From an uncultured Anaerolineaceae bacterium (lineage in GTDB: Bacteria > Chloroflexota > Anaerolineae > Aggregatilineales > Phototrophicaceae): 64,000 bases of DNA. Both the position numbers and the translations under genes were made by a program. Numbering within the stretch: position 1 is the stretch's first letter; each line of letters opens with the position of its first letter. The stretch is from positions 29,607 through 93,606 of the forward strand of contig CAYVVZ010000011.1 of assembly GCA_964455365.1 (NCBI GenBank), given 5' to 3'. The notes beneath the pieces were generated by a model. It worked only from the letters and a program-made list of their open reading frames with translations, was not told where the DNA came from and made no database searches. Of the stretch, positions 1-64,000 are shown piece after piece.

Positions 1-884
1 TCATCACCCGTGATTGCCAGCGGGTTGATGCTCTCAACCTGCCAGTTGAAGTTCGTCGTGAGGATATCCACCAGCACACTACCGCCGCCGTTATCGGTTG
101 CTTCCATATCCACCGTATCCGGCAGCGCCAGGAAGTAGGCGCGGAAGTCGCCACCAGCCGTGACGGAAATCAGCACATTAGTCAGTTCATATTGCAAACT
201 GAAGGAACTGACAGCACTCACGATCTCGGCTTGTTCCGGGTCAGGCTCGCCCGTCGCGGGGTCAATCGGCGCGACAACAAGCTGACCGGAGGAAACGGGC
301 GTTCCGGTTTCAGGATCAGCGTAGAGTTCCGCCACCTGGGGAGCGCGATTCAAGTCCACAAATTCGTAGCTGACCTTGCCGTTACTGAGCGTGGCAATTT
401 CATTCAGCAGCACTTCCACACGGTCACGTTCGGCTGCGCGATTCACATCGTAAAAGCCGAGGATGCGCACCTGCGGCGAAGCCGGATCGCTGCCAATAGC
501 GGTGATGATGTCGCCGACTTCTTCATTGAGCGAATATTCTTCGCGGGCGGTGAGGTCAACGAACAACCCGGCGGAGTCGATCACGGCATAAATCACCACC
601 GAGGCGATAATCACCAGCACGGATACCAGAATCGCCGTACCACCGTAGGAGATGGCGCGTCCGCGCAGCAAGTTCATGAAATCGTCCGGGTTCATCGCTG
701 CCCAGACGACGAGGCTGATAACGCCTACGCCCAGCGCACCAAAGCCCACGACTCCAAAATCGGTCTGGGTGAAGAGTACGCCCACCGCCAGCAAGAAAGA
801 GGCAGCGGCGATAATCAGCAGGGCGCTCGGCGGGATAATCGGTTCTTGTTCGGGGTTGGGTGTTGTCGGTTGCGGTGTGCTCAT
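1..884 (-). CDS. GldG-like auxiliary protein of an ABC-2 exporter (N-terminal part; gene runs off the left edge)
   Basis: Absent from the ORF track because no stop lies in the window. Hand translation of the minus strand from ATG at 884 gives MSTPQPTTPNPEQEPIIPPSALLIIAAASFLLAVGVLF... and stays open to base 1. It has an N-terminal TM helix followed by a DLTAREEYSL-type segment. It lies directly downstream of the ABC ATPase and ABC-2 permease. Confidence 0.55.
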   Translation of the reverse strand, partial: MSTPQPTTPNPEQEPIIPPSALLIIAAASFLLAVGVLFTQTDFGVVGFGALGVGVISLVVWAAMNPDDFMNLLRGRAISYGGTAILVSVLVIIASVVIYAVIDSAGLFVDLTAREEYSLNEEVGDIITAIGSDPASPQVRILGFYDVNRAAERDRVEVLLNEIATLSNGKVSYEFVDLNRAPQVAELYADPETGTPVSSGQLVVAPIDPATGEPDPEQAEIVSAVSSFSLQYELTNVLISVTAGGDFRAYFLALPDTVDMEATDNGGGSVLVDILTTNFNWQVESINPLAITGD

Positions 885-886
885 AA

Positions 887-1660
887 TTAGGAAGCCCTCC
901 AGCGACGTGTACCAACGATCAGAGTAGTGATGAAGAGTGCCACGGACATCATTAAGAGGAAGTACGCGACATCTTCCGCACGTAGAATGCCCTGCGCCAT
1001 CGTGTCCTGGTAGTGGCTGGTGAGGCCAAGCTGACGCACGAAGTTCGATGCGCCCTGTACCAACCGCTGGTCGCTGACGATCACGGCGAGGCTGTTTGCC
1101 AGGTAGAGCGCCAGCACGGTTGCGGCGCTGAGGAAGGCCGCGACGAGCTGATCTTCCGTCACAGCAGACCAGATGGTGGAAACTGCCAGCGTCGCGCCAC
1201 CGTAGAGCCATGCGCCCAGGTAATTCGATGCCGTGAGACCCATATTCAGGGGGCCATACTGCGCCAGCAAAACCACATGCACCAGCGTCAAACCCAGAAT
1301 GACCGTGTAGAACGTCCAGGCTGCCAGGAATTTCCCGACGACAAATGCCCATTCGCCCATCGGCAGGGTCATCAACACTTCCAGCGTGCCTTCGCGGGTT
1401 TCTTCCGCCAGCAGACGCATGGTCAGCAGCGGTGAAATCAAGAAGAGCAAGAAGGTGAACACGCTCAAATTCGCAGCGACCAGGTCAGCCGCGGGGATGC
1501 CGCCACCTTGCTGGAAGGCTGCCTGCTGCTGGACAAAACCAATGTTGCCCATGAAGTACAGACCCATGAAACCAATCAGTGCGAAGGCGATTCCATAGGC
1601 GATGAAGGAACGGAAATAGTGAACCGTCTCGCGTTTGTATACTGCCCAGAGTGCGCGCAT
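887..1660 (-). CDS. ABC-2 type transporter permease
   Basis: 257-aa ORF with about six hydrophobic spans. Its start abuts the stop of the upstream ATPase gene (1661), the typical ABC-2 operon layout. Confidence 0.8.
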   Translation of the reverse strand: MRALWAVYKRETVHYFRSFIAYGIAFALIGFMGLYFMGNIGFVQQQAAFQQGGGIPAADLVAANLSVFTFLLFLISPLLTMRLLAEETREGTLEVLMTLPMGEWAFVVGKFLAAWTFYTVILGLTLVHVVLLAQYGPLNMGLTASNYLGAWLYGGATLAVSTIWSAVTEDQLVAAFLSAATVLALYLANSLAVIVSDQRLVQGASNFVRQLGLTSHYQDTMAQGILRAEDVAYFLLMMSVALFITTLIVGTRRWRAS

Positions 1661-2674
1661 TTATTCCTCCTTGCTTTCTACAACATCGGTTTCGGCGGCT
1701 GCGACGGCAGGAACCGCTTCTGCGGCTGCTTCTTCCGCGTCGTCCACACCATCCACCTGATGTGTCATGCGGGTGACTTCCAGGAAGATTTCTTCCAGGT
1801 TGTTCGCTGCGGGGCGCACTTCCACCACATCATGCCCGGCGCTAACCAGGGCGCGGGTGATTGTCGGGCGTGGATCAATGCTGTTGTTGATGGGTACTGC
1901 GATGATGCTTTCGCGGTCGATGCTGGCGCTGGCAACTTCATCCAGCCCCTGCACAATGGTGAGGGCAGTTGCCATATCACCCAATACACGCACCAGAATG
2001 CGCTGGCCTGCTTCCAACTCTGCGCGGAGTGAAGCGGGGCTGCCCTGCGCCATCACTTCGCCCCGGTTGATGATGACCACTTTATCGCAGACCTGTTCCG
2101 CTTCGGAGAGGATGTGCGTGCTGAACATGACCGTGTGATCGCGCCCTAACTCAGCCACCAGATCACGCAGTTCCAGCACCTGAATCGGGTCGAGGCCGAT
2201 GGTCGGTTCATCGAGGATCAGCACTTCCGGGTCATGGACGAGCGCAGCCGCCAAGCCGACGCGCTGACGCATCCCCTTGGACAAGGTGCGAATCTGGCTA
2301 TCGGCACGCTTTGTCAGCCCCACACGCCTCAGAACATCCATTGCACGGGCGCGGCGCTGCGGCACACCACGAATTTCCGCCAGGTACATCAAGTACCCCA
2401 GTGCGGTCATATCACGATACAGCGGGACGCTCTCCGGCAAGTACCCAACGTGCTTGCGCACATCCAGGCTTTGCTCGAAGACATCAAAACCAGCTACTTT
2501 GGCATTGCCGCTGGTGGGTGGGGAATAACCAGTGAGGACGCGCATGGTGGTGGTTTTTCCTGCGCCATTTGGCCCCAGGAAACCAGTCACCTGCCCCGGC
2601 TCTGCTGTGAAGGAAATTCCATTCACCGCAGTGAAATTGCCGTAACTTTTCACTAACTCATTGACTTCTATCAT
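1661..2674 (-). CDS. ABC transporter ATP-binding protein
   Basis: Walker A GPNGAGKTT, signature LSKGMRQRV and Walker B VLILDEPT are all present in the 337-aa translation. Confidence 0.92.
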   Translation of the reverse strand: MIEVNELVKSYGNFTAVNGISFTAEPGQVTGFLGPNGAGKTTTMRVLTGYSPPTSGNAKVAGFDVFEQSLDVRKHVGYLPESVPLYRDMTALGYLMYLAEIRGVPQRRARAMDVLRRVGLTKRADSQIRTLSKGMRQRVGLAAALVHDPEVLILDEPTIGLDPIQVLELRDLVAELGRDHTVMFSTHILSEAEQVCDKVVIINRGEVMAQGSPASLRAELEAGQRILVRVLGDMATALTIVQGLDEVASASIDRESIIAVPINNSIDPRPTITRALVSAGHDVVEVRPAANNLEEIFLEVTRMTHQVDGVDDAEEAAAEAVPAVAAAETDVVESKEE

Positions 2675-3027
2675 AGATTACTCCTGAGATGCGGTTTTTC
2701 GGCTAGGAGTGACAACGGCGGGCATTATATCGTAGCGCTCCATATCATGACAGGGCGCATGACGCAGATGCAAATACACCTTAACAAGCTTTTTGCAATC
2801 CACCAGCAGCGAGCTTCAGGAGGCAGCCAGCGTCCTTTGCTGCTAGGGCTGCGAACTTGGCTGTTGAAGCTGGCACAGGATCAAGTATGCTTTGTAACTG
2901 GCTCATCTACAGAAATTGTAAATCTTGCCATTTTCTGTAACCGGCGCAGCACGCTGCGCCCCTACAAATCACACTTTTTACACATGAGCCTGGTATTTTA
3001 ATTGCTGCTCGGAGAAACATCACACCC

Positions 3028-3765
3028 ATGTTTGCACAAATTATCCTCCCTGCCATCAGCCTGGGCTTGAGCGCGGTCAGCGTTCCGGGGCCTTTGCAAG
3101 CCTATTTGCTGAACATCACCCTGCGCTATGGCTGGAAGCGTGGACTCTTTGTGGTGTTCTCGCCGCTGGTCACGGATGGCCCCATCATCCTGGTGACGGT
3201 CTTCCTGTTGGGTCAGCTTGATGAGCGCATCATCCAGGGGATTCGCGTGGTGGGTGGTCTGGTGCTGTTGTGGATCGCCTGGGGAGCCTGGAAGCAGTAC
3301 CGTGCTGGGGCATCTTTCACCGCAGAGAGCGAAGCCGCAGCCGAAATCACCCGCGCCAATATCAGCCCCTGGCGTGTATTAGGAACAGCCAGCGCTATGA
3401 ATTTTCTCAGTCCGGGGCCATATCTTTTCTGGACGACGGTCACGGGGCCTTTGCTACTGGAAGCACTGGAAATCAGCCCGCTTGCGGCAGTCGCTATGCT
3501 GCTCAGTTTTTACGGTACGTTCATCGGCGGTATGATCGTTCTGGTGCTGATCTTCAACCGCCTGGGAAATATCAACCAGCGCGTGACCAATATCATCTTG
3601 CTCATCACCATCGGCCTGCTGGTCTGGTTTGGTACCATGTTAATTGCGGAAGCCTTCGGCCTATCCGCCCTGCACCGCACGGTGTCTCAGCTTGTTCTCT
3701 TGCTGATTGTTGCGATAGCTGGGATTCAGTTTGTGCGTACACGGAAAACCTTACGCCAGCGTTGA
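3028..3765 (+). CDS. LysE/RhtB-family amino-acid exporter-like membrane protein
   Basis: 245-aa polytopic membrane ORF. The N-terminus (PGPLQAYLLN ... FSPLVTDGPI) resembles the LysE family. Confidence 0.7.
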   Translation: MFAQIILPAISLGLSAVSVPGPLQAYLLNITLRYGWKRGLFVVFSPLVTDGPIILVTVFLLGQLDERIIQGIRVVGGLVLLWIAWGAWKQYRAGASFTAESEAAAEITRANISPWRVLGTASAMNFLSPGPYLFWTTVTGPLLLEALEISPLAAVAMLLSFYGTFIGGMIVLVLIFNRLGNINQRVTNIILLITIGLLVWFGTMLIAEAFGLSALHRTVSQLVLLLIVAIAGIQFVRTRKTLRQR

Positions 3766-3848
3766 GTCTGTTGGGGCAACAAACTCCTTACAATGAGGGG
3801 TAGTTTCCGCACGCCTGGCTTTCAGGTGCATATCTATTGGAGTAAACC

Positions 3849-4235
3849 ATGTCCTTCACAGTCGAGCAGGATGCAGCAGCCAGGACAGTTATCGTCATCT
3901 TGAATCAAGATTTCAACCTGCAAACAGAATCTTCTCAGTTCCGTAGTCAGGTGATCGAGGCGCTGGATTTCCAGAGCCAACCTATTCCTCTGATTTTTGA
4001 TACCCGTACCGCCAGTATCTCTGCCCGTGATTTGCTGGTAGCAACGGAGAGTGAAAGCCAGGATTTGCTGCGGCATGCCAACATCCGCGAGACCATCGTC
4101 ATCACAAATGACATGCTGGTGCAGATGGCAGCGAAAGGCGTGAACAGCTTCTCCTTCGGTTTCATCAACGTCCGTACATTCAAAACGCTGGAAGAAGCCC
4201 TGGCCTATGTACAGGAAACATCAGGCATCCACTAG
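3849..4235 (+). CDS. hypothetical protein (possibly STAS/SpoIIAA-like fold)
   Basis: 128-aa ORF preceded by ggagta (3839-3844), 4 nt upstream of the ATG, with no competing ORF. The fold suggestion is only an impression from the alternating beta/alpha pattern. Confidence 0.45.
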   Translation: MSFTVEQDAAARTVIVILNQDFNLQTESSQFRSQVIEALDFQSQPIPLIFDTRTASISARDLLVATESESQDLLRHANIRETIVITNDMLVQMAAKGVNSFSFGFINVRTFKTLEEALAYVQETSGIH

Positions 4236-5021
4236 CAGCTTTACATTCAGCGACCAGGCGATATAGAGCGCTTCCAGGAAATCTTTGATTTCAACCGTGG
4301 TCGCGTCATCATGCTCCATAATCTGGTGCAGATAGGGATACTCCTCGATTAAATCCGGGGTAGCCGGGGCAAGCTGCATGATGTCACCCGCTTCCATCTC
4401 ACTGCGTTCTACCGCGTTGAAGAACACCAGCAGAATCGCCCCATGGTTGGGGATGATGTCGCCCACATTGAAGATCATCTCGAAGACCTGATTAGCATTC
4501 AGGTCAAATTCGCCCAGGATGCGCACCGCCGCCTGGCGATCTTCAAAGTAAGTATCCGATTGCTGGCGCAGTGCGGCGATCTGCTGTCCATCATACTGGA
4601 AATTATCCACACCCTGTTTCAGCAGCAGCCAGACCAGCGGCTCATTGGTCGACGGCAGTTGATTCAGCAGCCAGCTTTCCGCCTGCCCACTGATGGGGTA
4701 TTGTACGTAGCCCATGCAGCCGAAGGGCTTTCTGGCGCGGTTGGCGGGGCATCCGGCGCAGTGATCGCGCAGCGGAACCAGCGCCTCTCCTTGATCCAGC
4801 AAATCTTGCACGACAATAAGCTGAGTCTCGTCTTCGCCCTCGGCTGTTTGCCGCGTGAAATCAAAGCCCATCTGCGATGGTGGGCGGTCATCCCCATGAT
4901 CGCGGTAAAGCTGGATGATGAGCTGCGCCCGTTCCAGCCCTTTCAGCCGCTCTTTAATGCCTTCCGTGCCAAGTGTCTGCTTCGGCACGCAGTCATAATC
5001 AATTACGTAGTCAATCGCCAT
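4221..5021 (-). CDS. hypothetical protein with Cys cluster (HCAGCPAN...FGCMGY)
   Basis: 266-aa ORF with native-looking composition, convergent with the 128-aa ORF (15-nt overlap at the 3' ends). I recognise no family. Confidence 0.55.
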   Translation of the reverse strand: MAIDYVIDYDCVPKQTLGTEGIKERLKGLERAQLIIQLYRDHGDDRPPSQMGFDFTRQTAEGEDETQLIVVQDLLDQGEALVPLRDHCAGCPANRARKPFGCMGYVQYPISGQAESWLLNQLPSTNEPLVWLLLKQGVDNFQYDGQQIAALRQQSDTYFEDRQAAVRILGEFDLNANQVFEMIFNVGDIIPNHGAILLVFFNAVERSEMEAGDIMQLAPATPDLIEEYPYLHQIMEHDDATTVEIKDFLEALYIAWSLNVKLLVDA

Positions 5022-5064
5022 TGTTCTATCCTTACCCTGTTTGCGGGCAATAATACCAGTTCAC

Positions 5065-6903
5065 TCATTCCACCCGTAGGGTATAGGGAATCGTTTCGGT
5101 ACTCAAAGGAGCCAGGGGCGAAATTGCCAGGAAAATTGTTTCTGTGCCGGGGATGCCTTGCAGGGTGAAGCGGCTGTCTCCTTCTGCCAGCCAGCGGGTG
5201 ACCACTGCTTCGCCATTCACGATTTGCACGGCCTGCACCCAGGCACGCGGCGCGAGGCGGTTATCGGTGCGAATCCAACCCTCTGCTTGCCAGCCGCCAC
5301 CATCGGTTTCAAGATCGCTGGCGTAGCCGATGGCCTCAATCCGCAGATCATCCAGCGCCAGCCCCGCTTGGTTGACGGCATCATCGGTCACAACTTCAAA
5401 GCGCACCAGAATTTCCTGGCCTGCGTAGGCATCCAGGGAGAGGGATTCTTCCCGCCAGAACAGGGATTCGCCAGTGTATCCAGCGGCATAGGCGCGACGG
5501 TTGGGATCATCCTCCGTCATCCAGGAAGTTTGCTGTACGTCCCAGGTTGTGCCACCATCGGCGCTGATGCTGAGGTAGCCGTAATCCCATTCTTCTTCCA
5601 GGTCGTACCAGATACGATAGTCCAGGGCTGCATTCTCTACGTCACGCAGATCAAAAGCACGGGTCAAGCTGGGATTGCTATCATCTCCGCGCAGGCTGTA
5701 CCACATCCAATCGCCGCTAGCCGCAGCAGATGACAGCAGCGGGAACGCATCCGGCAAATCCAACGAAATTGTGAACTGTTCAGCAGACGGCAGCAGTTGA
5801 TAGTAGTAGGTACTGTAGGGACGCTGTTCGGCCTGGAATTGATAGGGCAGCGAGTTTATTTCCCAGGGATTGCTCTGTGGCAGTGCCAGAAGGGTCTGGT
5901 AGCCATAGCGGTCATCATCACGCAGCAGATTCGCCAGCACCCAATCTGCGAAAAAATCTTCAGCGCGGCTGCCATCCAATGCCGCCAACGTCGCATCCAC
6001 ACCCGCCAGCCCGTCCGCATCTTCTTCGCTCAAGCGGTGCAGCCCTTCCAGGCCATAGCGTTCATAAAAATAGAGCGAGAAGAGAAACCCAGCGCCGTAT
6101 TCTGCGGAGCGATTGACACCCGTCCCCCAGGCATTGAGCTGCGTCTGCGGATTCAAGACAAAGGGGCGCGACCAATTGCGCAAATTACCGAACCCCAATG
6201 TATATTGCGTCAATCCGCTGAAGCCCTCATCCACCCAGATGAACTCGTTGCGATCTTGCTGGTGGCGCAGCAAGTGCTGCAACTCATGCGCGGCAACACT
6301 CAACGCATCCTCTGTATTGAGTCCGACGGCGGCATGGTGCAGTGTAATCATCTCGTGTTCATTGCTGGCAGGGATGACCGCCTGCGGATAGGTATTCTGC
6401 GCAGAAAAATAACCTGCAATGCCGCGCTGCACCTGGTCGGTGAACAAGACCACCACACGCGGATCAGCATCGACACCCGGCTGCGGCACAATCCCCCAGA
6501 AATCCGTCACCGCTTGATACACTTCCGTATCAAACCGCGCCGCGAAAGACCGCGCTTCTTCGGCTGAGAGTGCCAGTGCCTGCTCGCCCCAGATCAGCAC
6601 ATGCTCCCCAATGGCGAGCAGTTCCGCCGGGATTTGCTGTGCCGCAGCCGATTCGGTGGCATTCACGAAGAAGGGTTGTACATCCCCTGGCATCCAGGCA
6701 ACGGGCATGGTCAGCGCCGGGGGAATATCCCGCACGCCCTGCAACCGCCCCGCCAGATCATAGCGATCCGCTGCCGGAACCTGGGCTTCTTCCAGCGCTT
6801 GCATGGTGGGGAACGGTTCTTGTAGTGAAGCAGCAGCGGGCACACCGAGAAATGCCACGCATGCGAGTAGTAAAAGGCTCAATTGAGCTTGTTTCATTTG
6901 CAT
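5065..6903 (-). CDS. secreted zinc metallopeptidase-like protein (HExxH)
   Basis: N-terminal signal peptide MQMKQAQLSLLLLACVAFLGVPAAA. HELQH is followed about 20 residues later by DEGFS (gluzincin-like spacing). A long beta-rich C-terminal region follows. Confidence 0.65.
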   Translation of the reverse strand: MQMKQAQLSLLLLACVAFLGVPAAASLQEPFPTMQALEEAQVPAADRYDLAGRLQGVRDIPPALTMPVAWMPGDVQPFFVNATESAAAQQIPAELLAIGEHVLIWGEQALALSAEEARSFAARFDTEVYQAVTDFWGIVPQPGVDADPRVVVLFTDQVQRGIAGYFSAQNTYPQAVIPASNEHEMITLHHAAVGLNTEDALSVAAHELQHLLRHQQDRNEFIWVDEGFSGLTQYTLGFGNLRNWSRPFVLNPQTQLNAWGTGVNRSAEYGAGFLFSLYFYERYGLEGLHRLSEEDADGLAGVDATLAALDGSRAEDFFADWVLANLLRDDDRYGYQTLLALPQSNPWEINSLPYQFQAEQRPYSTYYYQLLPSAEQFTISLDLPDAFPLLSSAAASGDWMWYSLRGDDSNPSLTRAFDLRDVENAALDYRIWYDLEEEWDYGYLSISADGGTTWDVQQTSWMTEDDPNRRAYAAGYTGESLFWREESLSLDAYAGQEILVRFEVVTDDAVNQAGLALDDLRIEAIGYASDLETDGGGWQAEGWIRTDNRLAPRAWVQAVQIVNGEAVVTRWLAEGDSRFTLQGIPGTETIFLAISPLAPLSTETIPYTLRVE

Positions 6904-6955
6904 GCCTCAACCATTTGCGGATCATCCTACGATTTCTAGCGTTCCAGAATCATCC

Positions 6956-7837
6956 TCAAGCCAGGAATTCTACAACTTCTCGGACGGCTTCCTTTGCCTC
7001 TGGAATAAACGGAAATATCGCTGTGTAAACATGGAACATCTTCGGCGCTTCGGTATAGGTTACATTCACCCCGGCGCGGTTGGCCTTCTCACGGAACAAG
7101 CGAATATCCGGTAAGAAGATTTCATGCGTGCCAACTTGCAGCAATATAGGTGGCAACATTGCAAGATCACCGTTGAGTGGCGAAAGATGGTGATGCGCCG
7201 GGTCTTCGTCCCCGGCATATAATTGTCCGGCCTCAACCAAACCTGGCCTGGATAGAATGGGATCAAACTTTTCCAGTGCGTCAATCGCTGGATTCTGCAT
7301 GGTAATATCCAGCCAGGGCGACAACAAAACCAGCTTCGCGGGCAGTGGTTGCCCCTGCTCGTGCAGCGCGAAGACTGACCCAAGCAGCAATCCGCCACCA
7401 GCCGAATCACCTAACATGCTGATTTGCTGCGGTGGGCTGGTTTGCAATACTTCTTGGTACACACCCACAACATCTTGCAATCCCTGCGGATAGGGGTGTT
7501 CTGGTGCCAGCCGATAGTGGATCATCAGCCCTGTGCGACCTAATTCTGCGCACAGCCTGGAGAGCAACCCCCAGTGCAATACTGAAATTCCCCCGACATA
7601 CGCTCCACCATGTACATAGATGAGCAAATCTTCCGAGCGAACGTCCGGGGGGTGTACCCATGTTACGTTCGTGCCACTCATCTGCTGATCTTCGTAGGTG
7701 CAGCCGCTGGTGAAGCTAGTTGGATGCCCCGTAACATCCATGCTGCGGATACCCTCAACTTGCAGCCCAGGGTTCATACGGGACTTGAACCGCATTGCAC
7801 GGAGATACAGGGTAAAGAAGTTCGCTTGTATGCTCAT
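6956..7837 (-). CDS. alpha/beta hydrolase, hormone-sensitive-lipase-like esterase
   Basis: HGGAY oxyanion motif and GDSAGG nucleophile elbow in the 293-aa translation. Confidence 0.8.
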   Translation of the reverse strand: MSIQANFFTLYLRAMRFKSRMNPGLQVEGIRSMDVTGHPTSFTSGCTYEDQQMSGTNVTWVHPPDVRSEDLLIYVHGGAYVGGISVLHWGLLSRLCAELGRTGLMIHYRLAPEHPYPQGLQDVVGVYQEVLQTSPPQQISMLGDSAGGGLLLGSVFALHEQGQPLPAKLVLLSPWLDITMQNPAIDALEKFDPILSRPGLVEAGQLYAGDEDPAHHHLSPLNGDLAMLPPILLQVGTHEIFLPDIRLFREKANRAGVNVTYTEAPKMFHVYTAIFPFIPEAKEAVREVVEFLA

Positions 7838-8025
7838 GAAGTACGACTTTCAATAGATGATTATGCCGTGAAACATAGGTACTGAGAATGACTTGCACCG
7901 GTCAGTATACCCCGGACTCGAAATTGGAGTGACCTACATCCAGCAACCGTTATCGGTTATAATAGTCGCACTCTCTGGAAACATCACTGCTGCTGACTAT
8001 TCATCATGGAAAGGAAAAACCCACC

Positions 8026-8583
8026 ATGTTAGAAGAAATTCTTTTTGATGCAGAAGAACGCATGGACTCGACCTTCAACGTTTTTGAATCCGATTTGCAG
8101 GGTATTCGCGGGAATCGTGCCAGCACCAGTCTGGTAGATCGTTTGATTGTGACGTACTACGGGCAGGAGATGGAACTACGCAAAATCGCCAATATCTCCA
8201 CACCAGAACCCATGACGATTACCATCCGCCCCTTTGACCCCACCGCTGCCCAGGCCATCGAAACCGCGATCAATCAGGCCAATATCGGCGTGAACCCCAA
8301 TACGGATAGCGGTGTCGTTCGCTTGAATATGCCGCCCCTCACCCGTGAACGTCGCCAGGAATTGACCAAACTGCTCGGCAAGCGCACCGAACAGGCGCGT
8401 GTTTCCGTCCGCAATATTCGCCGCGATGCCATCAGCGACATCAAAGACCTGGAAAAAGAAGGCGAAATTTCAGAAGATGAATCCAAACGCGCACAAGACC
8501 AGGTGCAGCAGTTGACCGACGATCACATCAAGAAGATTGATGATGCCAGCGCGACCAAAGAAAAAGACATCCTCGAAATATAA
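8026..8583 (+). CDS. frr: ribosome recycling factor
   Basis: 185 aa with a typical Frr sequence (LQGIRGNRASTSLVDRLIVTYYGQ ... VRNIRRDA) and the conserved position upstream of uppS. Confidence 0.95.
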   Translation: MLEEILFDAEERMDSTFNVFESDLQGIRGNRASTSLVDRLIVTYYGQEMELRKIANISTPEPMTITIRPFDPTAAQAIETAINQANIGVNPNTDSGVVRLNMPPLTRERRQELTKLLGKRTEQARVSVRNIRRDAISDIKDLEKEGEISEDESKRAQDQVQQLTDDHIKKIDDASATKEKDILEI

Positions 8584-8607
8584 TCCTGGCAGAAGTCCCC
8601 AATGTGT

Positions 8608-8632
8608 GGGCATAGAAACGGTTTCTATGCCC
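8608..8632 (+). terminator. perfect 12-bp-stem hairpin downstream of frr
   Basis: gggcatagaaac g gtttctatgccc lies 25 nt after the frr stop. No clear T-tract follows, so its function as a terminator is uncertain. Confidence 0.3.
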
Positions 8633-8746
8633 GTTCTCACCACATTTGATAGCCTTTGATAGCCAAACTCATTGAGGATAACCAAACATTACCATGTATA
8701 CTGGGGTATACTCTCATGTCCGGCTGCATGTAAGGACGTTAGCGCA

Positions 8747-9502
8747 ATGGCATTTTTGGCAAAAGATTCGGTAGATACCGAAACAAATCACAATTTAGAA
8801 CGAGTCCCACATCACGTTGCGATCATCATGGATGGAAATGGGCGTTGGGCAACGCAGCGTGGGTTGCCACGTTCGGCAGGTCATCGTCAGGGAACGGAGA
8901 ATCTACGCCGCATCATCCGCGCCTGCGTGGAATTTGACGTGAAGATTCTGACGATTTACGCTTTCTCGACGGAAAATTGGCACAGACCGCAGGCGGAAGT
9001 CCAGCTTCTCATGCGGATTCTGGAAATGGTGATTGACCGCGAATTGGATGAACTGGATCGCAACGGCGTGCAGATCCGCCACATCGGGCAGATAGAAGGC
9101 TTAAGCCCCCGTATTCAGAAGAAAATTCACCAGGCTTGCGAACGTACAAAAAACAACACACGCCTGATCCTGAACGTGGCCTTCAATTATGGCGGACGTG
9201 ATGAGATCGTGCAGGCGGTGCAGCATATCATGCGCGATGGCTTCGCACCCGAAGACGTGACCGAGGAGGTCATCAGTCGTTACCTCTACACTGGTGGCTT
9301 GCCCGATCCCGACTTCATCATCCGCACCAGCGGCGAATACCGCCTGAGCAACTTCCTCATCTGGCAGGGTTCCTACGCCGAATATTATTATACAGATGTC
9401 TACTGGCCTGATTTTGACAAAGACTGCTTCTATACCGCCCTGCAAGATTATTCCTCTCGCAAGCGGCGCTTCGGCAAGACGGATGCACAGATCGAAGAAT
9501 AG
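8747..9502 (+). CDS. uppS: isoprenyl transferase (undecaprenyl-diphosphate synthase family)
   Basis: [13 protein letters not shown] and [15 protein letters not shown] motifs. I place the start at ATG 8747 (MAFLAKDS) rather than the track start 8672. Confidence 0.9.
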
Positions 9503-9527
9503 GGGCGCTCATTCAACGTTGCGCAAA

Positions 9528-9577
9528 TGCTAAGAGACTGCTTGCAACAGTCTCTTTTGCTTTTTATATAGGATTAT
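9528..9577 (+). terminator. intrinsic terminator of uppS; copy 1 of a 50-bp repeat
   Basis: Stem aagagactg / cagtctctt followed by ttgcttttt. The same 50 nt recur at 10801-10850 with 4 mismatches. Confidence 0.7.
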
Positions 9578-9665
9578 CTTTTGAGAATACTACAGCTTGT
9601 CGAATAGGGCAATCTTTTTGCTTCTAAAAACAGGGTAAGCAGAAAGAATAAATCTAGTTGGTAGG

Positions 9666-10442
9666 TTATTTTTTTATCAGACTGTGATCATTCATATAAT
9701 GAAATAATTTTTTTAATGTAAAACTAATGCCTAAATTATCATATTTTACAAGATGATCACCCCACACTTTTTCAACAATGTCTAAATTTTCGTATTTTAC
9801 AATTTCAAAAAATCTAGACCATTTACATATTGCATATTGTGACCTAGCTATATCATGAATCCAATTGTAAATATTTTTATCGCTCAACGATGTTAAATCC
9901 CATTGATCGATACTGTATCTGTTAGTATTTATATCAACACGAAATGTCAACTCAATTATTTTCACTCTATATACTAGCATTTCAATGCGCAAACTTTGGA
10001 TAGTAGCATCGGGCAAAGATATCTTAGGGTACTTATCAGGTTCCATAGGCCAATTATAGAAAAAATCGTTCCAAAAATATGGAACTACATCTAATCGATT
10101 ATCACGATATCTTTCTTGATTTTGAATTATACTAAACCAAGTACAAACATCTTGAGCATACCCTGCTTTTTTTAGTTCATCAAACGTCTCAAGCCAAACC
10201 GCAAGCAAGTCATCTTCGCTAATATCATCTCTAATGTGTGTATTAGGAAGGATTACTTCTCCATCTAAAAGAAGTATTCGACGCAAAAAAATTCTTGCAA
10301 TATCGCGTATCTTATAATTATACTTACCACCATATCCTAAATCTTCAGCAAATGATTCAAAGTAACTGACACTAAGGAGTTTAAATAGCTTTATAAAAAA
10401 ATTTATGTTGATTTTTTCTTCTTTTACGTCAAAACAATTCAT
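9666..10442 (-). CDS. orphan hypothetical protein, low-GC (cytosolic, Trp/Tyr/Asp-rich)
   Basis: 258-aa uninterrupted ORF in a region where hand-counted lines give about 30-38 percent G+C, against about 55 percent in uppS. No recognisable motif. Confidence 0.6.
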   Translation of the reverse strand: MNCFDVKEEKININFFIKLFKLLSVSYFESFAEDLGYGGKYNYKIRDIARIFLRRILLLDGEVILPNTHIRDDISEDDLLAVWLETFDELKKAGYAQDVCTWFSIIQNQERYRDNRLDVVPYFWNDFFYNWPMEPDKYPKISLPDATIQSLRIEMLVYRVKIIELTFRVDINTNRYSIDQWDLTSLSDKNIYNWIHDIARSQYAICKWSRFFEIVKYENLDIVEKVWGDHLVKYDNLGISFTLKKLFHYMNDHSLIKK

Positions 10443-10800
10443 GTTTCCACCCTCATAAAATCACATAACACTTTGAAAACCTTGTTTTCAATTCATGTTA
10501 AGGGAGGACTAATAACCAGCCTCCCTTACCAAAAGTGCGCCCAAAGCCCCTAGATTTATCTATGGGGATGTAGGGCGCGTGGTGCATGTGGCTGGATTTT
10601 GTCCCGGAAATTGTCGGACAAAATACGCCACGCCACCACAGTTTGTGGTATAATCTGGATGTCGTACAGAAGCAGAATAGGCTCAGACGACTTTTGCAGT
10701 ATTGGATGGGACGCATCCATGTTGCATAACGTAGCCCATTGGGGCAAGCGTGCAACAGAAGCCCCCGAATTTATTCGTGGGGAGCGTCACTTAAACTAAG

Positions 10801-10850
10801 TGCTAAGAGACTGCGCTCAACAATCTCTTTTGCTTTTTATATAGGATTAT
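10801..10850 (+). repeat. copy 2 of the 50-bp hairpin/T-tract repeat
   Basis: tgctaagagactgcgctcaacaatctcttttgctttttatataggattat versus 9528-9577 (46 of 50 identical). It ends 5 nt from the stop of the 202-aa ORF. Confidence 0.8.
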
Positions 10851-10855
10851 TCTCC

Positions 10856-11464
10856 TTAGCATATAAGGCATGAATCAAAGTAATTCATGAACAATGCTAG
10901 GGCTACCCCAATGATTGATGTCAAAAGGATTAGATATCTACTACACCTGACGTGATGACATTTAATTAATCGCAAAACAAATACACAAATTACCATGGAT
11001 AAGTTAATATAAGAAAAATACCAAGTTAGATGAAAAACCTTAACAATGTGACCTGATTCTAATATTATTAAGAATGCACACGTCGCCACCACTAATCCTA
11101 TACATAATGGCACAGGTTGCAAGAAGTTACCTAATGCCTTTGGGTAGACATTAGGATCAGCTGACATATGCCAAACAGCGAGCAAACAAACAACATACCA
11201 GACCGGGAGTGCTCCAAAGACTCTCAAAACCCCCCACAAGGATAGTTGCCCGTCAGTCACCTGAAATCCTCTAAGGGAGATTATAATCATTGTGATCGCG
11301 ACCAGAGCTACCAAATGCCTTAAGGGGAAAGTAGCATAATTCTCGTCACCATCATCTAGATTAATTTTATGATTATATGACCCGTTAAACAAAAACAATG
11401 TCAATAATGGTATTGCAGCTACAATGGGGGACAAGAGTATCTTCAGAAGAATCGCCATTGCCAT
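10856..11464 (-). CDS. orphan hypothetical membrane protein, low-GC
   Basis: 202-aa ORF with about six hydrophobic segments. A hand-counted line gives about 32 percent G+C. No recognisable family. Confidence 0.55.
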   Translation of the reverse strand: MAMAILLKILLSPIVAAIPLLTLFLFNGSYNHKINLDDGDENYATFPLRHLVALVAITMIIISLRGFQVTDGQLSLWGVLRVFGALPVWYVVCLLAVWHMSADPNVYPKALGNFLQPVPLCIGLVVATCAFLIILESGHIVKVFHLTWYFSYINLSMVICVFVLRLIKCHHVRCSRYLILLTSIIGVALALFMNYFDSCLIC

Positions 11465-11496
11465 ACGAAGTTAATCCTTAAAACCCATTCAGAATA

Positions 11497-11530
11497 GAGT
11501 GTAAAAGAGATTCAACTCTCTTTTACACTC
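11497..11530. promoter_or_regulatory. perfect 13-bp-stem hairpin/palindrome upstream of the 202-aa membrane ORF
   Basis: gagtgtaaaagag attcaact ctcttttacactc lies 33-66 nt upstream of start codon 11464. No T-tract on either strand. Confidence 0.35.
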
Positions 11531-11777
11531 AGTAGAGTAGTTTTCCTCCTAAACAGCATATACTAAAGACGGGAGACTACCCTACGCTAGCCTAACGTGA
11601 ACTATGTGATGAATACATAACTAACTCTCTGCTTGAACAACAATTTGTGCAACACCTGACAATCATAGCCCTCTCATTTGCCACATCTCCGTTCGAAGGA
11701 TTATCATGGGTTAGAAACCGAACCTTGATTCACCCTGGCACTGTCGCCGGGGTGTGCTTTGATGGGAGCCAGTATCC

Positions 11778-12734
11778 ATGTTTGAGAATGTCGGTCAGGT
11801 GACAATTGGCCTGAGTGAACAGCAGTACATCGCCACAGAAGAAATCTCCACCGTGACCTTCCTCGCCCAGCAGTTGGGGAAACCCCTCCTGGCAGAAGGT
11901 CCCGCCGGGGTCGGCAAGACGGAACTCGCCAAAGCTTATGCACGCGCCACCGGAATGCCCTTCATCCGCCTGCAATGCTATGAAGGGCTGGATGAGAGCA
12001 AGGCGCTTTACGAATGGGAATACGCCAAGCAGATGCTCTACACGCAGCTTCTGCGCGACAAACTCAGCCAGATTCTTTCTGGCGCGGAAAGTCTCAGCGA
12101 AGCAGCGGATCGTTTGGGCGAAGAAGAAGATGTCTTCTTCAGCGAGCGCTTCCTGCTGGCGCGTCCGCTGCTGAAAACGGTCATGAGCGATGAGCGCGTC
12201 GTCCTCTTGATTGATGAAATTGACCGCGCCGATGCCGAGTTTGAAGCCTTCCTGCTGGAAATCCTCAGCGACTTTCAGGTATCCGTGCCGGAATTGGGGA
12301 CGATTGTCGCCAAGCATCGCCCCGTCGTCTTCCTCACCAGCAACAACACCCGCGAACTATCGGAAGCCCTCAAGCGCCGCTGCCTCTACCTCTTCGTGGA
12401 TTACCCGGATCATGACAGCGAATTGAACATCATTCGTATGCGTGTGCCGGAGATGAGCGAGAAGCTGGCATCGCAAGCGGTGGAAGTGGTGCAGAGCCTG
12501 CGCGGACTCGACCTGAAGAAAAATCCCAGTGTGAGTGAAACGCTGGATTGGGCGAAGGCGCTGGTGATGCTGAACGCCGATGCCATTGATGAAAGCACAC
12601 TGGAAAATACGCTGACGGTGCTGCTGAAGCATGAAAGCGATGTTCAGAAAGCACGCCGCGCCCTGCTGCGTAATCAACCCAATGACCTCGATCCCGGACG
12701 CAGCAGCGGTCGCTATGGTCGCGGTGCATGGTAA
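11778..12734 (+). CDS. MoxR-like AAA+ ATPase
   Basis: Walker A GPAGVGKT, Walker B VVLLIDEIDRA and the MoxR-type segment LQCYEGLDESKALYEWEY. 318 aa. Confidence 0.85.
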   Translation: MFENVGQVTIGLSEQQYIATEEISTVTFLAQQLGKPLLAEGPAGVGKTELAKAYARATGMPFIRLQCYEGLDESKALYEWEYAKQMLYTQLLRDKLSQILSGAESLSEAADRLGEEEDVFFSERFLLARPLLKTVMSDERVVLLIDEIDRADAEFEAFLLEILSDFQVSVPELGTIVAKHRPVVFLTSNNTRELSEALKRRCLYLFVDYPDHDSELNIIRMRVPEMSEKLASQAVEVVQSLRGLDLKKNPSVSETLDWAKALVMLNADAIDESTLENTLTVLLKHESDVQKARRALLRNQPNDLDPGRSSGRYGRGAW

Positions 12735-12839
12735 CGTGATTTTCGCGTGGCATTCATGGGGACACCGGATGAGGTATCCCCATACATGATCCCTTTTGGG
12801 TTGGGCGGTTATTTATTCACTGACCCAAGGAGGTTCGCC

Positions 12840-13640
12840 TCAGCAGCAGGAGAAGGGACTGGCAACCTGTGGCTTCGTCGCAGTGATGCGGGCGCTGTAG
12901 ACACGCGGCATACCTTCGCGCACAGGCACAACCTTATCGGCATCAACCTTATCCACAATCTGGATGTTCACGAAACCAGCTTCGCGCATCAGCCCGGTAT
13001 AGGCTTCTACATCAATTGCACCCGTCACACATTCTGACCACTTGTCCAGGTCAGCACGCAGTTCTTCGCTGAATTCGCCTTCGGTCACAATATCGCTGAT
13101 GGATACGCGCCCGCCCGGTTTCAGCACGCGGAAGGCTTCTTTGAATACCGAGGCTTTATCCGGCGAGAGGTTAATCACACAGTTGGACATGATGACATCC
13201 ACGCTGTTATTGTCCACGGGCATATCTTCAATGCGGCCTTTGCGGAAGTCTACATTGGTCACGCCCATGCGTTCTTTGTTGGCGTTGGCTTTTTCCAGCA
13301 TGGCATCAGTCATATCCACGCCGATGACCGAGCCAGTTTCGCCCACACGCTCTGCCGCCAGGAAGCAATCAATGCCGCCGCCGCTGCCCAGGTCAAGCAC
13401 CGTTTCGCCTGCTTGCAGGCTGGCAATGCTCACCGGATCACCACATCCGAGCGAGAGTCCGGTAACATCAATAGGCAGATTTTCCAGCATTTCGCCAGCG
13501 TAGAGGCTGTCGGCAGTCGTGCATTCCCCACCGTCTCCGCAGCAAGAGCCGCCTTCGGTTGCAATTTTGCCGTACCGTTCTTGCACGCCTTCGTAGATTG
13601 TCACATTGGTCGTGTTAGTTTCCATGTTTCTACTCTCCAT
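12840..13640 (-). CDS. arsM: arsenite S-adenosylmethionine methyltransferase-like protein
   Basis: SAM motif [11 protein letters not shown], an N-terminal Cys cluster [11 protein letters not shown] and a C-terminal CC. Downstream of arsR on the same strand. Confidence 0.75.
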
Positions 13641-13686
13641 TTATCGAAGTTTGTCGATATGTTTGCCAAAAAAAGAGCGGTGGAGT

Positions 13687-14013
13687 CTATTCCACCACAG
13701 GGATTTTGTCTACTGGTACGAGGTTCGCCGCATAATCCGGGGCAAATGAACGCACCAATAACCCGCAGCATGTCGTCAAATATTCCTGATTCAGGGTGTA
13801 GTAGCGATGCTTGCCTTCCCTGCGCACGAGAACCAGCTTCGCTTCTTCCAGCTTCTTCAGGTGATGACTGACGGTTGGTTGGTTGACCTGATGGTCGCTG
13901 CCATCGAGCTTATCCACAATATCGGATACGCTCAACCACACACAGCAGAGATGACTCATGATCTCTTGCCGTGTCTCGTCTGCCAGTGCCTTTGCAAAGG
14001 TTACAGTATCCAT
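13687..14013 (-). CDS. arsR: ArsR/SmtB-family metalloregulator
   Basis: 108 aa. CCVWLSVSDIV metal-site/HTH segment and QPTVSHHLKKL recognition helix. Confidence 0.85.
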   Translation of the reverse strand: MDTVTFAKALADETRQEIMSHLCCVWLSVSDIVDKLDGSDHQVNQPTVSHHLKKLEEAKLVLVRREGKHRYYTLNQEYLTTCCGLLVRSFAPDYAANLVPVDKIPVVE

Positions 14014-14170
14014 AGCCTCATCATATTGATATTTTTCGATTTGTCAAGGGATTCACTTTGGCTGCGTGCATTTCAGATTGTTGGCAAGTGACAACACTTC
14101 GGCCTACAGTGCCATATGCTGAAGCAACAAGAGCAGTGGGGATCACAGTGAAGGCGCTCTGACCTGCCGC

Positions 14171-14330
14171 ACACAGTCCCCTTTGGTGGACTTGTCAGTT
14201 TCTAGCTGGATGGCTTCAGCCGCCAGCGGCACGAAAAACAGCGCGATACGAATTTCTTTGTGTCCTTCGTGCCTTTGTGGTTCAAATCGTTTTGAAGCAA
14301 TTGGGAGCGCACACGGGACGCTCCCCTACT
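14171..14330 (+). repeat. 160-bp intergenic repeat, copy 1 of 2 (contains family-A core)
   Basis: Aligns end to end with 39218-39375 in the same orientation at about 90 percent identity by eye. Contains ttctttgtgtccttcgtgcctttgtggttcaaatcgttttg and the hairpin gggagcg...cgctccc. Confidence 0.85.
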
Positions 14331-14368
14331 TCGGATTCAGCGTACCAGATACATCTGAATCTAAATTG

Positions 14369-14462
14369 TAGGGTGGCAATTTCGGGCACGACATGTCGCG
14401 CCCTACGGTAGAAACCTGGTTTTTGTAGGGGTGGATCATGATCCGCCCGCGCCAATAAACCT
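14369..14462. repeat. family-B palindromic modules
   Basis: cgggcacgacatgtcgcgccc and ggggtggatcatgatccgccc hairpins separated by ctacggtagaaacctggtttttgta. The reverse complement recurs at 52024-52095. Confidence 0.8.
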
Positions 14463-14482
14463 TTTTCCGTGATGCCACTATA

Positions 14483-15397
14483 TCACGGCTGTGTGACTGC
14501 ATTTGCCCGTTTGCGACGTGGCATTACCAGAACCGCCAGCCCCAAAAACAGGATCACCAGCCCCACCAGGGCGCTCCCGCTGAGGCGTTCCCCCAGCAGC
14601 ACAATCCCCAGGATGGTCGCAGTCAACGGTTCCGCCAGGGTCAGCGTACCGACCACCGAAACCGGAACGGTGCGCAACCCTCGCCCGAAGAACACATAAG
14701 CCAGGCCTGTCGCCAGCACTCCCAGGTGCGCCAGCATAATCAAGCCACGCGGAGTCACCATCCAGCTTGTATCGACAAAGAACAGCGTCGGCAGCATCAA
14801 CACCGCGCCGATGAAGAAGGCCACCGCCATCACCGCATCAGACGGAAGTTTATCTACCAGGCGACTGCTGAAAAGTGTCAGCACGGCGTAGGACAACCCC
14901 GCGCCAAGCGAGAGCAAAATCCCCAGTGGATCAATTAGCATATTCTCTCCGCCGGACATCACCAGCAAAGCGCTCCCAACGATGGCTAAGGCGGTTGCCA
15001 GAACCCAGCGGCGGCTGAGGGTTTCCCCCTGCACCAATGCGCCGAGCGCACCCGCAAACAGCGGCGAACTACCAATCCCCACGAGCGTCCCGACGGCAAC
15101 GCCCGTCAGTGAAACTCCGGCGAAGAAGGTTAACTGGTAAAGCGCGGCACAGACTCCGGCTCCGAGCATGTTCCACGAGAACCACGCCGGATTGCGCTGG
15201 AAGTTGCGCCGCTGCAAGGCCAGCAAAAACAGCACCGCGCCGCCAATCACCAGCCGCATCGTGCCAACAGCCAGCGGGGTTGCGCCTTCGGGAGCCAGTG
15301 CCTGGGATGTCCCGGTGGTTCCCCACAGAGTCGCCGCCAGAATGATCCAGATGCGCCCATCAATAGCAATCGTTGAGGAAGTCGTTTCTGCTTTCAG
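14483..15397 (-). CDS. EamA/DMT-family transporter
   Basis: The track ORF 14483-15259 is polytopic. The same frame stays open up to 15418 and encodes the conserved first helix (IDGRIWIILAATLWGTTGTSQAL). That stretch has no ATG/GTG/TTG, so the 5' end is set provisionally at CTG 15397. Confidence 0.65.
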   Translation of the reverse strand: MKAETTSSTIAIDGRIWIILAATLWGTTGTSQALAPEGATPLAVGTMRLVIGGAVLFLLALQRRNFQRNPAWFSWNMLGAGVCAALYQLTFFAGVSLTGVAVGTLVGIGSSPLFAGALGALVQGETLSRRWVLATALAIVGSALLVMSGGENMLIDPLGILLSLGAGLSYAVLTLFSSRLVDKLPSDAVMAVAFFIGAVLMLPTLFFVDTSWMVTPRGLIMLAHLGVLATGLAYVFFGRGLRTVPVSVVGTLTLAEPLTATILGIVLLGERLSGSALVGLVILFLGLAVLVMPRRKRANAVTQP

Positions 15398-15559
15398 TTT
15401 GGTTTTCCTGGGTGTCGTTCATGAAATGTTACAGTGCAAGCACTATCGCTCAAAATGTGGAACTTCTCAAGCACAGTTTTGCAGACTTGTTGGGAAAACC
15501 GAGAATCATTCTGGAACTATTTGCCACGCTGGAACGTTAGTATTCATAGGCGCTCGATC

Positions 15560-16324
15560 ATGAGCTGCTGTCACATACACACAGGGAGAACGAAATTGAA
15601 GAAGCTCAGTATTACCCTCATCACAGTTGTGAGCCTGCTCCTGCTGGCAGTCATGCCATCCCTGGCGCAGGAAACTGTACAACCTAATACCATCACCGTG
15701 ACTGGCACAGGCAGTGCGTCCGGCGCACCGGATATTGCCAACCTGGAAATCGGCGTGGAAACCACCGATCCTGATCTGGCAACGGCGTATGCCGAGACCA
15801 ATGATCGCATCGACACGGTGATTGCTGCACTGGTCGAAGCGGGTGTGGCGCGGGAAGATATTCGCACCGTCGGCCTGAATGTCTACCAGGATCGCTACGG
15901 CGGCCCCAATCCGCAGATGTCAGAAAATGGCGAACCAACCCCCGTATACATTGTATCCAACAGCATCCGCGTAACGGTGCGAGACATTGCCAATGTGCCG
16001 ACTGTACTCAACGCCGCCATTGATGCCGGAGCCAACAACATCTACGGCCTCAACTTCGGCATTGAAGATACGGATGCACTCGCCAGTGATGCCCGCGCCG
16101 CAGCACTCGAAGATGCGCGGCAGAAAGCCCAGGAACTCGCAGGGCTGGCAGAAGTTGAACTTGGCAGCATTGTGAGCATTGTAGAAACCAGCGGCGGATT
16201 TGATCCTTATAACCAGTACGCACTCGAGTCTGCTGGTATGGGCGGTGGCGGTGGCGCTACTATTGAACCAGGGCAGCTTTCGGTGAATGTACACCTGCGG
16301 GTAACGTTCCGCATCGGTGGGTAA
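15560..16324 (+). CDS. SIMPL/DUF541-family secreted protein
   Basis: Signal peptide KKLSITLITVVSLLLLAVMPSLAQ, then TVTGTGSASGAPDIANLEIGVET, typical of SIMPL. An alternative TTG start at 15596 has gggaga upstream. The track start 15434 is probably too far upstream. Confidence 0.75.
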   Translation: MSCCHIHTGRTKLKKLSITLITVVSLLLLAVMPSLAQETVQPNTITVTGTGSASGAPDIANLEIGVETTDPDLATAYAETNDRIDTVIAALVEAGVAREDIRTVGLNVYQDRYGGPNPQMSENGEPTPVYIVSNSIRVTVRDIANVPTVLNAAIDAGANNIYGLNFGIEDTDALASDARAAALEDARQKAQELAGLAEVELGSIVSIVETSGGFDPYNQYALESAGMGGGGGATIEPGQLSVNVHLRVTFRIGG

Positions 16325-16390
16325 AACGTGTGTAGGGGACGATTCATCAATCGTCCCTTATCATTTCATTATACAGTGTTGCGAGCATAC

Positions 16391-16817
16391 CAGGGCAATC
16401 GCCTCAAATTTACCTGGGACTTGCAAGACAAGAAAATGATCAAAACGACGAACTCAACCGGGGATCAATGCACCAGACCGGGCGAAAACACGTTGATTTC
16501 GGACGATCCGGCGGATTATTGTCATCAGAAGAAAGAGTTATGGTTGTCGTTTTTGGCGTTTCCGGGCACGACATGTCGTGCCCCTACAGTCGGTGCGTAG
16601 TTTTTGTAGAGGCCGAACATATTCAGCCCGCGCCAATAAACCCATCCCTATTATCCCGCGTGGATCGACCCTACGCTTTTCTTCGTGTCCTTCGTGGTTC
16701 AAATCGTTTTGGTGCGATCAACCTGGTGAGCATACACGATGGCTTTTCAGAACTGACACTTTTGCTGTATTCTTCGTGTCCTTTGTGCCTTTGTGGTTCA
16801 ATTGGTTCTGGTGTGGA
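16391..16817 (+). repeat. composite mosaic repeat (modules C, B, A, A)
   Basis: C 16391-16528 matches 51869-52006. B includes the perfect 20-nt palindrome gggcacgacatgtcgtgccc at 16564-16583. A cores lie at 16677-16720 and 16769-16817. Confidence 0.8.
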
Positions 16818-16841
16818 TGCTCTGGTGTAGGAGGCGCAGGC

Positions 16842-19550
16842 GTGGAACGGCGAATCGGGTGGGTTGCAATCGGGGTGCTGCTGCTGTTGACGGCGCTCTT
16901 CTTCTATAAACTGGCATTTACCGATTTGATCCTGGCGCGGGGTGATACCTACCATTATTTCTATCCATACTGGGATGCCCGCAGCGAAGCCTTCCGCGCT
17001 GGCGAATTACCCCTGTGGACGAGTGACATTTACATGGGTGCGCCGCTGCTGGCGAACCCGCAAATTGGCACTTTCTATCCCCCCAACTGGCTTGTGACAC
17101 CCTTCACCGCGCCAGACGCGATTCGCTACAGCATTTTGCTGCACATCTTCTGGGCAGGGTTGGGCATGTTCTGGTTGTTTCGCGTGGCGGTGGATCGGCA
17201 TTTGTGGCCTGGATTGCTGGCGGCAGCAGTCTTTGCCCTCGGTGGATTCCTGAGCGCTCATGTGGAGCAGATCAATCAGCTACAGGGTATGGCCTGGATG
17301 CCCTGGCTCTTGCTGCTCTTTCATCTCATGCTGCGCGGAAATCGGCGTGGATGGTGGGCGATTCTGCTGGCGATGGCCTGGGCGCTGCAATTATTCAGCG
17401 GACACACGCAGACGGTTTTCATGAGTGGGGTCATGCTTGGCTTGTATGCCCTCAGCACGGGAGTCACAGCAGAAGATGCCCGTCTGCGGCGGGTGATGGT
17501 TGCATTGGTTGCGCTGCTGGTAATAGCAATTCTCACTGTCTTGCTTGCCCTGCCGCAGTTGCTCCCCACGCTGGAACTCACGGGCATGTCCATTCGCGGC
17601 GGTGGATTCACACCACAGCAGGCGACAGCGTTTTCCCTTCCGCCAACCTATCTGGGACGTTCACTGCTGCCGAGCTATGACGGGCAGTTGTTCGGGGAAT
17701 ATGTGGGCTATCTGGGTGTGATTGGGTTGGGGTTGGCGCTGCTGGGATCGCTGCATTTCCCGGCGCTATCGTGGCGCAAAACCGCTTTCCCCTGGATTGT
17801 GCTGGCGGGAATTGGTTTGTTCTTTGCGTTGGGACGATTCAATCCGCTGTACCTGCTGCTGGTCAATCTCCCTGGCTTCGACCTGTTCCGCGTTCCGGCA
17901 CGCTGGCTGGCGCTGTTTTCGATTGGGGCGGCGATGCTGGCAGGGCGCGGGATTCTTCTGCTGCAACTGCGGGTATCGCTGCGGCTGTGGCAGTATGCCG
18001 TGATCTTGCTGCCCCTGCTGGCGCTGATGCTGGTGGGAGCCTTCGCACCGATTGACGCGCTGGATGTGGTGGGTTCGGCGACACCCACAAATACGACGTT
18101 GATTCTGTGGGGCATGGGGTTGGTGGTGTTGGTGGGGATATTTGCCCTGTCGCGTGTAGGGGCGATTCATGAATCGCCCCTACGGATTATCGTTTTTGCG
18201 CTGGTGATTGCGGAATTATTCCTCGCCTCACGGGTGCTGCCCTATAACGATCTCGCGCCGCGTGAGGTGTATCTGGGGCAGCGGCTGACCATCAGCCAGC
18301 TATTGGCGCTGCAAGAAGATGACATTGTGCCGGGGCGTACCCTCAGCATCAGCCAACTGTATTTTGATCCCGGTGATTTGGGGACATTGCTGGCTCGCTA
18401 TGAACGATTGGGCATGGATGAACGCGCCGTGCAAAATGCCCTGACCGCCGTGAAGAAGCAGGAGGTCTTATTCCCAGGACTCGGCCTGACCTGGGACATT
18501 CCCACGATTGATGGTTATGGCGGCGGCGTTTTGCCCACAATTTACTACAGCCAGTACACCTCGTTACTGCTGCCAGGAGGTTCGCTGCGCACAGCAGATG
18601 GTCGCATTGGGGAGATGATGTCGCTGCCGGAATGTCGCGGCGCGTGCATCCCGGATTTGCGCTGGCTCTGGTTGGCAGATGTTCGCTATATCATTACGGA
18701 TAAAGTGTACGACGTGGTCATTGAGGGTGTGCGATATGATACCGCGCTGCAAGGTTTCTGGGATACCAACCCCTATCCCATACCAGACCCCGATGTTCAG
18801 GATTTTGCATATGATGAACTGCGCATCTTATCCACTGCGCCGCTGGCGGGATACGAAGACCGTGCGCAGGTGATCCAGGATGATCTCTTTCTGACAGCAC
18901 TTGCACCGGGAGAAAACTACGAGCCAAGTCTGGATCAAGACAGGATGATTGCCGCGACGATTGTTGATACACGCACGGGTGATTTTCTGGAATTACAACC
19001 CACCAGAATTGAGCGCACGCTGTCGAGCGATATTAAGCTCTATACGCTGCCGCTTGAGTCTGCACGGGCGATGCTGGTGCGAGAGCTTCGCGTGCTGCCG
19101 GACGATTGGGAAGGGCATGAAGAAGCCCTTGGGATGCTCGATGCCAACATAGAATTCGTGATCCACAGCAATGATGGCGAGGTGCTGCCGATGGGCTGGC
19201 GGGATATTCCCTGGTGGGGGGATATTATTCGTTTTACGGAATACAGCGATACTCGTGTTGTGATTGAGGTAGCGAGTGAAATCAATACCTACCTTGTGCT
19301 GCACGATGCCCATTATCCCGGCTGGCAAGCCACCGTGAACGGCGAATCGGTTCCAGTCTATCGGGCAAATGTCATGTTCCGCGCTGTGCCTATACCAGAA
19401 GGCGAAAGCACCGTCGTCTTCGAATTTGTGCCGACGATGTGGTACGGCGCAATGGCGGCGGGTGGCGTGGCCTGGGTGCTGGCGTTGATCTTTGGCGGCG
19501 TGTTGTGGCGGCGCAGCACGATTTCACCAGAACAAATGCAGCAATCTTAA
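16842..19550 (+). CDS. YfhO-like GT-C membrane glycosyltransferase
   Basis: GTG 16842 follows aggagg. GDTYHYFYPYW ... GELPLWTSDIYMGAPLLANPQ, many TM helices, and a C-terminal HYPGWQATVNGESVPVYRAN followed by a final TM. The track start 16578 reads through repeats. Confidence 0.75.
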   Translation: MERRIGWVAIGVLLLLTALFFYKLAFTDLILARGDTYHYFYPYWDARSEAFRAGELPLWTSDIYMGAPLLANPQIGTFYPPNWLVTPFTAPDAIRYSILLHIFWAGLGMFWLFRVAVDRHLWPGLLAAAVFALGGFLSAHVEQINQLQGMAWMPWLLLLFHLMLRGNRRGWWAILLAMAWALQLFSGHTQTVFMSGVMLGLYALSTGVTAEDARLRRVMVALVALLVIAILTVLLALPQLLPTLELTGMSIRGGGFTPQQATAFSLPPTYLGRSLLPSYDGQLFGEYVGYLGVIGLGLALLGSLHFPALSWRKTAFPWIVLAGIGLFFALGRFNPLYLLLVNLPGFDLFRVPARWLALFSIGAAMLAGRGILLLQLRVSLRLWQYAVILLPLLALMLVGAFAPIDALDVVGSATPTNTTLILWGMGLVVLVGIFALSRVGAIHESPLRIIVFALVIAELFLASRVLPYNDLAPREVYLGQRLTISQLLALQEDDIVPGRTLSISQLYFDPGDLGTLLARYERLGMDERAVQNALTAVKKQEVLFPGLGLTWDIPTIDGYGGGVLPTIYYSQYTSLLLPGGSLRTADGRIGEMMSLPECRGACIPDLRWLWLADVRYIITDKVYDVVIEGVRYDTALQGFWDTNPYPIPDPDVQDFAYDELRILSTAPLAGYEDRAQVIQDDLFLTALAPGENYEPSLDQDRMIAATIVDTRTGDFLELQPTRIERTLSSDIKLYTLPLESARAMLVRELRVLPDDWEGHEEALGMLDANIEFVIHSNDGEVLPMGWRDIPWWGDIIRFTEYSDTRVVIEVASEINTYLVLHDAHYPGWQATVNGESVPVYRANVMFRAVPIPEGESTVVFEFVPTMWYGAMAAGGVAWVLALIFGGVLWRRSTISPEQMQQS

Positions 19551-19629
19551 GTTGTGTTATGGTAGAGGTTGTGTTCTACTGAGTACGGACACAGCGCACT
19601 AGATTTCTGAGCTTTTTGGGGAAAACACA

Positions 19630-21213
19630 ATGGAACATCTTAACAAACAATACCCCATTCCCAGTGAGGTAGAACTGCTTGCGGAAGTTTCGCAGCTTCT
19701 CACCGATGTTGATCTGGATAAGGTCCTTCAGAAAGTGATTGCATTAGCCGGACGAGTCGCAGGGGCTTCGCGTACCAGCCTGTTTTTGCATGAACATCAA
19801 CGGCTAAATTGGGAACGGCTCATTACCATTCGTCCGCTGACCCCGGATCAAACCGTAGAGGTTGCTTCGCGGGTGCTGGATGAAGGTTTTGCTGGATGGG
19901 TCGTGCGCCAGAAGCAGGGCGCAATCATCAATGACACAGAACAGGATGAGCGCTGGATCACCTTCGCTGACGACACCTTCGAGACTCGTTCTGCGCTCTG
20001 TGTGCCTTTCTTGCTGGAAGGCAATGTGATCGCAGTGCTGACTCTGGTACACGAAGAACCCTATCATTTCCAGGAATATCACCTGCGCCTGCTGGAAATC
20101 ATCGCCAACCAGGCCGCAATTGCCATCCGCAACGCCCAGTTATTCAACCACCTGGATGAGCAAAAGATGCGCCTGCAAGCCATCCTGCAATCCATTGGCG
20201 AAACCATGCTGGTGCTGGATCATGATGGCAATATTGAGATGGTTAATACCCCTGCCCTGGCACTGCTGCGGGTCAATTCCATGCAGGAAGTAGTTGGCAA
20301 ACATCTGACTGATTTCGCAGCCCATGAAGATGCCCTGCATCCCATCATCGAAATCATCAAAGCAGATCTGACCGAGCATCAGGACTGGAAATTTGAAGCG
20401 CGTTCTGAGAAGCGGCAGATGGATTATCAGGTATCCATGTCCGTCTGGCGTGATCCCAGTGAACGCCGTACCGGGTACGTCGTAGTGATGCACAACATCA
20501 CCGAACTGCGCGACCTTTCCCGCTTCAAAGATGAGATGCTGCAAGTCGTCAGTCATGATTTGCGCAGCCCACTCGCCTTGATTGCCGGCTACTCGGATAT
20601 GGTCAAGCTGGATACGCCGGATTTAACATCTCCCGTGCATGATTATGTGGATCAGATCCGCAGCGCGATTGAGCGTATGAGCAACCTGATTGAAGATTTG
20701 CTGCGCGTGGAACGCATTCGGCAGTCCCCCTTGGAATTGCACGAGAGTACCGATATTGCAGCGCTGGTCAAAGTCGTGATTGTGAACATGCGCCCCTCGG
20801 CACAGGCCAAAGGCGTGATCTTCCGTTCTGAGTTGCAGCTTCAACAGATCCCGCGCATCGTCGCTGACCCGGTATTGATCCGGCAGGCGATGGAGAACTT
20901 CATCAATAATGCGATCAAATACACCGATGAAGGTGGGGAAGTGCTGGTGCGCTCAACCTATGACGCGGATTACTTCTACTTTGAAGTGACTGATACCGGA
21001 GTCGGCATTCCGGCGGAACACCTGAATTACGTCTTTGAAGCCTTCTACCGCGTGGATAGTGTGAAGGTCGCACAGAAGGGCAGCGGCCTGGGACTGAGCC
21101 TCGTGAAGAATGTCATCGCCCGTCATCATGGCGAAACCTGGGTGCGAAGCGAAGTCGGTGTGGGTAGTACGTTTGGCTTCAAGCTGCCGCTGAATCCGGC
21201 AGCAAACAGCTAG
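19630..21213 (+). CDS. GAF-PAS sensor histidine kinase
   Basis: H-box SHDLRSPL, N-box NNAIKYT, G-boxes DTGVGIP and GSGLGLS, and an N-terminal GAF-like region. Confidence 0.88.
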   Translation: MEHLNKQYPIPSEVELLAEVSQLLTDVDLDKVLQKVIALAGRVAGASRTSLFLHEHQRLNWERLITIRPLTPDQTVEVASRVLDEGFAGWVVRQKQGAIINDTEQDERWITFADDTFETRSALCVPFLLEGNVIAVLTLVHEEPYHFQEYHLRLLEIIANQAAIAIRNAQLFNHLDEQKMRLQAILQSIGETMLVLDHDGNIEMVNTPALALLRVNSMQEVVGKHLTDFAAHEDALHPIIEIIKADLTEHQDWKFEARSEKRQMDYQVSMSVWRDPSERRTGYVVVMHNITELRDLSRFKDEMLQVVSHDLRSPLALIAGYSDMVKLDTPDLTSPVHDYVDQIRSAIERMSNLIEDLLRVERIRQSPLELHESTDIAALVKVVIVNMRPSAQAKGVIFRSELQLQQIPRIVADPVLIRQAMENFINNAIKYTDEGGEVLVRSTYDADYFYFEVTDTGVGIPAEHLNYVFEAFYRVDSVKVAQKGSGLGLSLVKNVIARHHGETWVRSEVGVGSTFGFKLPLNPAANS

Positions 21214-21260
21214 CCCAAACAATCTACACGCCTATACGTCGTATCGCCTGGCCTAAACGT

Positions 21261-21292
21261 GGGTTCGGCAGGAGCGAACCCCTTGTTTTTTT
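21261..21292 (+). terminator. intrinsic terminator after the histidine kinase
   Basis: gggttcg gcaggag cgaaccc followed by cttgttttttt. Confidence 0.7.
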
Positions 21293-21420
21293 GGCGGCAG
21301 GATGTCAATGAAAAAATCCCGTCCCAAAGATAACAAAATATACACTTATAAAATTGTTATGGACTGTAAAATATCTTAATAACTCCTTCAGTGGGTTTGG
21401 GTCTTTTGTAGACAAGCCTT

Positions 21421-21804
21421 TCAATCCGCATCGCTCCACACCGCATAGACGCGCTGGCATTCTTCCTGCCAGCATAGGTTGATGTCCCTGCAATCACGCC
21501 CCATGCTGATTAATGCCTTGAAGAATCCCTGCCCTGGGATGCCTGTCGCTTTGGAAACCACCAACGCGCAAAGCATCCCGCGTCCGGCAGCAAGTTCTTC
21601 ACGGCAAAGATCACGCAGCAGGGCTTGAAAAACATAAGAACCGGGATGCGGGGAAATGGTGCGGAGTTGTGCTGCAAGGTCACCATAGGGGATGGTGGCC
21701 TGTAATTTGGCAACACCAATCAGCACCTCGCGCATTTCAGCCTTCGCCGACTGCCACTGCTCCAGCGTGAGGCCGTATTTCACAGCATCAGTTCCATGTA
21801 CCAC
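21421..21804 (-). CDS. hypothetical protein
   Basis: 127-aa ORF overlapping the GNAT gene 3' end by 25 nt. No motif recognised. Confidence 0.45.
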   Translation of the reverse strand: MVHGTDAVKYGLTLEQWQSAKAEMREVLIGVAKLQATIPYGDLAAQLRTISPHPGSYVFQALLRDLCREELAAGRGMLCALVVSKATGIPGQGFFKALISMGRDCRDINLCWQEECQRVYAVWSDAD

Positions 21805-22232
21805 AGCCCCTCTTTATCTTCTGCTGCTTCGTGGTGAAACCCCTGCTCTGCATAGAACTGAATCAAATGGCGCTGTGCCGGATCAACATAGACGGCAATT
21901 CGCTGAATGTTGGCATCTGCATTGAGGGAGTCTTCCACACCGTAGAGCAATTCATCTGCGATGGTGTCCCATGACCAATCAGGCAGCACCAGCAAATCAT
22001 GAATCAGCTTGAGGTCTTCACAATCGCAATCTTCCAGAATCGGCGTGCCGAATTTGCAGAGGCCAACGATCTCGCCATCGCTGTCGGCAACGATCACGCT
22101 GAGGTTTTCGCTGCTGATGGCTTTTTCCAGGGCATCTGTGCGATACAGTTGTTCGTGTGCCTGCGCAGAAATTGCCAGCGCGTGCATAGCGGGGATGTCT
22201 TCCACTTCCGCAGGTCGAGTGATGATGGTCAT
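21780..22232 (-). CDS. GNAT-family N-acetyltransferase
   Basis: 150 aa with an acetyltransferase-like beta-alpha pattern (IVGLCKFG ... RHLIQFYAEQGF). Confidence 0.65.
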   Translation of the reverse strand: MTIITRPAEVEDIPAMHALAISAQAHEQLYRTDALEKAISSENLSVIVADSDGEIVGLCKFGTPILEDCDCEDLKLIHDLLVLPDWSWDTIADELLYGVEDSLNADANIQRIAVYVDPAQRHLIQFYAEQGFHHEAAEDKEGLWYMELML

Positions 22233-22311
22233 AGGTCTACCTCGTTACAAATTTCGGTTTCGTAGGGGATATACCACTGTATCCCGCAGAATTTTACAGG
22301 AAACGAGCGAC

Positions 22312-22710
22312 TCACTTCCCCATCGCCACCACCATTGCGGCGGCGTAAGTCTCCGCATGGGTCAGGCTGATGTCCCATTCTGTCAGGCCGAGTTCGGCAG
22401 CCAGTTGGGCGGCGGCTCCGTGCAGATGCAGCGTCGGACGCTTACGCGGATTATCCACCCGGATTTCAATCTCGCGCCAACTGACATCGCCAATGCCTGT
22501 ACCCAGGGCTTTGGCAACCGCTTCCTTGCCTGCCAGCCGTGCCGCCAGGCGATGCGGTTTGTCTTCGCAGTCGGTGCGCTCTCCTGCTGTGAAAAAGCGA
22601 TTCAGGAAGCGTTCTCCCAGTCGCTCGATGCCCCCCGCGACCCGTTCATGTTCAATGAGATCAATACCACAGCGCAGCACAGGCGGTTCCTCTCCTTGTC
22701 GATTCGTCAC
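22312..22710 (-). CDS. acpS: holo-ACP synthase (4'-phosphopantetheinyl transferase)
   Basis: GIDLIEHERV start, AGKEAVAKALG, and SLTHAETYAAAMVV at the C-terminus. Confidence 0.88.
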   Translation of the reverse strand: MTNRQGEEPPVLRCGIDLIEHERVAGGIERLGERFLNRFFTAGERTDCEDKPHRLAARLAGKEAVAKALGTGIGDVSWREIEIRVDNPRKRPTLHLHGAAAQLAAELGLTEWDISLTHAETYAAAMVVAMGK

Positions 22711-22787
22711 AAAATGCTACCCTTTGCAGGGTAAAATGAACAGTCGATCTTCAGCAGGGAAGTAACCAAGTGTCCTATCAATACGAT

Positions 22788-22850
22788 GTTTCACCACGAA
22801 GACACAAAGGACACGAAGAAATGCGTAGGGTTGATCCAGCGGGTCACCCG
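22788..22850 (-). repeat. family-A repeat (reverse orientation)
   Basis: gtttcaccacgaagacacaaaggacacgaagaaatgcgtagggttgatccagcggg is the reverse complement of the module at 16655-16720. Confidence 0.8.
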
Positions 22851-22922
22851 AAATGCCCATTCTATTCGCAGAAAATCTTACCGGAACTGCTGAGAGTCAG
22901 AGGCGCAAAGGGATTTCTTTTT

Positions 22923-23906
22923 ATGTACCGCTTCTGGGTGTGGCCTTTACTGGCAATATTGCTGATGAGCTGCCAACCAGGGACAACCACGCTCCCGACC
23001 CGTGCGCTGTTGGCTGCAACCAGCATCCCCACGCGCACCCCAGCGCCGGATTTATTCAGCACCGCGACGCCGACGAATGCGCCAACTGCCACAATCAATC
23101 CCATCAGTACCCCACCCCCGGCACAAATCGCGCAAATCACAGTCGTCACGGCAGGCGCTTCTCCCATCTTCACGCCCACACAGCCTGCCAGCGCAACCCC
23201 ACTCCCGCCGATTTTCGTCTTCGGACGATCTGCCGCTGGACGCGAAATCCTGGCCTATCGCTACGGCTTCGGCAGCCAGATTGTGATGCTGGTGGGTGGC
23301 ATCCACGCCGGATTTGAGGCGAACACGATTCGCTTGCTGGAAGAATTGCAGACGCATTTCAGCGAGAACCTGGGCGACATCCAGCCAGAGATCACGCTGA
23401 TTTTCATTCCAGTGCTGAACGTCGATGGTGTGGAATATGGGCGTACCTTGCGCGGACGTTACAACGGCAATGGCGTAGACCTCAACCGGAACTGGGGGTG
23501 TGAGTGGGCAGAGCAAGCCTTCTTCCAGGATGAGTCCGTGAATCCCGGCACAGAACCTTTCTCCGAACCAGAGACACGGGCGCTCGGCAGTCTGATTGAA
23601 CGCACACGTCCCGCTGCGGTGATCTTCTACCATGCGGCTGCGAATGGAGTCTTCGCCGGAAACTGCCCTACCGAGAATGATATTTCCGATGATCTAGGGC
23701 TGCTCTATGGGCAAGCATCCGGTTATCCATCCGGCGGCGTATTCAGCGATTATGTGGTGACGGGAAGCGCTCCGGCCTGGGTCAGCAGCCTGGGGATTCC
23801 GGCGCTGGATGTGGAATTAGCCACAGCAGACGGCACAGAATTCACACGCAACCTGAACGCCATCCTCGCTGTGCAGCGCTGGCTCATCAATCGCCTGCCG
23901 CAGTAA
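22923..23906 (+). CDS. M14-like zinc carboxypeptidase, lipoprotein/secreted
   Basis: Start moved to ATG 22923 (MYRFWVWPLLAILLMSCQ, lipobox-like). Pro/Thr-rich linker, then GGIHAGFEAN, NVDG, VDLNRNW and FYHAAANG. Confidence 0.68.
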   Translation: MYRFWVWPLLAILLMSCQPGTTTLPTRALLAATSIPTRTPAPDLFSTATPTNAPTATINPISTPPPAQIAQITVVTAGASPIFTPTQPASATPLPPIFVFGRSAAGREILAYRYGFGSQIVMLVGGIHAGFEANTIRLLEELQTHFSENLGDIQPEITLIFIPVLNVDGVEYGRTLRGRYNGNGVDLNRNWGCEWAEQAFFQDESVNPGTEPFSEPETRALGSLIERTRPAAVIFYHAAANGVFAGNCPTENDISDDLGLLYGQASGYPSGGVFSDYVVTGSAPAWVSSLGIPALDVELATADGTEFTRNLNAILAVQRWLINRLPQ

Positions 23907-23940
23907 GCAAGCAAACACGAAGCCTCATGTAGTTCATAAT

Positions 23941-23980
23941 GGTTTTCACCACAAAGATACGAAGGACACGAAGAAAACGG
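23941..23980 (-). repeat. family-A repeat (reverse orientation)
   Basis: ggttttcaccacaaagatacgaaggacacgaagaaaacgg lies 35 nt after the carboxypeptidase stop. Confidence 0.8.
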
Positions 23981-24012
23981 CAATTCTTAACTGATGTACA
24001 GGCTTATGAGCA

Positions 24013-24133
24013 GGATAGGATACTCAGGGCAATCGCGTAATGCCTCAGCATTTCGGATCATCAGCCGCAAAGTACATTTTTTGCGTACAACACACCCGCA
24101 AAATGCTTTTGCTGACGGCTGACAACTGATAGC
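24013..24133 (+). repeat. family-D repeat, copy 1
   Basis: Aligns colinearly with 42303-42425 (ggatagg..actcag.gc.atcg ... ctcagcatttc ... ttttgctga.ggctga...ctgagagc) at roughly two-thirds identity by eye. Confidence 0.6.
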
Positions 24134-24188
24134 TTACGCTCATCGAAGCTGAACGGGTTGATTGCAAGCTACTGCGTAACATCAATTT

Positions 24189-24713
24189 TTAGTTCAAATC
24201 GTCGGCGGCTTGTAGGCGGACTAGCAGCGGGTGATACGGATGGTCGCGCCATTGGTCGGCAGTTTCCTGGTGATGCAGCACCAGCCAGAGCGCACGCGGA
24301 GCAATTGACGATGTTTCCAGCAGTTCTGCGCCCCACTGCGGATGATAGCGGTAGACCGCAAAAGGCGCACGGAAATCATCCAGCGTACCCGGTTTGCTCC
24401 AGGAGTCATACAAGGACGGGGAAAATTTACGCAGCAGGACAACGGCGGTACGCTGCCAGATTGCCATACGATAGCGAATTTTGCCGATGTCGTGCAGCAG
24501 TGCCGCAACCGCCAAATCATGCGGGGTATTGGCTTGCTGTGCCAGCACCGCACGCAGCACATTCAGGCTGTGCAATTGTTCGCTGCGATCTAACTGCCGG
24601 AATAATGCAAGCTGCGCATCGTTTAGATACTGCGCAGCCAGCGCATAATCGACTTCCTGGGTGAAGGAGAACAGCGCCCGAACACCCTGTTGTATGCGCT
24701 GCAAGGCCGCCAT
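24189..24713 (-). CDS. HD-domain phosphohydrolase-like protein
   Basis: LHDIGK HD motif and a histidine upstream (EQLHSLNV). 174 aa. Confidence 0.7.
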   Translation of the reverse strand: MAALQRIQQGVRALFSFTQEVDYALAAQYLNDAQLALFRQLDRSEQLHSLNVLRAVLAQQANTPHDLAVAALLHDIGKIRYRMAIWQRTAVVLLRKFSPSLYDSWSKPGTLDDFRAPFAVYRYHPQWGAELLETSSIAPRALWLVLHHQETADQWRDHPYHPLLVRLQAADDLN

Positions 24714-24715
24714 AC

Positions 24716-25471
24716 TTAACTGCCGAGCAGCAAGGCGCTGATGCGGAAGGTCGGTCCACCAATCAAGAAGCCAAATAGATCCAACTGCGGCACAGCGAAA
24801 CTGAGCATCAACAGGCCGAAGAATACATACTGCGTGGCCTGCGCCCAGGCTTGCCAGGTGAACGCGGGTTCATAGAGCAAATTCGCAACCGGGCGGAGGC
24901 TCTGCCACAAGAAGGATGGGATTTGCTTCCTGGTCAGGCCGCGTCCGGGAAGGACTGCCAGCATCATGCGCCAGCCATCCAGCGGGAACAGCGGCAGCAA
25001 ATTGAAGACAAACAGCAGCACGTTGAAGAACACACCATACGTCAGCAGCAGAGTGAAAAATTCAAAGAAGCGCGATTGCAGGAAATCAGGTCCCAGGCCA
25101 GATAAGAAGGAAAGGCCGGGTTCACTCAGCAGCAGACGGGTAATCAATGCAAAGAATGCTGCCTGGATCAAATTCGAGATTGGCCCTGCGAAGGATGTCC
25201 AGAAACTGCCCCAACGTGGATTGCGCATTTTGGCGGGATTCACGGGGACAGAACCGAGGATACCAAAGCCGATAATCAGGAACATCAGCCAGCCTACCCA
25301 GTTGATATGCACAATCGGGTTCGGGGTCAGGCGACCATTCTGGCGCGGAGTGGGGTCCCCCCACCAGTCCGCGATGAAAGCATGCGCGTATTCATGCCAT
25401 CCCATGCCGAAGAATAGGACGATGCCAGCCGCGAGTAAGCCTTCAACTGAAATGTTGTTCATTAATAACAT
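24716..25471 (-). CDS. site-2 protease (M50)-family membrane metalloprotease-like protein
   Basis: HEYAHAF HExxH inside a TM helix, and polytopic. Start moved to ATG 25471 (MLLMNNISVEG) because the track extension runs into repeat DNA. Confidence 0.7.
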   Translation of the reverse strand: MLLMNNISVEGLLAAGIVLFFGMGWHEYAHAFIADWWGDPTPRQNGRLTPNPIVHINWVGWLMFLIIGFGILGSVPVNPAKMRNPRWGSFWTSFAGPISNLIQAAFFALITRLLLSEPGLSFLSGLGPDFLQSRFFEFFTLLLTYGVFFNVLLFVFNLLPLFPLDGWRMMLAVLPGRGLTRKQIPSFLWQSLRPVANLLYEPAFTWQAWAQATQYVFFGLLMLSFAVPQLDLFGFLIGGPTFRISALLLGS

Positions 25472-25562
25472 GGGACGTTGAACTCCATGCACATTTGCGA
25501 TGCGATTGTTCGCATTATAGCATACGAGGTCTATCCCCTTGTGCATGTTTCGGATTAGAATT

Positions 25563-25637
25563 TGTCTCGTTCTAACGTTTTTGGTGGAATTCACCTCACC
25601 CCTACTCGCTTTGCTCGTTTTCCCCTCTCCAAATTGG
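25563..25637 (+). repeat. outer arm of the left copy of the inverted hairpin element
   Basis: Reverse complement matches 32473-32549 almost perfectly (...cctcacccctactcgctttgctcgttttcccctctccaaattgg). Confidence 0.85.
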
Positions 25638-25685
25638 TATCTATTCACGTATCCGTGAGAAATTTCGGATTTTGCGAAAAATGTA

Positions 25686-25789
25686 CCTCACCCCTAAATC
25701 CCCTCTCCAAGTGGAGAGGGGACTTTCCCAGCCAGCTCTGACAAGTTTTGCTCCCCCTCGCCGGACGGAGAGGGGGCTGGGGGGTGAGG
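25686..25789. repeat. related hairpin element nested between the two arms
   Basis: cctcacccc ... cccctctccaagtggagagggg ... ccccctcgccggacggagaggggg ... ggggtgagg. It has the same terminal pairing as the flanking element. Confidence 0.7.
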
Positions 25790-25980
25790 TGAAAAAGGCG
25801 AGAGTACCCCCATACCCACGACAATTCAGACTAAACCTGATGGCTATGGTCGCTCCTACAACATGAACTCCGTGTTTCATTGTAAAATCGCATCATTGCG
25901 CCCCTACGATTCACGAAGGCTTTGTGGGGATGAGATTTACCTCATCCGCTGCAACACCTCATGGATAGCTGAATAATTAC

Positions 25981-26077
25981 CCAATTTGGAGAAGGGAGGC
26001 AAGACCGGAGGCCTGAAAGGGGTGAGGTAGAGTCATAAAAGACAACTCAGAAAATTTCCACCAATTCCGGTAGAACC
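25981..26077 (+). repeat. inner arm of the left copy of the inverted hairpin element
   Basis: Reverse complement aligns with 32385-32481 at roughly 85 percent identity by eye. Confidence 0.8.
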
Positions 26078-26283
26078 AGGAATTGGTCATTCCGCACCAG
26101 CAATTGCCGCAAAGAAGCAGCCCCTGCACCTACTGCCGTAACCATCTTGCCAGTTTGGGTTTTTATTTTCGCTGCGGCAACATGGCGCAGAATGGTCTCG
26201 GTCATCCCTTGCTGAGAAGTATGGTTTCGCGCTAGATTACGGACATCACACGCTCACCAAAAGATAGCGAAGTACAGGAACAC

Positions 26284-26892
26284 ATGGTACATATTGGCAT
26301 TCTGGCGCTGCAAGGCGCTTTCATTGAACATCAGAAGATGCTGGAAAAAGTCGGTGCGGCGGTCACACAGGTGCGGCTGCCTGAACAACTTCACGAACTG
26401 GATGGGCTGGTCATCCCTGGGGGTGAAAGTACCACCATCGGCAAGCTGGCAACGGCTTATGGTTTGATTGAGCCATTGCGCAAGTTCGCAGCAGAAAAGC
26501 CCACCTGGGGAACATGCGCCGGATTGATCTTCCTGGCGGATGACATCGGCGAATATGAGCAGCCGATCCTCGGATTGCTGCATGCCCAGGTAGATCGCAA
26601 TGCATTCGGGCGGCAGCGGGATAGTTTTGAGGTGTCGCTGCCAATAGCCGGAGCCGCGACTGCGCCACCCTTCCAGGCGATCTTCATTCGCGCTCCATTG
26701 GTGCGCAAGGTGGGAGATGATGTTGAAGTCTTGGCACAATTAGCGGATGGTGGTATTGTCGCAGTACAGCAGCAGCACCTGCTCGGCACGGCATTTCACC
26801 CGGAATTGACGCAAGATTTGCGCGTGCATCAGTATTTTTATGATATGGTTGCAGCAACGAGTAGCTCTGTACAAAAGGGGACAGAAAGATGA
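26284..26892 (+). CDS. pdxT: pyridoxal 5'-phosphate synthase glutaminase subunit
   Basis: IGILALQGAFIEH, GLVIPGGESTT, GTCAGLIFL (catalytic Cys) and TAFHPELT. Confidence 0.9.
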   Translation: MVHIGILALQGAFIEHQKMLEKVGAAVTQVRLPEQLHELDGLVIPGGESTTIGKLATAYGLIEPLRKFAAEKPTWGTCAGLIFLADDIGEYEQPILGLLHAQVDRNAFGRQRDSFEVSLPIAGAATAPPFQAIFIRAPLVRKVGDDVEVLAQLADGGIVAVQQQHLLGTAFHPELTQDLRVHQYFYDMVAATSSSVQKGTER

Positions 26893-27233
26893 ATGAGCAG
26901 GATGTATTGAGCCGCTTCCGCTCGGAAATTCCTGGAGAATTCGACGACGAAGAGGAAGAGCCTCTTTCGCTAGAAGAACTAGCAGAAGAAGAGGAAGAAG
27001 AATACGACGAAGACAGCGGCAATGAGTCGGTGGACGACGAATTTGAATTTGACGAAGAGGAGGAAGAGGAAATCGACCTGGATGATGACGACCTCTTCTT
27101 CGCGGATGATGAGGAAGAGGACGAAGACGGCATCATTGAAGATGAAGGGTACGATGAAGATGACGACGAGTTTGACATCGACCTGGATGACGATGATGAC
27201 GAAGGATTCGTTGATCTGTACGGCGATTCCTGA
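26889..27233 (+). CDS. extremely acidic low-complexity protein
   Basis: ATGA start/stop overlap with pdxT. 65 of 114 residues are D or E by hand count, and only two are basic. An intrinsic terminator follows. Confidence 0.6.
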   Translation: MNEQDVLSRFRSEIPGEFDDEEEEPLSLEELAEEEEEEYDEDSGNESVDDEFEFDEEEEEEIDLDDDDLFFADDEEEDEDGIIEDEGYDEDDDEFDIDLDDDDDEGFVDLYGDS

Positions 27234-27261
27234 GCATTTGCCTACAAATATCGCGCTCTAA

Positions 27262-27304
27262 ACCCCCGGTGAGCTACCATACTTCGTCGGGGGTTTTTGT
27301 TTTA
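27262..27304 (+). terminator. intrinsic terminator after the acidic ORF
   Basis: acccccg ... cgggggt stem followed by ttttgtttt. Confidence 0.6.
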
Positions 27305-27889
27305 TGCAAGGTGTAGTTGATACAGTCTGTAATATGCAGCATTGTCAGTGTTTACAGAACCACTTTTGTTGCTGAGTAGCTCGTTTGTACCAGGGTTCAC
27401 AGTCTCAATAGTTCGTACCTTGCTTTTGCTGCATACTGAAGAGAGAGACATCGGACTGGAACGAACCGGATGGTCTCTTATGGTCGCAAATATTTGGGGT
27501 TCAAGTGAGCGAGATAGCGCTGTTACGCGCAATGACTGCTGCGTTTGCATTCTTGGCATGCCCTGGAATGCCAATGTTCCGCCTGCCTCCTCATCGTTGC
27601 GTCAAGCATTTGCGGATTTCTTTATCGCATCTTTAACGTGTAGCGTGTAATTGTTCTTTGCGCAGCCTTTGCTTCAGGTATAGTATGGGCGAGTGGGTCT
27701 ACCGTGTTTGTACAAGATCGTGCCAAAAAATTAATTTCTGGTTGTTTTTTTGGCAAGATCTGGAAACTTTGCGTTTGAAATCAGGTTTTTCTGTTACAAT
27801 GCAGGGCGGGAATATGACAGATTGTTACAGCGCAGAGCATCGTTACTTGACCCAACACAGCCATGTGGCTTAATCAGATCGAGATTGTG

Positions 27890-30643
27890 ATGAGGACACT
27901 CTCAATGAAAGCGAAACCGCTCCTTTTCGTTGTCACCCTCAGTTTACTGCTGGGAGCCGTCGCCGGTTTTTCTGTTGCACAACAGAGCGAGATGCCTCTC
28001 GTCATCAATAGCGACGGCGAGGAAGGAATCAGCAATAGTGCGCTGGTGCTGGTGATTGACATCAGCAGCAGTATGAATACATCGGTTGTTTTCAGCAGCA
28101 CCATTGCCGCCGCACAAGATGTAATTACTGAAGTTGATGGGCAGATTCCCATCGCCATCGTCACGTTTGGCGACAGTGTTCAGGTGCTGCAAGAGTACAG
28201 CAGCGATACCGCAGAACTGACTGCCGCCCTCACCAATCTCTCCACCAGCGAAAGCGCCTTGCTCTATGATGGTGCGTTGGAAGGGGTGGAATTAGCCGCA
28301 TCGTTGAATGTAGAAAACACAGCCGTCATCCTTTTCACAGATAGCGCTGACCAGGCACGCAGCGCCAGCGGTCGCAGTCAGGCGATTCAGATTGCACGCG
28401 GCAGCAGCATCCCGGTCTATGCACTGGCGTTGGAATGGAATGGCAGCATCAATGCCGAGACAGATTATTTGCTGGATTTGACGCGGGCAGGCAGTGGCGA
28501 ACTCTATGAAGTCACCGTCGCCCAGGCTGAAAGCGGTGAAATCAGCCGCCTCTCGCTGGATGTCGTGGACGATTTGCTGTCTACGAACGTGATTACTCCC
28601 AACGATGAAGTGGGAACCATTGGTGCAATTGATCCGAGCACCGATACAGAACTGGTAACGACGGACGAAGAGGGAGAAATTGACCCCGACGTTAATTTCG
28701 GCATTGAAGAAACTCCTGCTCCTGAGAATGTCTTCGTGCCAGAGGGTTCGGATTTTGTGCTGCCCTTTGGTAATGTGCTGCCGATCAGCATCAATGTGGG
28801 GCAGTCACAAAACATCGTCCGTGCCGAATTGTCGATCAACCAGACCAAGCTAGAAACCTTCACCCAGGATGCAGATGAATACCTCTACGATCTTGATCTA
28901 GGCCGCTTGCGCCGTTCGGGGACGTACCGCCTGGTCTTCACCGCAACAACGGAAGACAACCTGCTCTTCGGTTCAGAATTTGAATTTGATGTCGTGATCC
29001 TCACGCCATCCGCCACAGAGACGGATGAAGAAACGGAAGAAGGCGAAGAGACGGCACAGAGCTTTGAACCCGTCGAAGAGAATACCGACCCCGAACTGCC
29101 ACGGCAGGTACTGCTGTTTGGAGCCAATGATGAATGGGTTCCGGTGGATCGCCTTGATCTGGTGCTGACGGACGAGCGAGGACTCGAACTTTCCGCAAAT
29201 CAGCAAGATGATCTTGAGTTGCGGACTCAGCAAGACTTACTCGCTATTCTGACCAGCCCAATCCGCTATTTGCCGCCGGAAGTCATTGAGATCTTCACGG
29301 CACAGCGCACTGGTTTCGTCACGGTGGTCATCATTGTCATGACGGCGATCTTGCTGCCACAGGGTTTGTTCACCGTTTACTGGATGACGTATACCTGGGT
29401 GGATGCTCGTCGCTTGCAGCGCAGTGAAACGCCGGATGAGTTTTACGAGCCGCATTATTCATTCACAGCGCTGCTGCCAGCGCGTCGTGAGGAGTCGGTG
29501 ATCTACGATACGATCATGGCAACTGCCAAGATTGATTACCCCGAAGACCTGAAAGAAGTGCTGGTTTTGATCCGTGATGAAGACGATGATGAAACCATCG
29601 CGGAGACGAAACGCGCCATTGATGATTTGCGCCGTGGCTTTGAAGACCGGGGCGAAGCATGGCCCAATAACGTCCATCTCATCACCTTCACCGATGGCCC
29701 GAAGAACAAGCCGAATGGCCTCAACCGTGGCTACAAGGCATCTACCAAAGATGTGATCTGCATCTTCGACGCGGAAGACTCGCCGCACCCGGAAATTTAC
29801 AACGTGATCAACACGGTGATGCTGCGTGACGATGCCGATGTGGTGCAATCCGGTGTGCAGTTGATGAACTTCAAAGAACCCTGGTTCAGTGCCTTCAACG
29901 TGCTGGAATACTTCTTCTGGTTCAAGAGCGGTTTGCACGCCTTCACGCATGAAATGCATGTGACCCCGCTGGGTGGCAATACGGTATTCTTCAAGAAGCA
30001 ATCAATGGACTTGCTCGCAGCGCAGGATACCGAAAAAGGCTATCGCGCCTGGGATGAAGGGCTGCTGACGGAAGATGCCGATGTGGGCTTCCGCCTGACT
30101 TCCCTTGGGATGAAGATCACGATTGTGTACGGTTCGCGCCAGGCGACGCAGGAAGAAACCCCGCACAATGTCGAGCAATTCATCAAGCAGCGTACCCGCT
30201 GGTGCCAGGGCTTCTACGAAATCTTCGTCAAAGGGGACTGGACACGGCTGCCAACTGCGCGTCAGCGAATCGCGTCGATTTACATTTTGCTGAATTCGCT
30301 GCTGCAAGCATCCGTACTGCTCTTCTTGCCCATCGGTGTCTTCATCTTGCTGACGCAGTCTGTATCAGTGCCGATTGCGCTGCTATCGTGGATACCAGTG
30401 TACTTGCTATTCATCCAGATGATTATCAACCTGATCGGTATTCGAGAGTTCACGGAAGCCTATGGGCTGAAGCTGCCCTTCCTCTTCCGACTGCGCATGA
30501 TCGTGTATTACTACCCGTACCAGATTCTGCTGGCAGCCGGGGCCATGCGTGCAATCGTTCGTTTCCTGACGAACCAGTCGGCATGGGAAAAGACTGCACA
30601 CTCGAACCTACATCGTAAATCCGCAGCAGGAGGACACGCATAA
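27890..30643 (+). CDS. VWA-domain / processive family-2 glycosyltransferase fusion protein
   Basis: Signal peptide MKAKPLLFVVTLSLLLGAVAGFSVAQ. MIDAS VLVIDISSSMN. Acidic linker, then a TM (FVTVVIIVMTAILLPQG). GT2 motifs IFDAEDSP, LTEDADVGFRL and IKQRTRWCQG, then C-terminal TM helices. Confidence 0.8.
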   Translation: MRTLSMKAKPLLFVVTLSLLLGAVAGFSVAQQSEMPLVINSDGEEGISNSALVLVIDISSSMNTSVVFSSTIAAAQDVITEVDGQIPIAIVTFGDSVQVLQEYSSDTAELTAALTNLSTSESALLYDGALEGVELAASLNVENTAVILFTDSADQARSASGRSQAIQIARGSSIPVYALALEWNGSINAETDYLLDLTRAGSGELYEVTVAQAESGEISRLSLDVVDDLLSTNVITPNDEVGTIGAIDPSTDTELVTTDEEGEIDPDVNFGIEETPAPENVFVPEGSDFVLPFGNVLPISINVGQSQNIVRAELSINQTKLETFTQDADEYLYDLDLGRLRRSGTYRLVFTATTEDNLLFGSEFEFDVVILTPSATETDEETEEGEETAQSFEPVEENTDPELPRQVLLFGANDEWVPVDRLDLVLTDERGLELSANQQDDLELRTQQDLLAILTSPIRYLPPEVIEIFTAQRTGFVTVVIIVMTAILLPQGLFTVYWMTYTWVDARRLQRSETPDEFYEPHYSFTALLPARREESVIYDTIMATAKIDYPEDLKEVLVLIRDEDDDETIAETKRAIDDLRRGFEDRGEAWPNNVHLITFTDGPKNKPNGLNRGYKASTKDVICIFDAEDSPHPEIYNVINTVMLRDDADVVQSGVQLMNFKEPWFSAFNVLEYFFWFKSGLHAFTHEMHVTPLGGNTVFFKKQSMDLLAAQDTEKGYRAWDEGLLTEDADVGFRLTSLGMKITIVYGSRQATQEETPHNVEQFIKQRTRWCQGFYEIFVKGDWTRLPTARQRIASIYILLNSLLQASVLLFLPIGVFILLTQSVSVPIALLSWIPVYLLFIQMIINLIGIREFTEAYGLKLPFLFRLRMIVYYYPYQILLAAGAMRAIVRFLTNQSAWEKTAHSNLHRKSAAGGHA

Positions 30644-32338
30644 ATGGCTAGCGTGACGAAGAACGACGAGCATGCTGCACCCAGCGAAGATGCGGGGCAG
30701 CAAGTCATCGGGCGCTTCAGCATATTCTTGCTGATTATCGTCCTGTTAATCGCCGGGGTGACGCACTACGAGGGGATGATGCGCTTCCCCAGTTACCAGG
30801 ATGCGGAAGGGGAAAATATCGCCAATGCCTGGGCGATGCTCAACACGGGCGATCTGACCCCCTATACGTATGCCTATGAAGAAGCGCCGACCAATACCTT
30901 CGTACTCGCAGGCTGGACATCGCTGCTTGGTGGTTTCGACCAGTTTGGCTTCCCGCTGAATACCGGGCGTGTCTTGATGCTGATCTTCCACCTGCTGAGT
31001 GTGGCGCTGGTGTTCAGCACGACGAAGAAAGTCTCTGATAACGACCTGGCGGCAGTGATTGCAGCGCTGCTATTCGCACTCTCTCCGCTGGCACTTTCGA
31101 TTCAGCGGCGTGTGCTGGCGGATAACGTGATGCTGTTCTTCCTGCTCTCGTCGTTTTACCTGATCGTCGGCAAAGAACCGAACCTGTACAGTTATATGGC
31201 GAGTGCGATTTTCTTCGGGACAGCCGTCCTCACCAAAACAACAGCCTTCATCTTTTTGCCGGGGTTCCTCTATATCGTCAACATGACCGCACACCCGCAC
31301 TTGCGCCGTTTTGCGGTCAACCTCTGGATGACGTTCAGCATCTTCTTAATATCGCTGTTTCCGTTATATGCCCAGATGCGACAAGAGTTATTCCCGGAAG
31401 GCTGGCTGCTAGGCGGCGACTTCCCGCATGTGAGCCTGGTGGAGCGTATTCTGGATCGCGGCCCCGATACGGGTGTCTTCCTGAATATCGGCAGCGGTAT
31501 TGCGCCAGCATTCCGCGAATGGACGGATCTACAGAATATCACGGCTGACCCGGTTTTGATTTATGGTGGGGCAATCGCTGTGATTTTCCTGGCGGTGATG
31601 GCGGGGGATAACAAGCACTTACGTCCGGTTGCGGTGGCGGCGGTGGTCTTTGCCATCGGAGCCTTCCTCGCAGGGCGCATTGTGATCTCGGATATTATCT
31701 CGCTGCTGCCCTTCTTTGCGATGGCGTTAGGCATTGTGGTGGCAGTGGCGGCGAATCTCGTCAGCGGAATCGGGAGTTCCTTCCTGAAACCTGTCATCAT
31801 GGGTGGGGCGGTGATGGTGCTGCTCTACCCATTCTGGATTTTCTACAGCGCCCGCATTGAATTGTATACGCTCGACCAGGTGCAAGATCAGGTTGATGCA
31901 GTGCAGTGGGTGCAGGATCGCGTGCCGGAAGATGCCTTCATCATCACGGATGCTTACGCTTTTGTGGCGCTGCGCGAGAATGGTTACCCGAATGCACATC
32001 ATTACTGGAAGGTCGATACTGATCCTGATGTGAAGTTCACCTTGCTGCGCGATGACCACTGCGAGATTGATTACATCATCACCACGCCCCAGGTCATTGG
32101 TGATATTGACCTGTACCAGTTGGATCTGGTGCGGCGTGCGCTTGTCAACTCGCGTGTGTTGCAGACTTACGAGAACAATGGCTGGACGGTTGAAATTCGC
32201 CAGGTGACGCGCACGAACTGCGATGTCCGCGAAGAAATCCCGACCGAAGATGCATCCACGACAGCCGGGGATGGTGCGAGTACCACCGACTCGCAGTCTT
32301 CCAGTGAGTCTGCGCCACTCTCCCTGGATGGAGAGTAA
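30644..32338 (+). CDS. GT-C fold (GT39/ArnT/PMT-like) membrane glycosyltransferase
   Basis: The ATG immediately follows the TAA of the upstream gene. First-loop acidic motif YQDAEGENIANAW, about 11 TM helices, and a soluble C-terminal domain. Confidence 0.68.
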   Translation: MASVTKNDEHAAPSEDAGQQVIGRFSIFLLIIVLLIAGVTHYEGMMRFPSYQDAEGENIANAWAMLNTGDLTPYTYAYEEAPTNTFVLAGWTSLLGGFDQFGFPLNTGRVLMLIFHLLSVALVFSTTKKVSDNDLAAVIAALLFALSPLALSIQRRVLADNVMLFFLLSSFYLIVGKEPNLYSYMASAIFFGTAVLTKTTAFIFLPGFLYIVNMTAHPHLRRFAVNLWMTFSIFLISLFPLYAQMRQELFPEGWLLGGDFPHVSLVERILDRGPDTGVFLNIGSGIAPAFREWTDLQNITADPVLIYGGAIAVIFLAVMAGDNKHLRPVAVAAVVFAIGAFLAGRIVISDIISLLPFFAMALGIVVAVAANLVSGIGSSFLKPVIMGGAVMVLLYPFWIFYSARIELYTLDQVQDQVDAVQWVQDRVPEDAFIITDAYAFVALRENGYPNAHHYWKVDTDPDVKFTLLRDDHCEIDYIITTPQVIGDIDLYQLDLVRRALVNSRVLQTYENNGWTVEIRQVTRTNCDVREEIPTEDASTTAGDGASTTDSQSSSESAPLSLDGE

Positions 32339-32384
32339 GACCAACGTGCGCAAGGGTGGGGTTTTTCCCTGCCCTTCTGAAACT

Positions 32385-32549
32385 GGTTCTACCAGAATTG
32401 GTGGAAATTCACTGAGTTCTCTTTTATGACCTTGCCTCACCCCTTCCAGGCCTCCAATCTTCCCTCCTCTCTCCAAATTGGAGAGGGGAAAACGAGCAAA
32501 GCGAGTAGGGGTGAGGTGAATTTCACCAAAAACGTTAGAACGAGAAACA
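32385..32549 (-). repeat. right (uninterrupted) copy of the inverted hairpin element
   Basis: Both arms are contiguous. Internally, cctcacccc pairs with ggggtgagg and ctctcc aaatt ggagag forms the apex. Confidence 0.85.
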
Positions 32550-32795
32550 AGCTAATGGGACGATTGTACCGTGATCTGCAAAAAGATTAATTTTTCCCTC
32601 GATCTACCAACTAGAATCCTGACGTATGGTTACTATAGTGGATGATGTCGCTAGCGGAGAATTCCTTTTTCGAGCGTGGTTCGCGCCCCGCACGCACATT
32701 GAGTAGGGGAGCGTCACCCAAAACAACCCTCGCGGCATCGTCTGAAGTTTGCCATTTCGAAGAAACGTGAACACTGTACAGGGAGAATGTGAAGA

Positions 32796-34046
32796 ATGCG
32801 TCAGATGTTTATTCGCCGACTGATGATTGTGCTGCTGTTTCTGGTGAGCAGCATTGGCTTCGTTGCAACAGCACAAGATTCTGGAACACGTCCTTTCCGT
32901 TCTGTGGGATATTACCTCTACTACAACGTATATGGGGATGGCATCCCACAATATACAGTTCACAATATCCCTGCCCAATTCCTCACCCACCTGATTTACG
33001 CCTACATCAACATCAGCGACAACGGGCAGTGCGTCTCGACGGATGAATGGGCAGATACCGGCTATCGCTATGAAGGGGATGGCGAAAACGAACGCCTGCG
33101 CGGGAACTTCAAGCAGTTGCAGATTCTCGATGCACGGCAGCAAGCCGACCTGACGATTATGATGTCCATTGGCGGCTGGGAAAATTCGCCCAACTTCCCG
33201 ATTGTGGCAGCCGATGAACGCTCCCGCGAGCGTTTCGTCACATCTTGTATAGCCTTCATGCAGCAGTACCGCTTCGAAGGCATTGATATTCACTGGCGTT
33301 ACCCGGTCAGTGGTGGCATGGAAGACGGCAGCGAAGCCGACCGCGAGAACTACAATTTGCTGCTGGAAGAATTCCGCCGCCAGCTTGATGAAGCAGGCAT
33401 CGAAGATGAACGCTACTATGAGCTATCCATCGGCATTCCCGGCACGCCGGATTTGCTGGAAAACTACGACATGCCGGAGATCATCCGCTATGTTGATTTC
33501 ATCAACATGCACTCCTACCAATACGCAGGCTCCTGGAGTGGCATCACCGAACATATCTCACCGCTGTTCATGAGCGCCTCTGACCCACGTTCACCGGAGA
33601 CGCAGCCGGAATATACCATTGATGGCGCAGTGAATGAATTGTTCGATCAAGGGGTACCACCGGATAAGATCGTGGTGGGTGTGCCGTTCTTCGGGCAAAG
33701 CTGGGCGCGGGTGAACGATAATAACTTCTTCGGCATGTTCTCCGATCATGGCGGTGTACCGAGCCAGACACGCGGCAACGGTCAATTGTTTTACCGTGAT
33801 ATTGTGGGCTTCATGTTCAACGATACATGGACGAGTTACTTCGACCCGGAAGCCCGCGTTCCCTGGCTGTGGGATGCAAACGGGCGCATCGCCATCACCT
33901 ACGAAAGCCCTGAGTCAATTCGGGCGAAGGGTGCCTATGTGGTCAACAACCGCATGGGCGGGATGCTCGGCTGGCAACTAGCCTTCGACGATGCCGATCA
34001 TTCGCTGTTGAGTACGATGTATATCACCCTCAACGGGCAGCCGTAA
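32796..34046 (+). CDS. secreted GH18-fold chitinase-like protein lacking the catalytic motif
   Basis: Signal peptide MRQMFIRRLMIVLLFLVSSIGFVATAQ. GH18 landmarks MMSIGGWENS and GGMLGWQLAFDD. The DxxDxDxE position reads FEGIDIHWRYP, and the MxYD position reads MHSYQY. Confidence 0.78.
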   Translation: MRQMFIRRLMIVLLFLVSSIGFVATAQDSGTRPFRSVGYYLYYNVYGDGIPQYTVHNIPAQFLTHLIYAYINISDNGQCVSTDEWADTGYRYEGDGENERLRGNFKQLQILDARQQADLTIMMSIGGWENSPNFPIVAADERSRERFVTSCIAFMQQYRFEGIDIHWRYPVSGGMEDGSEADRENYNLLLEEFRRQLDEAGIEDERYYELSIGIPGTPDLLENYDMPEIIRYVDFINMHSYQYAGSWSGITEHISPLFMSASDPRSPETQPEYTIDGAVNELFDQGVPPDKIVVGVPFFGQSWARVNDNNFFGMFSDHGGVPSQTRGNGQLFYRDIVGFMFNDTWTSYFDPEARVPWLWDANGRIAITYESPESIRAKGAYVVNNRMGGMLGWQLAFDDADHSLLSTMYITLNGQP

Positions 34047-34112
34047 CCACAGAACGCTGTAACTACCATAGGGGTGCAATGTCTTGCATCCCTACAGGAA
34101 ATTGTGCTGGTT

Positions 34113-34958
34113 TTATTTCCGCCCCACGAATGTCACCAACCGTCCCGGCGTGTTGTCGCGGGATGTGACTATCTGCGCCAGCCGATGCAGCACAGCATCC
34201 CCCCAGGGCGTACCCGGCATAGCGACGACCTTCGCCAGCGGTGTGCTGATCCGACGAGCCAGCGGACGCAGGATGCGCTTCCGGCGCTGTGCTTCTGTCG
34301 TCGGGAAATAATTCATCACACTTTCCCAATGCCCCAGAACATGTTCCAATTTCAACCCGGCAGATTCAATTGCATCCGTGTATTCCTGTAGCAAAAAAGC
34401 ATGTTCCCCACCATAGCGATGATGCAGCGGGTGCTTCGCCAGGAACTTCGGCAAATCTTCCGGCTTGCTGATGATGTGTTCCCGCGTGGCGAGCATCACC
34501 CCACCGGGCTTGAGGACGCGCTGCATCTCCCGGCAGATCTGCGGCAAATCGTGCGCGTGGTGCAGCACCTGCCGCGCATACACCAGATCAAACGAGGCAT
34601 CCGGGAAGGGCAGTGCTTCGCCAAATTCTTCTACTACCTGGATGGATAACCCGGCATCCTGGGCAAGCTGGCGAATGGCTCCCGCGCCAACCAGCGAACT
34701 TGGGTCAGGTTCCAGGGAAGTTACCTGCCAGCCGCCTTTCGCCAGCGCATAGGACGCAATGCCGCGCCCTGCCCCCACATCGAGGGCTGTTCCCGGCTGT
34801 GGTAGATAGCGCTGTGTTTCCCGCCATTCCGCACTGGCGGCAAAGCGCTGCGCAGATTCCAGCAGGGGATCATCAAAGTAAGCATCCCGCACCAGGGCAG
34901 CTTGTTCCGGTTGTTCGCGCAGCCAGCGGACGGCATCTTCCCAGGTGTTAGCGCTCAT
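34113..34958 (-). CDS. class I SAM-dependent methyltransferase
   Basis: Motif I ALDVGAGRGIAS and post-I/II segments (DLVYARQVLHH, LKPGGVMLA). Overlaps the upstream gene by 11 nt. Confidence 0.8.
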   Translation of the reverse strand: MSANTWEDAVRWLREQPEQAALVRDAYFDDPLLESAQRFAASAEWRETQRYLPQPGTALDVGAGRGIASYALAKGGWQVTSLEPDPSSLVGAGAIRQLAQDAGLSIQVVEEFGEALPFPDASFDLVYARQVLHHAHDLPQICREMQRVLKPGGVMLATREHIISKPEDLPKFLAKHPLHHRYGGEHAFLLQEYTDAIESAGLKLEHVLGHWESVMNYFPTTEAQRRKRILRPLARRISTPLAKVVAMPGTPWGDAVLHRLAQIVTSRDNTPGRLVTFVGRK

Positions 34959-35559
34959 CTTCGCTCAATTCCTTGATTACGCGGGCGGGGTTTCCGGCAG
35001 CAATCGTCCAATCCGGCACATCCTTCGTCACCACCGAACCCGCGCCAATGATGGCACCTTCGCCGATGGTCACGCCTTTGAGGATGATGACGCTGGTTCC
35101 GATCCATGCGCCCTTCTTGATATGCACCGGAGCTTGCGGAGTCAGCGACCAATCCGCACGCCCACCCTGTTTCCATTCTGCGAGATCATGTTTGCGGATG
35201 CTGTAGCGGATATTGTGATTATCACTATCCGAGATGATGCAGCGGTAGGAGATCAGCACATCGTCTTCTACGGTGATTTGCCCCACGCAATCCAGAATAG
35301 TTTCACCACCGACATATACATTGTTACCGATGATGATCTGGCTGTGATCTGCTTCTGTCACCAGCGCCCCTTCGATCAAACAATCGTCACCAATGGTGAT
35401 GCGGCTTTGCTCCGTGCGCTTGTTCAGCCGGGTGCGGAGTGTGGTATTGCGCCCAATTTGCACACCGGGGAGCGTGATTGGTTCCGGCTTTTTCGGCGTG
35501 AAGGCACGGCTGAGAATCGGCGGCGTGAGCAAATAGAGAATGCGTTTCAGGCTGGGCAT
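34948..35559 (-). CDS. hexapeptide-repeat (LbH) O-acetyltransferase, maltose/NodL/WbbJ-like
   Basis: Repeating [LIV]G-x4 hexapeptides (IGNNVYVGGETIL ... IGTSVIILKGVTIGEGAIIGAGSVV). Confidence 0.82.
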   Translation of the reverse strand: MPSLKRILYLLTPPILSRAFTPKKPEPITLPGVQIGRNTTLRTRLNKRTEQSRITIGDDCLIEGALVTEADHSQIIIGNNVYVGGETILDCVGQITVEDDVLISYRCIISDSDNHNIRYSIRKHDLAEWKQGGRADWSLTPQAPVHIKKGAWIGTSVIILKGVTIGEGAIIGAGSVVTKDVPDWTIAAGNPARVIKELSEDER

Positions 35560-35565
35560 GGTTCC

Positions 35566-36348
35566 TCATCTGGCACTTTGTACAACTTGTTCCCAGGCAC
35601 GGATTAACTCGTATTCCGGTTCCATGAGTTCACGCAGGGCAGCAAGTTCTGCCTCCGTTGGGTGGTAGGTGTGCTGGCTCTTGCGCGAATGGCGATATTG
35701 CAGCGTGATATTCAGATCGCGGTTTAATTGTTGCACGCCATCTTCTAACGTCTCTGTGAATACCACCTGATTGCAGGCTTGCAACCCTGCCAGCCCTTCT
35801 TGAACGTCGAAGGTTGGCGAGAACATATACAGTTGGAAGAAGCGATGCTCTGGCGGCATCTGCTGCACTGTCGCCAGCAAATCTGCGCCAAGCCACTGCT
35901 TTTCAACTTCAAATGAAGGATGCGGATTAGACGACGCTTGATGATCCAGCAGCATTCGATAATGCGAAATCACCCGCTTCACCGGGTCACGCAAGCAGGT
36001 GAAGGTATAGGTGTGCGGTGGCAATGTCAATTCATGCGCAGGGATGTGAGAGAAGGCGTAAAAATAACGTCCTTCTTCGATCAAGCGTTGTTTCCACCCG
36101 ACATAGATTTTCCCGTTGTGTACAAGACGCTGATGCTTCTCTCCCATGCGTTGATACAGGGCTTTGCCATCTTCGCCAGCAAGCCCCAGGAACATATGGT
36201 TCAGGCTGGTTCCGCCCGTTTTGCGGATGTGGTAGAAGTAGATGCGCCGATAGCCACCGGGGAAGCGATAGCGCTGGAGCAATGCAGAATGCCACGCATA
36301 CCGAGTTCGGTAAAATGCGGAAGTCCGCAGACGCTGTAGCAAATTCAT
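35566..36348 (-). CDS. PAPS-type carbohydrate sulfotransferase-like protein
   Basis: 5'-PSB-like YHIRKTGGTS and 3'-PB-like LRDPVKRVISHY. Start set at ATG 36348, which forms an ATGA overlap with the upstream stop. Confidence 0.68.
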   Translation of the reverse strand: MNLLQRLRTSAFYRTRYAWHSALLQRYRFPGGYRRIYFYHIRKTGGTSLNHMFLGLAGEDGKALYQRMGEKHQRLVHNGKIYVGWKQRLIEEGRYFYAFSHIPAHELTLPPHTYTFTCLRDPVKRVISHYRMLLDHQASSNPHPSFEVEKQWLGADLLATVQQMPPEHRFFQLYMFSPTFDVQEGLAGLQACNQVVFTETLEDGVQQLNRDLNITLQYRHSRKSQHTYHPTEAELAALRELMEPEYELIRAWEQVVQSAR

Positions 36349-37283
36349 TTCAGATGCAGCTCCCTTCTCATGCGTTGGCGTAAGCGGCGCAGTGTTTGCT
36401 GCCAGAGGGTCGGTTTCGCAGGCGCAACATGACGGGCGATGTACTGGCAATATCGCCTGAAGATAGCGTCATTCACCTGCTCAGGAAAGTCCAACGGCTG
36501 GGGCAGTTGTGCATCAAAAACTTTATGCTGCTGCCAGTTCGACTGTTTTTTGCCATGCGTGCCGCTGCCATCGAAGCCTTCATTGGCGATCATCGACTGC
36601 CGCGAATAGACGACCAGCCCGCCCCGCCGCCAGATGCTGAACCACCAGCGAATCCCCCAGGAATCATTTTTCCCGGCAGCAGCGCGGCGGTACATCTCGG
36701 TATAGGGATAGGCTCCATTCAAATCGAAGGCGTGGCTGTTCTGTGGATTTTCCAGGATGCGCAAGGCTTCCGATGGTTCATGCTCGTACTGATCCCAGGC
36801 GCGTTTCCAGGTTGCCCATCCCCAGGTCGTCGCAACAGGGATCAAGAAAATCCCCGGCTGCGGATTATCCTCAAAGGCGAAGGTATAGCCCGAAACCTGA
36901 TAGACGCGCTCATCCGTTGCGTAATGATCCAGCGCGGAGAGCATATATTCCAGGAAAGCCGGAGCCAGCACCAGGTCATCTTCCAGCACAATCACACGCC
37001 CATACTGCTCACAGAGTTCCGTCACGCCTGTGACGATGGACTTTGCCAGCCCATAATTTTCTTCGCGCAGGATGATTTCCGCACCGTGTTCTGCTGCCCA
37101 TGCCTGCACAATCTCGCGGGTTGCCTGCACCGAGTCAGCATGTTCGGGCTTTTTGGGTGCATCGCAGTAAATCACCAGCGCACATTCATCTACACGGCGG
37201 CAGGCGGCAAGGCTCGCCAGCAAGCGCTGTGTATGCTGCGGACGGTTATAAGTGAAGATGGCAATGGGTGTCTGGGGCATCAT
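36345..37283 (-). CDS. GT-A glycosyltransferase, GnT-I (GT13)-like
   Basis: IAIFTYNRPQHTQRLL N-terminus and LEDDLVLAPAFLEYM, which resembles the EDDLEVAPDFFEY motif of GlcNAc-transferase I. Confidence 0.65.
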   Translation of the reverse strand: MMPQTPIAIFTYNRPQHTQRLLASLAACRRVDECALVIYCDAPKKPEHADSVQATREIVQAWAAEHGAEIILREENYGLAKSIVTGVTELCEQYGRVIVLEDDLVLAPAFLEYMLSALDHYATDERVYQVSGYTFAFEDNPQPGIFLIPVATTWGWATWKRAWDQYEHEPSEALRILENPQNSHAFDLNGAYPYTEMYRRAAAGKNDSWGIRWWFSIWRRGGLVVYSRQSMIANEGFDGSGTHGKKQSNWQQHKVFDAQLPQPLDFPEQVNDAIFRRYCQYIARHVAPAKPTLWQQTLRRLRQRMRRELHLK

Positions 37284-37367
37284 TCAAACCAGCAAAAGAG
37301 GCGATGAGTCGCGCAAGACACGATACATCGCCCCGGAAAGCGCGTCAATTGTAGAGTTGGCGGCGGA

Positions 37368-38147
37368 TCAGCCTTCGGTGACGCAGATCAGCGTTAGCGT
37401 AACCGGATCACTCTGATTGCCTGCTTCATCTTCCACGATCAATTGCATTTCCAGCGTCCGGGTTCCGTCCACCGCATCACAGCGGAATGTCACCGGAATC
37501 GTTGTACCCACAACGGATTGGCTGAAGAAACCATCTACCAGCGTCCAGCCTGTTTCGTCGCTGGCTTCCACGATGCTCCACAAGAAACGCGAGGCATCGC
37601 CATCTTCGTCCGTGTATTCAATTTCGGTTGTAGCAGTTCCTTCACCCACAATGACGATGCGGCTGGGCGTGACGGAAACCACCTCTGGCGCAGTGCCTGC
37701 TGTTGCGCCGCCACCCTGTCCCAGGTCTGCAAAGCTGGACTGGCATTGCAGATCAAAGAAGGCGGATTCGCTGCGATTGCCCTGGGCATCTTCCACGATG
37801 AGTTCAATGGATACCATTGCATCCACATTATCACAGCGGAAAGTTACCGGAATCGTTGTACCTACAATGGACTGATTGAAAAAGCCATCCGGCAGATTCC
37901 AGGAGGTATCTTCCCCCGCTTCAAATACTTCCCAGATGAAGCGGACTGCGTCTCCATCTTCATCAGCAAATTCAACGTCAACCGTAGCGCTGCCGCCACC
38001 TGTGATGGTGACCGCATTGGGCGTGAGCGAGACAATCTCCGGCGCAGTCCCGGCATCGGTTTCTGTATCGGTTTCTTCGTCCTGGGCAGCCAGGGGCAGG
38101 GCGAATAAGAAAAACACACAAAGGGACAAAAACAAACGTCGTTTCAT
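37368..38147 (-). CDS. secreted protein with two tandem ~105-aa repeats
   Basis: Signal peptide MKRRLFLSLCVFFLFALPLAAQ. TAPEIVSLTPN...FDLQCQ aligns with TAPEVVSVTPS...LTLICV, with conserved DEDGDA.RF.W, GTTIPVTFRCD and LIVED..GN.S. Confidence 0.65.
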   Translation of the reverse strand: MKRRLFLSLCVFFLFALPLAAQDEETDTETDAGTAPEIVSLTPNAVTITGGGSATVDVEFADEDGDAVRFIWEVFEAGEDTSWNLPDGFFNQSIVGTTIPVTFRCDNVDAMVSIELIVEDAQGNRSESAFFDLQCQSSFADLGQGGGATAGTAPEVVSVTPSRIVIVGEGTATTEIEYTDEDGDASRFLWSIVEASDETGWTLVDGFFSQSVVGTTIPVTFRCDAVDGTRTLEMQLIVEDEAGNQSDPVTLTLICVTEG

Positions 38148-38747
38148 CACACACTCCATTTCGGGTGGTAGGGGAATGAATGCTTGATTTGATTGTACCG
38201 CATGCCTTGCGCTGTGCAATTTAGGCCAAGAAATGAAGAAGGATTACGCCCGATTCACTATGCTCGTAATCCACTTTGGGCGTAGTTCGGGCATGCTGGA
38301 AATCCGACACATTTTTCTGCATGTGTGTTGACTTATCTTGAAAAAAGTCTGTCGCCAATGGGGGAACTATTTGGTGTATGAATACCCGTTACAGTCGAAA
38401 GCTGGCGACAGACTTGTGTATAGTTGCAGAATTGTTGGGATATATGCTATGACTGTCTGCGAGTCATACCTGGAATACCGGGCGATGGGGCAGGTTGTAT
38501 GCATTCTTATGGCGATAAGTTCCTGTGCTGGCACAATGGTCATTGATGAAGCTGGCGGCGACTGACTGGATAGCTTCCACGGCTAGCGATAGGCACTCGC
38601 TGTACCCAAACCGAAGCAGTAAGCGTGTTATGATTTTGTCAAGAGATTGCGTACTTCGGCCTATGGTCTCCGATATTCGTGATAGCATGTATCCATCTAC
38701 CTTAACAATTGATGTGTGCAGCCCTGTATTGACAGGAGCGATCCGAT

Positions 38748-39074
38748 ATGCAGCTGCCGAACCTGCCTCAATTCACGGAACATGCTGAACTGCGAATGAT
38801 CCAGCGCAATTTCACCAAAGACGATGTGTACTACATCCTGGAACAGGGAGTTGCGACACACAGCGCAGGCGTAATTTTTTGCCAGTTGAGAGAGAAAAAT
38901 TTGCCGAGAGAGGATCGTTCGGACGAGCGGAAGCGCAAATTAAGCGGGAGCGAAGTGGTACTAAGCCCCTGCAAACAATGGATTTTGACGGTATACCACG
39001 CACGAGATTTCAAAAAATCACGGCGGAAATCCAAACACAATTACCGCAAAGGCGGGTATCGCCCCCGTTGTTAA
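38748..39074 (+). CDS. DUF4258-like protein (toxin-like fold family)
   Basis: FTEHAELRMIQRNFTKDDVYYILEQG matches the H-A-x-x-R-M-x-x-R-x-I opening of DUF4258. Basic C-terminal tail. Confidence 0.55.
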   Translation: MQLPNLPQFTEHAELRMIQRNFTKDDVYYILEQGVATHSAGVIFCQLREKNLPREDRSDERKRKLSGSEVVLSPCKQWILTVYHARDFKKSRRKSKHNYRKGGYRPRC

Positions 39075-39217
39075 TGTGCATCCTATTTTTTAGCTAACCC
39101 GCTCTACACTTAACCTGACCACTAATTGGTTGCGCACAGCATTGTTGAGCCTTGTTTGAAAGCGGTTTTCCATCAATAGCCCGGAAAGCCGCTTTTTTTG
39201 CGTTATGATAGACGTAC

Positions 39218-39375
39218 ACACAGTCCCCTGTGGTGGACTTGTCGGTTTCTAGCGGGCTGGCTTCAGCCGCCAGCAGCACGAGAAACAGCGCGATGCGAAT
39301 TTCTTTGTGTCCTTCGTGTCTTTGTGGTTCAAATCGTTTTGAAGCAATTGGGAGCGCACACGGGCGCTCCCCTAC
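39218..39375 (+). repeat. 160-bp intergenic repeat, copy 2 of 2
   Basis: See 14171-14330. Same orientation. Confidence 0.85.
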
Positions 39376-39493
39376 AAGTTTGATTGGATGGTTGGATGTA
39401 GCACGCCAAAATCCGAAGTTGCCAAAATATTGAAATGCACCCTGCCTGCTGGTGACGTTTGACCTAACAGACCTCAAGTGATGGGCAAAATCT

Positions 39494-39940
39494 ATGTTTA
39501 CCCTCGTACAACAATTTGAATTGTCGTTGCTGCTGCTGCTGGCACTGCTCTTGAGCGCATTGCTTGGCGCTGACCGAGAGCGCCGCGACAAAGATGCCGG
39601 ACTGCGCACACACATGCTGGTCGGGCTGGGATCGTGTTTGCTGGCGATTGCCTCGGAGAATGCCTTTACTGGCGGCGACCCCAGCCGTATTGCCGCCAGC
39701 GCCATTTCCGGGATCAGCTTCCTGGGGGCGGGGGTCATCATCGTCCGGCAGAACCGCGTCCATGATCTGACGACGGCGGCTTCCATCTGGGTTGCAGCAG
39801 CCATCGGCGTGATGGTGGGCGGCGGCGGCTGGTTGATCGCCATTCTCGCCACGCTGATGGCCTGGTTTACCTTGTTTGTGCTGCACCGCTTTGAACAGAG
39901 GGTTTACAAAAAAGATCAAGAAGACGACGAAGAAACGTGA
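39494..39940 (+). CDS. MgtC/SapB-family membrane protein
   Basis: ALLGADRERRDKDAGLRTHMLVGLGS ... ISFLGAGVI ... LTTAASIWVAAAIG is the canonical MgtC core. Confidence 0.85.
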   Translation: MFTLVQQFELSLLLLLALLLSALLGADRERRDKDAGLRTHMLVGLGSCLLAIASENAFTGGDPSRIAASAISGISFLGAGVIIVRQNRVHDLTTAASIWVAAAIGVMVGGGGWLIAILATLMAWFTLFVLHRFEQRVYKKDQEDDEET

Positions 39941-40087
39941 TCGAGGCTGCGTTTCAGGGTATGGGCGCAATGATGCTTCTCTAGAATTGAATACGAAGAA
40001 TACGTCCTTTGTCACCCATCCCTAACCAGGCTTGTCCGGTATTATCTTCGAACCTATCCGAAAAATGGTTCCTATACAAAAACCTGT

Positions 40088-40155
40088 CGTAGGGATTCGA
40101 TCATGTCGAACCCGGTTTCAGGCCACCGGGCGCGTCATGGATACGCCCCTACAAG
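40088..40155 (+). repeat. family-B repeat
   Basis: cgtagggattcgatcatgtcgaaccc...gggcgcgtcatggatacgcccctac. The reverse complement matches 52068-52130. Confidence 0.8.
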
Positions 40156-40224
40156 AATTTTCGGACAGTAGTTGTCATGTTTTTGCGCTGAACAGTTCTC
40201 GCAGCAAATTCGGTGCGGAGCCTT

Positions 40225-41409
40225 CTACGTATCGGTGCTGACTTCATCCCAGGGCAATTCTTTGTACCCCGTCAACCAGTTCAGCGCGTAATGTCGTTCG
40301 TAGATGACAGGCAGCAGCATATTGCGCGGCGGCTTCTTGCCGAACAACTCTGCATCCACCAATGCCCAGTGATAGCGGTAATACAAATCGGTCATGTCGA
40401 GGAGTTCGGTTGCATGCCGCAAGTTGGCATCTAGCAAGAACTGCTCTGCCGAGCGAGAATCAATGACCTCATAGGCGCGTTCCGGCGGCGCAAAATTATT
40501 GGGGAAATTCAGGCGATCCACAAAGCCCAACGCCCACAACAACAGCCAACAACTTTCCAGGCGCTGGCTGAACTTAATGACGATGTATTCCGGCGGCTCG
40601 TCATCTTCGGCAAATTCCCATTCGTCCTCTGTCACTACGTCTTGCAGCTCGTACTGCTGTACTTTTTGCTGGAACCAATCATAAGACTGCCCTTCCGCAC
40701 GGCGCGAAATCAAGCTGAGGACGATGGCGCGTTGGGCAGCTTCTTCAGTGCTGCGCAAGGTAACCAGGCTCTCATCCGGTATCACGGGCAAATGGGGAAT
40801 GAAGGGAATCTCTTCGTGCTTTAGCTGCTTGATGCTGCGTTTCTTGCGCTCAATCGCGGGGCCTGTTTCCAGGTCAACCTTTGGCTGCTGCCAATACTTC
40901 AGCTTGCTATCCGCCGGGCCAATTTCAATATTGCCGTTCTCGTTGTAGATCACGCCGTTGGCGACCATCAGCGCATAATCATAAGACTCCATAATGCCCT
41001 GTACGAGATGCTGTGCCTTGCGGTCTTCGTCCCAATCCGGCGTGATGGTGCAATCCAGAATTTTAATCATGCGCTCGGCACGACGCAGGATTTTCTTCGC
41101 CTTTTTGTCGTGGCGGTCAGCCAACCAATCCTCGACTTGCTCCCAGATGTCATCGATTCGGCTCACCAGCACATCCACCGGCGGCACGCGAATTGCCACC
41201 TGAACATCATCCCAGGTGACATCATAACCAACGATCTCGCTGCCATCGCGCACAACCCGGACATTCTCTTTGCCCGTCAATTCATAGAGGTCTTCCAGTG
41301 AAACCATGTCATCATCTGGCGCGAGAATCGCAATTGTATCTACCATGTACCTAACTTTCTGCTCTCCCAAATCAACCGCTAGCATAGCGGAACGAACACG
41401 CCGGAACAA
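40225..41409 (-). CDS. hypothetical protein with DUF4272-like C-terminal domain
   Basis: C-terminal LLWALGFV ... YYRYHWALVDA ... ERHYALNWL ... WDEVSTDT resembles DUF4272. N-terminal half unassigned. An alternative start lies at 41346. Confidence 0.55.
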   Translation of the reverse strand: MFRRVRSAMLAVDLGEQKVRYMVDTIAILAPDDDMVSLEDLYELTGKENVRVVRDGSEIVGYDVTWDDVQVAIRVPPVDVLVSRIDDIWEQVEDWLADRHDKKAKKILRRAERMIKILDCTITPDWDEDRKAQHLVQGIMESYDYALMVANGVIYNENGNIEIGPADSKLKYWQQPKVDLETGPAIERKKRSIKQLKHEEIPFIPHLPVIPDESLVTLRSTEEAAQRAIVLSLISRRAEGQSYDWFQQKVQQYELQDVVTEDEWEFAEDDEPPEYIVIKFSQRLESCWLLLWALGFVDRLNFPNNFAPPERAYEVIDSRSAEQFLLDANLRHATELLDMTDLYYRYHWALVDAELFGKKPPRNMLLPVIYERHYALNWLTGYKELPWDEVSTDT

Positions 41410-41420
41410 TCCACAGCGGC

Positions 41421-42125
41421 TTAGATGGCCTCATCCCAGACGGATTTGGAGCGTTCGTTATTCGTATCCGCGTCTTCGGGTTGCATCGGCAGCAGTTTCT
41501 TCTCGAAGAGGTACAGTATCACAAACCCGGTGATGATACCCTGTGCCAGCACTGCCCCCATGAAATACAGAGGGCCAATGTCATAATTGTTACTCTGCGA
41601 TGCCAAACCGCCAAACACCATCCCGGCGACAACATTCCCCAGCACCCAGAGCCAACTATCGCGCACTGCATGCCGCAGCGCCTGCCACTGTGCAGCGCTG
41701 ACCACCAGCATAAATACCGCCATCGCCAGCGAGACCGACCATTGATCTGCAAAATAAATTCCGACCGTGATTTCCATTAGCAACCGCAAACCACCAAGGA
41801 TCAGCGCACCCATAAAGCCACCCAGGACAGTCCAGAACTGCCAGCCATCCGCCGCCCAATACAGCCGTGTGCGCAGGAGCCAGCGCTGCAACTTGCCCAC
41901 TACCGCCGCAATAATCACACCGCCGAACAGCAGCATTGCGAACATGAAGAGCGTATCCACCGCGTCATTTGTATAGGGAACCGGACGCAAAATATTGAAG
42001 AACATTCCGGTGGGGACGAGGATGGCAGCCAGTGCGACCACAGAAAGAGGCCAGACGAAAAATGCACTCGCGCTCCACCAGAGGAGGAAGGGAATGGCTT
42101 TGATGTGGTAAAGATTGTTGTGCAT
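41421..42125 (-). CDS. hypothetical polytopic membrane protein
   Basis: 234-aa ORF with about seven hydrophobic helices, 12 nt upstream of the next gene on the same strand. Confidence 0.55.
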   Translation of the reverse strand: MHNNLYHIKAIPFLLWWSASAFFVWPLSVVALAAILVPTGMFFNILRPVPYTNDAVDTLFMFAMLLFGGVIIAAVVGKLQRWLLRTRLYWAADGWQFWTVLGGFMGALILGGLRLLMEITVGIYFADQWSVSLAMAVFMLVVSAAQWQALRHAVRDSWLWVLGNVVAGMVFGGLASQSNNYDIGPLYFMGAVLAQGIITGFVILYLFEKKLLPMQPEDADTNNERSKSVWDEAI

Positions 42126-42302
42126 GTGCCTGTATCCTGGGGAACTACTTTTTGGGTTCGGATGTGGTATGTGGACGATCTAACCGTCAGACCACAATTT
42201 CATGATAGCACACTCTGCCCCCATCATTTCTCAGGATTGGTTGAGCGTTCGGCAGTCGCATTGATACTTTTTAAAGGATGGGACTCACAGGCTCATATAA
42301 AG

Positions 42303-42425
42303 GGATAGGCCACTCAGAGCCATCGGTTCGCTCTCAGCATTTCAGCTTGTCATCTGCAAATGACATTTGTTGACTACATCCTGTTCGCCAAACATCGTTT
42401 TGCTGATGGCTGATCCGCTGAGAGC
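42303..42425 (+). repeat. family-D repeat, copy 2
   Basis: See 24013-24133. Confidence 0.6.
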
Positions 42426-42462
42426 CTGTTTGCTAAAACCGACAGATCGCCGGAAGCCAGGG

Positions 42463-43197
42463 CTACGCAGCAGCAATGGTAAACAGCGCGAAGAAGATCA
42501 CTACATCCTGCAAGAAGTGAATGAACCATGCCCAGAAAACACCCCGCGTTTCTACGATGGATTTCGCCAGCAACCAGCCCAGGAAGCCCGCCATGATGGA
42601 ACCCAGAACGCCGCCGGGTGTGCCGAAGTAATGCGGGATACCAAAAACCAACGCGGAGAGTATGTAGATATAGCGATTATCGAGCGTGCCATGCAGCCCT
42701 ACCACAACCGTGAAGCGCGTGAGGGCTTCTTCTACAAAACTGTTCACCACAGCAAATAGCAGCGCCCAGGGCAAAACCACCAGCGCGGCAAGGCCAGGCA
42801 GCTCACCCCCAAACACGTTGAAGAACAAGAAGGCACTGGTTGCAATGGTGACGATGACAGCGAAGGACGTTCCCACACTACGCCATGTATCTTTGGCATT
42901 AATGCCCAGGAAGGAAACGGGTTCGGGGTGTGTGGATTGATCCCCAAAGCGGGCGAAATGGCGGAACTTCTGGGGATACAGCACATAAAGAATCCCCAGT
43001 ACACCCAGTGCCAGCACGAAGGTCAGGCTCTGGTAAAGGATGTTCGCGTTGATGGCGCTGTTCTCATGTAGTGAAATGCCGGATGAATCCACCAGGGCAC
43101 GCGCCACAAATAAACCCGCAACACCCAGGGCGGCGAGTCCGACGGAAAGCCAGGGGCGCAGGCTGTTGTGGGATGTGTACGTTTGGGGTTGGTTCAT
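42463..43197 (-). CDS. CPBP (CAAX/Abi) family intramembrane metalloprotease
   Basis: EEALTRF and FGIPH motifs. Start at ATG 43197, with aggagg 6 nt upstream. The track start 43302 overlaps padR. Confidence 0.75.
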   Translation of the reverse strand: MNQPQTYTSHNSLRPWLSVGLAALGVAGLFVARALVDSSGISLHENSAINANILYQSLTFVLALGVLGILYVLYPQKFRHFARFGDQSTHPEPVSFLGINAKDTWRSVGTSFAVIVTIATSAFLFFNVFGGELPGLAALVVLPWALLFAVVNSFVEEALTRFTVVVGLHGTLDNRYIYILSALVFGIPHYFGTPGGVLGSIMAGFLGWLLAKSIVETRGVFWAWFIHFLQDVVIFFALFTIAAA

Positions 43198-43228
43198 GAT
43201 GATTGCCTCCTGTTGGTTTCTGCGTCCG

Positions 43229-43780
43229 TTAGAGTTTCTCTTCAATGGTGGCGATGGCTTCTTCCAGCCAGCGCAGCGATACTTCAGTGGAGAGTTCGCC
43301 ATAGCGCCGGGTCAGTTCCCAGAGAATAGCATCTCGTTCTAGCTGCGGTTGGGCGGCAGCGGCTCCTGCAATTTCCTCTTTCACATCCTTACTGAGGGCA
43401 TTCAGCGCCTGATTTAACAGCGCTTTTTGCAGCCGTAGCTGCGTCAAAATGGTTTCTTTCTCCAGGTGAGCGCTGAAAAACAACTTCAGCAGAACCGTAT
43501 CCTTGGTTTGTTCCAGTTCGGTGACTGGCTGCGCCAACCACTCTTGCAGCACAGCCCGTCCTTCTTCCGTGATCGAATACACGCGGCGATCCGGGCGATC
43601 CTGTTGTTCTTCCACAACGGAAGTCAGGTAGCGCTGGCTTTCCAGCTTTTTCAATGTGGAATAAACCTGGCTTTGTCTGGCATACCAGAAGTGTGCTGTT
43701 GATGTCTCCATGAAGGTTTTGACTTCATAGCCTGTCATGGGTTGATATGAAAGAATTCCGAGCAAGGCATATTGCAGCAT
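43229..43780 (-). CDS. PadR-family transcriptional regulator
   Basis: LGILSYQPMTGYEVKTFM ... SQVYSTLKKLESQRYL winged-helix core plus a C-terminal dimerisation helix region. Confidence 0.85.
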   Translation of the reverse strand: MLQYALLGILSYQPMTGYEVKTFMETSTAHFWYARQSQVYSTLKKLESQRYLTSVVEEQQDRPDRRVYSITEEGRAVLQEWLAQPVTELEQTKDTVLLKLFFSAHLEKETILTQLRLQKALLNQALNALSKDVKEEIAGAAAAQPQLERDAILWELTRRYGELSTEVSLRWLEEAIATIEEKL

Positions 43781-43807
43781 ATTCCTATCTGGATACCCCT
43801 GTATTTA

Positions 43808-43825
43808 TATTCCAATATTGGAATA
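43808..43825. promoter_or_regulatory. perfect 18-bp palindrome, candidate PadR operator
   Basis: tattccaat attggaata lies 28-45 nt upstream of the padR start codon. Confidence 0.5.
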
Positions 43826-44127
43826 CAATTTACGGAATATGCCACCAGAAGTCAACCAGCTATCGCAGGAAAAGCGCACATCCTGACAATTTATTGACAA
43901 AATGTGCAACGGGGGTGCAGGCCTGCGAAACGAGAGTCACCCGATTTCTCTGATGTGTTCTAACGCGCTTCGTGGACTGTAGCTTATGTGTGCTTCATGT
44001 GCAGTTCATACGGTCAGGTCACGATCACCAATCATCTATCGAAACCGGGCGCAAGACCAACTAAGGACGGGATCACACGCCACCCGCAACATTCCAGACG
44101 CGGCTATACATCCACAAGGGGGAGACC

Positions 44128-45222
44128 ATGACAGACACAGCACAGCAGGTTATCGTAGAAGGAAGCGAAGCAGACGCGAAACAATTTCGTCGTCGTGTAC
44201 TCACTGCCGTCGGAATTGTGGCTGGACTTGCCGTGCTGCTGCTGTTTCTGTATAGCACCGCCAGCGTATTGCTGCTTCTGTTCATTGGCCTACTGATCGG
44301 TGTCGCACTGCGCACAGTGAGCCACTGGATCGCCAGCCACACACCACTATCCGAGCAGATTTCGCTGGCAGTTGTGGTCATTGGGGTTGTGATCCTCATT
44401 GCCCTGCTAGCACTCCTGATCGGTCCCAGCCTCGTCACCCAGATTGACCAACTCATCCAACAGCTACCTACTTCGCTGCAACAGATTGATGACATGATTT
44501 CAAAGTATTCCTGGGGGCAGTGGTTGGTAGATGAAATGCCCACAAACCTACGTTGGGGGCAGATTGTATTCGGTGAGCAGGTGAATGTTTTCTCCCGCAT
44601 CACGGGGATTGTCTCTACTTCCATATCAGCATTGGGGAATTTCATCTTGCTGCTGTTCACAGCGCTGTTCCTGGCAATTGAACCGCATACTTATATGAGC
44701 GGCATTGCCGAGCTAATCCCGCTTGGGTATCGCTCTCGTAGCAAAGAGGTCATGCTGGAAGTAGGGAATACACTTGCGCAGTGGCTGCTGACGCGGGCAA
44801 TTTCGATGGTGGCAATCGGCATTATGACCACGCTTGGCTTGATGGTCATCAATGTTCCGCTGGCATTGAGCCTGGGGATTATTGCCGGGTTGATGGCCTT
44901 CATCCCCTTGATTGGCCCCTTCATTGCGGTGGTACCTGCGGCGCTGGTTGGCCTGCTGCAATCGCCCCAAACAGCCCTCTGGGTCATCCTGCTGTACCTC
45001 GTCATCCAGAGCATTGATAATTACGTCCTCACGCCTATCGTCGTCAAAGAGACGATTCGCATGCCACCTGCCCTGATTATTCTTTCACAGTTGATCTTTG
45101 GCTTGCTATTCGGGCAGTTGGGTTTAGCGGTGGCTGCACCATTTGCCGCTGCGGCAATGACCTTCGTCCGGCTCACGTATGTTCAGGATTTCCTGGAACA
45201 CAAGGCTCAGAACCGATCATGA
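44128..45222 (+). CDS. AI-2E/PerM-family transporter
   Basis: 364-aa polytopic protein. The C-terminal FIPLIGPFIAVVPAALVGL ... IQSIDNYVLTPIV is characteristic. Confidence 0.85.
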   Translation: MTDTAQQVIVEGSEADAKQFRRRVLTAVGIVAGLAVLLLFLYSTASVLLLLFIGLLIGVALRTVSHWIASHTPLSEQISLAVVVIGVVILIALLALLIGPSLVTQIDQLIQQLPTSLQQIDDMISKYSWGQWLVDEMPTNLRWGQIVFGEQVNVFSRITGIVSTSISALGNFILLLFTALFLAIEPHTYMSGIAELIPLGYRSRSKEVMLEVGNTLAQWLLTRAISMVAIGIMTTLGLMVINVPLALSLGIIAGLMAFIPLIGPFIAVVPAALVGLLQSPQTALWVILLYLVIQSIDNYVLTPIVVKETIRMPPALIILSQLIFGLLFGQLGLAVAAPFAAAAMTFVRLTYVQDFLEHKAQNRS

Positions 45223-45240
45223 GAAATGCCGTGACTACCC

Positions 45241-46074
45241 TCACGGCTTCCATCCCTGCCCTTCTGCGATGACAAAACACAACGCTGACCATTCTTCGAG
45301 CGTCAGCGTTTCGGCGCGGCGTGTGGAATCAATCCCGGATGCGTCCAGATATTCTTGTGCCTGAGCGGATTTCAACCCCAGGCCACCCGCAATTGAATTG
45401 CGCAATTGTTTGCGCTTCTGGCTGAACCCTGCCCGCACGACGCGGAAGAAAATTCGGTCACTCGGCGCGGGAACGGCAGGTGTTTCGTAAGTATCCACGC
45501 GCAAGATGGCACTATCCACACCCGGACGAGGCCAGAACACCGCCGGGTTGATCTTGCTGACGAGCGTTGGTTTGCCGTAATACTGCACACTCACTGAGAG
45601 AATGGTCATGTCACCGGGTTGGGCGCTGATGCGCTGGGCAACTTCGTACTGCATGGTGATGACCAATCGTTTCGGGCGCGGTTGATTTTCCAGCAGATGT
45701 TCGAGAATCTGCGTTGTGATGTAATAAGGTACGTTGGCGACGACGATAAAATCATTGCCACCCACCAACCCCGGCACATCGGTTTTCAGCACATCCTGAA
45801 ATACAAAATAAACATTGCGCGTATCTGCAAAGCGATTTTCCAGCATCGGCTGTAGGCGATCATCCAATTCAATCGCCATCACATGCCGCGCCGCATCTGC
45901 CAACCGTGCCGTAAGTGCGCCTGTGCCGGGGCCAATCTCAACGACAGTATCCTCTGGCATGATTGCCGCAGTGGTCACAATCTTCTCGATGATATTGGGA
46001 TCATGCATGAAATTCTGCCCCAGGCTTTTCTTGGGGGAAAGTTCATAAGCTTCCATCATCGTCTTGGGATTCAT
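45241..46074 (-). CDS. rsmA: 16S rRNA (adenine1518/1519-N6)-dimethyltransferase
   Basis: SLGQNFM, VVEIGPGTGALT and NVPYYITT. Start placed at ATG 46074. Confidence 0.9.
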   Translation of the reverse strand: MNPKTMMEAYELSPKKSLGQNFMHDPNIIEKIVTTAAIMPEDTVVEIGPGTGALTARLADAARHVMAIELDDRLQPMLENRFADTRNVYFVFQDVLKTDVPGLVGGNDFIVVANVPYYITTQILEHLLENQPRPKRLVITMQYEVAQRISAQPGDMTILSVSVQYYGKPTLVSKINPAVFWPRPGVDSAILRVDTYETPAVPAPSDRIFFRVVRAGFSQKRKQLRNSIAGGLGLKSAQAQEYLDASGIDSTRRAETLTLEEWSALCFVIAEGQGWKP

Positions 46075-46186
46075 GGCGTATTCCTTTCTGTCAACCACCG
46101 GGCGGGGTTGCGGCACTAAACGGAAACGGTTTGCGTGGTCACAACACCACGAGCATAACTCAGAGTCGCACAGAATCAGAGGTGCA

Positions 46187-46240
46187 GAGCCGAACCCGTC
46201 TACAGGCCATTGGGCGCGTCGTGGACACGCCCCTACGGGA
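46187..46240 (+). repeat. family-B repeat
   Basis: gagccgaaccc...ggccattgggcgcgtcgtggacacgcccctacggg, similar to 40110-40155. Confidence 0.7.
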
Positions 46241-46295
46241 TTTCTCGGATAGTGCCTTAATCCAATTATCCGACCACAACATCCAGGACTGGACG

Positions 46296-47330
46296 CTATT
46301 CCCCCAGTTCGATTTCGTTACTCACCAGGCCTGTCAGCAGATCAATGCAGGCTTGTACATCGCTCAGGTCAACCGTTTCGCTGGTAGTATGCACAAAGCG
46401 AGTGGGGATGCTGATGCAGCCAGCCGGAACCCCTGCCCGTGCAATCTGGATTGCGCCTGCGTCTGTGCCACCACCGACCAGCAACTCACGCTGATAGGGG
46501 ATTCCATTTGCTTCGGCGCGGTTCACCATCCAATTCACGATGGCCTTCGGCACAATCAGCGTCGAATCATGCACTTTGATGGCTGCGCCGCCGCCCAATT
46601 TCACCGCCATCTTGCGATTTTGAATCTCGTCCCCGGTTGCGGTGATGTCCAGCGCAATGCCTACATCCGGGTCAACCGCATGGGCTGCGACCTTTGCGCC
46701 GCGCACGCCAACTTCTTCCTGCACCGTGAAGACAAAATAGACTTCGTTGGGTGTGCCTGTCTCGCGCAATTTGCGCATGGCTTCGATGGCTACCACGCAG
46801 CCAATGCGATCATCCAGCGCTTTTGCAATGACGCGGTTGCCGCGCTGCTGCGTCTCCCGCCAGAAACCCGCCGGGCTGCCTTCCTCGATGGTGCTGCCAT
46901 TTTCATCCTGCACATCAATGAAGAAGTTATCGACACTGGTGGCGCTGGTGCGGCCTTTGCCGAAGGCATCATGTGCGCCGATTACGCCAATCGTGCCATC
47001 TTCAAAGCGTACCCGCGTGCCGTGCAGCGCCGTATAGAGCAATCCGCCGATGTTGGTGAAGCGCAGATAGCCGCTGTTCGGCTCGGTGTAATTCGCCATC
47101 ACGCCGATTTCATCCATGTGCGCGGCAACCATCACACGCGAGCCACCTTCCCCCACGCGGCAGATCAAATTCCCCAAACCATCCACATGAATTTCATCCG
47201 CTAATTCTTCAACTTCTTCGAGGATCAACGCACGCACCTGATGTTCATAGCCGGATGGCCCCCAGGCTTCTGTCAATTTCTTGATGAGTTCAATCACGGA
47301 ATTATGCTCCTCATAATCAACGTTGGACAT
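46296..47330 (-). CDS. M42-family (FrvX/CelM-like) aminopeptidase
   Basis: GPSGYEHQV, VMVAAHMDEIG, VFTVQEEVGVRGA and the C-terminal IPTRFVHT. Confidence 0.85.
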   Translation of the reverse strand: MSNVDYEEHNSVIELIKKLTEAWGPSGYEHQVRALILEEVEELADEIHVDGLGNLICRVGEGGSRVMVAAHMDEIGVMANYTEPNSGYLRFTNIGGLLYTALHGTRVRFEDGTIGVIGAHDAFGKGRTSATSVDNFFIDVQDENGSTIEEGSPAGFWRETQQRGNRVIAKALDDRIGCVVAIEAMRKLRETGTPNEVYFVFTVQEEVGVRGAKVAAHAVDPDVGIALDITATGDEIQNRKMAVKLGGGAAIKVHDSTLIVPKAIVNWMVNRAEANGIPYQRELLVGGGTDAGAIQIARAGVPAGCISIPTRFVHTTSETVDLSDVQACIDLLTGLVSNEIELGE

Positions 47331-47350
47331 TCTCAGAAAAAAGCATCAAC

Positions 47351-48538
47351 TTACGGTCGTTCTGCGTAATAATAAAATGGATTACCCACTGCTTCGATCT
47401 CCGCTGCTAACTGCGGCACATCGACATATCCTTGCAATAAATCCGGTTCTGATTCGGCGAGTGTGAGGACGATGCGCATTTGCAACTGCTCACCGCCATG
47501 CCAACCATCATACATCTCTTCATCGCTGCCGCCGATTACATTCAGATCCGAAAAATCGTAGAAGGCGAATTCATACTGCGCGAAGACATCTGCAAGCCGC
47601 GCCTGCACCAGGGGTACATAGGCGAAATCTGCCGCTGTGGACAGTTCTGTGTAGATGAACGCCTGATAGGGTGGCAAATACCCGATTACCTGTATGCCCT
47701 GGTCAGCAGCCAATTGCAGAATATGTTCCACATGTGCAATGGAATCTTCGTCAACTGCCATCCCCGCCTCATAACGGCTGCTGCGTTCTGCTAATTCCTG
47801 GCGATGTGAATCAATCCCCTTCGTGATGTTTTCCGGCGTTAGCAATGCATTGTAACGGCTGCCATCAATGAAGAAAGAAACATTGTGCTGCCAGATGGTC
47901 AGGCCATAGTGAGGCCATGCTGCCCCAAAATTTTGTTGGATGATGTCCAGCGTCTGCGAATGTTCCGTCACCCAACGCTGACCAATGGTGCGAACACCGC
48001 CGATGAGCTGATCGATATTCATGTCCCACGAGGATACCACCAGCGGCAGATTAAACCCCGTGCGCCACTCCTGTTTGTCTGCGTTGAAGTCCGGCAAATC
48101 CAGTTGCAGCAGCAAAACAGGGGGCAAGGCATCATTCGCTGCCAGGGCATCAACAAATTGGCGCAGCTCATAGATCGTCGCAGCACTGAAAGCCGCATTG
48201 AAGAATGCATCTGGCTGGCCTGTGAACATTCCGCTGCGCACATACAGCCCCCGCGATGACCCTACCAACAGCACTTCCGGTCGTCGTTGTAATGCCCCTT
48301 GCAGCTTGTAGTTGATCTCCTGGGTACGGCTCCAGAGGGGTTCATAAAATCCCGGCGTGCTGGACGGCATGCGCAGAACCAACCCTGGTGGGATGGCTTC
48401 CCCGACGAGCAAGGCGCTACCGAACAATCCACCTCCTGCTGCAACCGCCAGTGGTATGACAAAAATCAGGAGCTTGAGGAAAAACCACTTCCGCTGCGTT
48501 GCCTGTCGCGCATCACTCACTCGATTGTGTCTCCCCAT
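47351..48538 (-). CDS. membrane-anchored DltD/SGNH-like protein, paralog 1
   Basis: TM anchor WFFLKLLIFVIPLAVAAGG, LLVGSSRG and a C-terminal YDGWHGGE. The start is uncertain (ATG 48538 or GTG 48520); both overlap the upstream gene's end. Confidence 0.6.
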   Translation of the reverse strand: MGRHNRVSDARQATQRKWFFLKLLIFVIPLAVAAGGGLFGSALLVGEAIPPGLVLRMPSSTPGFYEPLWSRTQEINYKLQGALQRRPEVLLVGSSRGLYVRSGMFTGQPDAFFNAAFSAATIYELRQFVDALAANDALPPVLLLQLDLPDFNADKQEWRTGFNLPLVVSSWDMNIDQLIGGVRTIGQRWVTEHSQTLDIIQQNFGAAWPHYGLTIWQHNVSFFIDGSRYNALLTPENITKGIDSHRQELAERSSRYEAGMAVDEDSIAHVEHILQLAADQGIQVIGYLPPYQAFIYTELSTAADFAYVPLVQARLADVFAQYEFAFYDFSDLNVIGGSDEEMYDGWHGGEQLQMRIVLTLAESEPDLLQGYVDVPQLAAEIEAVGNPFYYYAERP

Positions 48539-49700
48539 GCTGCTGCACAAAAATGTAGAAGGGGTTATCCGAAGTTGTAATGCGCTGTTCCAGCACATGC
48601 GCATCCACATAAGCATCCAGGGCTTCCGGTTCAGCCAGAGTCAGCGCCAGCAGCACGCGCATCATCAAACGTTCACCGCCGTGCCAGCCATCATACATTT
48701 CAGCATCTTCTGCGCCAATGCTCGCCAGGGCTGTGTAGTCATGTAGGGGGTATCCATAGGAAATGAACACCTGTGCCAACCGATCCTGCACCAACGGCAC
48801 ATAGGCAAAATCCGGGCTGGTGCTGATTTGCGTATACACTGAATCCAGGTACGGCGGCAAAAATCCGATCACCTCTGTACCGTGTTCGGAAGCCAATCGT
48901 AGGATACGTTCCACATGGGCAATCATGCCTTCGTCCACGCTAGCCCCTACCTCATAACGACCTTCGCGGTTCGCCAACTGCGCTTCATGCCCTCGAATTT
49001 GCTGCGCGATGATTTCCGGCAGCAACCGCCCGTTGTACTGGCTGCCATCCACCATAAAACCGCGGTCACGCTCCCATACAGGGAAACCCCATAAAGGCCA
49101 TTCGCTGCCCAGGTTATGTGCCAGTTGATCCCACATTTCGGGCTTTTCATCGCGCACCCACTCTTGCCCGACATTGCGCATCCCGTCAATGACTTGATCC
49201 CAGTTGCTCTGCCAGAATTCGATTGGGGGAAACTGCTGCTCTTCTGTGCGATGCTGGACGCGATCTCCATTGAAATCCGGCAAATCCAATGACAGCAGCA
49301 GCACGTCGGGAAGGGCATCCCGCGCCGCCAAAACCTCTACCACGTCGCGCAGTTCGTCAATGCTGGCAGCGCTGAGGGACGCATTGTAGAAGGCTTCCGG
49401 TTCTCGGTTGAACATCACGGCTCGTAGGTGATAGCCCCGCGACGAAGCCAGCAGCAGCACATCCGGCTGACGCTGCAACGCTCCATAGACTTTGTAGGCG
49501 ATCATCGCGCCTCTGCCGCCGCTGGGTTGATAGGCTCCTGGTGCATCTGCTGAGAAACTGAGTTGGTAGATCGGTGGAACGGCCTCACCAATCCCCCAGG
49601 CAGTTCCCAACAAGGTCGCCATCGCCAGCAGAAGCGGCACACTGAACATGAGCAGCTTCAGAAAAAACCAGGTTGTGCGCTGTGTGACTTCGGCTTTCAT
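48513..49700 (-). CDS. membrane-anchored DltD/SGNH-like protein, paralog 2
   Basis: Colinear with paralog 1 (TWFFLKLLMFSVPLLLA, LLLASSRG, YDGWHGGE). Confidence 0.6.
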   Translation of the reverse strand: MKAEVTQRTTWFFLKLLMFSVPLLLAMATLLGTAWGIGEAVPPIYQLSFSADAPGAYQPSGGRGAMIAYKVYGALQRQPDVLLLASSRGYHLRAVMFNREPEAFYNASLSAASIDELRDVVEVLAARDALPDVLLLSLDLPDFNGDRVQHRTEEQQFPPIEFWQSNWDQVIDGMRNVGQEWVRDEKPEMWDQLAHNLGSEWPLWGFPVWERDRGFMVDGSQYNGRLLPEIIAQQIRGHEAQLANREGRYEVGASVDEGMIAHVERILRLASEHGTEVIGFLPPYLDSVYTQISTSPDFAYVPLVQDRLAQVFISYGYPLHDYTALASIGAEDAEMYDGWHGGERLMMRVLLALTLAEPEALDAYVDAHVLEQRITTSDNPFYIFVQQHGETQSSE

Positions 49701-49753
49701 GAATGTCTTGACGTGAATCCTATGATTGGTGTGATACCTGCGGCTGAGTGTGC

Positions 49754-50248
49754 CTATTCCTCGCTATCGACTTCAATCAGCAGTTGTCCACGTTCGACAA
49801 CATCGCCCGGTTGCACGTAGAGCTTGGCAACGGTGCCATCTGCCGCAGCCGTGACGCGAATCTCCATCTTCATCGCTTCCAGCACGACCAGCACATCCCC
49901 GGATTTGACCGACGCGCCTTCTACCACGCGCACATCAATCACCTGACCTGGCATCTCGGCTGTGAGATCACCACTGCTGCCCCCGCCGGAACGCTTGCGC
50001 CGCCCTGGTTCGACTTTGGTCAGGCTGTACTGCTGGCCTGCGAACTGCACATAGCGTTCTTGTCCCGCGCTGGCAGTATAGGCCGGGAAGCGCTGACCCT
50101 CTGCCAGCAGCATCCACGCACCATCACCCAATTGCGAGGCGCTGAAACGGAATGACTCGTCGCCAATCTTCGCCAGATATGCCCCGTCCGGCTGGCGTGT
50201 GAGATCAACAGTATAGGTTTCGCCCTGGTATTCGTAGGTGTACTGCAT
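49754..50248 (-). CDS. biotin carboxyl carrier / BT-BCCP portion of a biotin-dependent carboxylase alpha subunit
   Basis: Biotinylation motif LEAMKMEI near the C-terminus and a beta-rich N-terminal half. Confidence 0.8.
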   Translation of the reverse strand: MQYTYEYQGETYTVDLTRQPDGAYLAKIGDESFRFSASQLGDGAWMLLAEGQRFPAYTASAGQERYVQFAGQQYSLTKVEPGRRKRSGGGSSGDLTAEMPGQVIDVRVVEGASVKSGDVLVVLEAMKMEIRVTAAADGTVAKLYVQPGDVVERGQLLIEVDSEE

Positions 50249-50251
50249 GGC

Positions 50252-51769
50252 TCATTCCCCCATCCTGAAAGTATCCACCCGATTCCAGGGGCTGTAGGCA
50301 TCCGTCCCCTGTACTGCGACCATCGCGCCGTTTGTGCTTGCGGCCTGTGGCTGGCTGTGCATCTCTGCCAACGCTGCGGCAATCAGGGCTTCAGCGGGTA
50401 ATTCCGGCACATCTGGCAGTAATTCCTGCAAATGCTCATCCACGAAGCGTGTATCGACTGCGCCATCTAAGAAGGTCGGATGCTGCAAAATGACCTGCAA
50501 GAAGTCAATATTGGTCGTTGTTCCCAGGATCACTGCTTCATTCAATGCACGCTGCATCCGCTGGATCGCAGATTCGCGGGAATGGTCATGCACAATCAGC
50601 TTGGCAATCATGGGATCATAATGGATGGTGATGGCATCCCCGGATTGTATACCGCTGTCCACGCGGATACCGGGGCCATTCGGCGGCAGGAAACGCTCTA
50701 CCGTACCGATGGCGGGCAGAAAGTTGTTACGGGCATCTTCGGCATAAATGCGGCATTCGATGGCGTGCCCGTTCTGCTGCACATCTTCTTGTTTGAAAGG
50801 CAGTTCTTCCCCGGCAGCAATGCGCAGTTGCAGCTTCACCAGATCAATCCCCGTCACAAATTCCGTTACCGGATGTTCGACTTGCAGGCGGGTATTCATC
50901 TCTAAAAAGAAAAACTCACCGAAGGGCGTGGCAATAAATTCCACCGTTCCCGCGTTCACATACCCAACGGCCTGCGCTGCTGCGACGGCTGCCGCGCCCA
51001 TCTCTGCACGCATCTGCGGCGTGACCAGCGGCGACGGCGACTCTTCAATGATCTTCTGATGACGGCGCTGCGTGCTGCATTCACGTTCATGCAGCGAGAC
51101 GGTATTGCCATGTGTATCCGCAATCACCTGAATTTCGATATGCCGCCCGTGTTCAATGTAGCGTTCCAGGAAAATTCGCGGATCACTGAAGGCTTTCTGC
51201 GCTTCGGAACGTGCGCCTGCGATGGCTTCCGGTAACTGTGCCGGATCACGCACCACGCGGATACCTTTACCGCCGCCACCACCTGCGGCTTTCACCATCA
51301 CCGGATAGCCGATATTTTCCGCTGCGGCGATCAATTCGGCCTCGGTTGCATCTTCTTTCTGGTAACCAGGCACAACCGGAACGCCTGCCGCTTGCATCAA
51401 GGCGCGGGCTTCGGTCTTCACCCCCATAGCGCGGATGGCATCTGGCGGTGGACCAATCCAGACCAAGCCTGCATCCATGACAGCCTGTGCAAAATTCTGG
51501 CTCTCGGATAAAAACCCATAGCCCGGATGCACACAGTCGCAGCCAGCATGTGCCGCGACTTGCAACAAGGCGGATACATCCAGGTAGCTCTTTGCTGGCG
51601 CGGGTGGGCCGATCAGATAGGCTTCATCGGCAAGCTGAACGTGCAGTGCATTCGCATCTGCTTCACTGTATACGGAGACGACTTGCATGCCCAGTTCCCG
51701 GCACGCCCGCAGAATCCGCACTGCGATTTCACCACGATTCGCAATCAAACATTTTTTGAGTTCGACCAT
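50252..51769 (-). CDS. biotin carboxylase (ATP-grasp) portion of a carboxylase alpha subunit
   Basis: KKCLIANRGEIAVRILRACRELG, GYPVMVKAAGGGGGKGIR and FLEMNTRLQVEHPVTE. Start set at ATG 51769. Confidence 0.9.
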   Translation of the reverse strand: MVELKKCLIANRGEIAVRILRACRELGMQVVSVYSEADANALHVQLADEAYLIGPPAPAKSYLDVSALLQVAAHAGCDCVHPGYGFLSESQNFAQAVMDAGLVWIGPPPDAIRAMGVKTEARALMQAAGVPVVPGYQKEDATEAELIAAAENIGYPVMVKAAGGGGGKGIRVVRDPAQLPEAIAGARSEAQKAFSDPRIFLERYIEHGRHIEIQVIADTHGNTVSLHERECSTQRRHQKIIEESPSPLVTPQMRAEMGAAAVAAAQAVGYVNAGTVEFIATPFGEFFFLEMNTRLQVEHPVTEFVTGIDLVKLQLRIAAGEELPFKQEDVQQNGHAIECRIYAEDARNNFLPAIGTVERFLPPNGPGIRVDSGIQSGDAITIHYDPMIAKLIVHDHSRESAIQRMQRALNEAVILGTTTNIDFLQVILQHPTFLDGAVDTRFVDEHLQELLPDVPELPAEALIAAALAEMHSQPQAASTNGAMVAVQGTDAYSPWNRVDTFRMGE

Positions 51770-51868
51770 GAAAACCGTACCATTTCTGTTGAAAGCTATT
51801 CTTGTCAAGAACGCCCCCAACTATAACACAGCCAGCACAATCGCGGACTACTCAGCTAGCCGGCAAAA

Positions 51869-52130
51869 CAGGGCAATCGCCTCAAAATTACTTTGAATCT
51901 GCCACACAAGAAAACGATCAAAAGACGAATTCAACCGGGGATCAATACACCAGAACAAGCGAAAACACATTGCTTTCGGACGATCTGGCGGATGATAGCC
52001 ATCAGGTTAGGTCTTCATTGTTGCGGGCGGATCATGATCCGCCCCTACAAAAACCACGTACCTACCGTAGGGGCGTGTCCATGACGCGCCCGATGGTTTC
52101 AACGGGTTCGACGTGATCGAATCCCTACGA
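51869..52130 (+). repeat. composite mosaic repeat (module C followed by B modules)
   Basis: C 51869-52006 matches 16391-16528. The perfect palindrome gggcggatcatgatccgccc lies at 52025-52044. The remainder matches the reverse complements of 14385-14455 and 40088-40155. Confidence 0.8.
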
Positions 52131-52325
52131 TACCGGGTCGGGCAACCGCAAACAGGTCTTGGTGCAATGACCGTGACTCGGCAAAACCATGACAGGTTTC
52201 ATCCGCATTGGTGGTAGATTAATCCCTGTTAAACACGTTCAATTTGCCTTATAACAGTAATCTGAGGGTTTCATGAGCGAAGCATGCTATAATGCGCTTG
52301 AAGGATAAGTAGTGCGGAGACTTTA

Positions 52326-53906
52326 ATGTTACTCTCGTCTAAGAAGAAGAAAAATGCCAGTGTCGCCCAACAAGAGGCAAATCATTTCGTGCAATCGGCG
52401 CTGGATGCCCTCTCCGCGCACGTTGCTATCCTGGATGATTCCGGAGAAATTATTGGAGTCAACCGGGCGTGGCGTACCTTTGCTGAGGCCAATGGCTTCA
52501 AGCAATCGAATTATGGCATTGGCACGAATTACCTGCGTGTGTGTGATAATTCCACACAGCGCAATTCTGAGGATGCCCCCCAGGTCGCAAGTGGAATCCG
52601 TGCGGTTATGAAGGGCAAAGCACAGGAATTTCAGTTGGAATACCCCTGCCACAGCCCCACAGAAAAACGCTGGTTTGTGGTGCGTATCAGCCGCTTTGAA
52701 TGGTACAACGATGTGCGGTTGATTGTGGCGCATCAGAATGTCTCGGATCTGAAGCACGCGCAGATTGAACTCGAAGAGAGCAAACGCCGCATCCAGGCCA
52801 TTCTCGATAACATCAACAACGGTATTCTCACCCTGACCCCGGACGGCATCATCGAAATTGCAAATCCGGCAGCGGCTCGCATCTTCGGCTACACGATGGA
52901 AGAACTGGTCGGCCTGCATCTGAACAGCATTGTGGATGAACCCTTCGCGGATAAGAAGAGCTTGCGCAGCCTCAATGGGGAACACGGGCATGAGATCATC
53001 GGATGCCGCAAAGATGGCACCGCCTTCCCCATGTACTTTGCGCTGAATGAACTGCGCTTGAACGGCGGCAGTCTCTATACCTGCATCGTGCAGGATTTAA
53101 CCTACCGCAAGCGCATGGAAGCGGAGATCATCGAGCGCGAGAAAGTACAGGTTGCGCTGGAAAAAGAGCGTGAACTGCGCGTACTGAAAGACCGCTTTTT
53201 GTCGATGATGGGGCATGAACTGAATACGCCGCTGACCTCCATCAGCCTTTCCTACGACATGCTGAAAAAATACGGCGATATTTCCACCGAGGAAGAGAAC
53301 ACCCAGGCGCTGGATAATATTCAGCAGCAGGTGCAGCATTTGCGCACCATGGTCGAAGATGTGATGACCTTCAGCCGTTCAGAGGGCAACGGTTTTGAGC
53401 TATCGTTACAGCGAACCGACCTCATCACCTACTGCCGCGATGTGGTGGAAGAATTTCAATTTGGCTACCACAAGACGCACAGAATCGAATTTGAATGCGA
53501 AGAACGAGACATCCGTGCGGATATTGACCGCAGGCTGCTGCGGCGTACCTTCACCAACTTATTGAGCAATGCCATCAAATATTCGCCGGAAGGGGGCAGC
53601 GTGGTCTTCCGTCTGGGGATTGATGCCGCTGGTGAACAGGCCATCGTCGAAGTGAGCGACTCCGGAATCGGCATCCCGCCAGAAGATCAACCGCGCTTGT
53701 TCGAGCCGTTCCACCGTGCGAGCAATGTCGATCAACTGCCGGGGACTGGCCTGGGGCTGCCGATTGCTAAACAGGCGGTTGAACTACACGACGGCAGCAT
53801 TCATTTTGAGACGGAAATGGGGCATGGCACAACCTTCATCATCACGCTGCCCCTGCGCCACAGCTACGACAACAGCAATGGAGATCGCAGCCGTTTGATG
53901 CAGTAG
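52326..53906 (+). CDS. PAS-PAS sensor histidine kinase
   Basis: Two PAS-like segments, H-box GHELNTPL, N-box SNAIKYS, and G-boxes DSGIGIP and GTGLGLP. Confidence 0.88.
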   Translation: MLLSSKKKKNASVAQQEANHFVQSALDALSAHVAILDDSGEIIGVNRAWRTFAEANGFKQSNYGIGTNYLRVCDNSTQRNSEDAPQVASGIRAVMKGKAQEFQLEYPCHSPTEKRWFVVRISRFEWYNDVRLIVAHQNVSDLKHAQIELEESKRRIQAILDNINNGILTLTPDGIIEIANPAAARIFGYTMEELVGLHLNSIVDEPFADKKSLRSLNGEHGHEIIGCRKDGTAFPMYFALNELRLNGGSLYTCIVQDLTYRKRMEAEIIEREKVQVALEKERELRVLKDRFLSMMGHELNTPLTSISLSYDMLKKYGDISTEEENTQALDNIQQQVQHLRTMVEDVMTFSRSEGNGFELSLQRTDLITYCRDVVEEFQFGYHKTHRIEFECEERDIRADIDRRLLRRTFTNLLSNAIKYSPEGGSVVFRLGIDAAGEQAIVEVSDSGIGIPPEDQPRLFEPFHRASNVDQLPGTGLGLPIAKQAVELHDGSIHFETEMGHGTTFIITLPLRHSYDNSNGDRSRLMQ

Positions 53907-53920
53907 GCCGGTTTGTTGGG

Positions 53921-54364
53921 TCACGGCTGGTTACTCGGCGGGATTTTCGCCAGATGATTCGCCAGCATTTGTATGGAATGAGTCAAAGGCTCCGGTAAGT
54001 TGCCTGCCTGGGCAAGCGTTGCCACGCGATATTGATCGTTCATGTTCAGGGCATAGAGCGCTGTCAGATTGTACTGCATACGCGATTCGAGCAGCTTGGG
54101 ATATTCCAGCGTGAGATTATGCCGCACGGCTCCCAGAATCACCTCCATGGACGTATCCCGTCGATCCAATGTCAGCAGCAGGGACTTGCGTTTTGCCTCG
54201 CTCCATCCGTTGATCTCGGCCTGTTTGAACGTATCATTCACCAACTGCCGCCCTTCCTGAATCCACTGCGTCAGCGACGGATATTCTACATCCACAGGCT
54301 GAATTTGCTTGCCCTGGATGGTCAGTTGCACGGTTTTGAAAAATGCACGGACGTAGCGCATCAT
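53921..54364 (-). CDS. hypothetical protein
   Basis: 147-aa ORF, helical-looking, with no motif recognised. Confidence 0.45.
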   Translation of the reverse strand: MMRYVRAFFKTVQLTIQGKQIQPVDVEYPSLTQWIQEGRQLVNDTFKQAEINGWSEAKRKSLLLTLDRRDTSMEVILGAVRHNLTLEYPKLLESRMQYNLTALYALNMNDQYRVATLAQAGNLPEPLTHSIQMLANHLAKIPPSNQP

Positions 54365-54482
54365 GGGTGGTCTATCTCCTGGTGTATGGTCAACAACGCT
54401 GCAAGCCTAGCACACATAAATAAAATTCGGGTAAACACCTGTGGCCTTTACGCCCTGCGAGTGCCGTCTATAATGACGCAGA

Positions 54483-56105
54483 TTGCCAAAAATCAACGAC
54501 CCAGAACCAACTACCTTGAAAAATCGACCCTACACAATACTCGGACTCATTTGCCTCGCGGCGCTGCTGCTGCGGTTGGCCTTGCTGCTGCTGGTGAACA
54601 ATCCCGGTCTGCCGGATGCCATCCACTATTACAACCTGGGGACGCGCCTGCTGGATGGGCAGGGCTTCACCATTGATTACATCTGGCAGTACAGCCACAT
54701 CCCGGAAAGTATCGTCAATCCCATCTCGCACTGGATGCCCTTACCGGGCGTGGTGGCTGCGGCAGGGATGGCAGTCGGCGGCGTGAATATCCATGCTGCG
54801 CTGATCTTCTTTGTGCTGGCGGGGGCGCTGCTGCCGATCCCGGTATTTTTTGCGGGGCGGCAAATGGGACTGAGCGAACCGGGGGCGCTCTTCGGGGCAG
54901 CCTTTTCCATTGCCTTGCCGGATATGGTCTGGAATTCGCTGCGCACGGATACCACCATCCTCAACATGCTCTTATTGACGACAGCAATTGTCCTGGTTAC
55001 ACGCGGAATCCAGCGCGGCGGCTGGTGGCATTTTGTCATCGCCGGGATTCTTGGCGGATTAGCCTACCTGAATCGCAATGATTCGATTTTGATTTTGCCG
55101 ACCATCTACGGGGCGCTGGTACTTTGTGCGATCTTCGGCGGCGCGGAATTTCGCAGGCGCGTTCTGCCAGCAGGGGCGCTGGTGACGGTTGCCATGCTGC
55201 TGACGATGGCTCCCTGGATCGCACGGAATCTGGAATTGTTCGGCAGGTGGGGCAGCGCGGAAACCAGCTATATGTTCTTCATGGTGGATCAGCGCGATCA
55301 TTATTCTTATGGGCGTGAGATCAGCCTGGAGAATATGCTGGCACAGCGCACCCCGCAGGAACTCATCAGCAAGCGCCTGTTTGAACTGGTGGCTGCCGGG
55401 AAACAAATCCTCATCTCGCTGGATATTATCCTGCCCGTGCTGATTCCGTTGGGGCTGCTGCTCTTATGGAAGGCGAGAAGGCGCGAGCATCTGCTGGCAA
55501 TCGCCCCGGCCTTGATCTGGCTAGGGGGGATGCTGGTGGCGTATCCGCTGCTGATTCCCTATAAAAGCCAATCGGGCAGCTTTGAAAAAGCCTACCTGAC
55601 GATTGTTCCGCTGCTGCTGCCACTGGGGGCGCTGGCGGTGGAACGCCTGATTGTAGAACGACGCTGGCAAATTGGGCTGGTGGGGCTTGCGGTGGTGGTG
55701 ATGTCGCTGAATAGCTACGACGTTCTGCGTGCAGAAACCAGCTTTGCGGATCGCTACTATGCCACCATCGGCGGATTGGTTGCGGAAGTTGATACGCTGC
55801 CGGATGTGACGGGCGATGGTGAAATCCAACTGATGGTGCAAGACCCCTACATCATGAGTTACTACGGCATCCGCAGCATCATGATCCCGCTGGCAAGCCG
55901 GGAAGATACCCTGGAACTCGCCAGCCGCTATGAGATTGATTACGTCCTGTTCCCGGCGGCGCGTCCGCAGCTTGACTCGCTCTATCATGGCAATGAAGTT
56001 GACCCGCGTTTTGTCTTCACGCGCTCTGTTCCCATGCCAGATGGACGCTTCTTTGAACTGTATGCCCTGCACCCAGAAACTGCACCGGAGTCTACAGATG
56101 AATAG
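54483..56105 (+). CDS. GT39/ArnT-like GT-C membrane glycosyltransferase
   Basis: LRLALLLLVNNPGLPDAIHYYNLGTRLLDGQGF opening, more than 10 TM helices, and a soluble C-terminal domain. Confidence 0.7.
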   Translation: MPKINDPEPTTLKNRPYTILGLICLAALLLRLALLLLVNNPGLPDAIHYYNLGTRLLDGQGFTIDYIWQYSHIPESIVNPISHWMPLPGVVAAAGMAVGGVNIHAALIFFVLAGALLPIPVFFAGRQMGLSEPGALFGAAFSIALPDMVWNSLRTDTTILNMLLLTTAIVLVTRGIQRGGWWHFVIAGILGGLAYLNRNDSILILPTIYGALVLCAIFGGAEFRRRVLPAGALVTVAMLLTMAPWIARNLELFGRWGSAETSYMFFMVDQRDHYSYGREISLENMLAQRTPQELISKRLFELVAAGKQILISLDIILPVLIPLGLLLLWKARRREHLLAIAPALIWLGGMLVAYPLLIPYKSQSGSFEKAYLTIVPLLLPLGALAVERLIVERRWQIGLVGLAVVVMSLNSYDVLRAETSFADRYYATIGGLVAEVDTLPDVTGDGEIQLMVQDPYIMSYYGIRSIMIPLASREDTLELASRYEIDYVLFPAARPQLDSLYHGNEVDPRFVFTRSVPMPDGRFFELYALHPETAPESTDE

Positions 56106-57390
56106 GCGTTGGGTGCTGCCTGGGATTTTGCTGCTGGCCTTCGTGCTGCGCCTGGGAGTTGCACTCAGCAGCGATCCGCTGGCGAAATATCGCAATTCTG
56201 GCGGGGATGAATTGTGGTATCTGGCAAACGGAGTCGGCATCCTCACCGGGGAAGAATTCACCGAAGCTTATGGGATGCGACTGGCTCCGTCACGGATTCC
56301 GACTGCGCCGCTGTATCTGGTTTTCGTCGGTGCGATGCAGGCTCTCTTCCCGCGTGCGGCGGCAATCATCGCCATCTGGATTGTGCAGAGTGCGGCGGGT
56401 GCGCTGCTGTGCTTCTTTGCCTATGATCTGACCCAACGCCTGACGAACCTACCCGGTGCGGGATTGTTGGCAGCGGCGGCGCTGGCGATTTCTCCGGCGC
56501 TGGTGCTGGAAGCGCAAACCATCGCTACCGAGTCGCTGTACATGCTCTTCATCACAGCGGGATTGTGGGGCTATGCTCGTTTCCTGGCAGAAGCGCAGCG
56601 CGGTTCCTGGCGTGGGGCATTCAGCGTAGGATTGGTCTTCGGCTATGCGACGCTGACGCGGGCGGTTTCGCTGTTGTTTCCGCTGGGGCTGGCGGGATTG
56701 CTGCTGCTGGCCTATCCAGCCGGGGAACGCGGACGCGCTCTGCGATATGCGGCTTTGCTGCTGCTAACCTACAGCCTGACGGTCTCCACCTGGACAGCCT
56801 ACAACGCCCTGCATTATGGGCGCATCGTCATCGCAAGCGATCAATTCACGGCGGCCTTGTGGCGCGGCGCGGTGGAAGACGATGCATCCCCCACAGAAAA
56901 TGACGAACTCCTGGGCGAACAATCCCCCGGTGAACAAGCGGCGGAAGTCATCAGCAGCGATGTTTCTGGCTTTTTGCATCGGCGTTTCATGGAATGGCAG
57001 TACGCCCACCTTCAACCACACGGCACAGTTCCGCTGGGTGGCGATGGTCTGAAAGAACTGGCGCAGGGCTGGATCAACAGCGGATTCAGCGCAGAAGGAT
57101 TCAGCACGCTCATCAATGGTGAAGGCTTCTGGAGTAAGCTGCTGATTTATCTATGGCATTTTGGCGGCTACCTGCTTGGCTTCCTGGGCATGATCCTGAC
57201 GTGGCGGCGCTGGCGTGTTTCACTGGCACTGATTGGCTTTGTGGCCTATACCGCCCTGCTGCATCTGCTGCTGCTGGCCTTACCGCGCTACATCTTCCCG
57301 ACGCACGTCATCTGGTGGAGCTTCGCCGCCGCTGCGCTGATGATCCTGTGGAATGGGTTGGGTTCCTTGCGCAGCCGCCGTATCGCGTAG
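56098..57390 (+). CDS. GT39/ArnT-like GT-C membrane glycosyltransferase (second of a tandem pair)
   Basis: ATG 56098 overlaps the upstream stop (ATGAATAG). LRLGVALSSDPLAKYRNSGGDELWYLANG opening and polytopic. The track start 55930 lies inside the upstream gene. Confidence 0.7.
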   Translation: MNRRWVLPGILLLAFVLRLGVALSSDPLAKYRNSGGDELWYLANGVGILTGEEFTEAYGMRLAPSRIPTAPLYLVFVGAMQALFPRAAAIIAIWIVQSAAGALLCFFAYDLTQRLTNLPGAGLLAAAALAISPALVLEAQTIATESLYMLFITAGLWGYARFLAEAQRGSWRGAFSVGLVFGYATLTRAVSLLFPLGLAGLLLLAYPAGERGRALRYAALLLLTYSLTVSTWTAYNALHYGRIVIASDQFTAALWRGAVEDDASPTENDELLGEQSPGEQAAEVISSDVSGFLHRRFMEWQYAHLQPHGTVPLGGDGLKELAQGWINSGFSAEGFSTLINGEGFWSKLLIYLWHFGGYLLGFLGMILTWRRWRVSLALIGFVAYTALLHLLLLALPRYIFPTHVIWWSFAAAALMILWNGLGSLRSRRIA

Positions 57391-57423
57391 CTGCATCTAG
57401 CTGATTTCGACCTGAGCAAACCC

Positions 57424-57627
57424 CAGGGCAATCGCATCAAATTTTCTTTGTTTCGTTAGAAACAGAAAACGCGCAAAACGACGAACGCAACAGATCACAA
57501 AAGCACTGAATCAAGCGAAAATACGATTTCTCTTTTCGGTTATTCCGGGCACGACATGTCATGCCCCGACGGTTTTCTTCGTGTCCTTGGTGACTTCGTG
57601 GTTCCAATCGTTTTGATGCGATCACCC
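57424..57627 (+). repeat. composite mosaic repeat (modules C, B, A)
   Basis: cagggcaatcgcatcaaa..., then ccgggcacgacatgtcatgcccc, then ttttcttcgtgtccttggtgacttcgtggttccaatcgttttgatgcgatca. Same module order and orientation as 16391-16720. Confidence 0.75.
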
Positions 57628-57706
57628 TGCATTCATGCCAGAAAACAGGCCGTTGATGTGGTAAAATATTTGTTCCAATTCACGCGAACGAGCAGCGTCC
57701 AATCAC

Positions 57707-58915
57707 ATGCATATCCAGCATCTTTCCCTGACCAATTTCCGCAATTATGCGCGGCTAGAACTCACGCTCCCGCAGAAGCCGATTGTGCTGCATGGCGACA
57801 ACGCCCAGGGCAAAACCAGCTTGCTGGAAGCGATTTATTACCTCGCCACTTCGCGCTCACCCTACACCACCAGTGACCGCCAGTTGATCCATTGGCGCAC
57901 AGAAAAGGATCCGCTGCCCTTTGCCCGGATGGTTGCAGAATTCAGTAACCGCGAGAGTTCCTTACAACGGCTGGAAATTACGCTGATGCTGGATATGAGT
58001 ACGGGAGCGCAGCGCTTCAAGAAGAATATCAAGCTCAACAGCGTTGAGAAGCGAGTGATGGATGTCGTCGGCTTGCTGACGGTAGTGCTTTTTCTGCCGC
58101 AAGATTTATCCCTGATCGAAGGGTCGCCAGCGGATCGTCGGCGCTTCATGGATACCACGCTGACGCAGGTCAATCGTGCCTATGTGCAGGCGCTGGATAC
58201 TTACGAGAAGACGCTTCCACAGCGCAATGCTCTGCTGCGGCGCATTGCGGAGAGACGCGCTTCGGTGGCGGAACTGTCGTACTGGGATGAGCGTCTGACG
58301 CAGGCGGGTTCTATCATCATCGCGGAACGTCAGCGTTTTTTGCGGGAACTGGAACGCCGCGCCCAATCCAATCACCATGATCTGACCGGGCAAAAAGAGA
58401 CGCTCACGCTACAGTATCAGCCGAGTTTTTTGCCAACGGTAGAAGGCAGTGGGCAACGCTCCTTTGATGTGATGGGCTTGGATTTGCACCGGGAGCTGAC
58501 CGCCGAAGACATTCAACCGCAGTTCGCCGCGCAACTTCAGGCAGAGCAGCGCGAGTCCATTGAACGTGGGGCGACCCTCTCCGGGCCACACCGGGACGAA
58601 CTACGCCTGATGATTAACCGGCGGGATTGTGGGTTGTACGGCAGCCGGGGGCAGGCACGCACGGCTGTCATGGCGCTAAAATTAGCCGAACTGGAATGGA
58701 TGCACGATCATCTTGGCGAATGGCCTATTTTGCTGCTGGATGAGGTAGTCGCAGAATTGGATCGTAAGCGCCGTGCCTATCTGCTGGAACGCCTCACCGA
58801 TGCCGCGCAAACCCTGGTCACGACAACCGAACTGGATATTTTCAGCCCGGACTTCCTGGAACGCGCCGCCCTGCTGCACATCGAAGAAGGGCAAATCGTA
58901 GCGCAAGAGATTTAA
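57707..58915 (+). CDS. recF: DNA replication and repair protein RecF
   Basis: LSLTNFRNY ... LHGDNAQGKTSLLEAIYYLA Walker A, signature-like SRGQARTAVMALKLAE, and LLLDEV Walker B. Confidence 0.9.
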   Translation: MHIQHLSLTNFRNYARLELTLPQKPIVLHGDNAQGKTSLLEAIYYLATSRSPYTTSDRQLIHWRTEKDPLPFARMVAEFSNRESSLQRLEITLMLDMSTGAQRFKKNIKLNSVEKRVMDVVGLLTVVLFLPQDLSLIEGSPADRRRFMDTTLTQVNRAYVQALDTYEKTLPQRNALLRRIAERRASVAELSYWDERLTQAGSIIIAERQRFLRELERRAQSNHHDLTGQKETLTLQYQPSFLPTVEGSGQRSFDVMGLDLHRELTAEDIQPQFAAQLQAEQRESIERGATLSGPHRDELRLMINRRDCGLYGSRGQARTAVMALKLAELEWMHDHLGEWPILLLDEVVAELDRKRRAYLLERLTDAAQTLVTTTELDIFSPDFLERAALLHIEEGQIVAQEI

Positions 58916-59039
58916 TCACACTGCGCATGTGCTTTGCTCAGAGCATCTCAGAAAACCTCCTCCCTACCCAAAAGAAGCACCCTGCTGTAAGGTATTCGGC
59001 ACGTTGCTAACCGTTGATTAGCTGTTCATTGAGGGAAGG

Positions 59040-62000
59040 ATGGTGCGCGTGCTGCGTCGTCTCGCGCCGGATTTCTGGCTGATTCTACTGCTGTTCGTGC
59101 TGCCGTTGGGCTTCTTTTTCCCGCAGACACTCGGCGGGCGCACATTGATTCCGGCGGAAAATCTCTACCAGTACGAACCCTGGGCGAGTTACCGCGATGT
59201 GGTCAACGCGCCAGATACCCCACATAATCACCTGGTCAGCGACCTTGTGCTGCAAAATTACCAGTGGAAAGCCTTCATCCGCGAGCAGTTAGCCGCCGGG
59301 GAAGTCCCCCTCTGGAATCCGCACCAGTTCAGCGGCATTCCATTTCTAGCCGCCGGACAGCACAGCGCCCTCTATCCCCTCAGTGTCATTTATTACGGCC
59401 TGCCCCTGCATAACGCCTATGGCTGGTTCACAGTGGTGAACCTCTGGCTGGCGGGTGTCTTCATGTACCTGTTCGTGCGCGGACTCGGTGTTGGGCGTGC
59501 GGGGGCGGTGCTGGCGGGAATCATCTACCAGTTCGCCGGATTCACCATCGCCAGCGTAGTCTTCCAGATGATGATCGGCGGGCTGCCCTGGCTGCCGCTG
59601 ATGCTGCTCATGGTGGAGTACATCATCCGCGAGAAACCTGTCTTCGGACGCAAGACTGCCATTCCCTGGGTGGTGATTGGAGCCGGGGCGCTGGGCATGA
59701 ATGTGCTGGCGGGGCATGTCGAAATCACGATCTACACCCTGCTGATTACCGGGTACTACACCCTTGCTCACTGGCTGCATGACTGGTGGTTCAAAAATCG
59801 CCAAACGCCATTGGCTGCGCTGCGCAAATGTTTCTGGTGTGGGGCGATGCTGGCACTGGGAATGGGGCTGGCAGCAGTGCAGTTCTTACCCCTCTATGAA
59901 TTTGCGCAGACGAACTGGCGTGCCGAGCGCAGCAGCTATGAAACTGTCGTCAGCTACGCGCATCCCCCGCGAGACATCCTGCAATTTGCCCTGCCGAATT
60001 TTTATGGTAGTCCGGCGCATCACCGCGTCTTCGATGTCTTCAGCGGGGAATGGGTGGCGGAATGGGACAACGCCAACAATCAGAACCACACCGAATGGGG
60101 CATCAAGAATTACGTAGAAGGGGCGCTCTACCTGGGGATTCTGCCCCTGTTGCTGGCAGCTTATGCCATGATTGACCGCCTGCTGATCTGGGGAACGGCA
60201 TGGCGTAACAATGAGCGCATCCGCACTGAGCCACCCTATCGACGCGCCTTCACGCTGCTGGCACTCCTCAGCCTGACGTTTATGTTTGGCCTGCCCACCT
60301 ACCGCCTGATGTATATTTTGCCGGGGATCAATCAGCTTAATTCGCCCTTCCGCTGGGTCTTCGCGCTGACGGTTTCGGTGGCGGTGCTGGCGGCTTTCGG
60401 GCTGGATGCCTTACAGAGACGTGCCGCCGAAAAACGGTCACTACTAGAAACGCGCATCGGCCTGGGGATCATGGGGCTGGCGCTGATGGTCTTCGCTGGA
60501 TTAGCTGCGAGCCGTGTTTTCTATCCGCAGATTGAACCGCAGATTGAGCGTCTGCTGAACAGCCTTGCGCTGGCAACCAACGCCTTCAGCGATCCGGCGC
60601 TGTTTTACAGCTACCAGTTCGCCAATATACTCGTTTTTGGCGGGATGCTGCTCGGAGCCGGATTCGTCTATTTCTGGGTGGGCCGGATGCGGATGTACCG
60701 GGGCGTGTGGTTCTGGTCGGCCTTTGCGGTGCTGCTGGTGACGGCGGATCTGATGATCGCTTCCGGGGGATTCAATCCTGCCAGTGATCCGGCGCTGCTG
60801 GATTTCACGCCGCCGCAAATCGAATGGCTGCAAGAGCGCTACGAAGAAGACGGCGCATTCCGCTATACCACGCTGGAGTCTCCCGGTTCCGTGCCGATTT
60901 TGAACGCCAACAGCACCCTACGCTATGGCCTGGATGATGTGCGCGGATACGACAGTATCATTCCCGCGCAGTACATGGAGTACATGAGCTTGCTGGCTCC
61001 GCAGGTGCAGCGCGATTTCAACCGGGTTGCGCCGATCTTCACGGATGACGATTACAACCATTCCGGCGGCTATGCGATGCTGCTGGATTCGCCGCTGCTG
61101 CATTTGCTGAATGTGCGTTATGTCGTCACCACGCCGGATGTCATTGTGCCATTCGAGGAGTGGGAAGCCGTCTGCTGTGAAGAAGTCCTCACCATCTGGG
61201 AGAATCCCGACGCATTGCCGCGTGCTTCGATCATCGCAGCAGGCGATATGCCGCAGGGCTGGCTCCCGCCGGAAAGTGCCGCACCGGATTTCCACGCACG
61301 GGATGCCATCCCACCCTATGAAGCCATCACAGTTACGCAGGATACCGGGCGCGAAAAATTCCTGGATGTGCAGGCATCGGAAGGGGATTGGCTCTTTTAC
61401 AGTGAGAATTACGCCCCCGGCTGGAAAGCCTTCGTGCGGCCTATGGGCGCAGGCGAGGAGCAGGAATCGCAGCTTGAAGTTGTGCGGGTGGCGGGGACGT
61501 TCATGGGCGTGCAGCTACCCGAAGGGGATTGGACGCTGCGCCTGGTCTACAGCCCGACGAGTTTCCAGGTGGGTTTCTTCGGCAGCGTGATTAGCGCGGC
61601 GCTGCTGACCTTGCTTCTGGGAATCTGGTTCTGGATCACCTATGTGGGCGTGAACACTGACGAAAGTTCGCAAACTGCCAGAGTCGCACGCAACAGCATC
61701 GCACCCATTATCCTGAACCTCTTCAACCGGGCGATTGATTTTGTGCTGGCCTTTGTTCTCTACCGCTTGCTGACGCAGGAGATGGTGGGAGTTTATCAAT
61801 TTGCGGTGGTGGTCTTTGTCTGGTTCGATATTTTCACCAACTTCGGCCTAGACCTGTTCTTGATCCGCGAAGTGAGCCGGGATAAAGGACGCGGCGGCTA
61901 TTTCCTCTACAACAGCAGTGCGCTGCGTTTCGCCCTCAGCGGCGCGGGATTGGGAATTTTGCTGGTGTTCTTGCTGTTATGGCAGAACGCCGTCGCCAAT

Positions 62001-63149
62001 CCGCTGCCGCAAGAAGGCTTGATTGCGATTGTGATCCTGTACCTGGGCTTGATCCCCGGCACGCTGAACAAAGGCATCTCGTCGCTATATTACGCCCACG
62101 AACAGGCCGACAAAACCGAAGCCATCGCCACCCTGACCACGATCAACAAGGCAATTTTCAGCGTGATTGTGCTGGTGCTGGGATGGGGCATCATCGGGTT
62201 GGCGGCGGTGAGCATCCTCAACAACATCTTCACCATGATTGCCCTGCTGTGGATGGGGCGCGGCTTCTTCGCCGGGAATCTGCCGAAGCGCCCGGATTGG
62301 CATTCGATGCGCGGAATGATGCGCGAGGGCTGGCCTCTGCTGCTGAATCACTTCCTGGCGACGATTTTCTTCCAGATCGACATTGTGATTTTGCAGGCCA
62401 TGCGCGGGGCGACCATCGTCGCGGAATACAGCACGGCGTATAAATGGTTGGCGGCGCTGAATGTGGTTCCGGCCTTTTTTACGCGGGCGCTGTTCCCGGT
62501 GCTATCCCGTCAGGGGCAGGAAGACCGTGCAGCCTTCCGGCGCAGCTACCGCTTCGGCATCAAACTGATGATCTCGCTGGCGCTGCCTGTTGCGGTGGGC
62601 TTCACAGTCCTCGCTGAACCGCTGACGCTGCTGCTTGCGGGGGCGCGTTATCTGCCGAATGGCGCGATTGCGCTCACGATTATGATCTGGAGCATTCCCA
62701 TCGGTTGGATGAACAGCCTCACACAATATGCGCTCGTCGCGCTGGATTTGCAGCGCATGATTACACGCGCCTTCATTGCGGCGGTGGCCTTTAATATCAT
62801 CACCAACCTGATTTTCATCCCGCAGTTTGGGTTCCGTGCGGCTGCTGTGACCACCATTTTCAGCGAATTGGTGCTGTGGATTCCCTTTGCTGCTTTGATG
62901 CAGCGCGGCTTGGGTGCGCCCCTGGGCTGGATCGGGTTATTGTGGCGGCCTGTGGTGGCAACCGGGGCGATGATTGCAACGGCGGTTTTGCTGCTGCCTG
63001 TGAATATGCTGCTGGCGCTGATCGTGGCAAGTCTCGTGTATGTTGTCGTGCTGCTGGCTTTGAATCCGCTGGATGCCGACGAACGCGCCATCTTGCTCCC
63101 CTTGCTCCCGCAGCGCCTACGCGGGTTTCCCTTCATGCGAACAGCCTAG
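59040..63149 (+). CDS. YfhO-like GT-C glycosyltransferase fused to a Wzx/MOP-type polysaccharide flippase domain
   Basis: 1369-aa uninterrupted ORF. N-terminal GEVPLWNPHQFSGIPFLAAGQ and YAPGWKAFV...LVYSP (YfhO landmarks) occupy about the first 860 aa. Then ARNSIAPIILNLFNRAIDFVLAFVLYRLL... with about 12 further TM helices typical of Wzx-like proteins. Confidence 0.75.
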   Translation: MVRVLRRLAPDFWLILLLFVLPLGFFFPQTLGGRTLIPAENLYQYEPWASYRDVVNAPDTPHNHLVSDLVLQNYQWKAFIREQLAAGEVPLWNPHQFSGIPFLAAGQHSALYPLSVIYYGLPLHNAYGWFTVVNLWLAGVFMYLFVRGLGVGRAGAVLAGIIYQFAGFTIASVVFQMMIGGLPWLPLMLLMVEYIIREKPVFGRKTAIPWVVIGAGALGMNVLAGHVEITIYTLLITGYYTLAHWLHDWWFKNRQTPLAALRKCFWCGAMLALGMGLAAVQFLPLYEFAQTNWRAERSSYETVVSYAHPPRDILQFALPNFYGSPAHHRVFDVFSGEWVAEWDNANNQNHTEWGIKNYVEGALYLGILPLLLAAYAMIDRLLIWGTAWRNNERIRTEPPYRRAFTLLALLSLTFMFGLPTYRLMYILPGINQLNSPFRWVFALTVSVAVLAAFGLDALQRRAAEKRSLLETRIGLGIMGLALMVFAGLAASRVFYPQIEPQIERLLNSLALATNAFSDPALFYSYQFANILVFGGMLLGAGFVYFWVGRMRMYRGVWFWSAFAVLLVTADLMIASGGFNPASDPALLDFTPPQIEWLQERYEEDGAFRYTTLESPGSVPILNANSTLRYGLDDVRGYDSIIPAQYMEYMSLLAPQVQRDFNRVAPIFTDDDYNHSGGYAMLLDSPLLHLLNVRYVVTTPDVIVPFEEWEAVCCEEVLTIWENPDALPRASIIAAGDMPQGWLPPESAAPDFHARDAIPPYEAITVTQDTGREKFLDVQASEGDWLFYSENYAPGWKAFVRPMGAGEEQESQLEVVRVAGTFMGVQLPEGDWTLRLVYSPTSFQVGFFGSVISAALLTLLLGIWFWITYVGVNTDESSQTARVARNSIAPIILNLFNRAIDFVLAFVLYRLLTQEMVGVYQFAVVVFVWFDIFTNFGLDLFLIREVSRDKGRGGYFLYNSSALRFALSGAGLGILLVFLLLWQNAVANPLPQEGLIAIVILYLGLIPGTLNKGISSLYYAHEQADKTEAIATLTTINKAIFSVIVLVLGWGIIGLAAVSILNNIFTMIALLWMGRGFFAGNLPKRPDWHSMRGMMREGWPLLLNHFLATIFFQIDIVILQAMRGATIVAEYSTAYKWLAALNVVPAFFTRALFPVLSRQGQEDRAAFRRSYRFGIKLMISLALPVAVGFTVLAEPLTLLLAGARYLPNGAIALTIMIWSIPIGWMNSLTQYALVALDLQRMITRAFIAAVAFNIITNLIFIPQFGFRAAAVTTIFSELVLWIPFAALMQRGLGAPLGWIGLLWRPVVATGAMIATAVLLLPVNMLLALIVASLVYVVVLLALNPLDADERAILLPLLPQRLRGFPFMRTA

Positions 63150-63179
63150 CAACTGTAAGGGAATACCTACTACCCAATA

Positions 63180-63911
63180 TCATACGTCCGCTGCTGGAAC
63201 TTGCCGCAGGGTATTAATCAGAATCGCCAGCGTGACCTTGAGCATGTAATAGGCGCTGCGTCCCGGCGCGGTGAATTGCGAGACTCCGTGTTCGCGGTCA
63301 CGGAAAGTTACCGCGATTTCGCAGCGTTGTAAGCCGCTTTTGTGCATCAGGACGATGGCTTCCGGTTCGGGGTAATCGTGGGGGTACATCCGGGCAAAGA
63401 GGTTAATCGCCCGACGATTGAAGGCCGCGAAGCCCGATGTCGGGTCGGTGATGGGTTGCTTGGTGATGCCGCGCAGCAGAGTCCGCAGAATACCAATGCC
63501 AGCACGTCGCGTCATGGGAGTATGATACTCGCCCATCCCTAAGAAGCGCGAGCCAATCACCACATCCACATCCCCCTGCGCCAACCGATCCAGCAGGCGC
63601 ACGGTGTCATCCGTCGAATGCTGCCCGTCCCCATCCAGCCGCGCCAGCACCTCATAGCCCTCGCGCCGCGCATACTTGAAGCCAGTTTGCACTGCTGCAC
63701 CAATGCCCACGTTATACGGCATATTCACCACAAGCGCCCCGGCTTCGCGTGCTTCGGCAGCCGTGGTATCCGTAGAACCGTCATCAATCACCAGCACATC
63801 CGCCCAGGGAACATGGGTGCGGATTCCGGTTACGGTGCGGGCGATATTCCCGGCTTCGTTCAATGCCGGGAGAATAATGAGCGTTCGCGGATGGTCGCCG
63901 GACATAAGCAA
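63180..63911 (-). CDS. GT2 polyprenol-phosphate glycosyltransferase (Dpm1/GtrB-like)
   Basis: ILPALNEAGNI, VLVIDDGSTDTT, DGDGQH and SGFAAFNR. Confidence 0.85.
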   Translation of the reverse strand: MLMSGDHPRTLIILPALNEAGNIARTVTGIRTHVPWADVLVIDDGSTDTTAAEAREAGALVVNMPYNVGIGAAVQTGFKYARREGYEVLARLDGDGQHSTDDTVRLLDRLAQGDVDVVIGSRFLGMGEYHTPMTRRAGIGILRTLLRGITKQPITDPTSGFAAFNRRAINLFARMYPHDYPEPEAIVLMHKSGLQRCEIAVTFRDREHGVSQFTAPGRSAYYMLKVTLAILINTLRQVPAADV

Positions 63912-64000
63912 TTCTGGTTCCTCTTATTCATTCACTGCGAAGACACAACGCACGAGCAGAAACTTCTCCCCTCCCTAAATAGTGTTGTCCGGTACTTACC

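Follow-up and report, generated by a model that had tools for sequence, protein, structure and literature searches.

A conserved three-gene module, probably for a cell-surface glycan, and a neighbouring tailoring cassette in Anaerolineae-type Chloroflexota

A 9-kb region of the window (the whole 64-kb stretch of DNA that was analysed) consists of two units, which are separate systems: a trio of genes encoding a GT2 synthase, a GT-C glycosyltransferase and a chitinase look-alike, which probably builds a cell-surface glycan, and a neighbouring tailoring cassette. On balance, it is rather likely that unit 1 (27863–34046, + strand) is a module of three genes, conserved among Anaerolineae-type Chloroflexota, that serves an envelope glycan, and unit 2 (34113–38147, − strand) an independent cassette. 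The module is marked by its domain content, sequence motifs, fold, synteny and a clade-wide loss of GH18 catalytic residues, and no published description of such a module or route was found in the literature.

A sequence-only reading had treated the whole region as one undescribed envelope-glycan system. All eight of its ORFs are present at exact or near coordinates (the longest synthase ORF begins at 27863 rather than 27890), a Pfam run over its proteins bore out the domain identities, and its observations on motifs, junctions and the GH18 Glu loss were likewise all confirmed from the sequence. Of the system it proposed, the GT2, GT-C and dead GH18 genes do form a co-conserved module, but the tailoring operon lies outside it. 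The features of the region are as follows.

27863–30643, + strand: ectodomain-fused membrane GT2 synthase, 926 aa (Pfam, hydropathy, orthologue alignment, AlphaFold model)
29768–29779, + strand: DAED (DxD-type) motif of the synthase, aa 636–639, invariant in six orthologues
30068–30082, + strand: TEDAD motif, aa 736–740, catalytic base region, invariant; matched by TEDA of E. coli BcsA in the alignment
30188–30202, + strand: QRTRW (QxxRW) motif, aa 776–780, interface helix, invariant; aligns with QRIRW of BcsA
30644–32338, + strand: PMT-like GT-C membrane glycosyltransferase, 564 aa (Pfam PMT_2/PMT; at least 10 hydrophobic segments)
30800–30808, + strand: acidic motif D53-A-E55 of the GT-C protein, within its first extracytoplasmic loop; DEG in most relatives
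32796–34046, + strand: secreted GH18-fold pseudo-chitinase, 416 aa, of a Glu-to-Arg clade (Pfam Glyco_hydro_18, 264 bits; ChiW alignment; synteny)
33285–33299, + strand: DIHWR, aa 164–168, replacing the catalytic DxDWE (ChiW and clade alignments)
34113–34958, − strand: cassette gene 5, class I SAM methyltransferase (family match), overlapping gene 4
34948–35559, − strand: cassette gene 4, O-acetyltransferase with hexapeptide repeats (family match, LacA/Maa/WbbJ type)
35566–36348, − strand: cassette gene 3, PAPS-type sulfotransferase (Pfam Sulfotransfer_2), ATGA-coupled to gene 2
36345–37283, − strand: cassette gene 2, soluble GT-A, GT13 (GnT-I/POMGnT1)-like (weak GNT-I match)
37368–38147, − strand: cassette gene 1, encoding a secreted protein that has one N-terminal hydrophobic segment and two Ig-like repeats of 105 aa

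The GT2 synthase and its GT-C partner

The N-terminal part of the synthase comprises a signal/anchor segment (aa 15–40), a VWA domain (aa 61–194) and an Ig-like region (approximately aa 300–380), and is followed by a TM segment (approximately aa 474–508), the GT-A catalytic domain (Pfam Glyco_tranf_2_3/Glyco_trans_2_3, aa 534–851) and, at the end, three TM helices. In our reading of the orthologue alignment, the MIDAS motif of the VWA domain keeps DxSxS, while its Thr is replaced by Ala. The ectodomain varies among orthologues, being of VWA, LysM or SH3_3 type, and in three loci (L010, L011, L025) a Big_7-like Ig domain comes after it, a region also conserved in the alignment of six orthologues. 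The GH18-like gene is present in the examined loci whose GT2 bears an ectodomain of these types.

The processive-synthase signature noted earlier (DAED, TEDAD, QRTRW) is complete and invariant in the six orthologues, and D, DxD, TED and QxxRW show no variation across the GT2 alignments; around DAED, F-D-x-E-D is invariant among 27 family members, with Ala in at least 90%. An AlphaFold model of aa 454–926 (pLDDT 88.6), in which the QRTRW helix corresponds to residues 317–337, gave hyaluronan synthases (HAS) and BcsA as top Foldseek matches (7e-14 to 3e-13, TM-score 0.58–0.62), HAS being the first (7e-14); GtrB and DPMS structures were absent among the top 50. In a profile search of solved structures BcsA matched at 3e-11, while chitin synthase was not significant (E 0.15), the synthase had no Chitin_synth Pfam match, and its score against the CelA family was 39.8 bits, compared to a cut-off of 699 bits. 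PcManGT, which acts in N-glycan assembly and has a minimal cellulose-synthase-like fold, also ranked high in both profile and structure searches. The QxxRW of BcsA contacts a sugar acceptor. This motif and a BcsA-like fold alone do not prove processivity.

The TAA of the synthase is directly followed by the ATG of the GT-C gene (30641–30646), with AGGAGG preceding, as read from the sequence itself and in agreement with the earlier claim of abutting genes. The GT-C protein carries a conserved C-terminal extracytoplasmic domain, and the Glu of its loop-1 motif is invariant (79/79 partners), with Asp immediately before it in 66 of the 79. Searching genome contigs recovered 585 GT2 relatives. A GT-C homologue lies directly downstream of the GT2 gene in 74 of 80 loci. 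Of the remaining six, four lie on truncated contigs, which leaves 76 informative loci. These loci span Chloroflexota, Actinomycetota and Patescibacteria; carriers available in culture include Ktedonospora formicarum, Dactylosporangium aurantiacum and Streptomyces iranensis. The GT-C family forms 337 representative clusters at E<=1e-30, and of the best 150, half reach a length of 800 aa or more, the long forms being PMT_2+GH8 fusions, which occur in 30 of the 80 loci. In Ktedonospora the pair is adjoined by GH5+CBM3.

Synteny of the trio and the GH18-fold protein

The order and strand of the trio are the same in nine independent Anaerolineae-type loci (the window, L001, L002/3, L004, L006, L007/8, L010, L011 and L025), among which GH18 identity ranges from 46 to 78%. 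A separate GH8 gene, with or without CBM3, adjoins the trio in L001, L002/3 and L006. The gap between the GT-C and GH18 genes is 457 nt, so that co-transcription is unproven in this genome.

The GH18-like protein has one N-terminal hydrophobic segment by hydropathy. A phmmer alignment places FEGIDIHWRYP onto LDGIDLDWEYP of chitinase ChiW (5gzu), with Arg for Glu and His for Asp, and YD has become YQ; the catalytic Glu, described as missing by the sequence-only reading, thus stays lost when properly aligned. The Arg-type proteins form a monophyletic Chloroflexota clade, all 38 members of which have Arg for Glu and have lost the YD Asp (Gly, Ser, Ala or Gln instead). The sugar-binding Trp residues are kept (SxGGW Trp and W247, each 38/38; C-terminal Trp, 31/38), as is most of DxxDxD. 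This protein, without its acid/base Glu and YD Asp but with the stacking Trp retained, is predicted to bind and not cut. Of two Glu-type relatives examined, neither adjoins a GT2/GT-C pair, and one lies in a locus of the chitooligosaccharide-utilisation type.

Proteins of this kind are known elsewhere: YKL-40/CHI3L1, plant XIP-I and narbonin are likewise GH18 TIM barrels with the catalytic Glu replaced and aromatic binding residues kept, and the PDB matches include Chitinase-3-like protein 1 (2esc, 6e-37) and a 'signal processing protein' (1owq, 8e-38). The trio protein differs in being bacterial, secreted and genetically tied to a synthase operon, and its clade is defined by Glu to Arg plus YD to YG/S/A/Q.

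The tailoring cassette

The junctions of this convergent operon read as previously claimed: genes 2 and 3 overlap by ATGA (36345–36348), genes 3 and 4 are separated by 6 nt (GGAACC, 35560–35565), and genes 4 and 5 overlap by 11 nt (ATGAGCGCTAA, 34948–34958). The sulfotransferase, with IRKTGGTS and RDPVKRVISHY visible in the translation, starts at the ATG at 36348, an upstream TTG having been rejected. The best PDB match of the GT-A is POMGnT1 (GT13, E 1.6e-4), and the two repeats of the gene 1 protein, each about 105 aa, are 58% identical. Hydropathy detected no hydrophobic segments in the four tailoring enzymes.

Locus L089 keeps all five cassette genes with 82% nucleotide identity and identical junctions, and has different flanks on both sides; the repeat protein, suggested earlier as a possible member of this operon, is therein co-conserved with the four enzymes and belongs with them. 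In L004, the closest relative of the trio, other genes follow GH18, and the trio stands without the cassette. No homologues of cassette genes were detected (E<1e-5) in 88 other loci with GT2 and/or GH18 genes by single-sequence HMMs, which very divergent tailoring genes could escape. By these comparisons the Nod-like operon fails as part of the module, although its adjacency in this genome could reflect a local functional link. Homologues that are distantly related to the sulfotransferase were located in heteropolysaccharide clusters of the Wzx or ABC type.

Related systems, alternative readings and mechanism

Like BcsA, its best solved-structure profile match and one of its top structural matches, the window GT2 is membrane-embedded with D, DxD, TED and QxxRW, and GH8 is a recurrent accessory in relatives as it is (as BcsZ endoglucanase) in cellulose operons. 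The trio differs from these operons in lacking BcsB, a PilZ domain and a c-di-GMP module, in having a PMT-like GT-C partner, often GH8-fused in relatives, and in the 1+3 TM helices of the modelled synthase, where BcsA has eight. In its compactness and few TM helices the GT2 resembles class I HAS, chitin synthases and NodC. The polymer may be of GlcNAc type or a glucan. Two features hint at GlcNAc-containing ligands, namely the GH18 fold and the LysM ectodomains found in orthologues; on the glucan side are the GH8 and GH5+CBM3 accessories of relatives, similar to those of cellulose synthase operons. By its motif type (TED) the GT2 resembles BcsA and PgaC, and not NodC and chitin synthases, which have EDR. 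The recurrent fusion of GH8 to GT-C, parallel to BcsA/BcsZ, argues for a beta-1,4-linked polymer.

Pairing of GT2 and GT-C genes is the general scheme of multi-component transmembrane glycosylation systems (PMC13390465), and the tight coupling and near-universal adjacency seen here would fit a GT2 that makes a polyprenyl-phosphate sugar or short lipid-linked oligosaccharide, which the GT-C protein transfers at the outer face to a wall polymer or protein, with no free polymer and with the GH18-like protein binding the decorated target. The PMT-like GT-C with its invariant acidic loop-1 motif and the presence of PcManGT among the best structural matches point the same way; the GtrB/GtrA/GT-C, CsbB-YfhO, ArnC-ArnT and Dpm1-PMT systems likewise pair a GT2 with a GT-C. 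To our knowledge, every characterised GT2/GT-C gene pair works via a polyprenyl-phosphate monosaccharide, and never with a polymer synthase. However, the trio GT2 has an invariant QxxRW and a fold nearest to HAS and BcsA, not of the GtrB/DPMS type, a GtrA-type flippase was not found in the trio loci, and the GH8 fusions and CBM3/GH5 neighbours imply an extracellular polymeric beta-1,4 substrate, so that a lipid-carrier pair appears rather unlikely.

The model of the sequence-only reading is very improbable; it unites the eight or nine genes in a single pathway, where the GT2 makes a chitooligosaccharide- or chitin-like chain, the convergent operon adds sulfate, acetyl and methyl groups in the manner of Nod factors, and the dead GH18 binds the product as its lectin. 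The genes are physically adjacent here; the cassette encodes, in one tightly coupled operon, the three chemistries of NodH, NodL and NodS (sulfation, acetylation, methylation), its acetyltransferase belongs to the same hexapeptide LacA/Maa family, and the four enzymes are soluble and therefore could act on a cytoplasmic oligomer like Nod enzymes. Speculatively, the Arg that occupies the acid/base position of the GH18 protein could suit an anionic (sulfated) ligand, but this substitution is ancient and found in nine trio loci with no cassette nearby. Co-conservation of trio and cassette fails in both directions, the methyltransferase has no NodS (PF05401) match, the GT2 motifs and profiles are not of the chitin synthase/NodC kind, and the sulfotransferase has its relatives in other types of cluster. 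The cassette also has its own GT13-like GT-A and secreted repeat protein, and NodABC genes are absent; the lack of NodA and NodB had already led the sequence-only reading to set the locus apart from canonical nod clusters. Equally little probability attaches to the GH18-like protein being, instead of a product lectin, a glycanase inhibitor or regulator (plant XIP-I inhibits xylanases) or an enzyme with a remodelled active site, for instance a transglycosylase or an enzyme whose substrate is an anionic glycan. Two catalytic positions changed together and fully conserved are unlike random decay, and GH8 often neighbours the gene. Nevertheless, the retained Trp and DxxDxD residues are as glycan binding predicts, we know of no catalytic GH18 that has Arg in place of the acid/base residue, and the GH18-like gene occurs without a nearby GH8 in L004, L007 and the window, which has no GH8 gene within its 64 kb.

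Unit 1 is best read as an envelope module for a synthase-dependent beta-glycan, in which the PMT-like GT-C partner is without precedent and the pseudo-chitinase would serve as a lectin. No characterised protein was found in the GT2 family, in the GT-C family or among the Arg-type GH18 proteins, and so we infer each functional step, including processivity, topology, GT-C role, lectin function and polymer chemistry. The GT2, with its BcsA/HAS fold, would draw on a cytoplasmic UDP-sugar to polymerise a beta-linked glycan, threading the growing chain through the membrane, while its ectodomain (VWA; LysM or SH3 in orthologues) would lie outside the cell and tether the machine to wall or matrix. The translationally coupled GT-C protein, with its acidic loop-1 motif intact, would work on the outer face, most likely transferring or anchoring a lipid-primed chain to an acceptor, or else decorating it; in relatives a GH8 glycanase, as a fusion with the GT-C protein, often completes the GT2+GT-C core. 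The secreted GH18-fold protein may bind the product or the wall uncut, as lectin, chaperone or organiser. Unit 2 would be an independent five-gene cassette that acts in the cytoplasm on another glycoconjugate, and its place beside unit 1 in this genome would be a matter of chance. As an ancient core, widespread in monoderm phyla and Patescibacteria, the GT2+GT-C pair predates the trio by far.

Synthase, GT-C partner and GH18-like protein

The genes around the GT2 synthase had been tentatively assigned to one pathway with a Nod-like tailoring operon in the sequence-only reading. The eight genes and their domain calls are present as described, and Pfam confirms each. They are listed here as a plus-strand trio and a minus-strand cassette.

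27863-30643, +, VWA and Glyco_tranf_2_3-type GT2, 926 aa (Pfam)
30644-32338, +, PMT_2/PMT GT-C, 564 aa (Pfam)
32796-34046, +, Glyco_hydro_18, 416 aa, 264 bits (Pfam)
34113-38147, -, cassette: class I methyltransferase, hexapeptide acetyltransferase, Sulfotransfer_2 and GT-A with a weak GNT-I match (Pfam), and a two-repeat secreted protein

The GT-A domain of the GT2 carries the D, DxD, (T)ED and QxxRW motifs of membrane-embedded processive synthases (BcsA/HAS/Chs/PgaC superfamily). Its versions, DAED, TEDAD and QRTRW, do not vary across alignments of 6 and of 27 members, and the motifs of BcsA align at these positions. In a structure model (pLDDT 88.6) one transmembrane helix precedes the GT-A domain and three long helices come after it, with QRTRW on an interface helix C-terminal to the domain. 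The best structural matches to this model are hyaluronan synthases, BcsA, PcManGT and plant CesA, and Foldseek placed HAS and BcsA at 7e-14 to 3e-13 with TM-scores of 0.58-0.62. When a GT2 profile was compared with the PDB, the only clear solved relatives were BcsA (3e-11) and PcManGT (1e-6), and chitin synthases were not significant (E 0.15); phmmer with the full-length protein found no match there. Chitin_synth is likewise absent from the GT2 in Pfam at E ≤ 0.01.

Two specific identities were rejected, namely CelA (TIGR03030, BcsA; 39.8 bits vs a cut-off of 699, with PilZ absent in Pfam) and the PNAG synthase PgaC/IcaA (TIGR03937; 44.1 bits vs 422). Since these scores, and that of the XrtP-associated GT (64.7 bits), all lie far under the curated NCBIfam cut-offs, the GT2 represents a distinct family of BcsA/HAS-fold enzymes. 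The scores and profile matches do not indicate which sugar it uses, and they neither establish nor contradict a firm grouping with synthases of non-GlcNAc polymers, which would have told against the GlcNAc-type product proposed earlier. The family is large: of the candidates scored, 3521 match the catalytic half at E ≤ 1e-10, the best at 45-69% identity. JGI names some of these relatives 'cellulose synthase/PNAG synthase-like' or 'XagB', the latter being a database label only.

The GT-C gene follows the synthase without a gap (TAA then ATG, with AGGAGG upstream). Its product scores above the Pfam cut-offs for both PMT_2 (38.9 bits, cut-off 26.1) and PMT (37.5 bits, cut-off 22.7), and is polytopic with at least 10 hydrophobic segments. 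The first outside loop carries an acidic PMT-like motif, QDAEG in the window; its Glu is invariant in 79/79 partners, directly preceded by Asp in 66 of them. This motif, together with a C-terminal outside domain common to the whole family, argues that the GT-C is an active enzyme. No solved homologue was detectable by profile search of the PDB. GT2::GT-C fusions were sought among GT-C relatives with long N-terminal extensions and none was found, the extensions being DUF4388 (as in the proteins P0373 and P0383) or unassigned. Relatives of the GT2 (L013 8918-11296; L016 8543-11254; L049 9770-11812) have either an N-terminal FHA domain, accompanied in L016 by a second GT2 domain, or a weak C-terminal GAF match (E 8.6e-4, under the Pfam cut-off). 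The varied cytoplasmic domains on relatives of both proteins suggest lineage-specific control, for example by Ser/Thr phosphorylation.

The third protein has an N-terminal signal-like segment and a GH18 TIM-barrel domain, which matches the chitinase ChiW at E 1e-98. It had been described as lacking the catalytic Glu, and a proper alignment to ChiW bears this out: FEGIDIHWRYP lies over LDGIDLDWEYP, leaving Arg168 in place of Glu and His166 in place of Asp, and Gln242 replaces the Asp of the YD motif (YQ). Thirty-eight sequences with DxDWR, of 41% identity upward, form a monophyletic group in a neighbour-joining tree (the Arg clade), while 17 more distant homologues retain DWE. Within the clade Arg is present in 38/38 and the YD Asp has gone in 38/38 (replaced by Gly, Ser, Ala or Gln), while the Trp of SxGGW and Trp247 are kept in 38/38, a C-terminal Trp in 31/38, and most of DxxDxD is retained. 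These changes amount to a concerted and conserved remodelling of the -1 subsite and not to decay. P0039, a protein that keeps the Glu, is sister to the clade, and its contig ends too near the gene to show the context. Neither of two Glu-type relatives that were looked at adjoins a GT2/GT-C pair, and one lies in a ROK / PIG-L / ABC transporter / GH3 / SIS locus, of the kind usually devoted to chitooligosaccharide use.

Conservation of the trio and its GT2/GT-C core

The context of the trio was read from the loci of five Arg-clade members and three further loci from a genome scan, nearly all from metagenome-assembled genomes. All trio loci with enough flank have an ectodomain-bearing GT2, a PMT_2 GT-C and a GH18-like gene of the Arg type, in constant order and strand. 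The co-conservation expected by the sequence-only reading thus holds for the trio, but fails for the tailoring operon (L004, L089 and 88 other loci; see below). The GT2 ectodomain itself varies, being VWA in the window and in five loci (L001, L004, L006, L009, L025), LysM in L007 and L010, and SH3_3 in L002/3 and L011. In L010, L011 and L025 the ectodomain is followed by a Big_7-like Ig domain, and an alignment of six orthologues has a conserved region at this position. In three loci (L012, L013 and L016) the GT2 is without such an ectodomain, and the GH18 gene is also absent.

A promoter/terminator scan of nt 27200-38800 did no better than on shuffled sequences, so the transcription units are unproven. 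An Rfam scan of the window gave no matches, and hence no riboswitch upstream of the synthase. The gap between the GT-C and GH18-like genes (nt 32339-32795) is 457 nt, against about 60-290 nt in orthologous loci, and just past the GT-C stop a GC-rich, hairpin-like sequence leading into a T run can be read by eye. Given this long gap and its hairpin, the GH18-like gene may have its own promoter in the window.

Beyond the trio, a scan of one genome per species returned 585 GT2 relatives, of which the best 80 were looked at. These come from Anaerolineae, Chloroflexia, Ktedonobacteria, Thermomicrobiales, Rubrobacter, Dactylosporangium, several Streptomyces and many Patescibacteria. In 74 of the 80 loci the next gene downstream, on the same strand, is a GT-C homologue, and four of the six exceptions are on truncated contigs. 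The pair of GT2 and GT-C is therefore predicted to be the deeper core of the trio. In 30 of the 80 loci the GT-C is 865-1200 aa long, and the ones tested are PMT_2 proteins with a C-terminal GH8 (Pfam E about 1e-50). Among 1.84 billion representative proteins, 337 are GT-C relatives at E ≤ 1e-30. Of the best 150, half reach 800 aa or more, and the three long forms tested (P0298, P0340, P0359) are all GT-C::GH8 fusions, one with an extra LysM. A separate GH8, with or without CBM3, adjoins the trio in L001, L002/3 and L006, and in Ktedonospora a GH5 cellulase with CBM3 comes after the pair. No GH8 was found in the 64-kb window. Fused or adjoining GH8, GH5 and CBM3 genes in relatives lend indirect support to putative processive synthesis coupled to polymer translocation. 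Listeria PssZ does not serve as a GH8 parallel, as papers place it in GH126.

The tailoring cassette and other features of the window

The junctions reported for the cassette (an ATGA overlap, a 6-nt spacer and an 11-nt overlap) are all found in the sequence, and from the ATGA overlap the sulfotransferase starts at the ATG at 36348. Its four enzymes are soluble. Among solved structures the GT-A is closest to the GT13 enzyme POMGnT1 (E 1.6e-4), and the acetyltransferase is of the LacA/Maa/WbbJ type. The two-repeat protein has an N-terminal signal-like segment and repeats that are 58% identical. The suggestion that it belongs with the operon is supported by L089, a locus that keeps this protein and the four enzymes together at 82% nucleotide identity, with the same ATGA/6-nt/11-nt junctions. 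In L089 the genes upstream of the cassette are Robl_LC7 and Pmp3, and the last 76 nt hold the end of a convergent ORF that, read by eye, is unlike the GH18 C-terminus. Downstream of the GH18 gene in L004, the closest relative of the trio (76% nucleotide identity), lie genes for an aminotransferase and a cytochrome P460. Searches with HMMs for the five cassette proteins, built from few sequences, found no homologue at E<1e-5 in 88 other loci with GT2 and/or GH18 genes. The tailoring operon is accordingly best regarded, from these gene neighbourhoods, as a cassette probably separate from the trio.

A single nine-gene 'Nod-like' pathway, in which the operon would decorate the product of the synthase, is very improbable, as the operon is not co-conserved with the trio. 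Linkage to an oligosaccharide synthase, as in the Nod-factor tailoring set, was not found, cassette and trio being unlinked in L004, L089 and the 88 other loci. The methyltransferase matches only the generic Methyltransf_11/25/12/23/31 and not NodS (PF05401), and the sulfotransferase, a candidate counterpart of NodH, belongs by Pfam to Sulfotransfer_2. Unlike a canonical nod cluster, the region has no NodA/NodB-type domains among its genes (Pfam) and its GT2 has no Chitin_synth match.

The cassette sulfotransferase has 311 homologues at E ≤ 1e-5, the named ones including Desulfobulbus, Phycisphaeraceae, Gammaproteobacteria, Cyanobacteriota and Anaerolineales. In the two contexts looked at (L090 and L092), distant relatives of 43-50% identity belong to classical heteropolysaccharide clusters of Wzx or ABC type, with Wzm/Wzt or Wzx, several GT4/GT2 genes and second sulfotransferases. 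According to a 2026 paper (PMC13390465), reports of bacterial sulfated polysaccharides have so far come from cyanobacteria only. The homologues and their contexts suggest that sulfated glycans may occur well beyond this group, and the cassette adjoining the trio suggests sulfated glycoconjugates in Chloroflexota.

Just beyond the cassette are a DUF4258 protein (38748-39074, +) and a DUF4272 protein (40225-41409, -), which are not linked to the trio or cassette finding. A 160-nt intergenic repeat occurs in two copies, 14170-14329 and 39217-39375 (+), of 94% identity with an exact common 30-mer (0 expected by chance). It has several hairpins (z about -2.0 to -2.4) and no Rfam match, and a related stretch of ~50 nt (L089 1149-1200) lies just upstream of the cassette homologue. 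Candidate identities for the repeat are a small mobile element, a regulatory element and an sRNA. Three further GT-C-type genes are present in the window: a 990-aa YfhO protein (16578-19550, +), a second PMT_2 protein (54483-56105, +) and a 1369-aa fusion of a YfhO-like protein with a Wzx-type flippase (Polysacc_synt/MatE; 59040-63149, +). A small GT2 that adjoins this fusion (63180-63911, -) could be a polyprenyl-phosphate-sugar synthase. Overall, the genome appears to invest heavily in outer-face glycosylation. A stretch of low G+C (nt 8000-12000; 0.41-0.46 vs about 0.55 elsewhere) carries an undecaprenyl-diphosphate synthase (8672-9502), an ORF without a Pfam match (9666-10442) and a further ORF (10856-11464), and may be horizontally acquired.

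Proposed function, alternatives and significance

On balance, the trio is probably a synthase-dependent envelope-glycan module. The GT2 would polymerise and export a beta-linked chain, most likely beta-1,4, because beta-1,4 polymers are the substrates or ligands of GH8, GH5 and CBM3. At the outer face the GT-C would act on the chain as it emerges, the GH18-like protein would bind the glycan with no cleavage, and the ectodomain would fix the machine to wall or matrix. Both a glucan-like and a HexNAc-like polymer are possible: GlcNAc is hinted at by LysM, the GH18 fold and the DxxDxD that is still present, glucan by GH8, GH5, CBM3 and the affinity to BcsA.

Least secure in this scheme is the part played by the GT-C. 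It might transfer a lipid-primed chain en bloc to an acceptor, a synthase-plus-ligase route for which synthase-dependent O-antigen with WaaL is an analogue. Extended to all carriers, this becomes a tentative proposal, which we consider possible but doubtful: that the GT2/GT-C pair, often GH8-fused, makes envelope glycans very widely in monoderm bacteria and Patescibacteria, as a machine not described before. In it the synthase would extrude a lipid-primed beta-1,4 glycan and the PMT-like GT-C would ligate it en bloc to a wall or surface acceptor; the Anaerolineae would have added ectodomains that bind the wall and a pseudo-chitinase of its own for the machine, with Arg where the catalytic pocket used to be. 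The main rival would make the GT2 and GT-C a GtrB/GT-C-like pair for lipid-carrier glycosylation, a scheme reviewed in PMC13390465. While this also joins a GT2 to a GT-C, it is rather unlikely here. The GT2 has the fold of a QxxRW/HAS-like synthase, of BcsA/HAS and not GtrB/DPMS type; the GtrA flippase of the three-component GtrB/GtrA/GT-C system is missing, no such gene being called in the trio loci or the window region; and the fusions of GH8 to GT-C also speak against a lipid-carrier pair.

The systems of cellulose, PNAG, hyaluronan and chitin synthases are well studied, and to our knowledge none of these synthase-dependent systems works with a GT-C glycosyltransferase. In the literature searched, neither the pairing of a BcsA/HAS-type GT2 with a GT-C, nor GT-C::GH8 fusions, nor the Arg-type GH18 clade is described. 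The GT-C would be a new kind of partner for a known type of synthase. The Arg-type clade looks like a rare case of a bacterial glycoside-hydrolase pseudoenzyme recruited to a biosynthetic operon, and this protein is simple to express and test. The GT2/GT-C pair is conserved over Chloroflexota, Actinomycetota and the Candidate Phyla Radiation, with cultivable carriers in Streptomyces, Dactylosporangium and Ktedonospora; among the cultured strains with the pair are Ktedonospora formicarum SOSP1-1, Dactylosporangium aurantiacum NRRL B-8018, Streptomyces iranensis DSM 41954 and S. sparsogenes ATCC 25498. Given this wide conservation, it may be a major pathway, so far overlooked, by which phyla with little-understood surfaces make envelope or matrix glycans.
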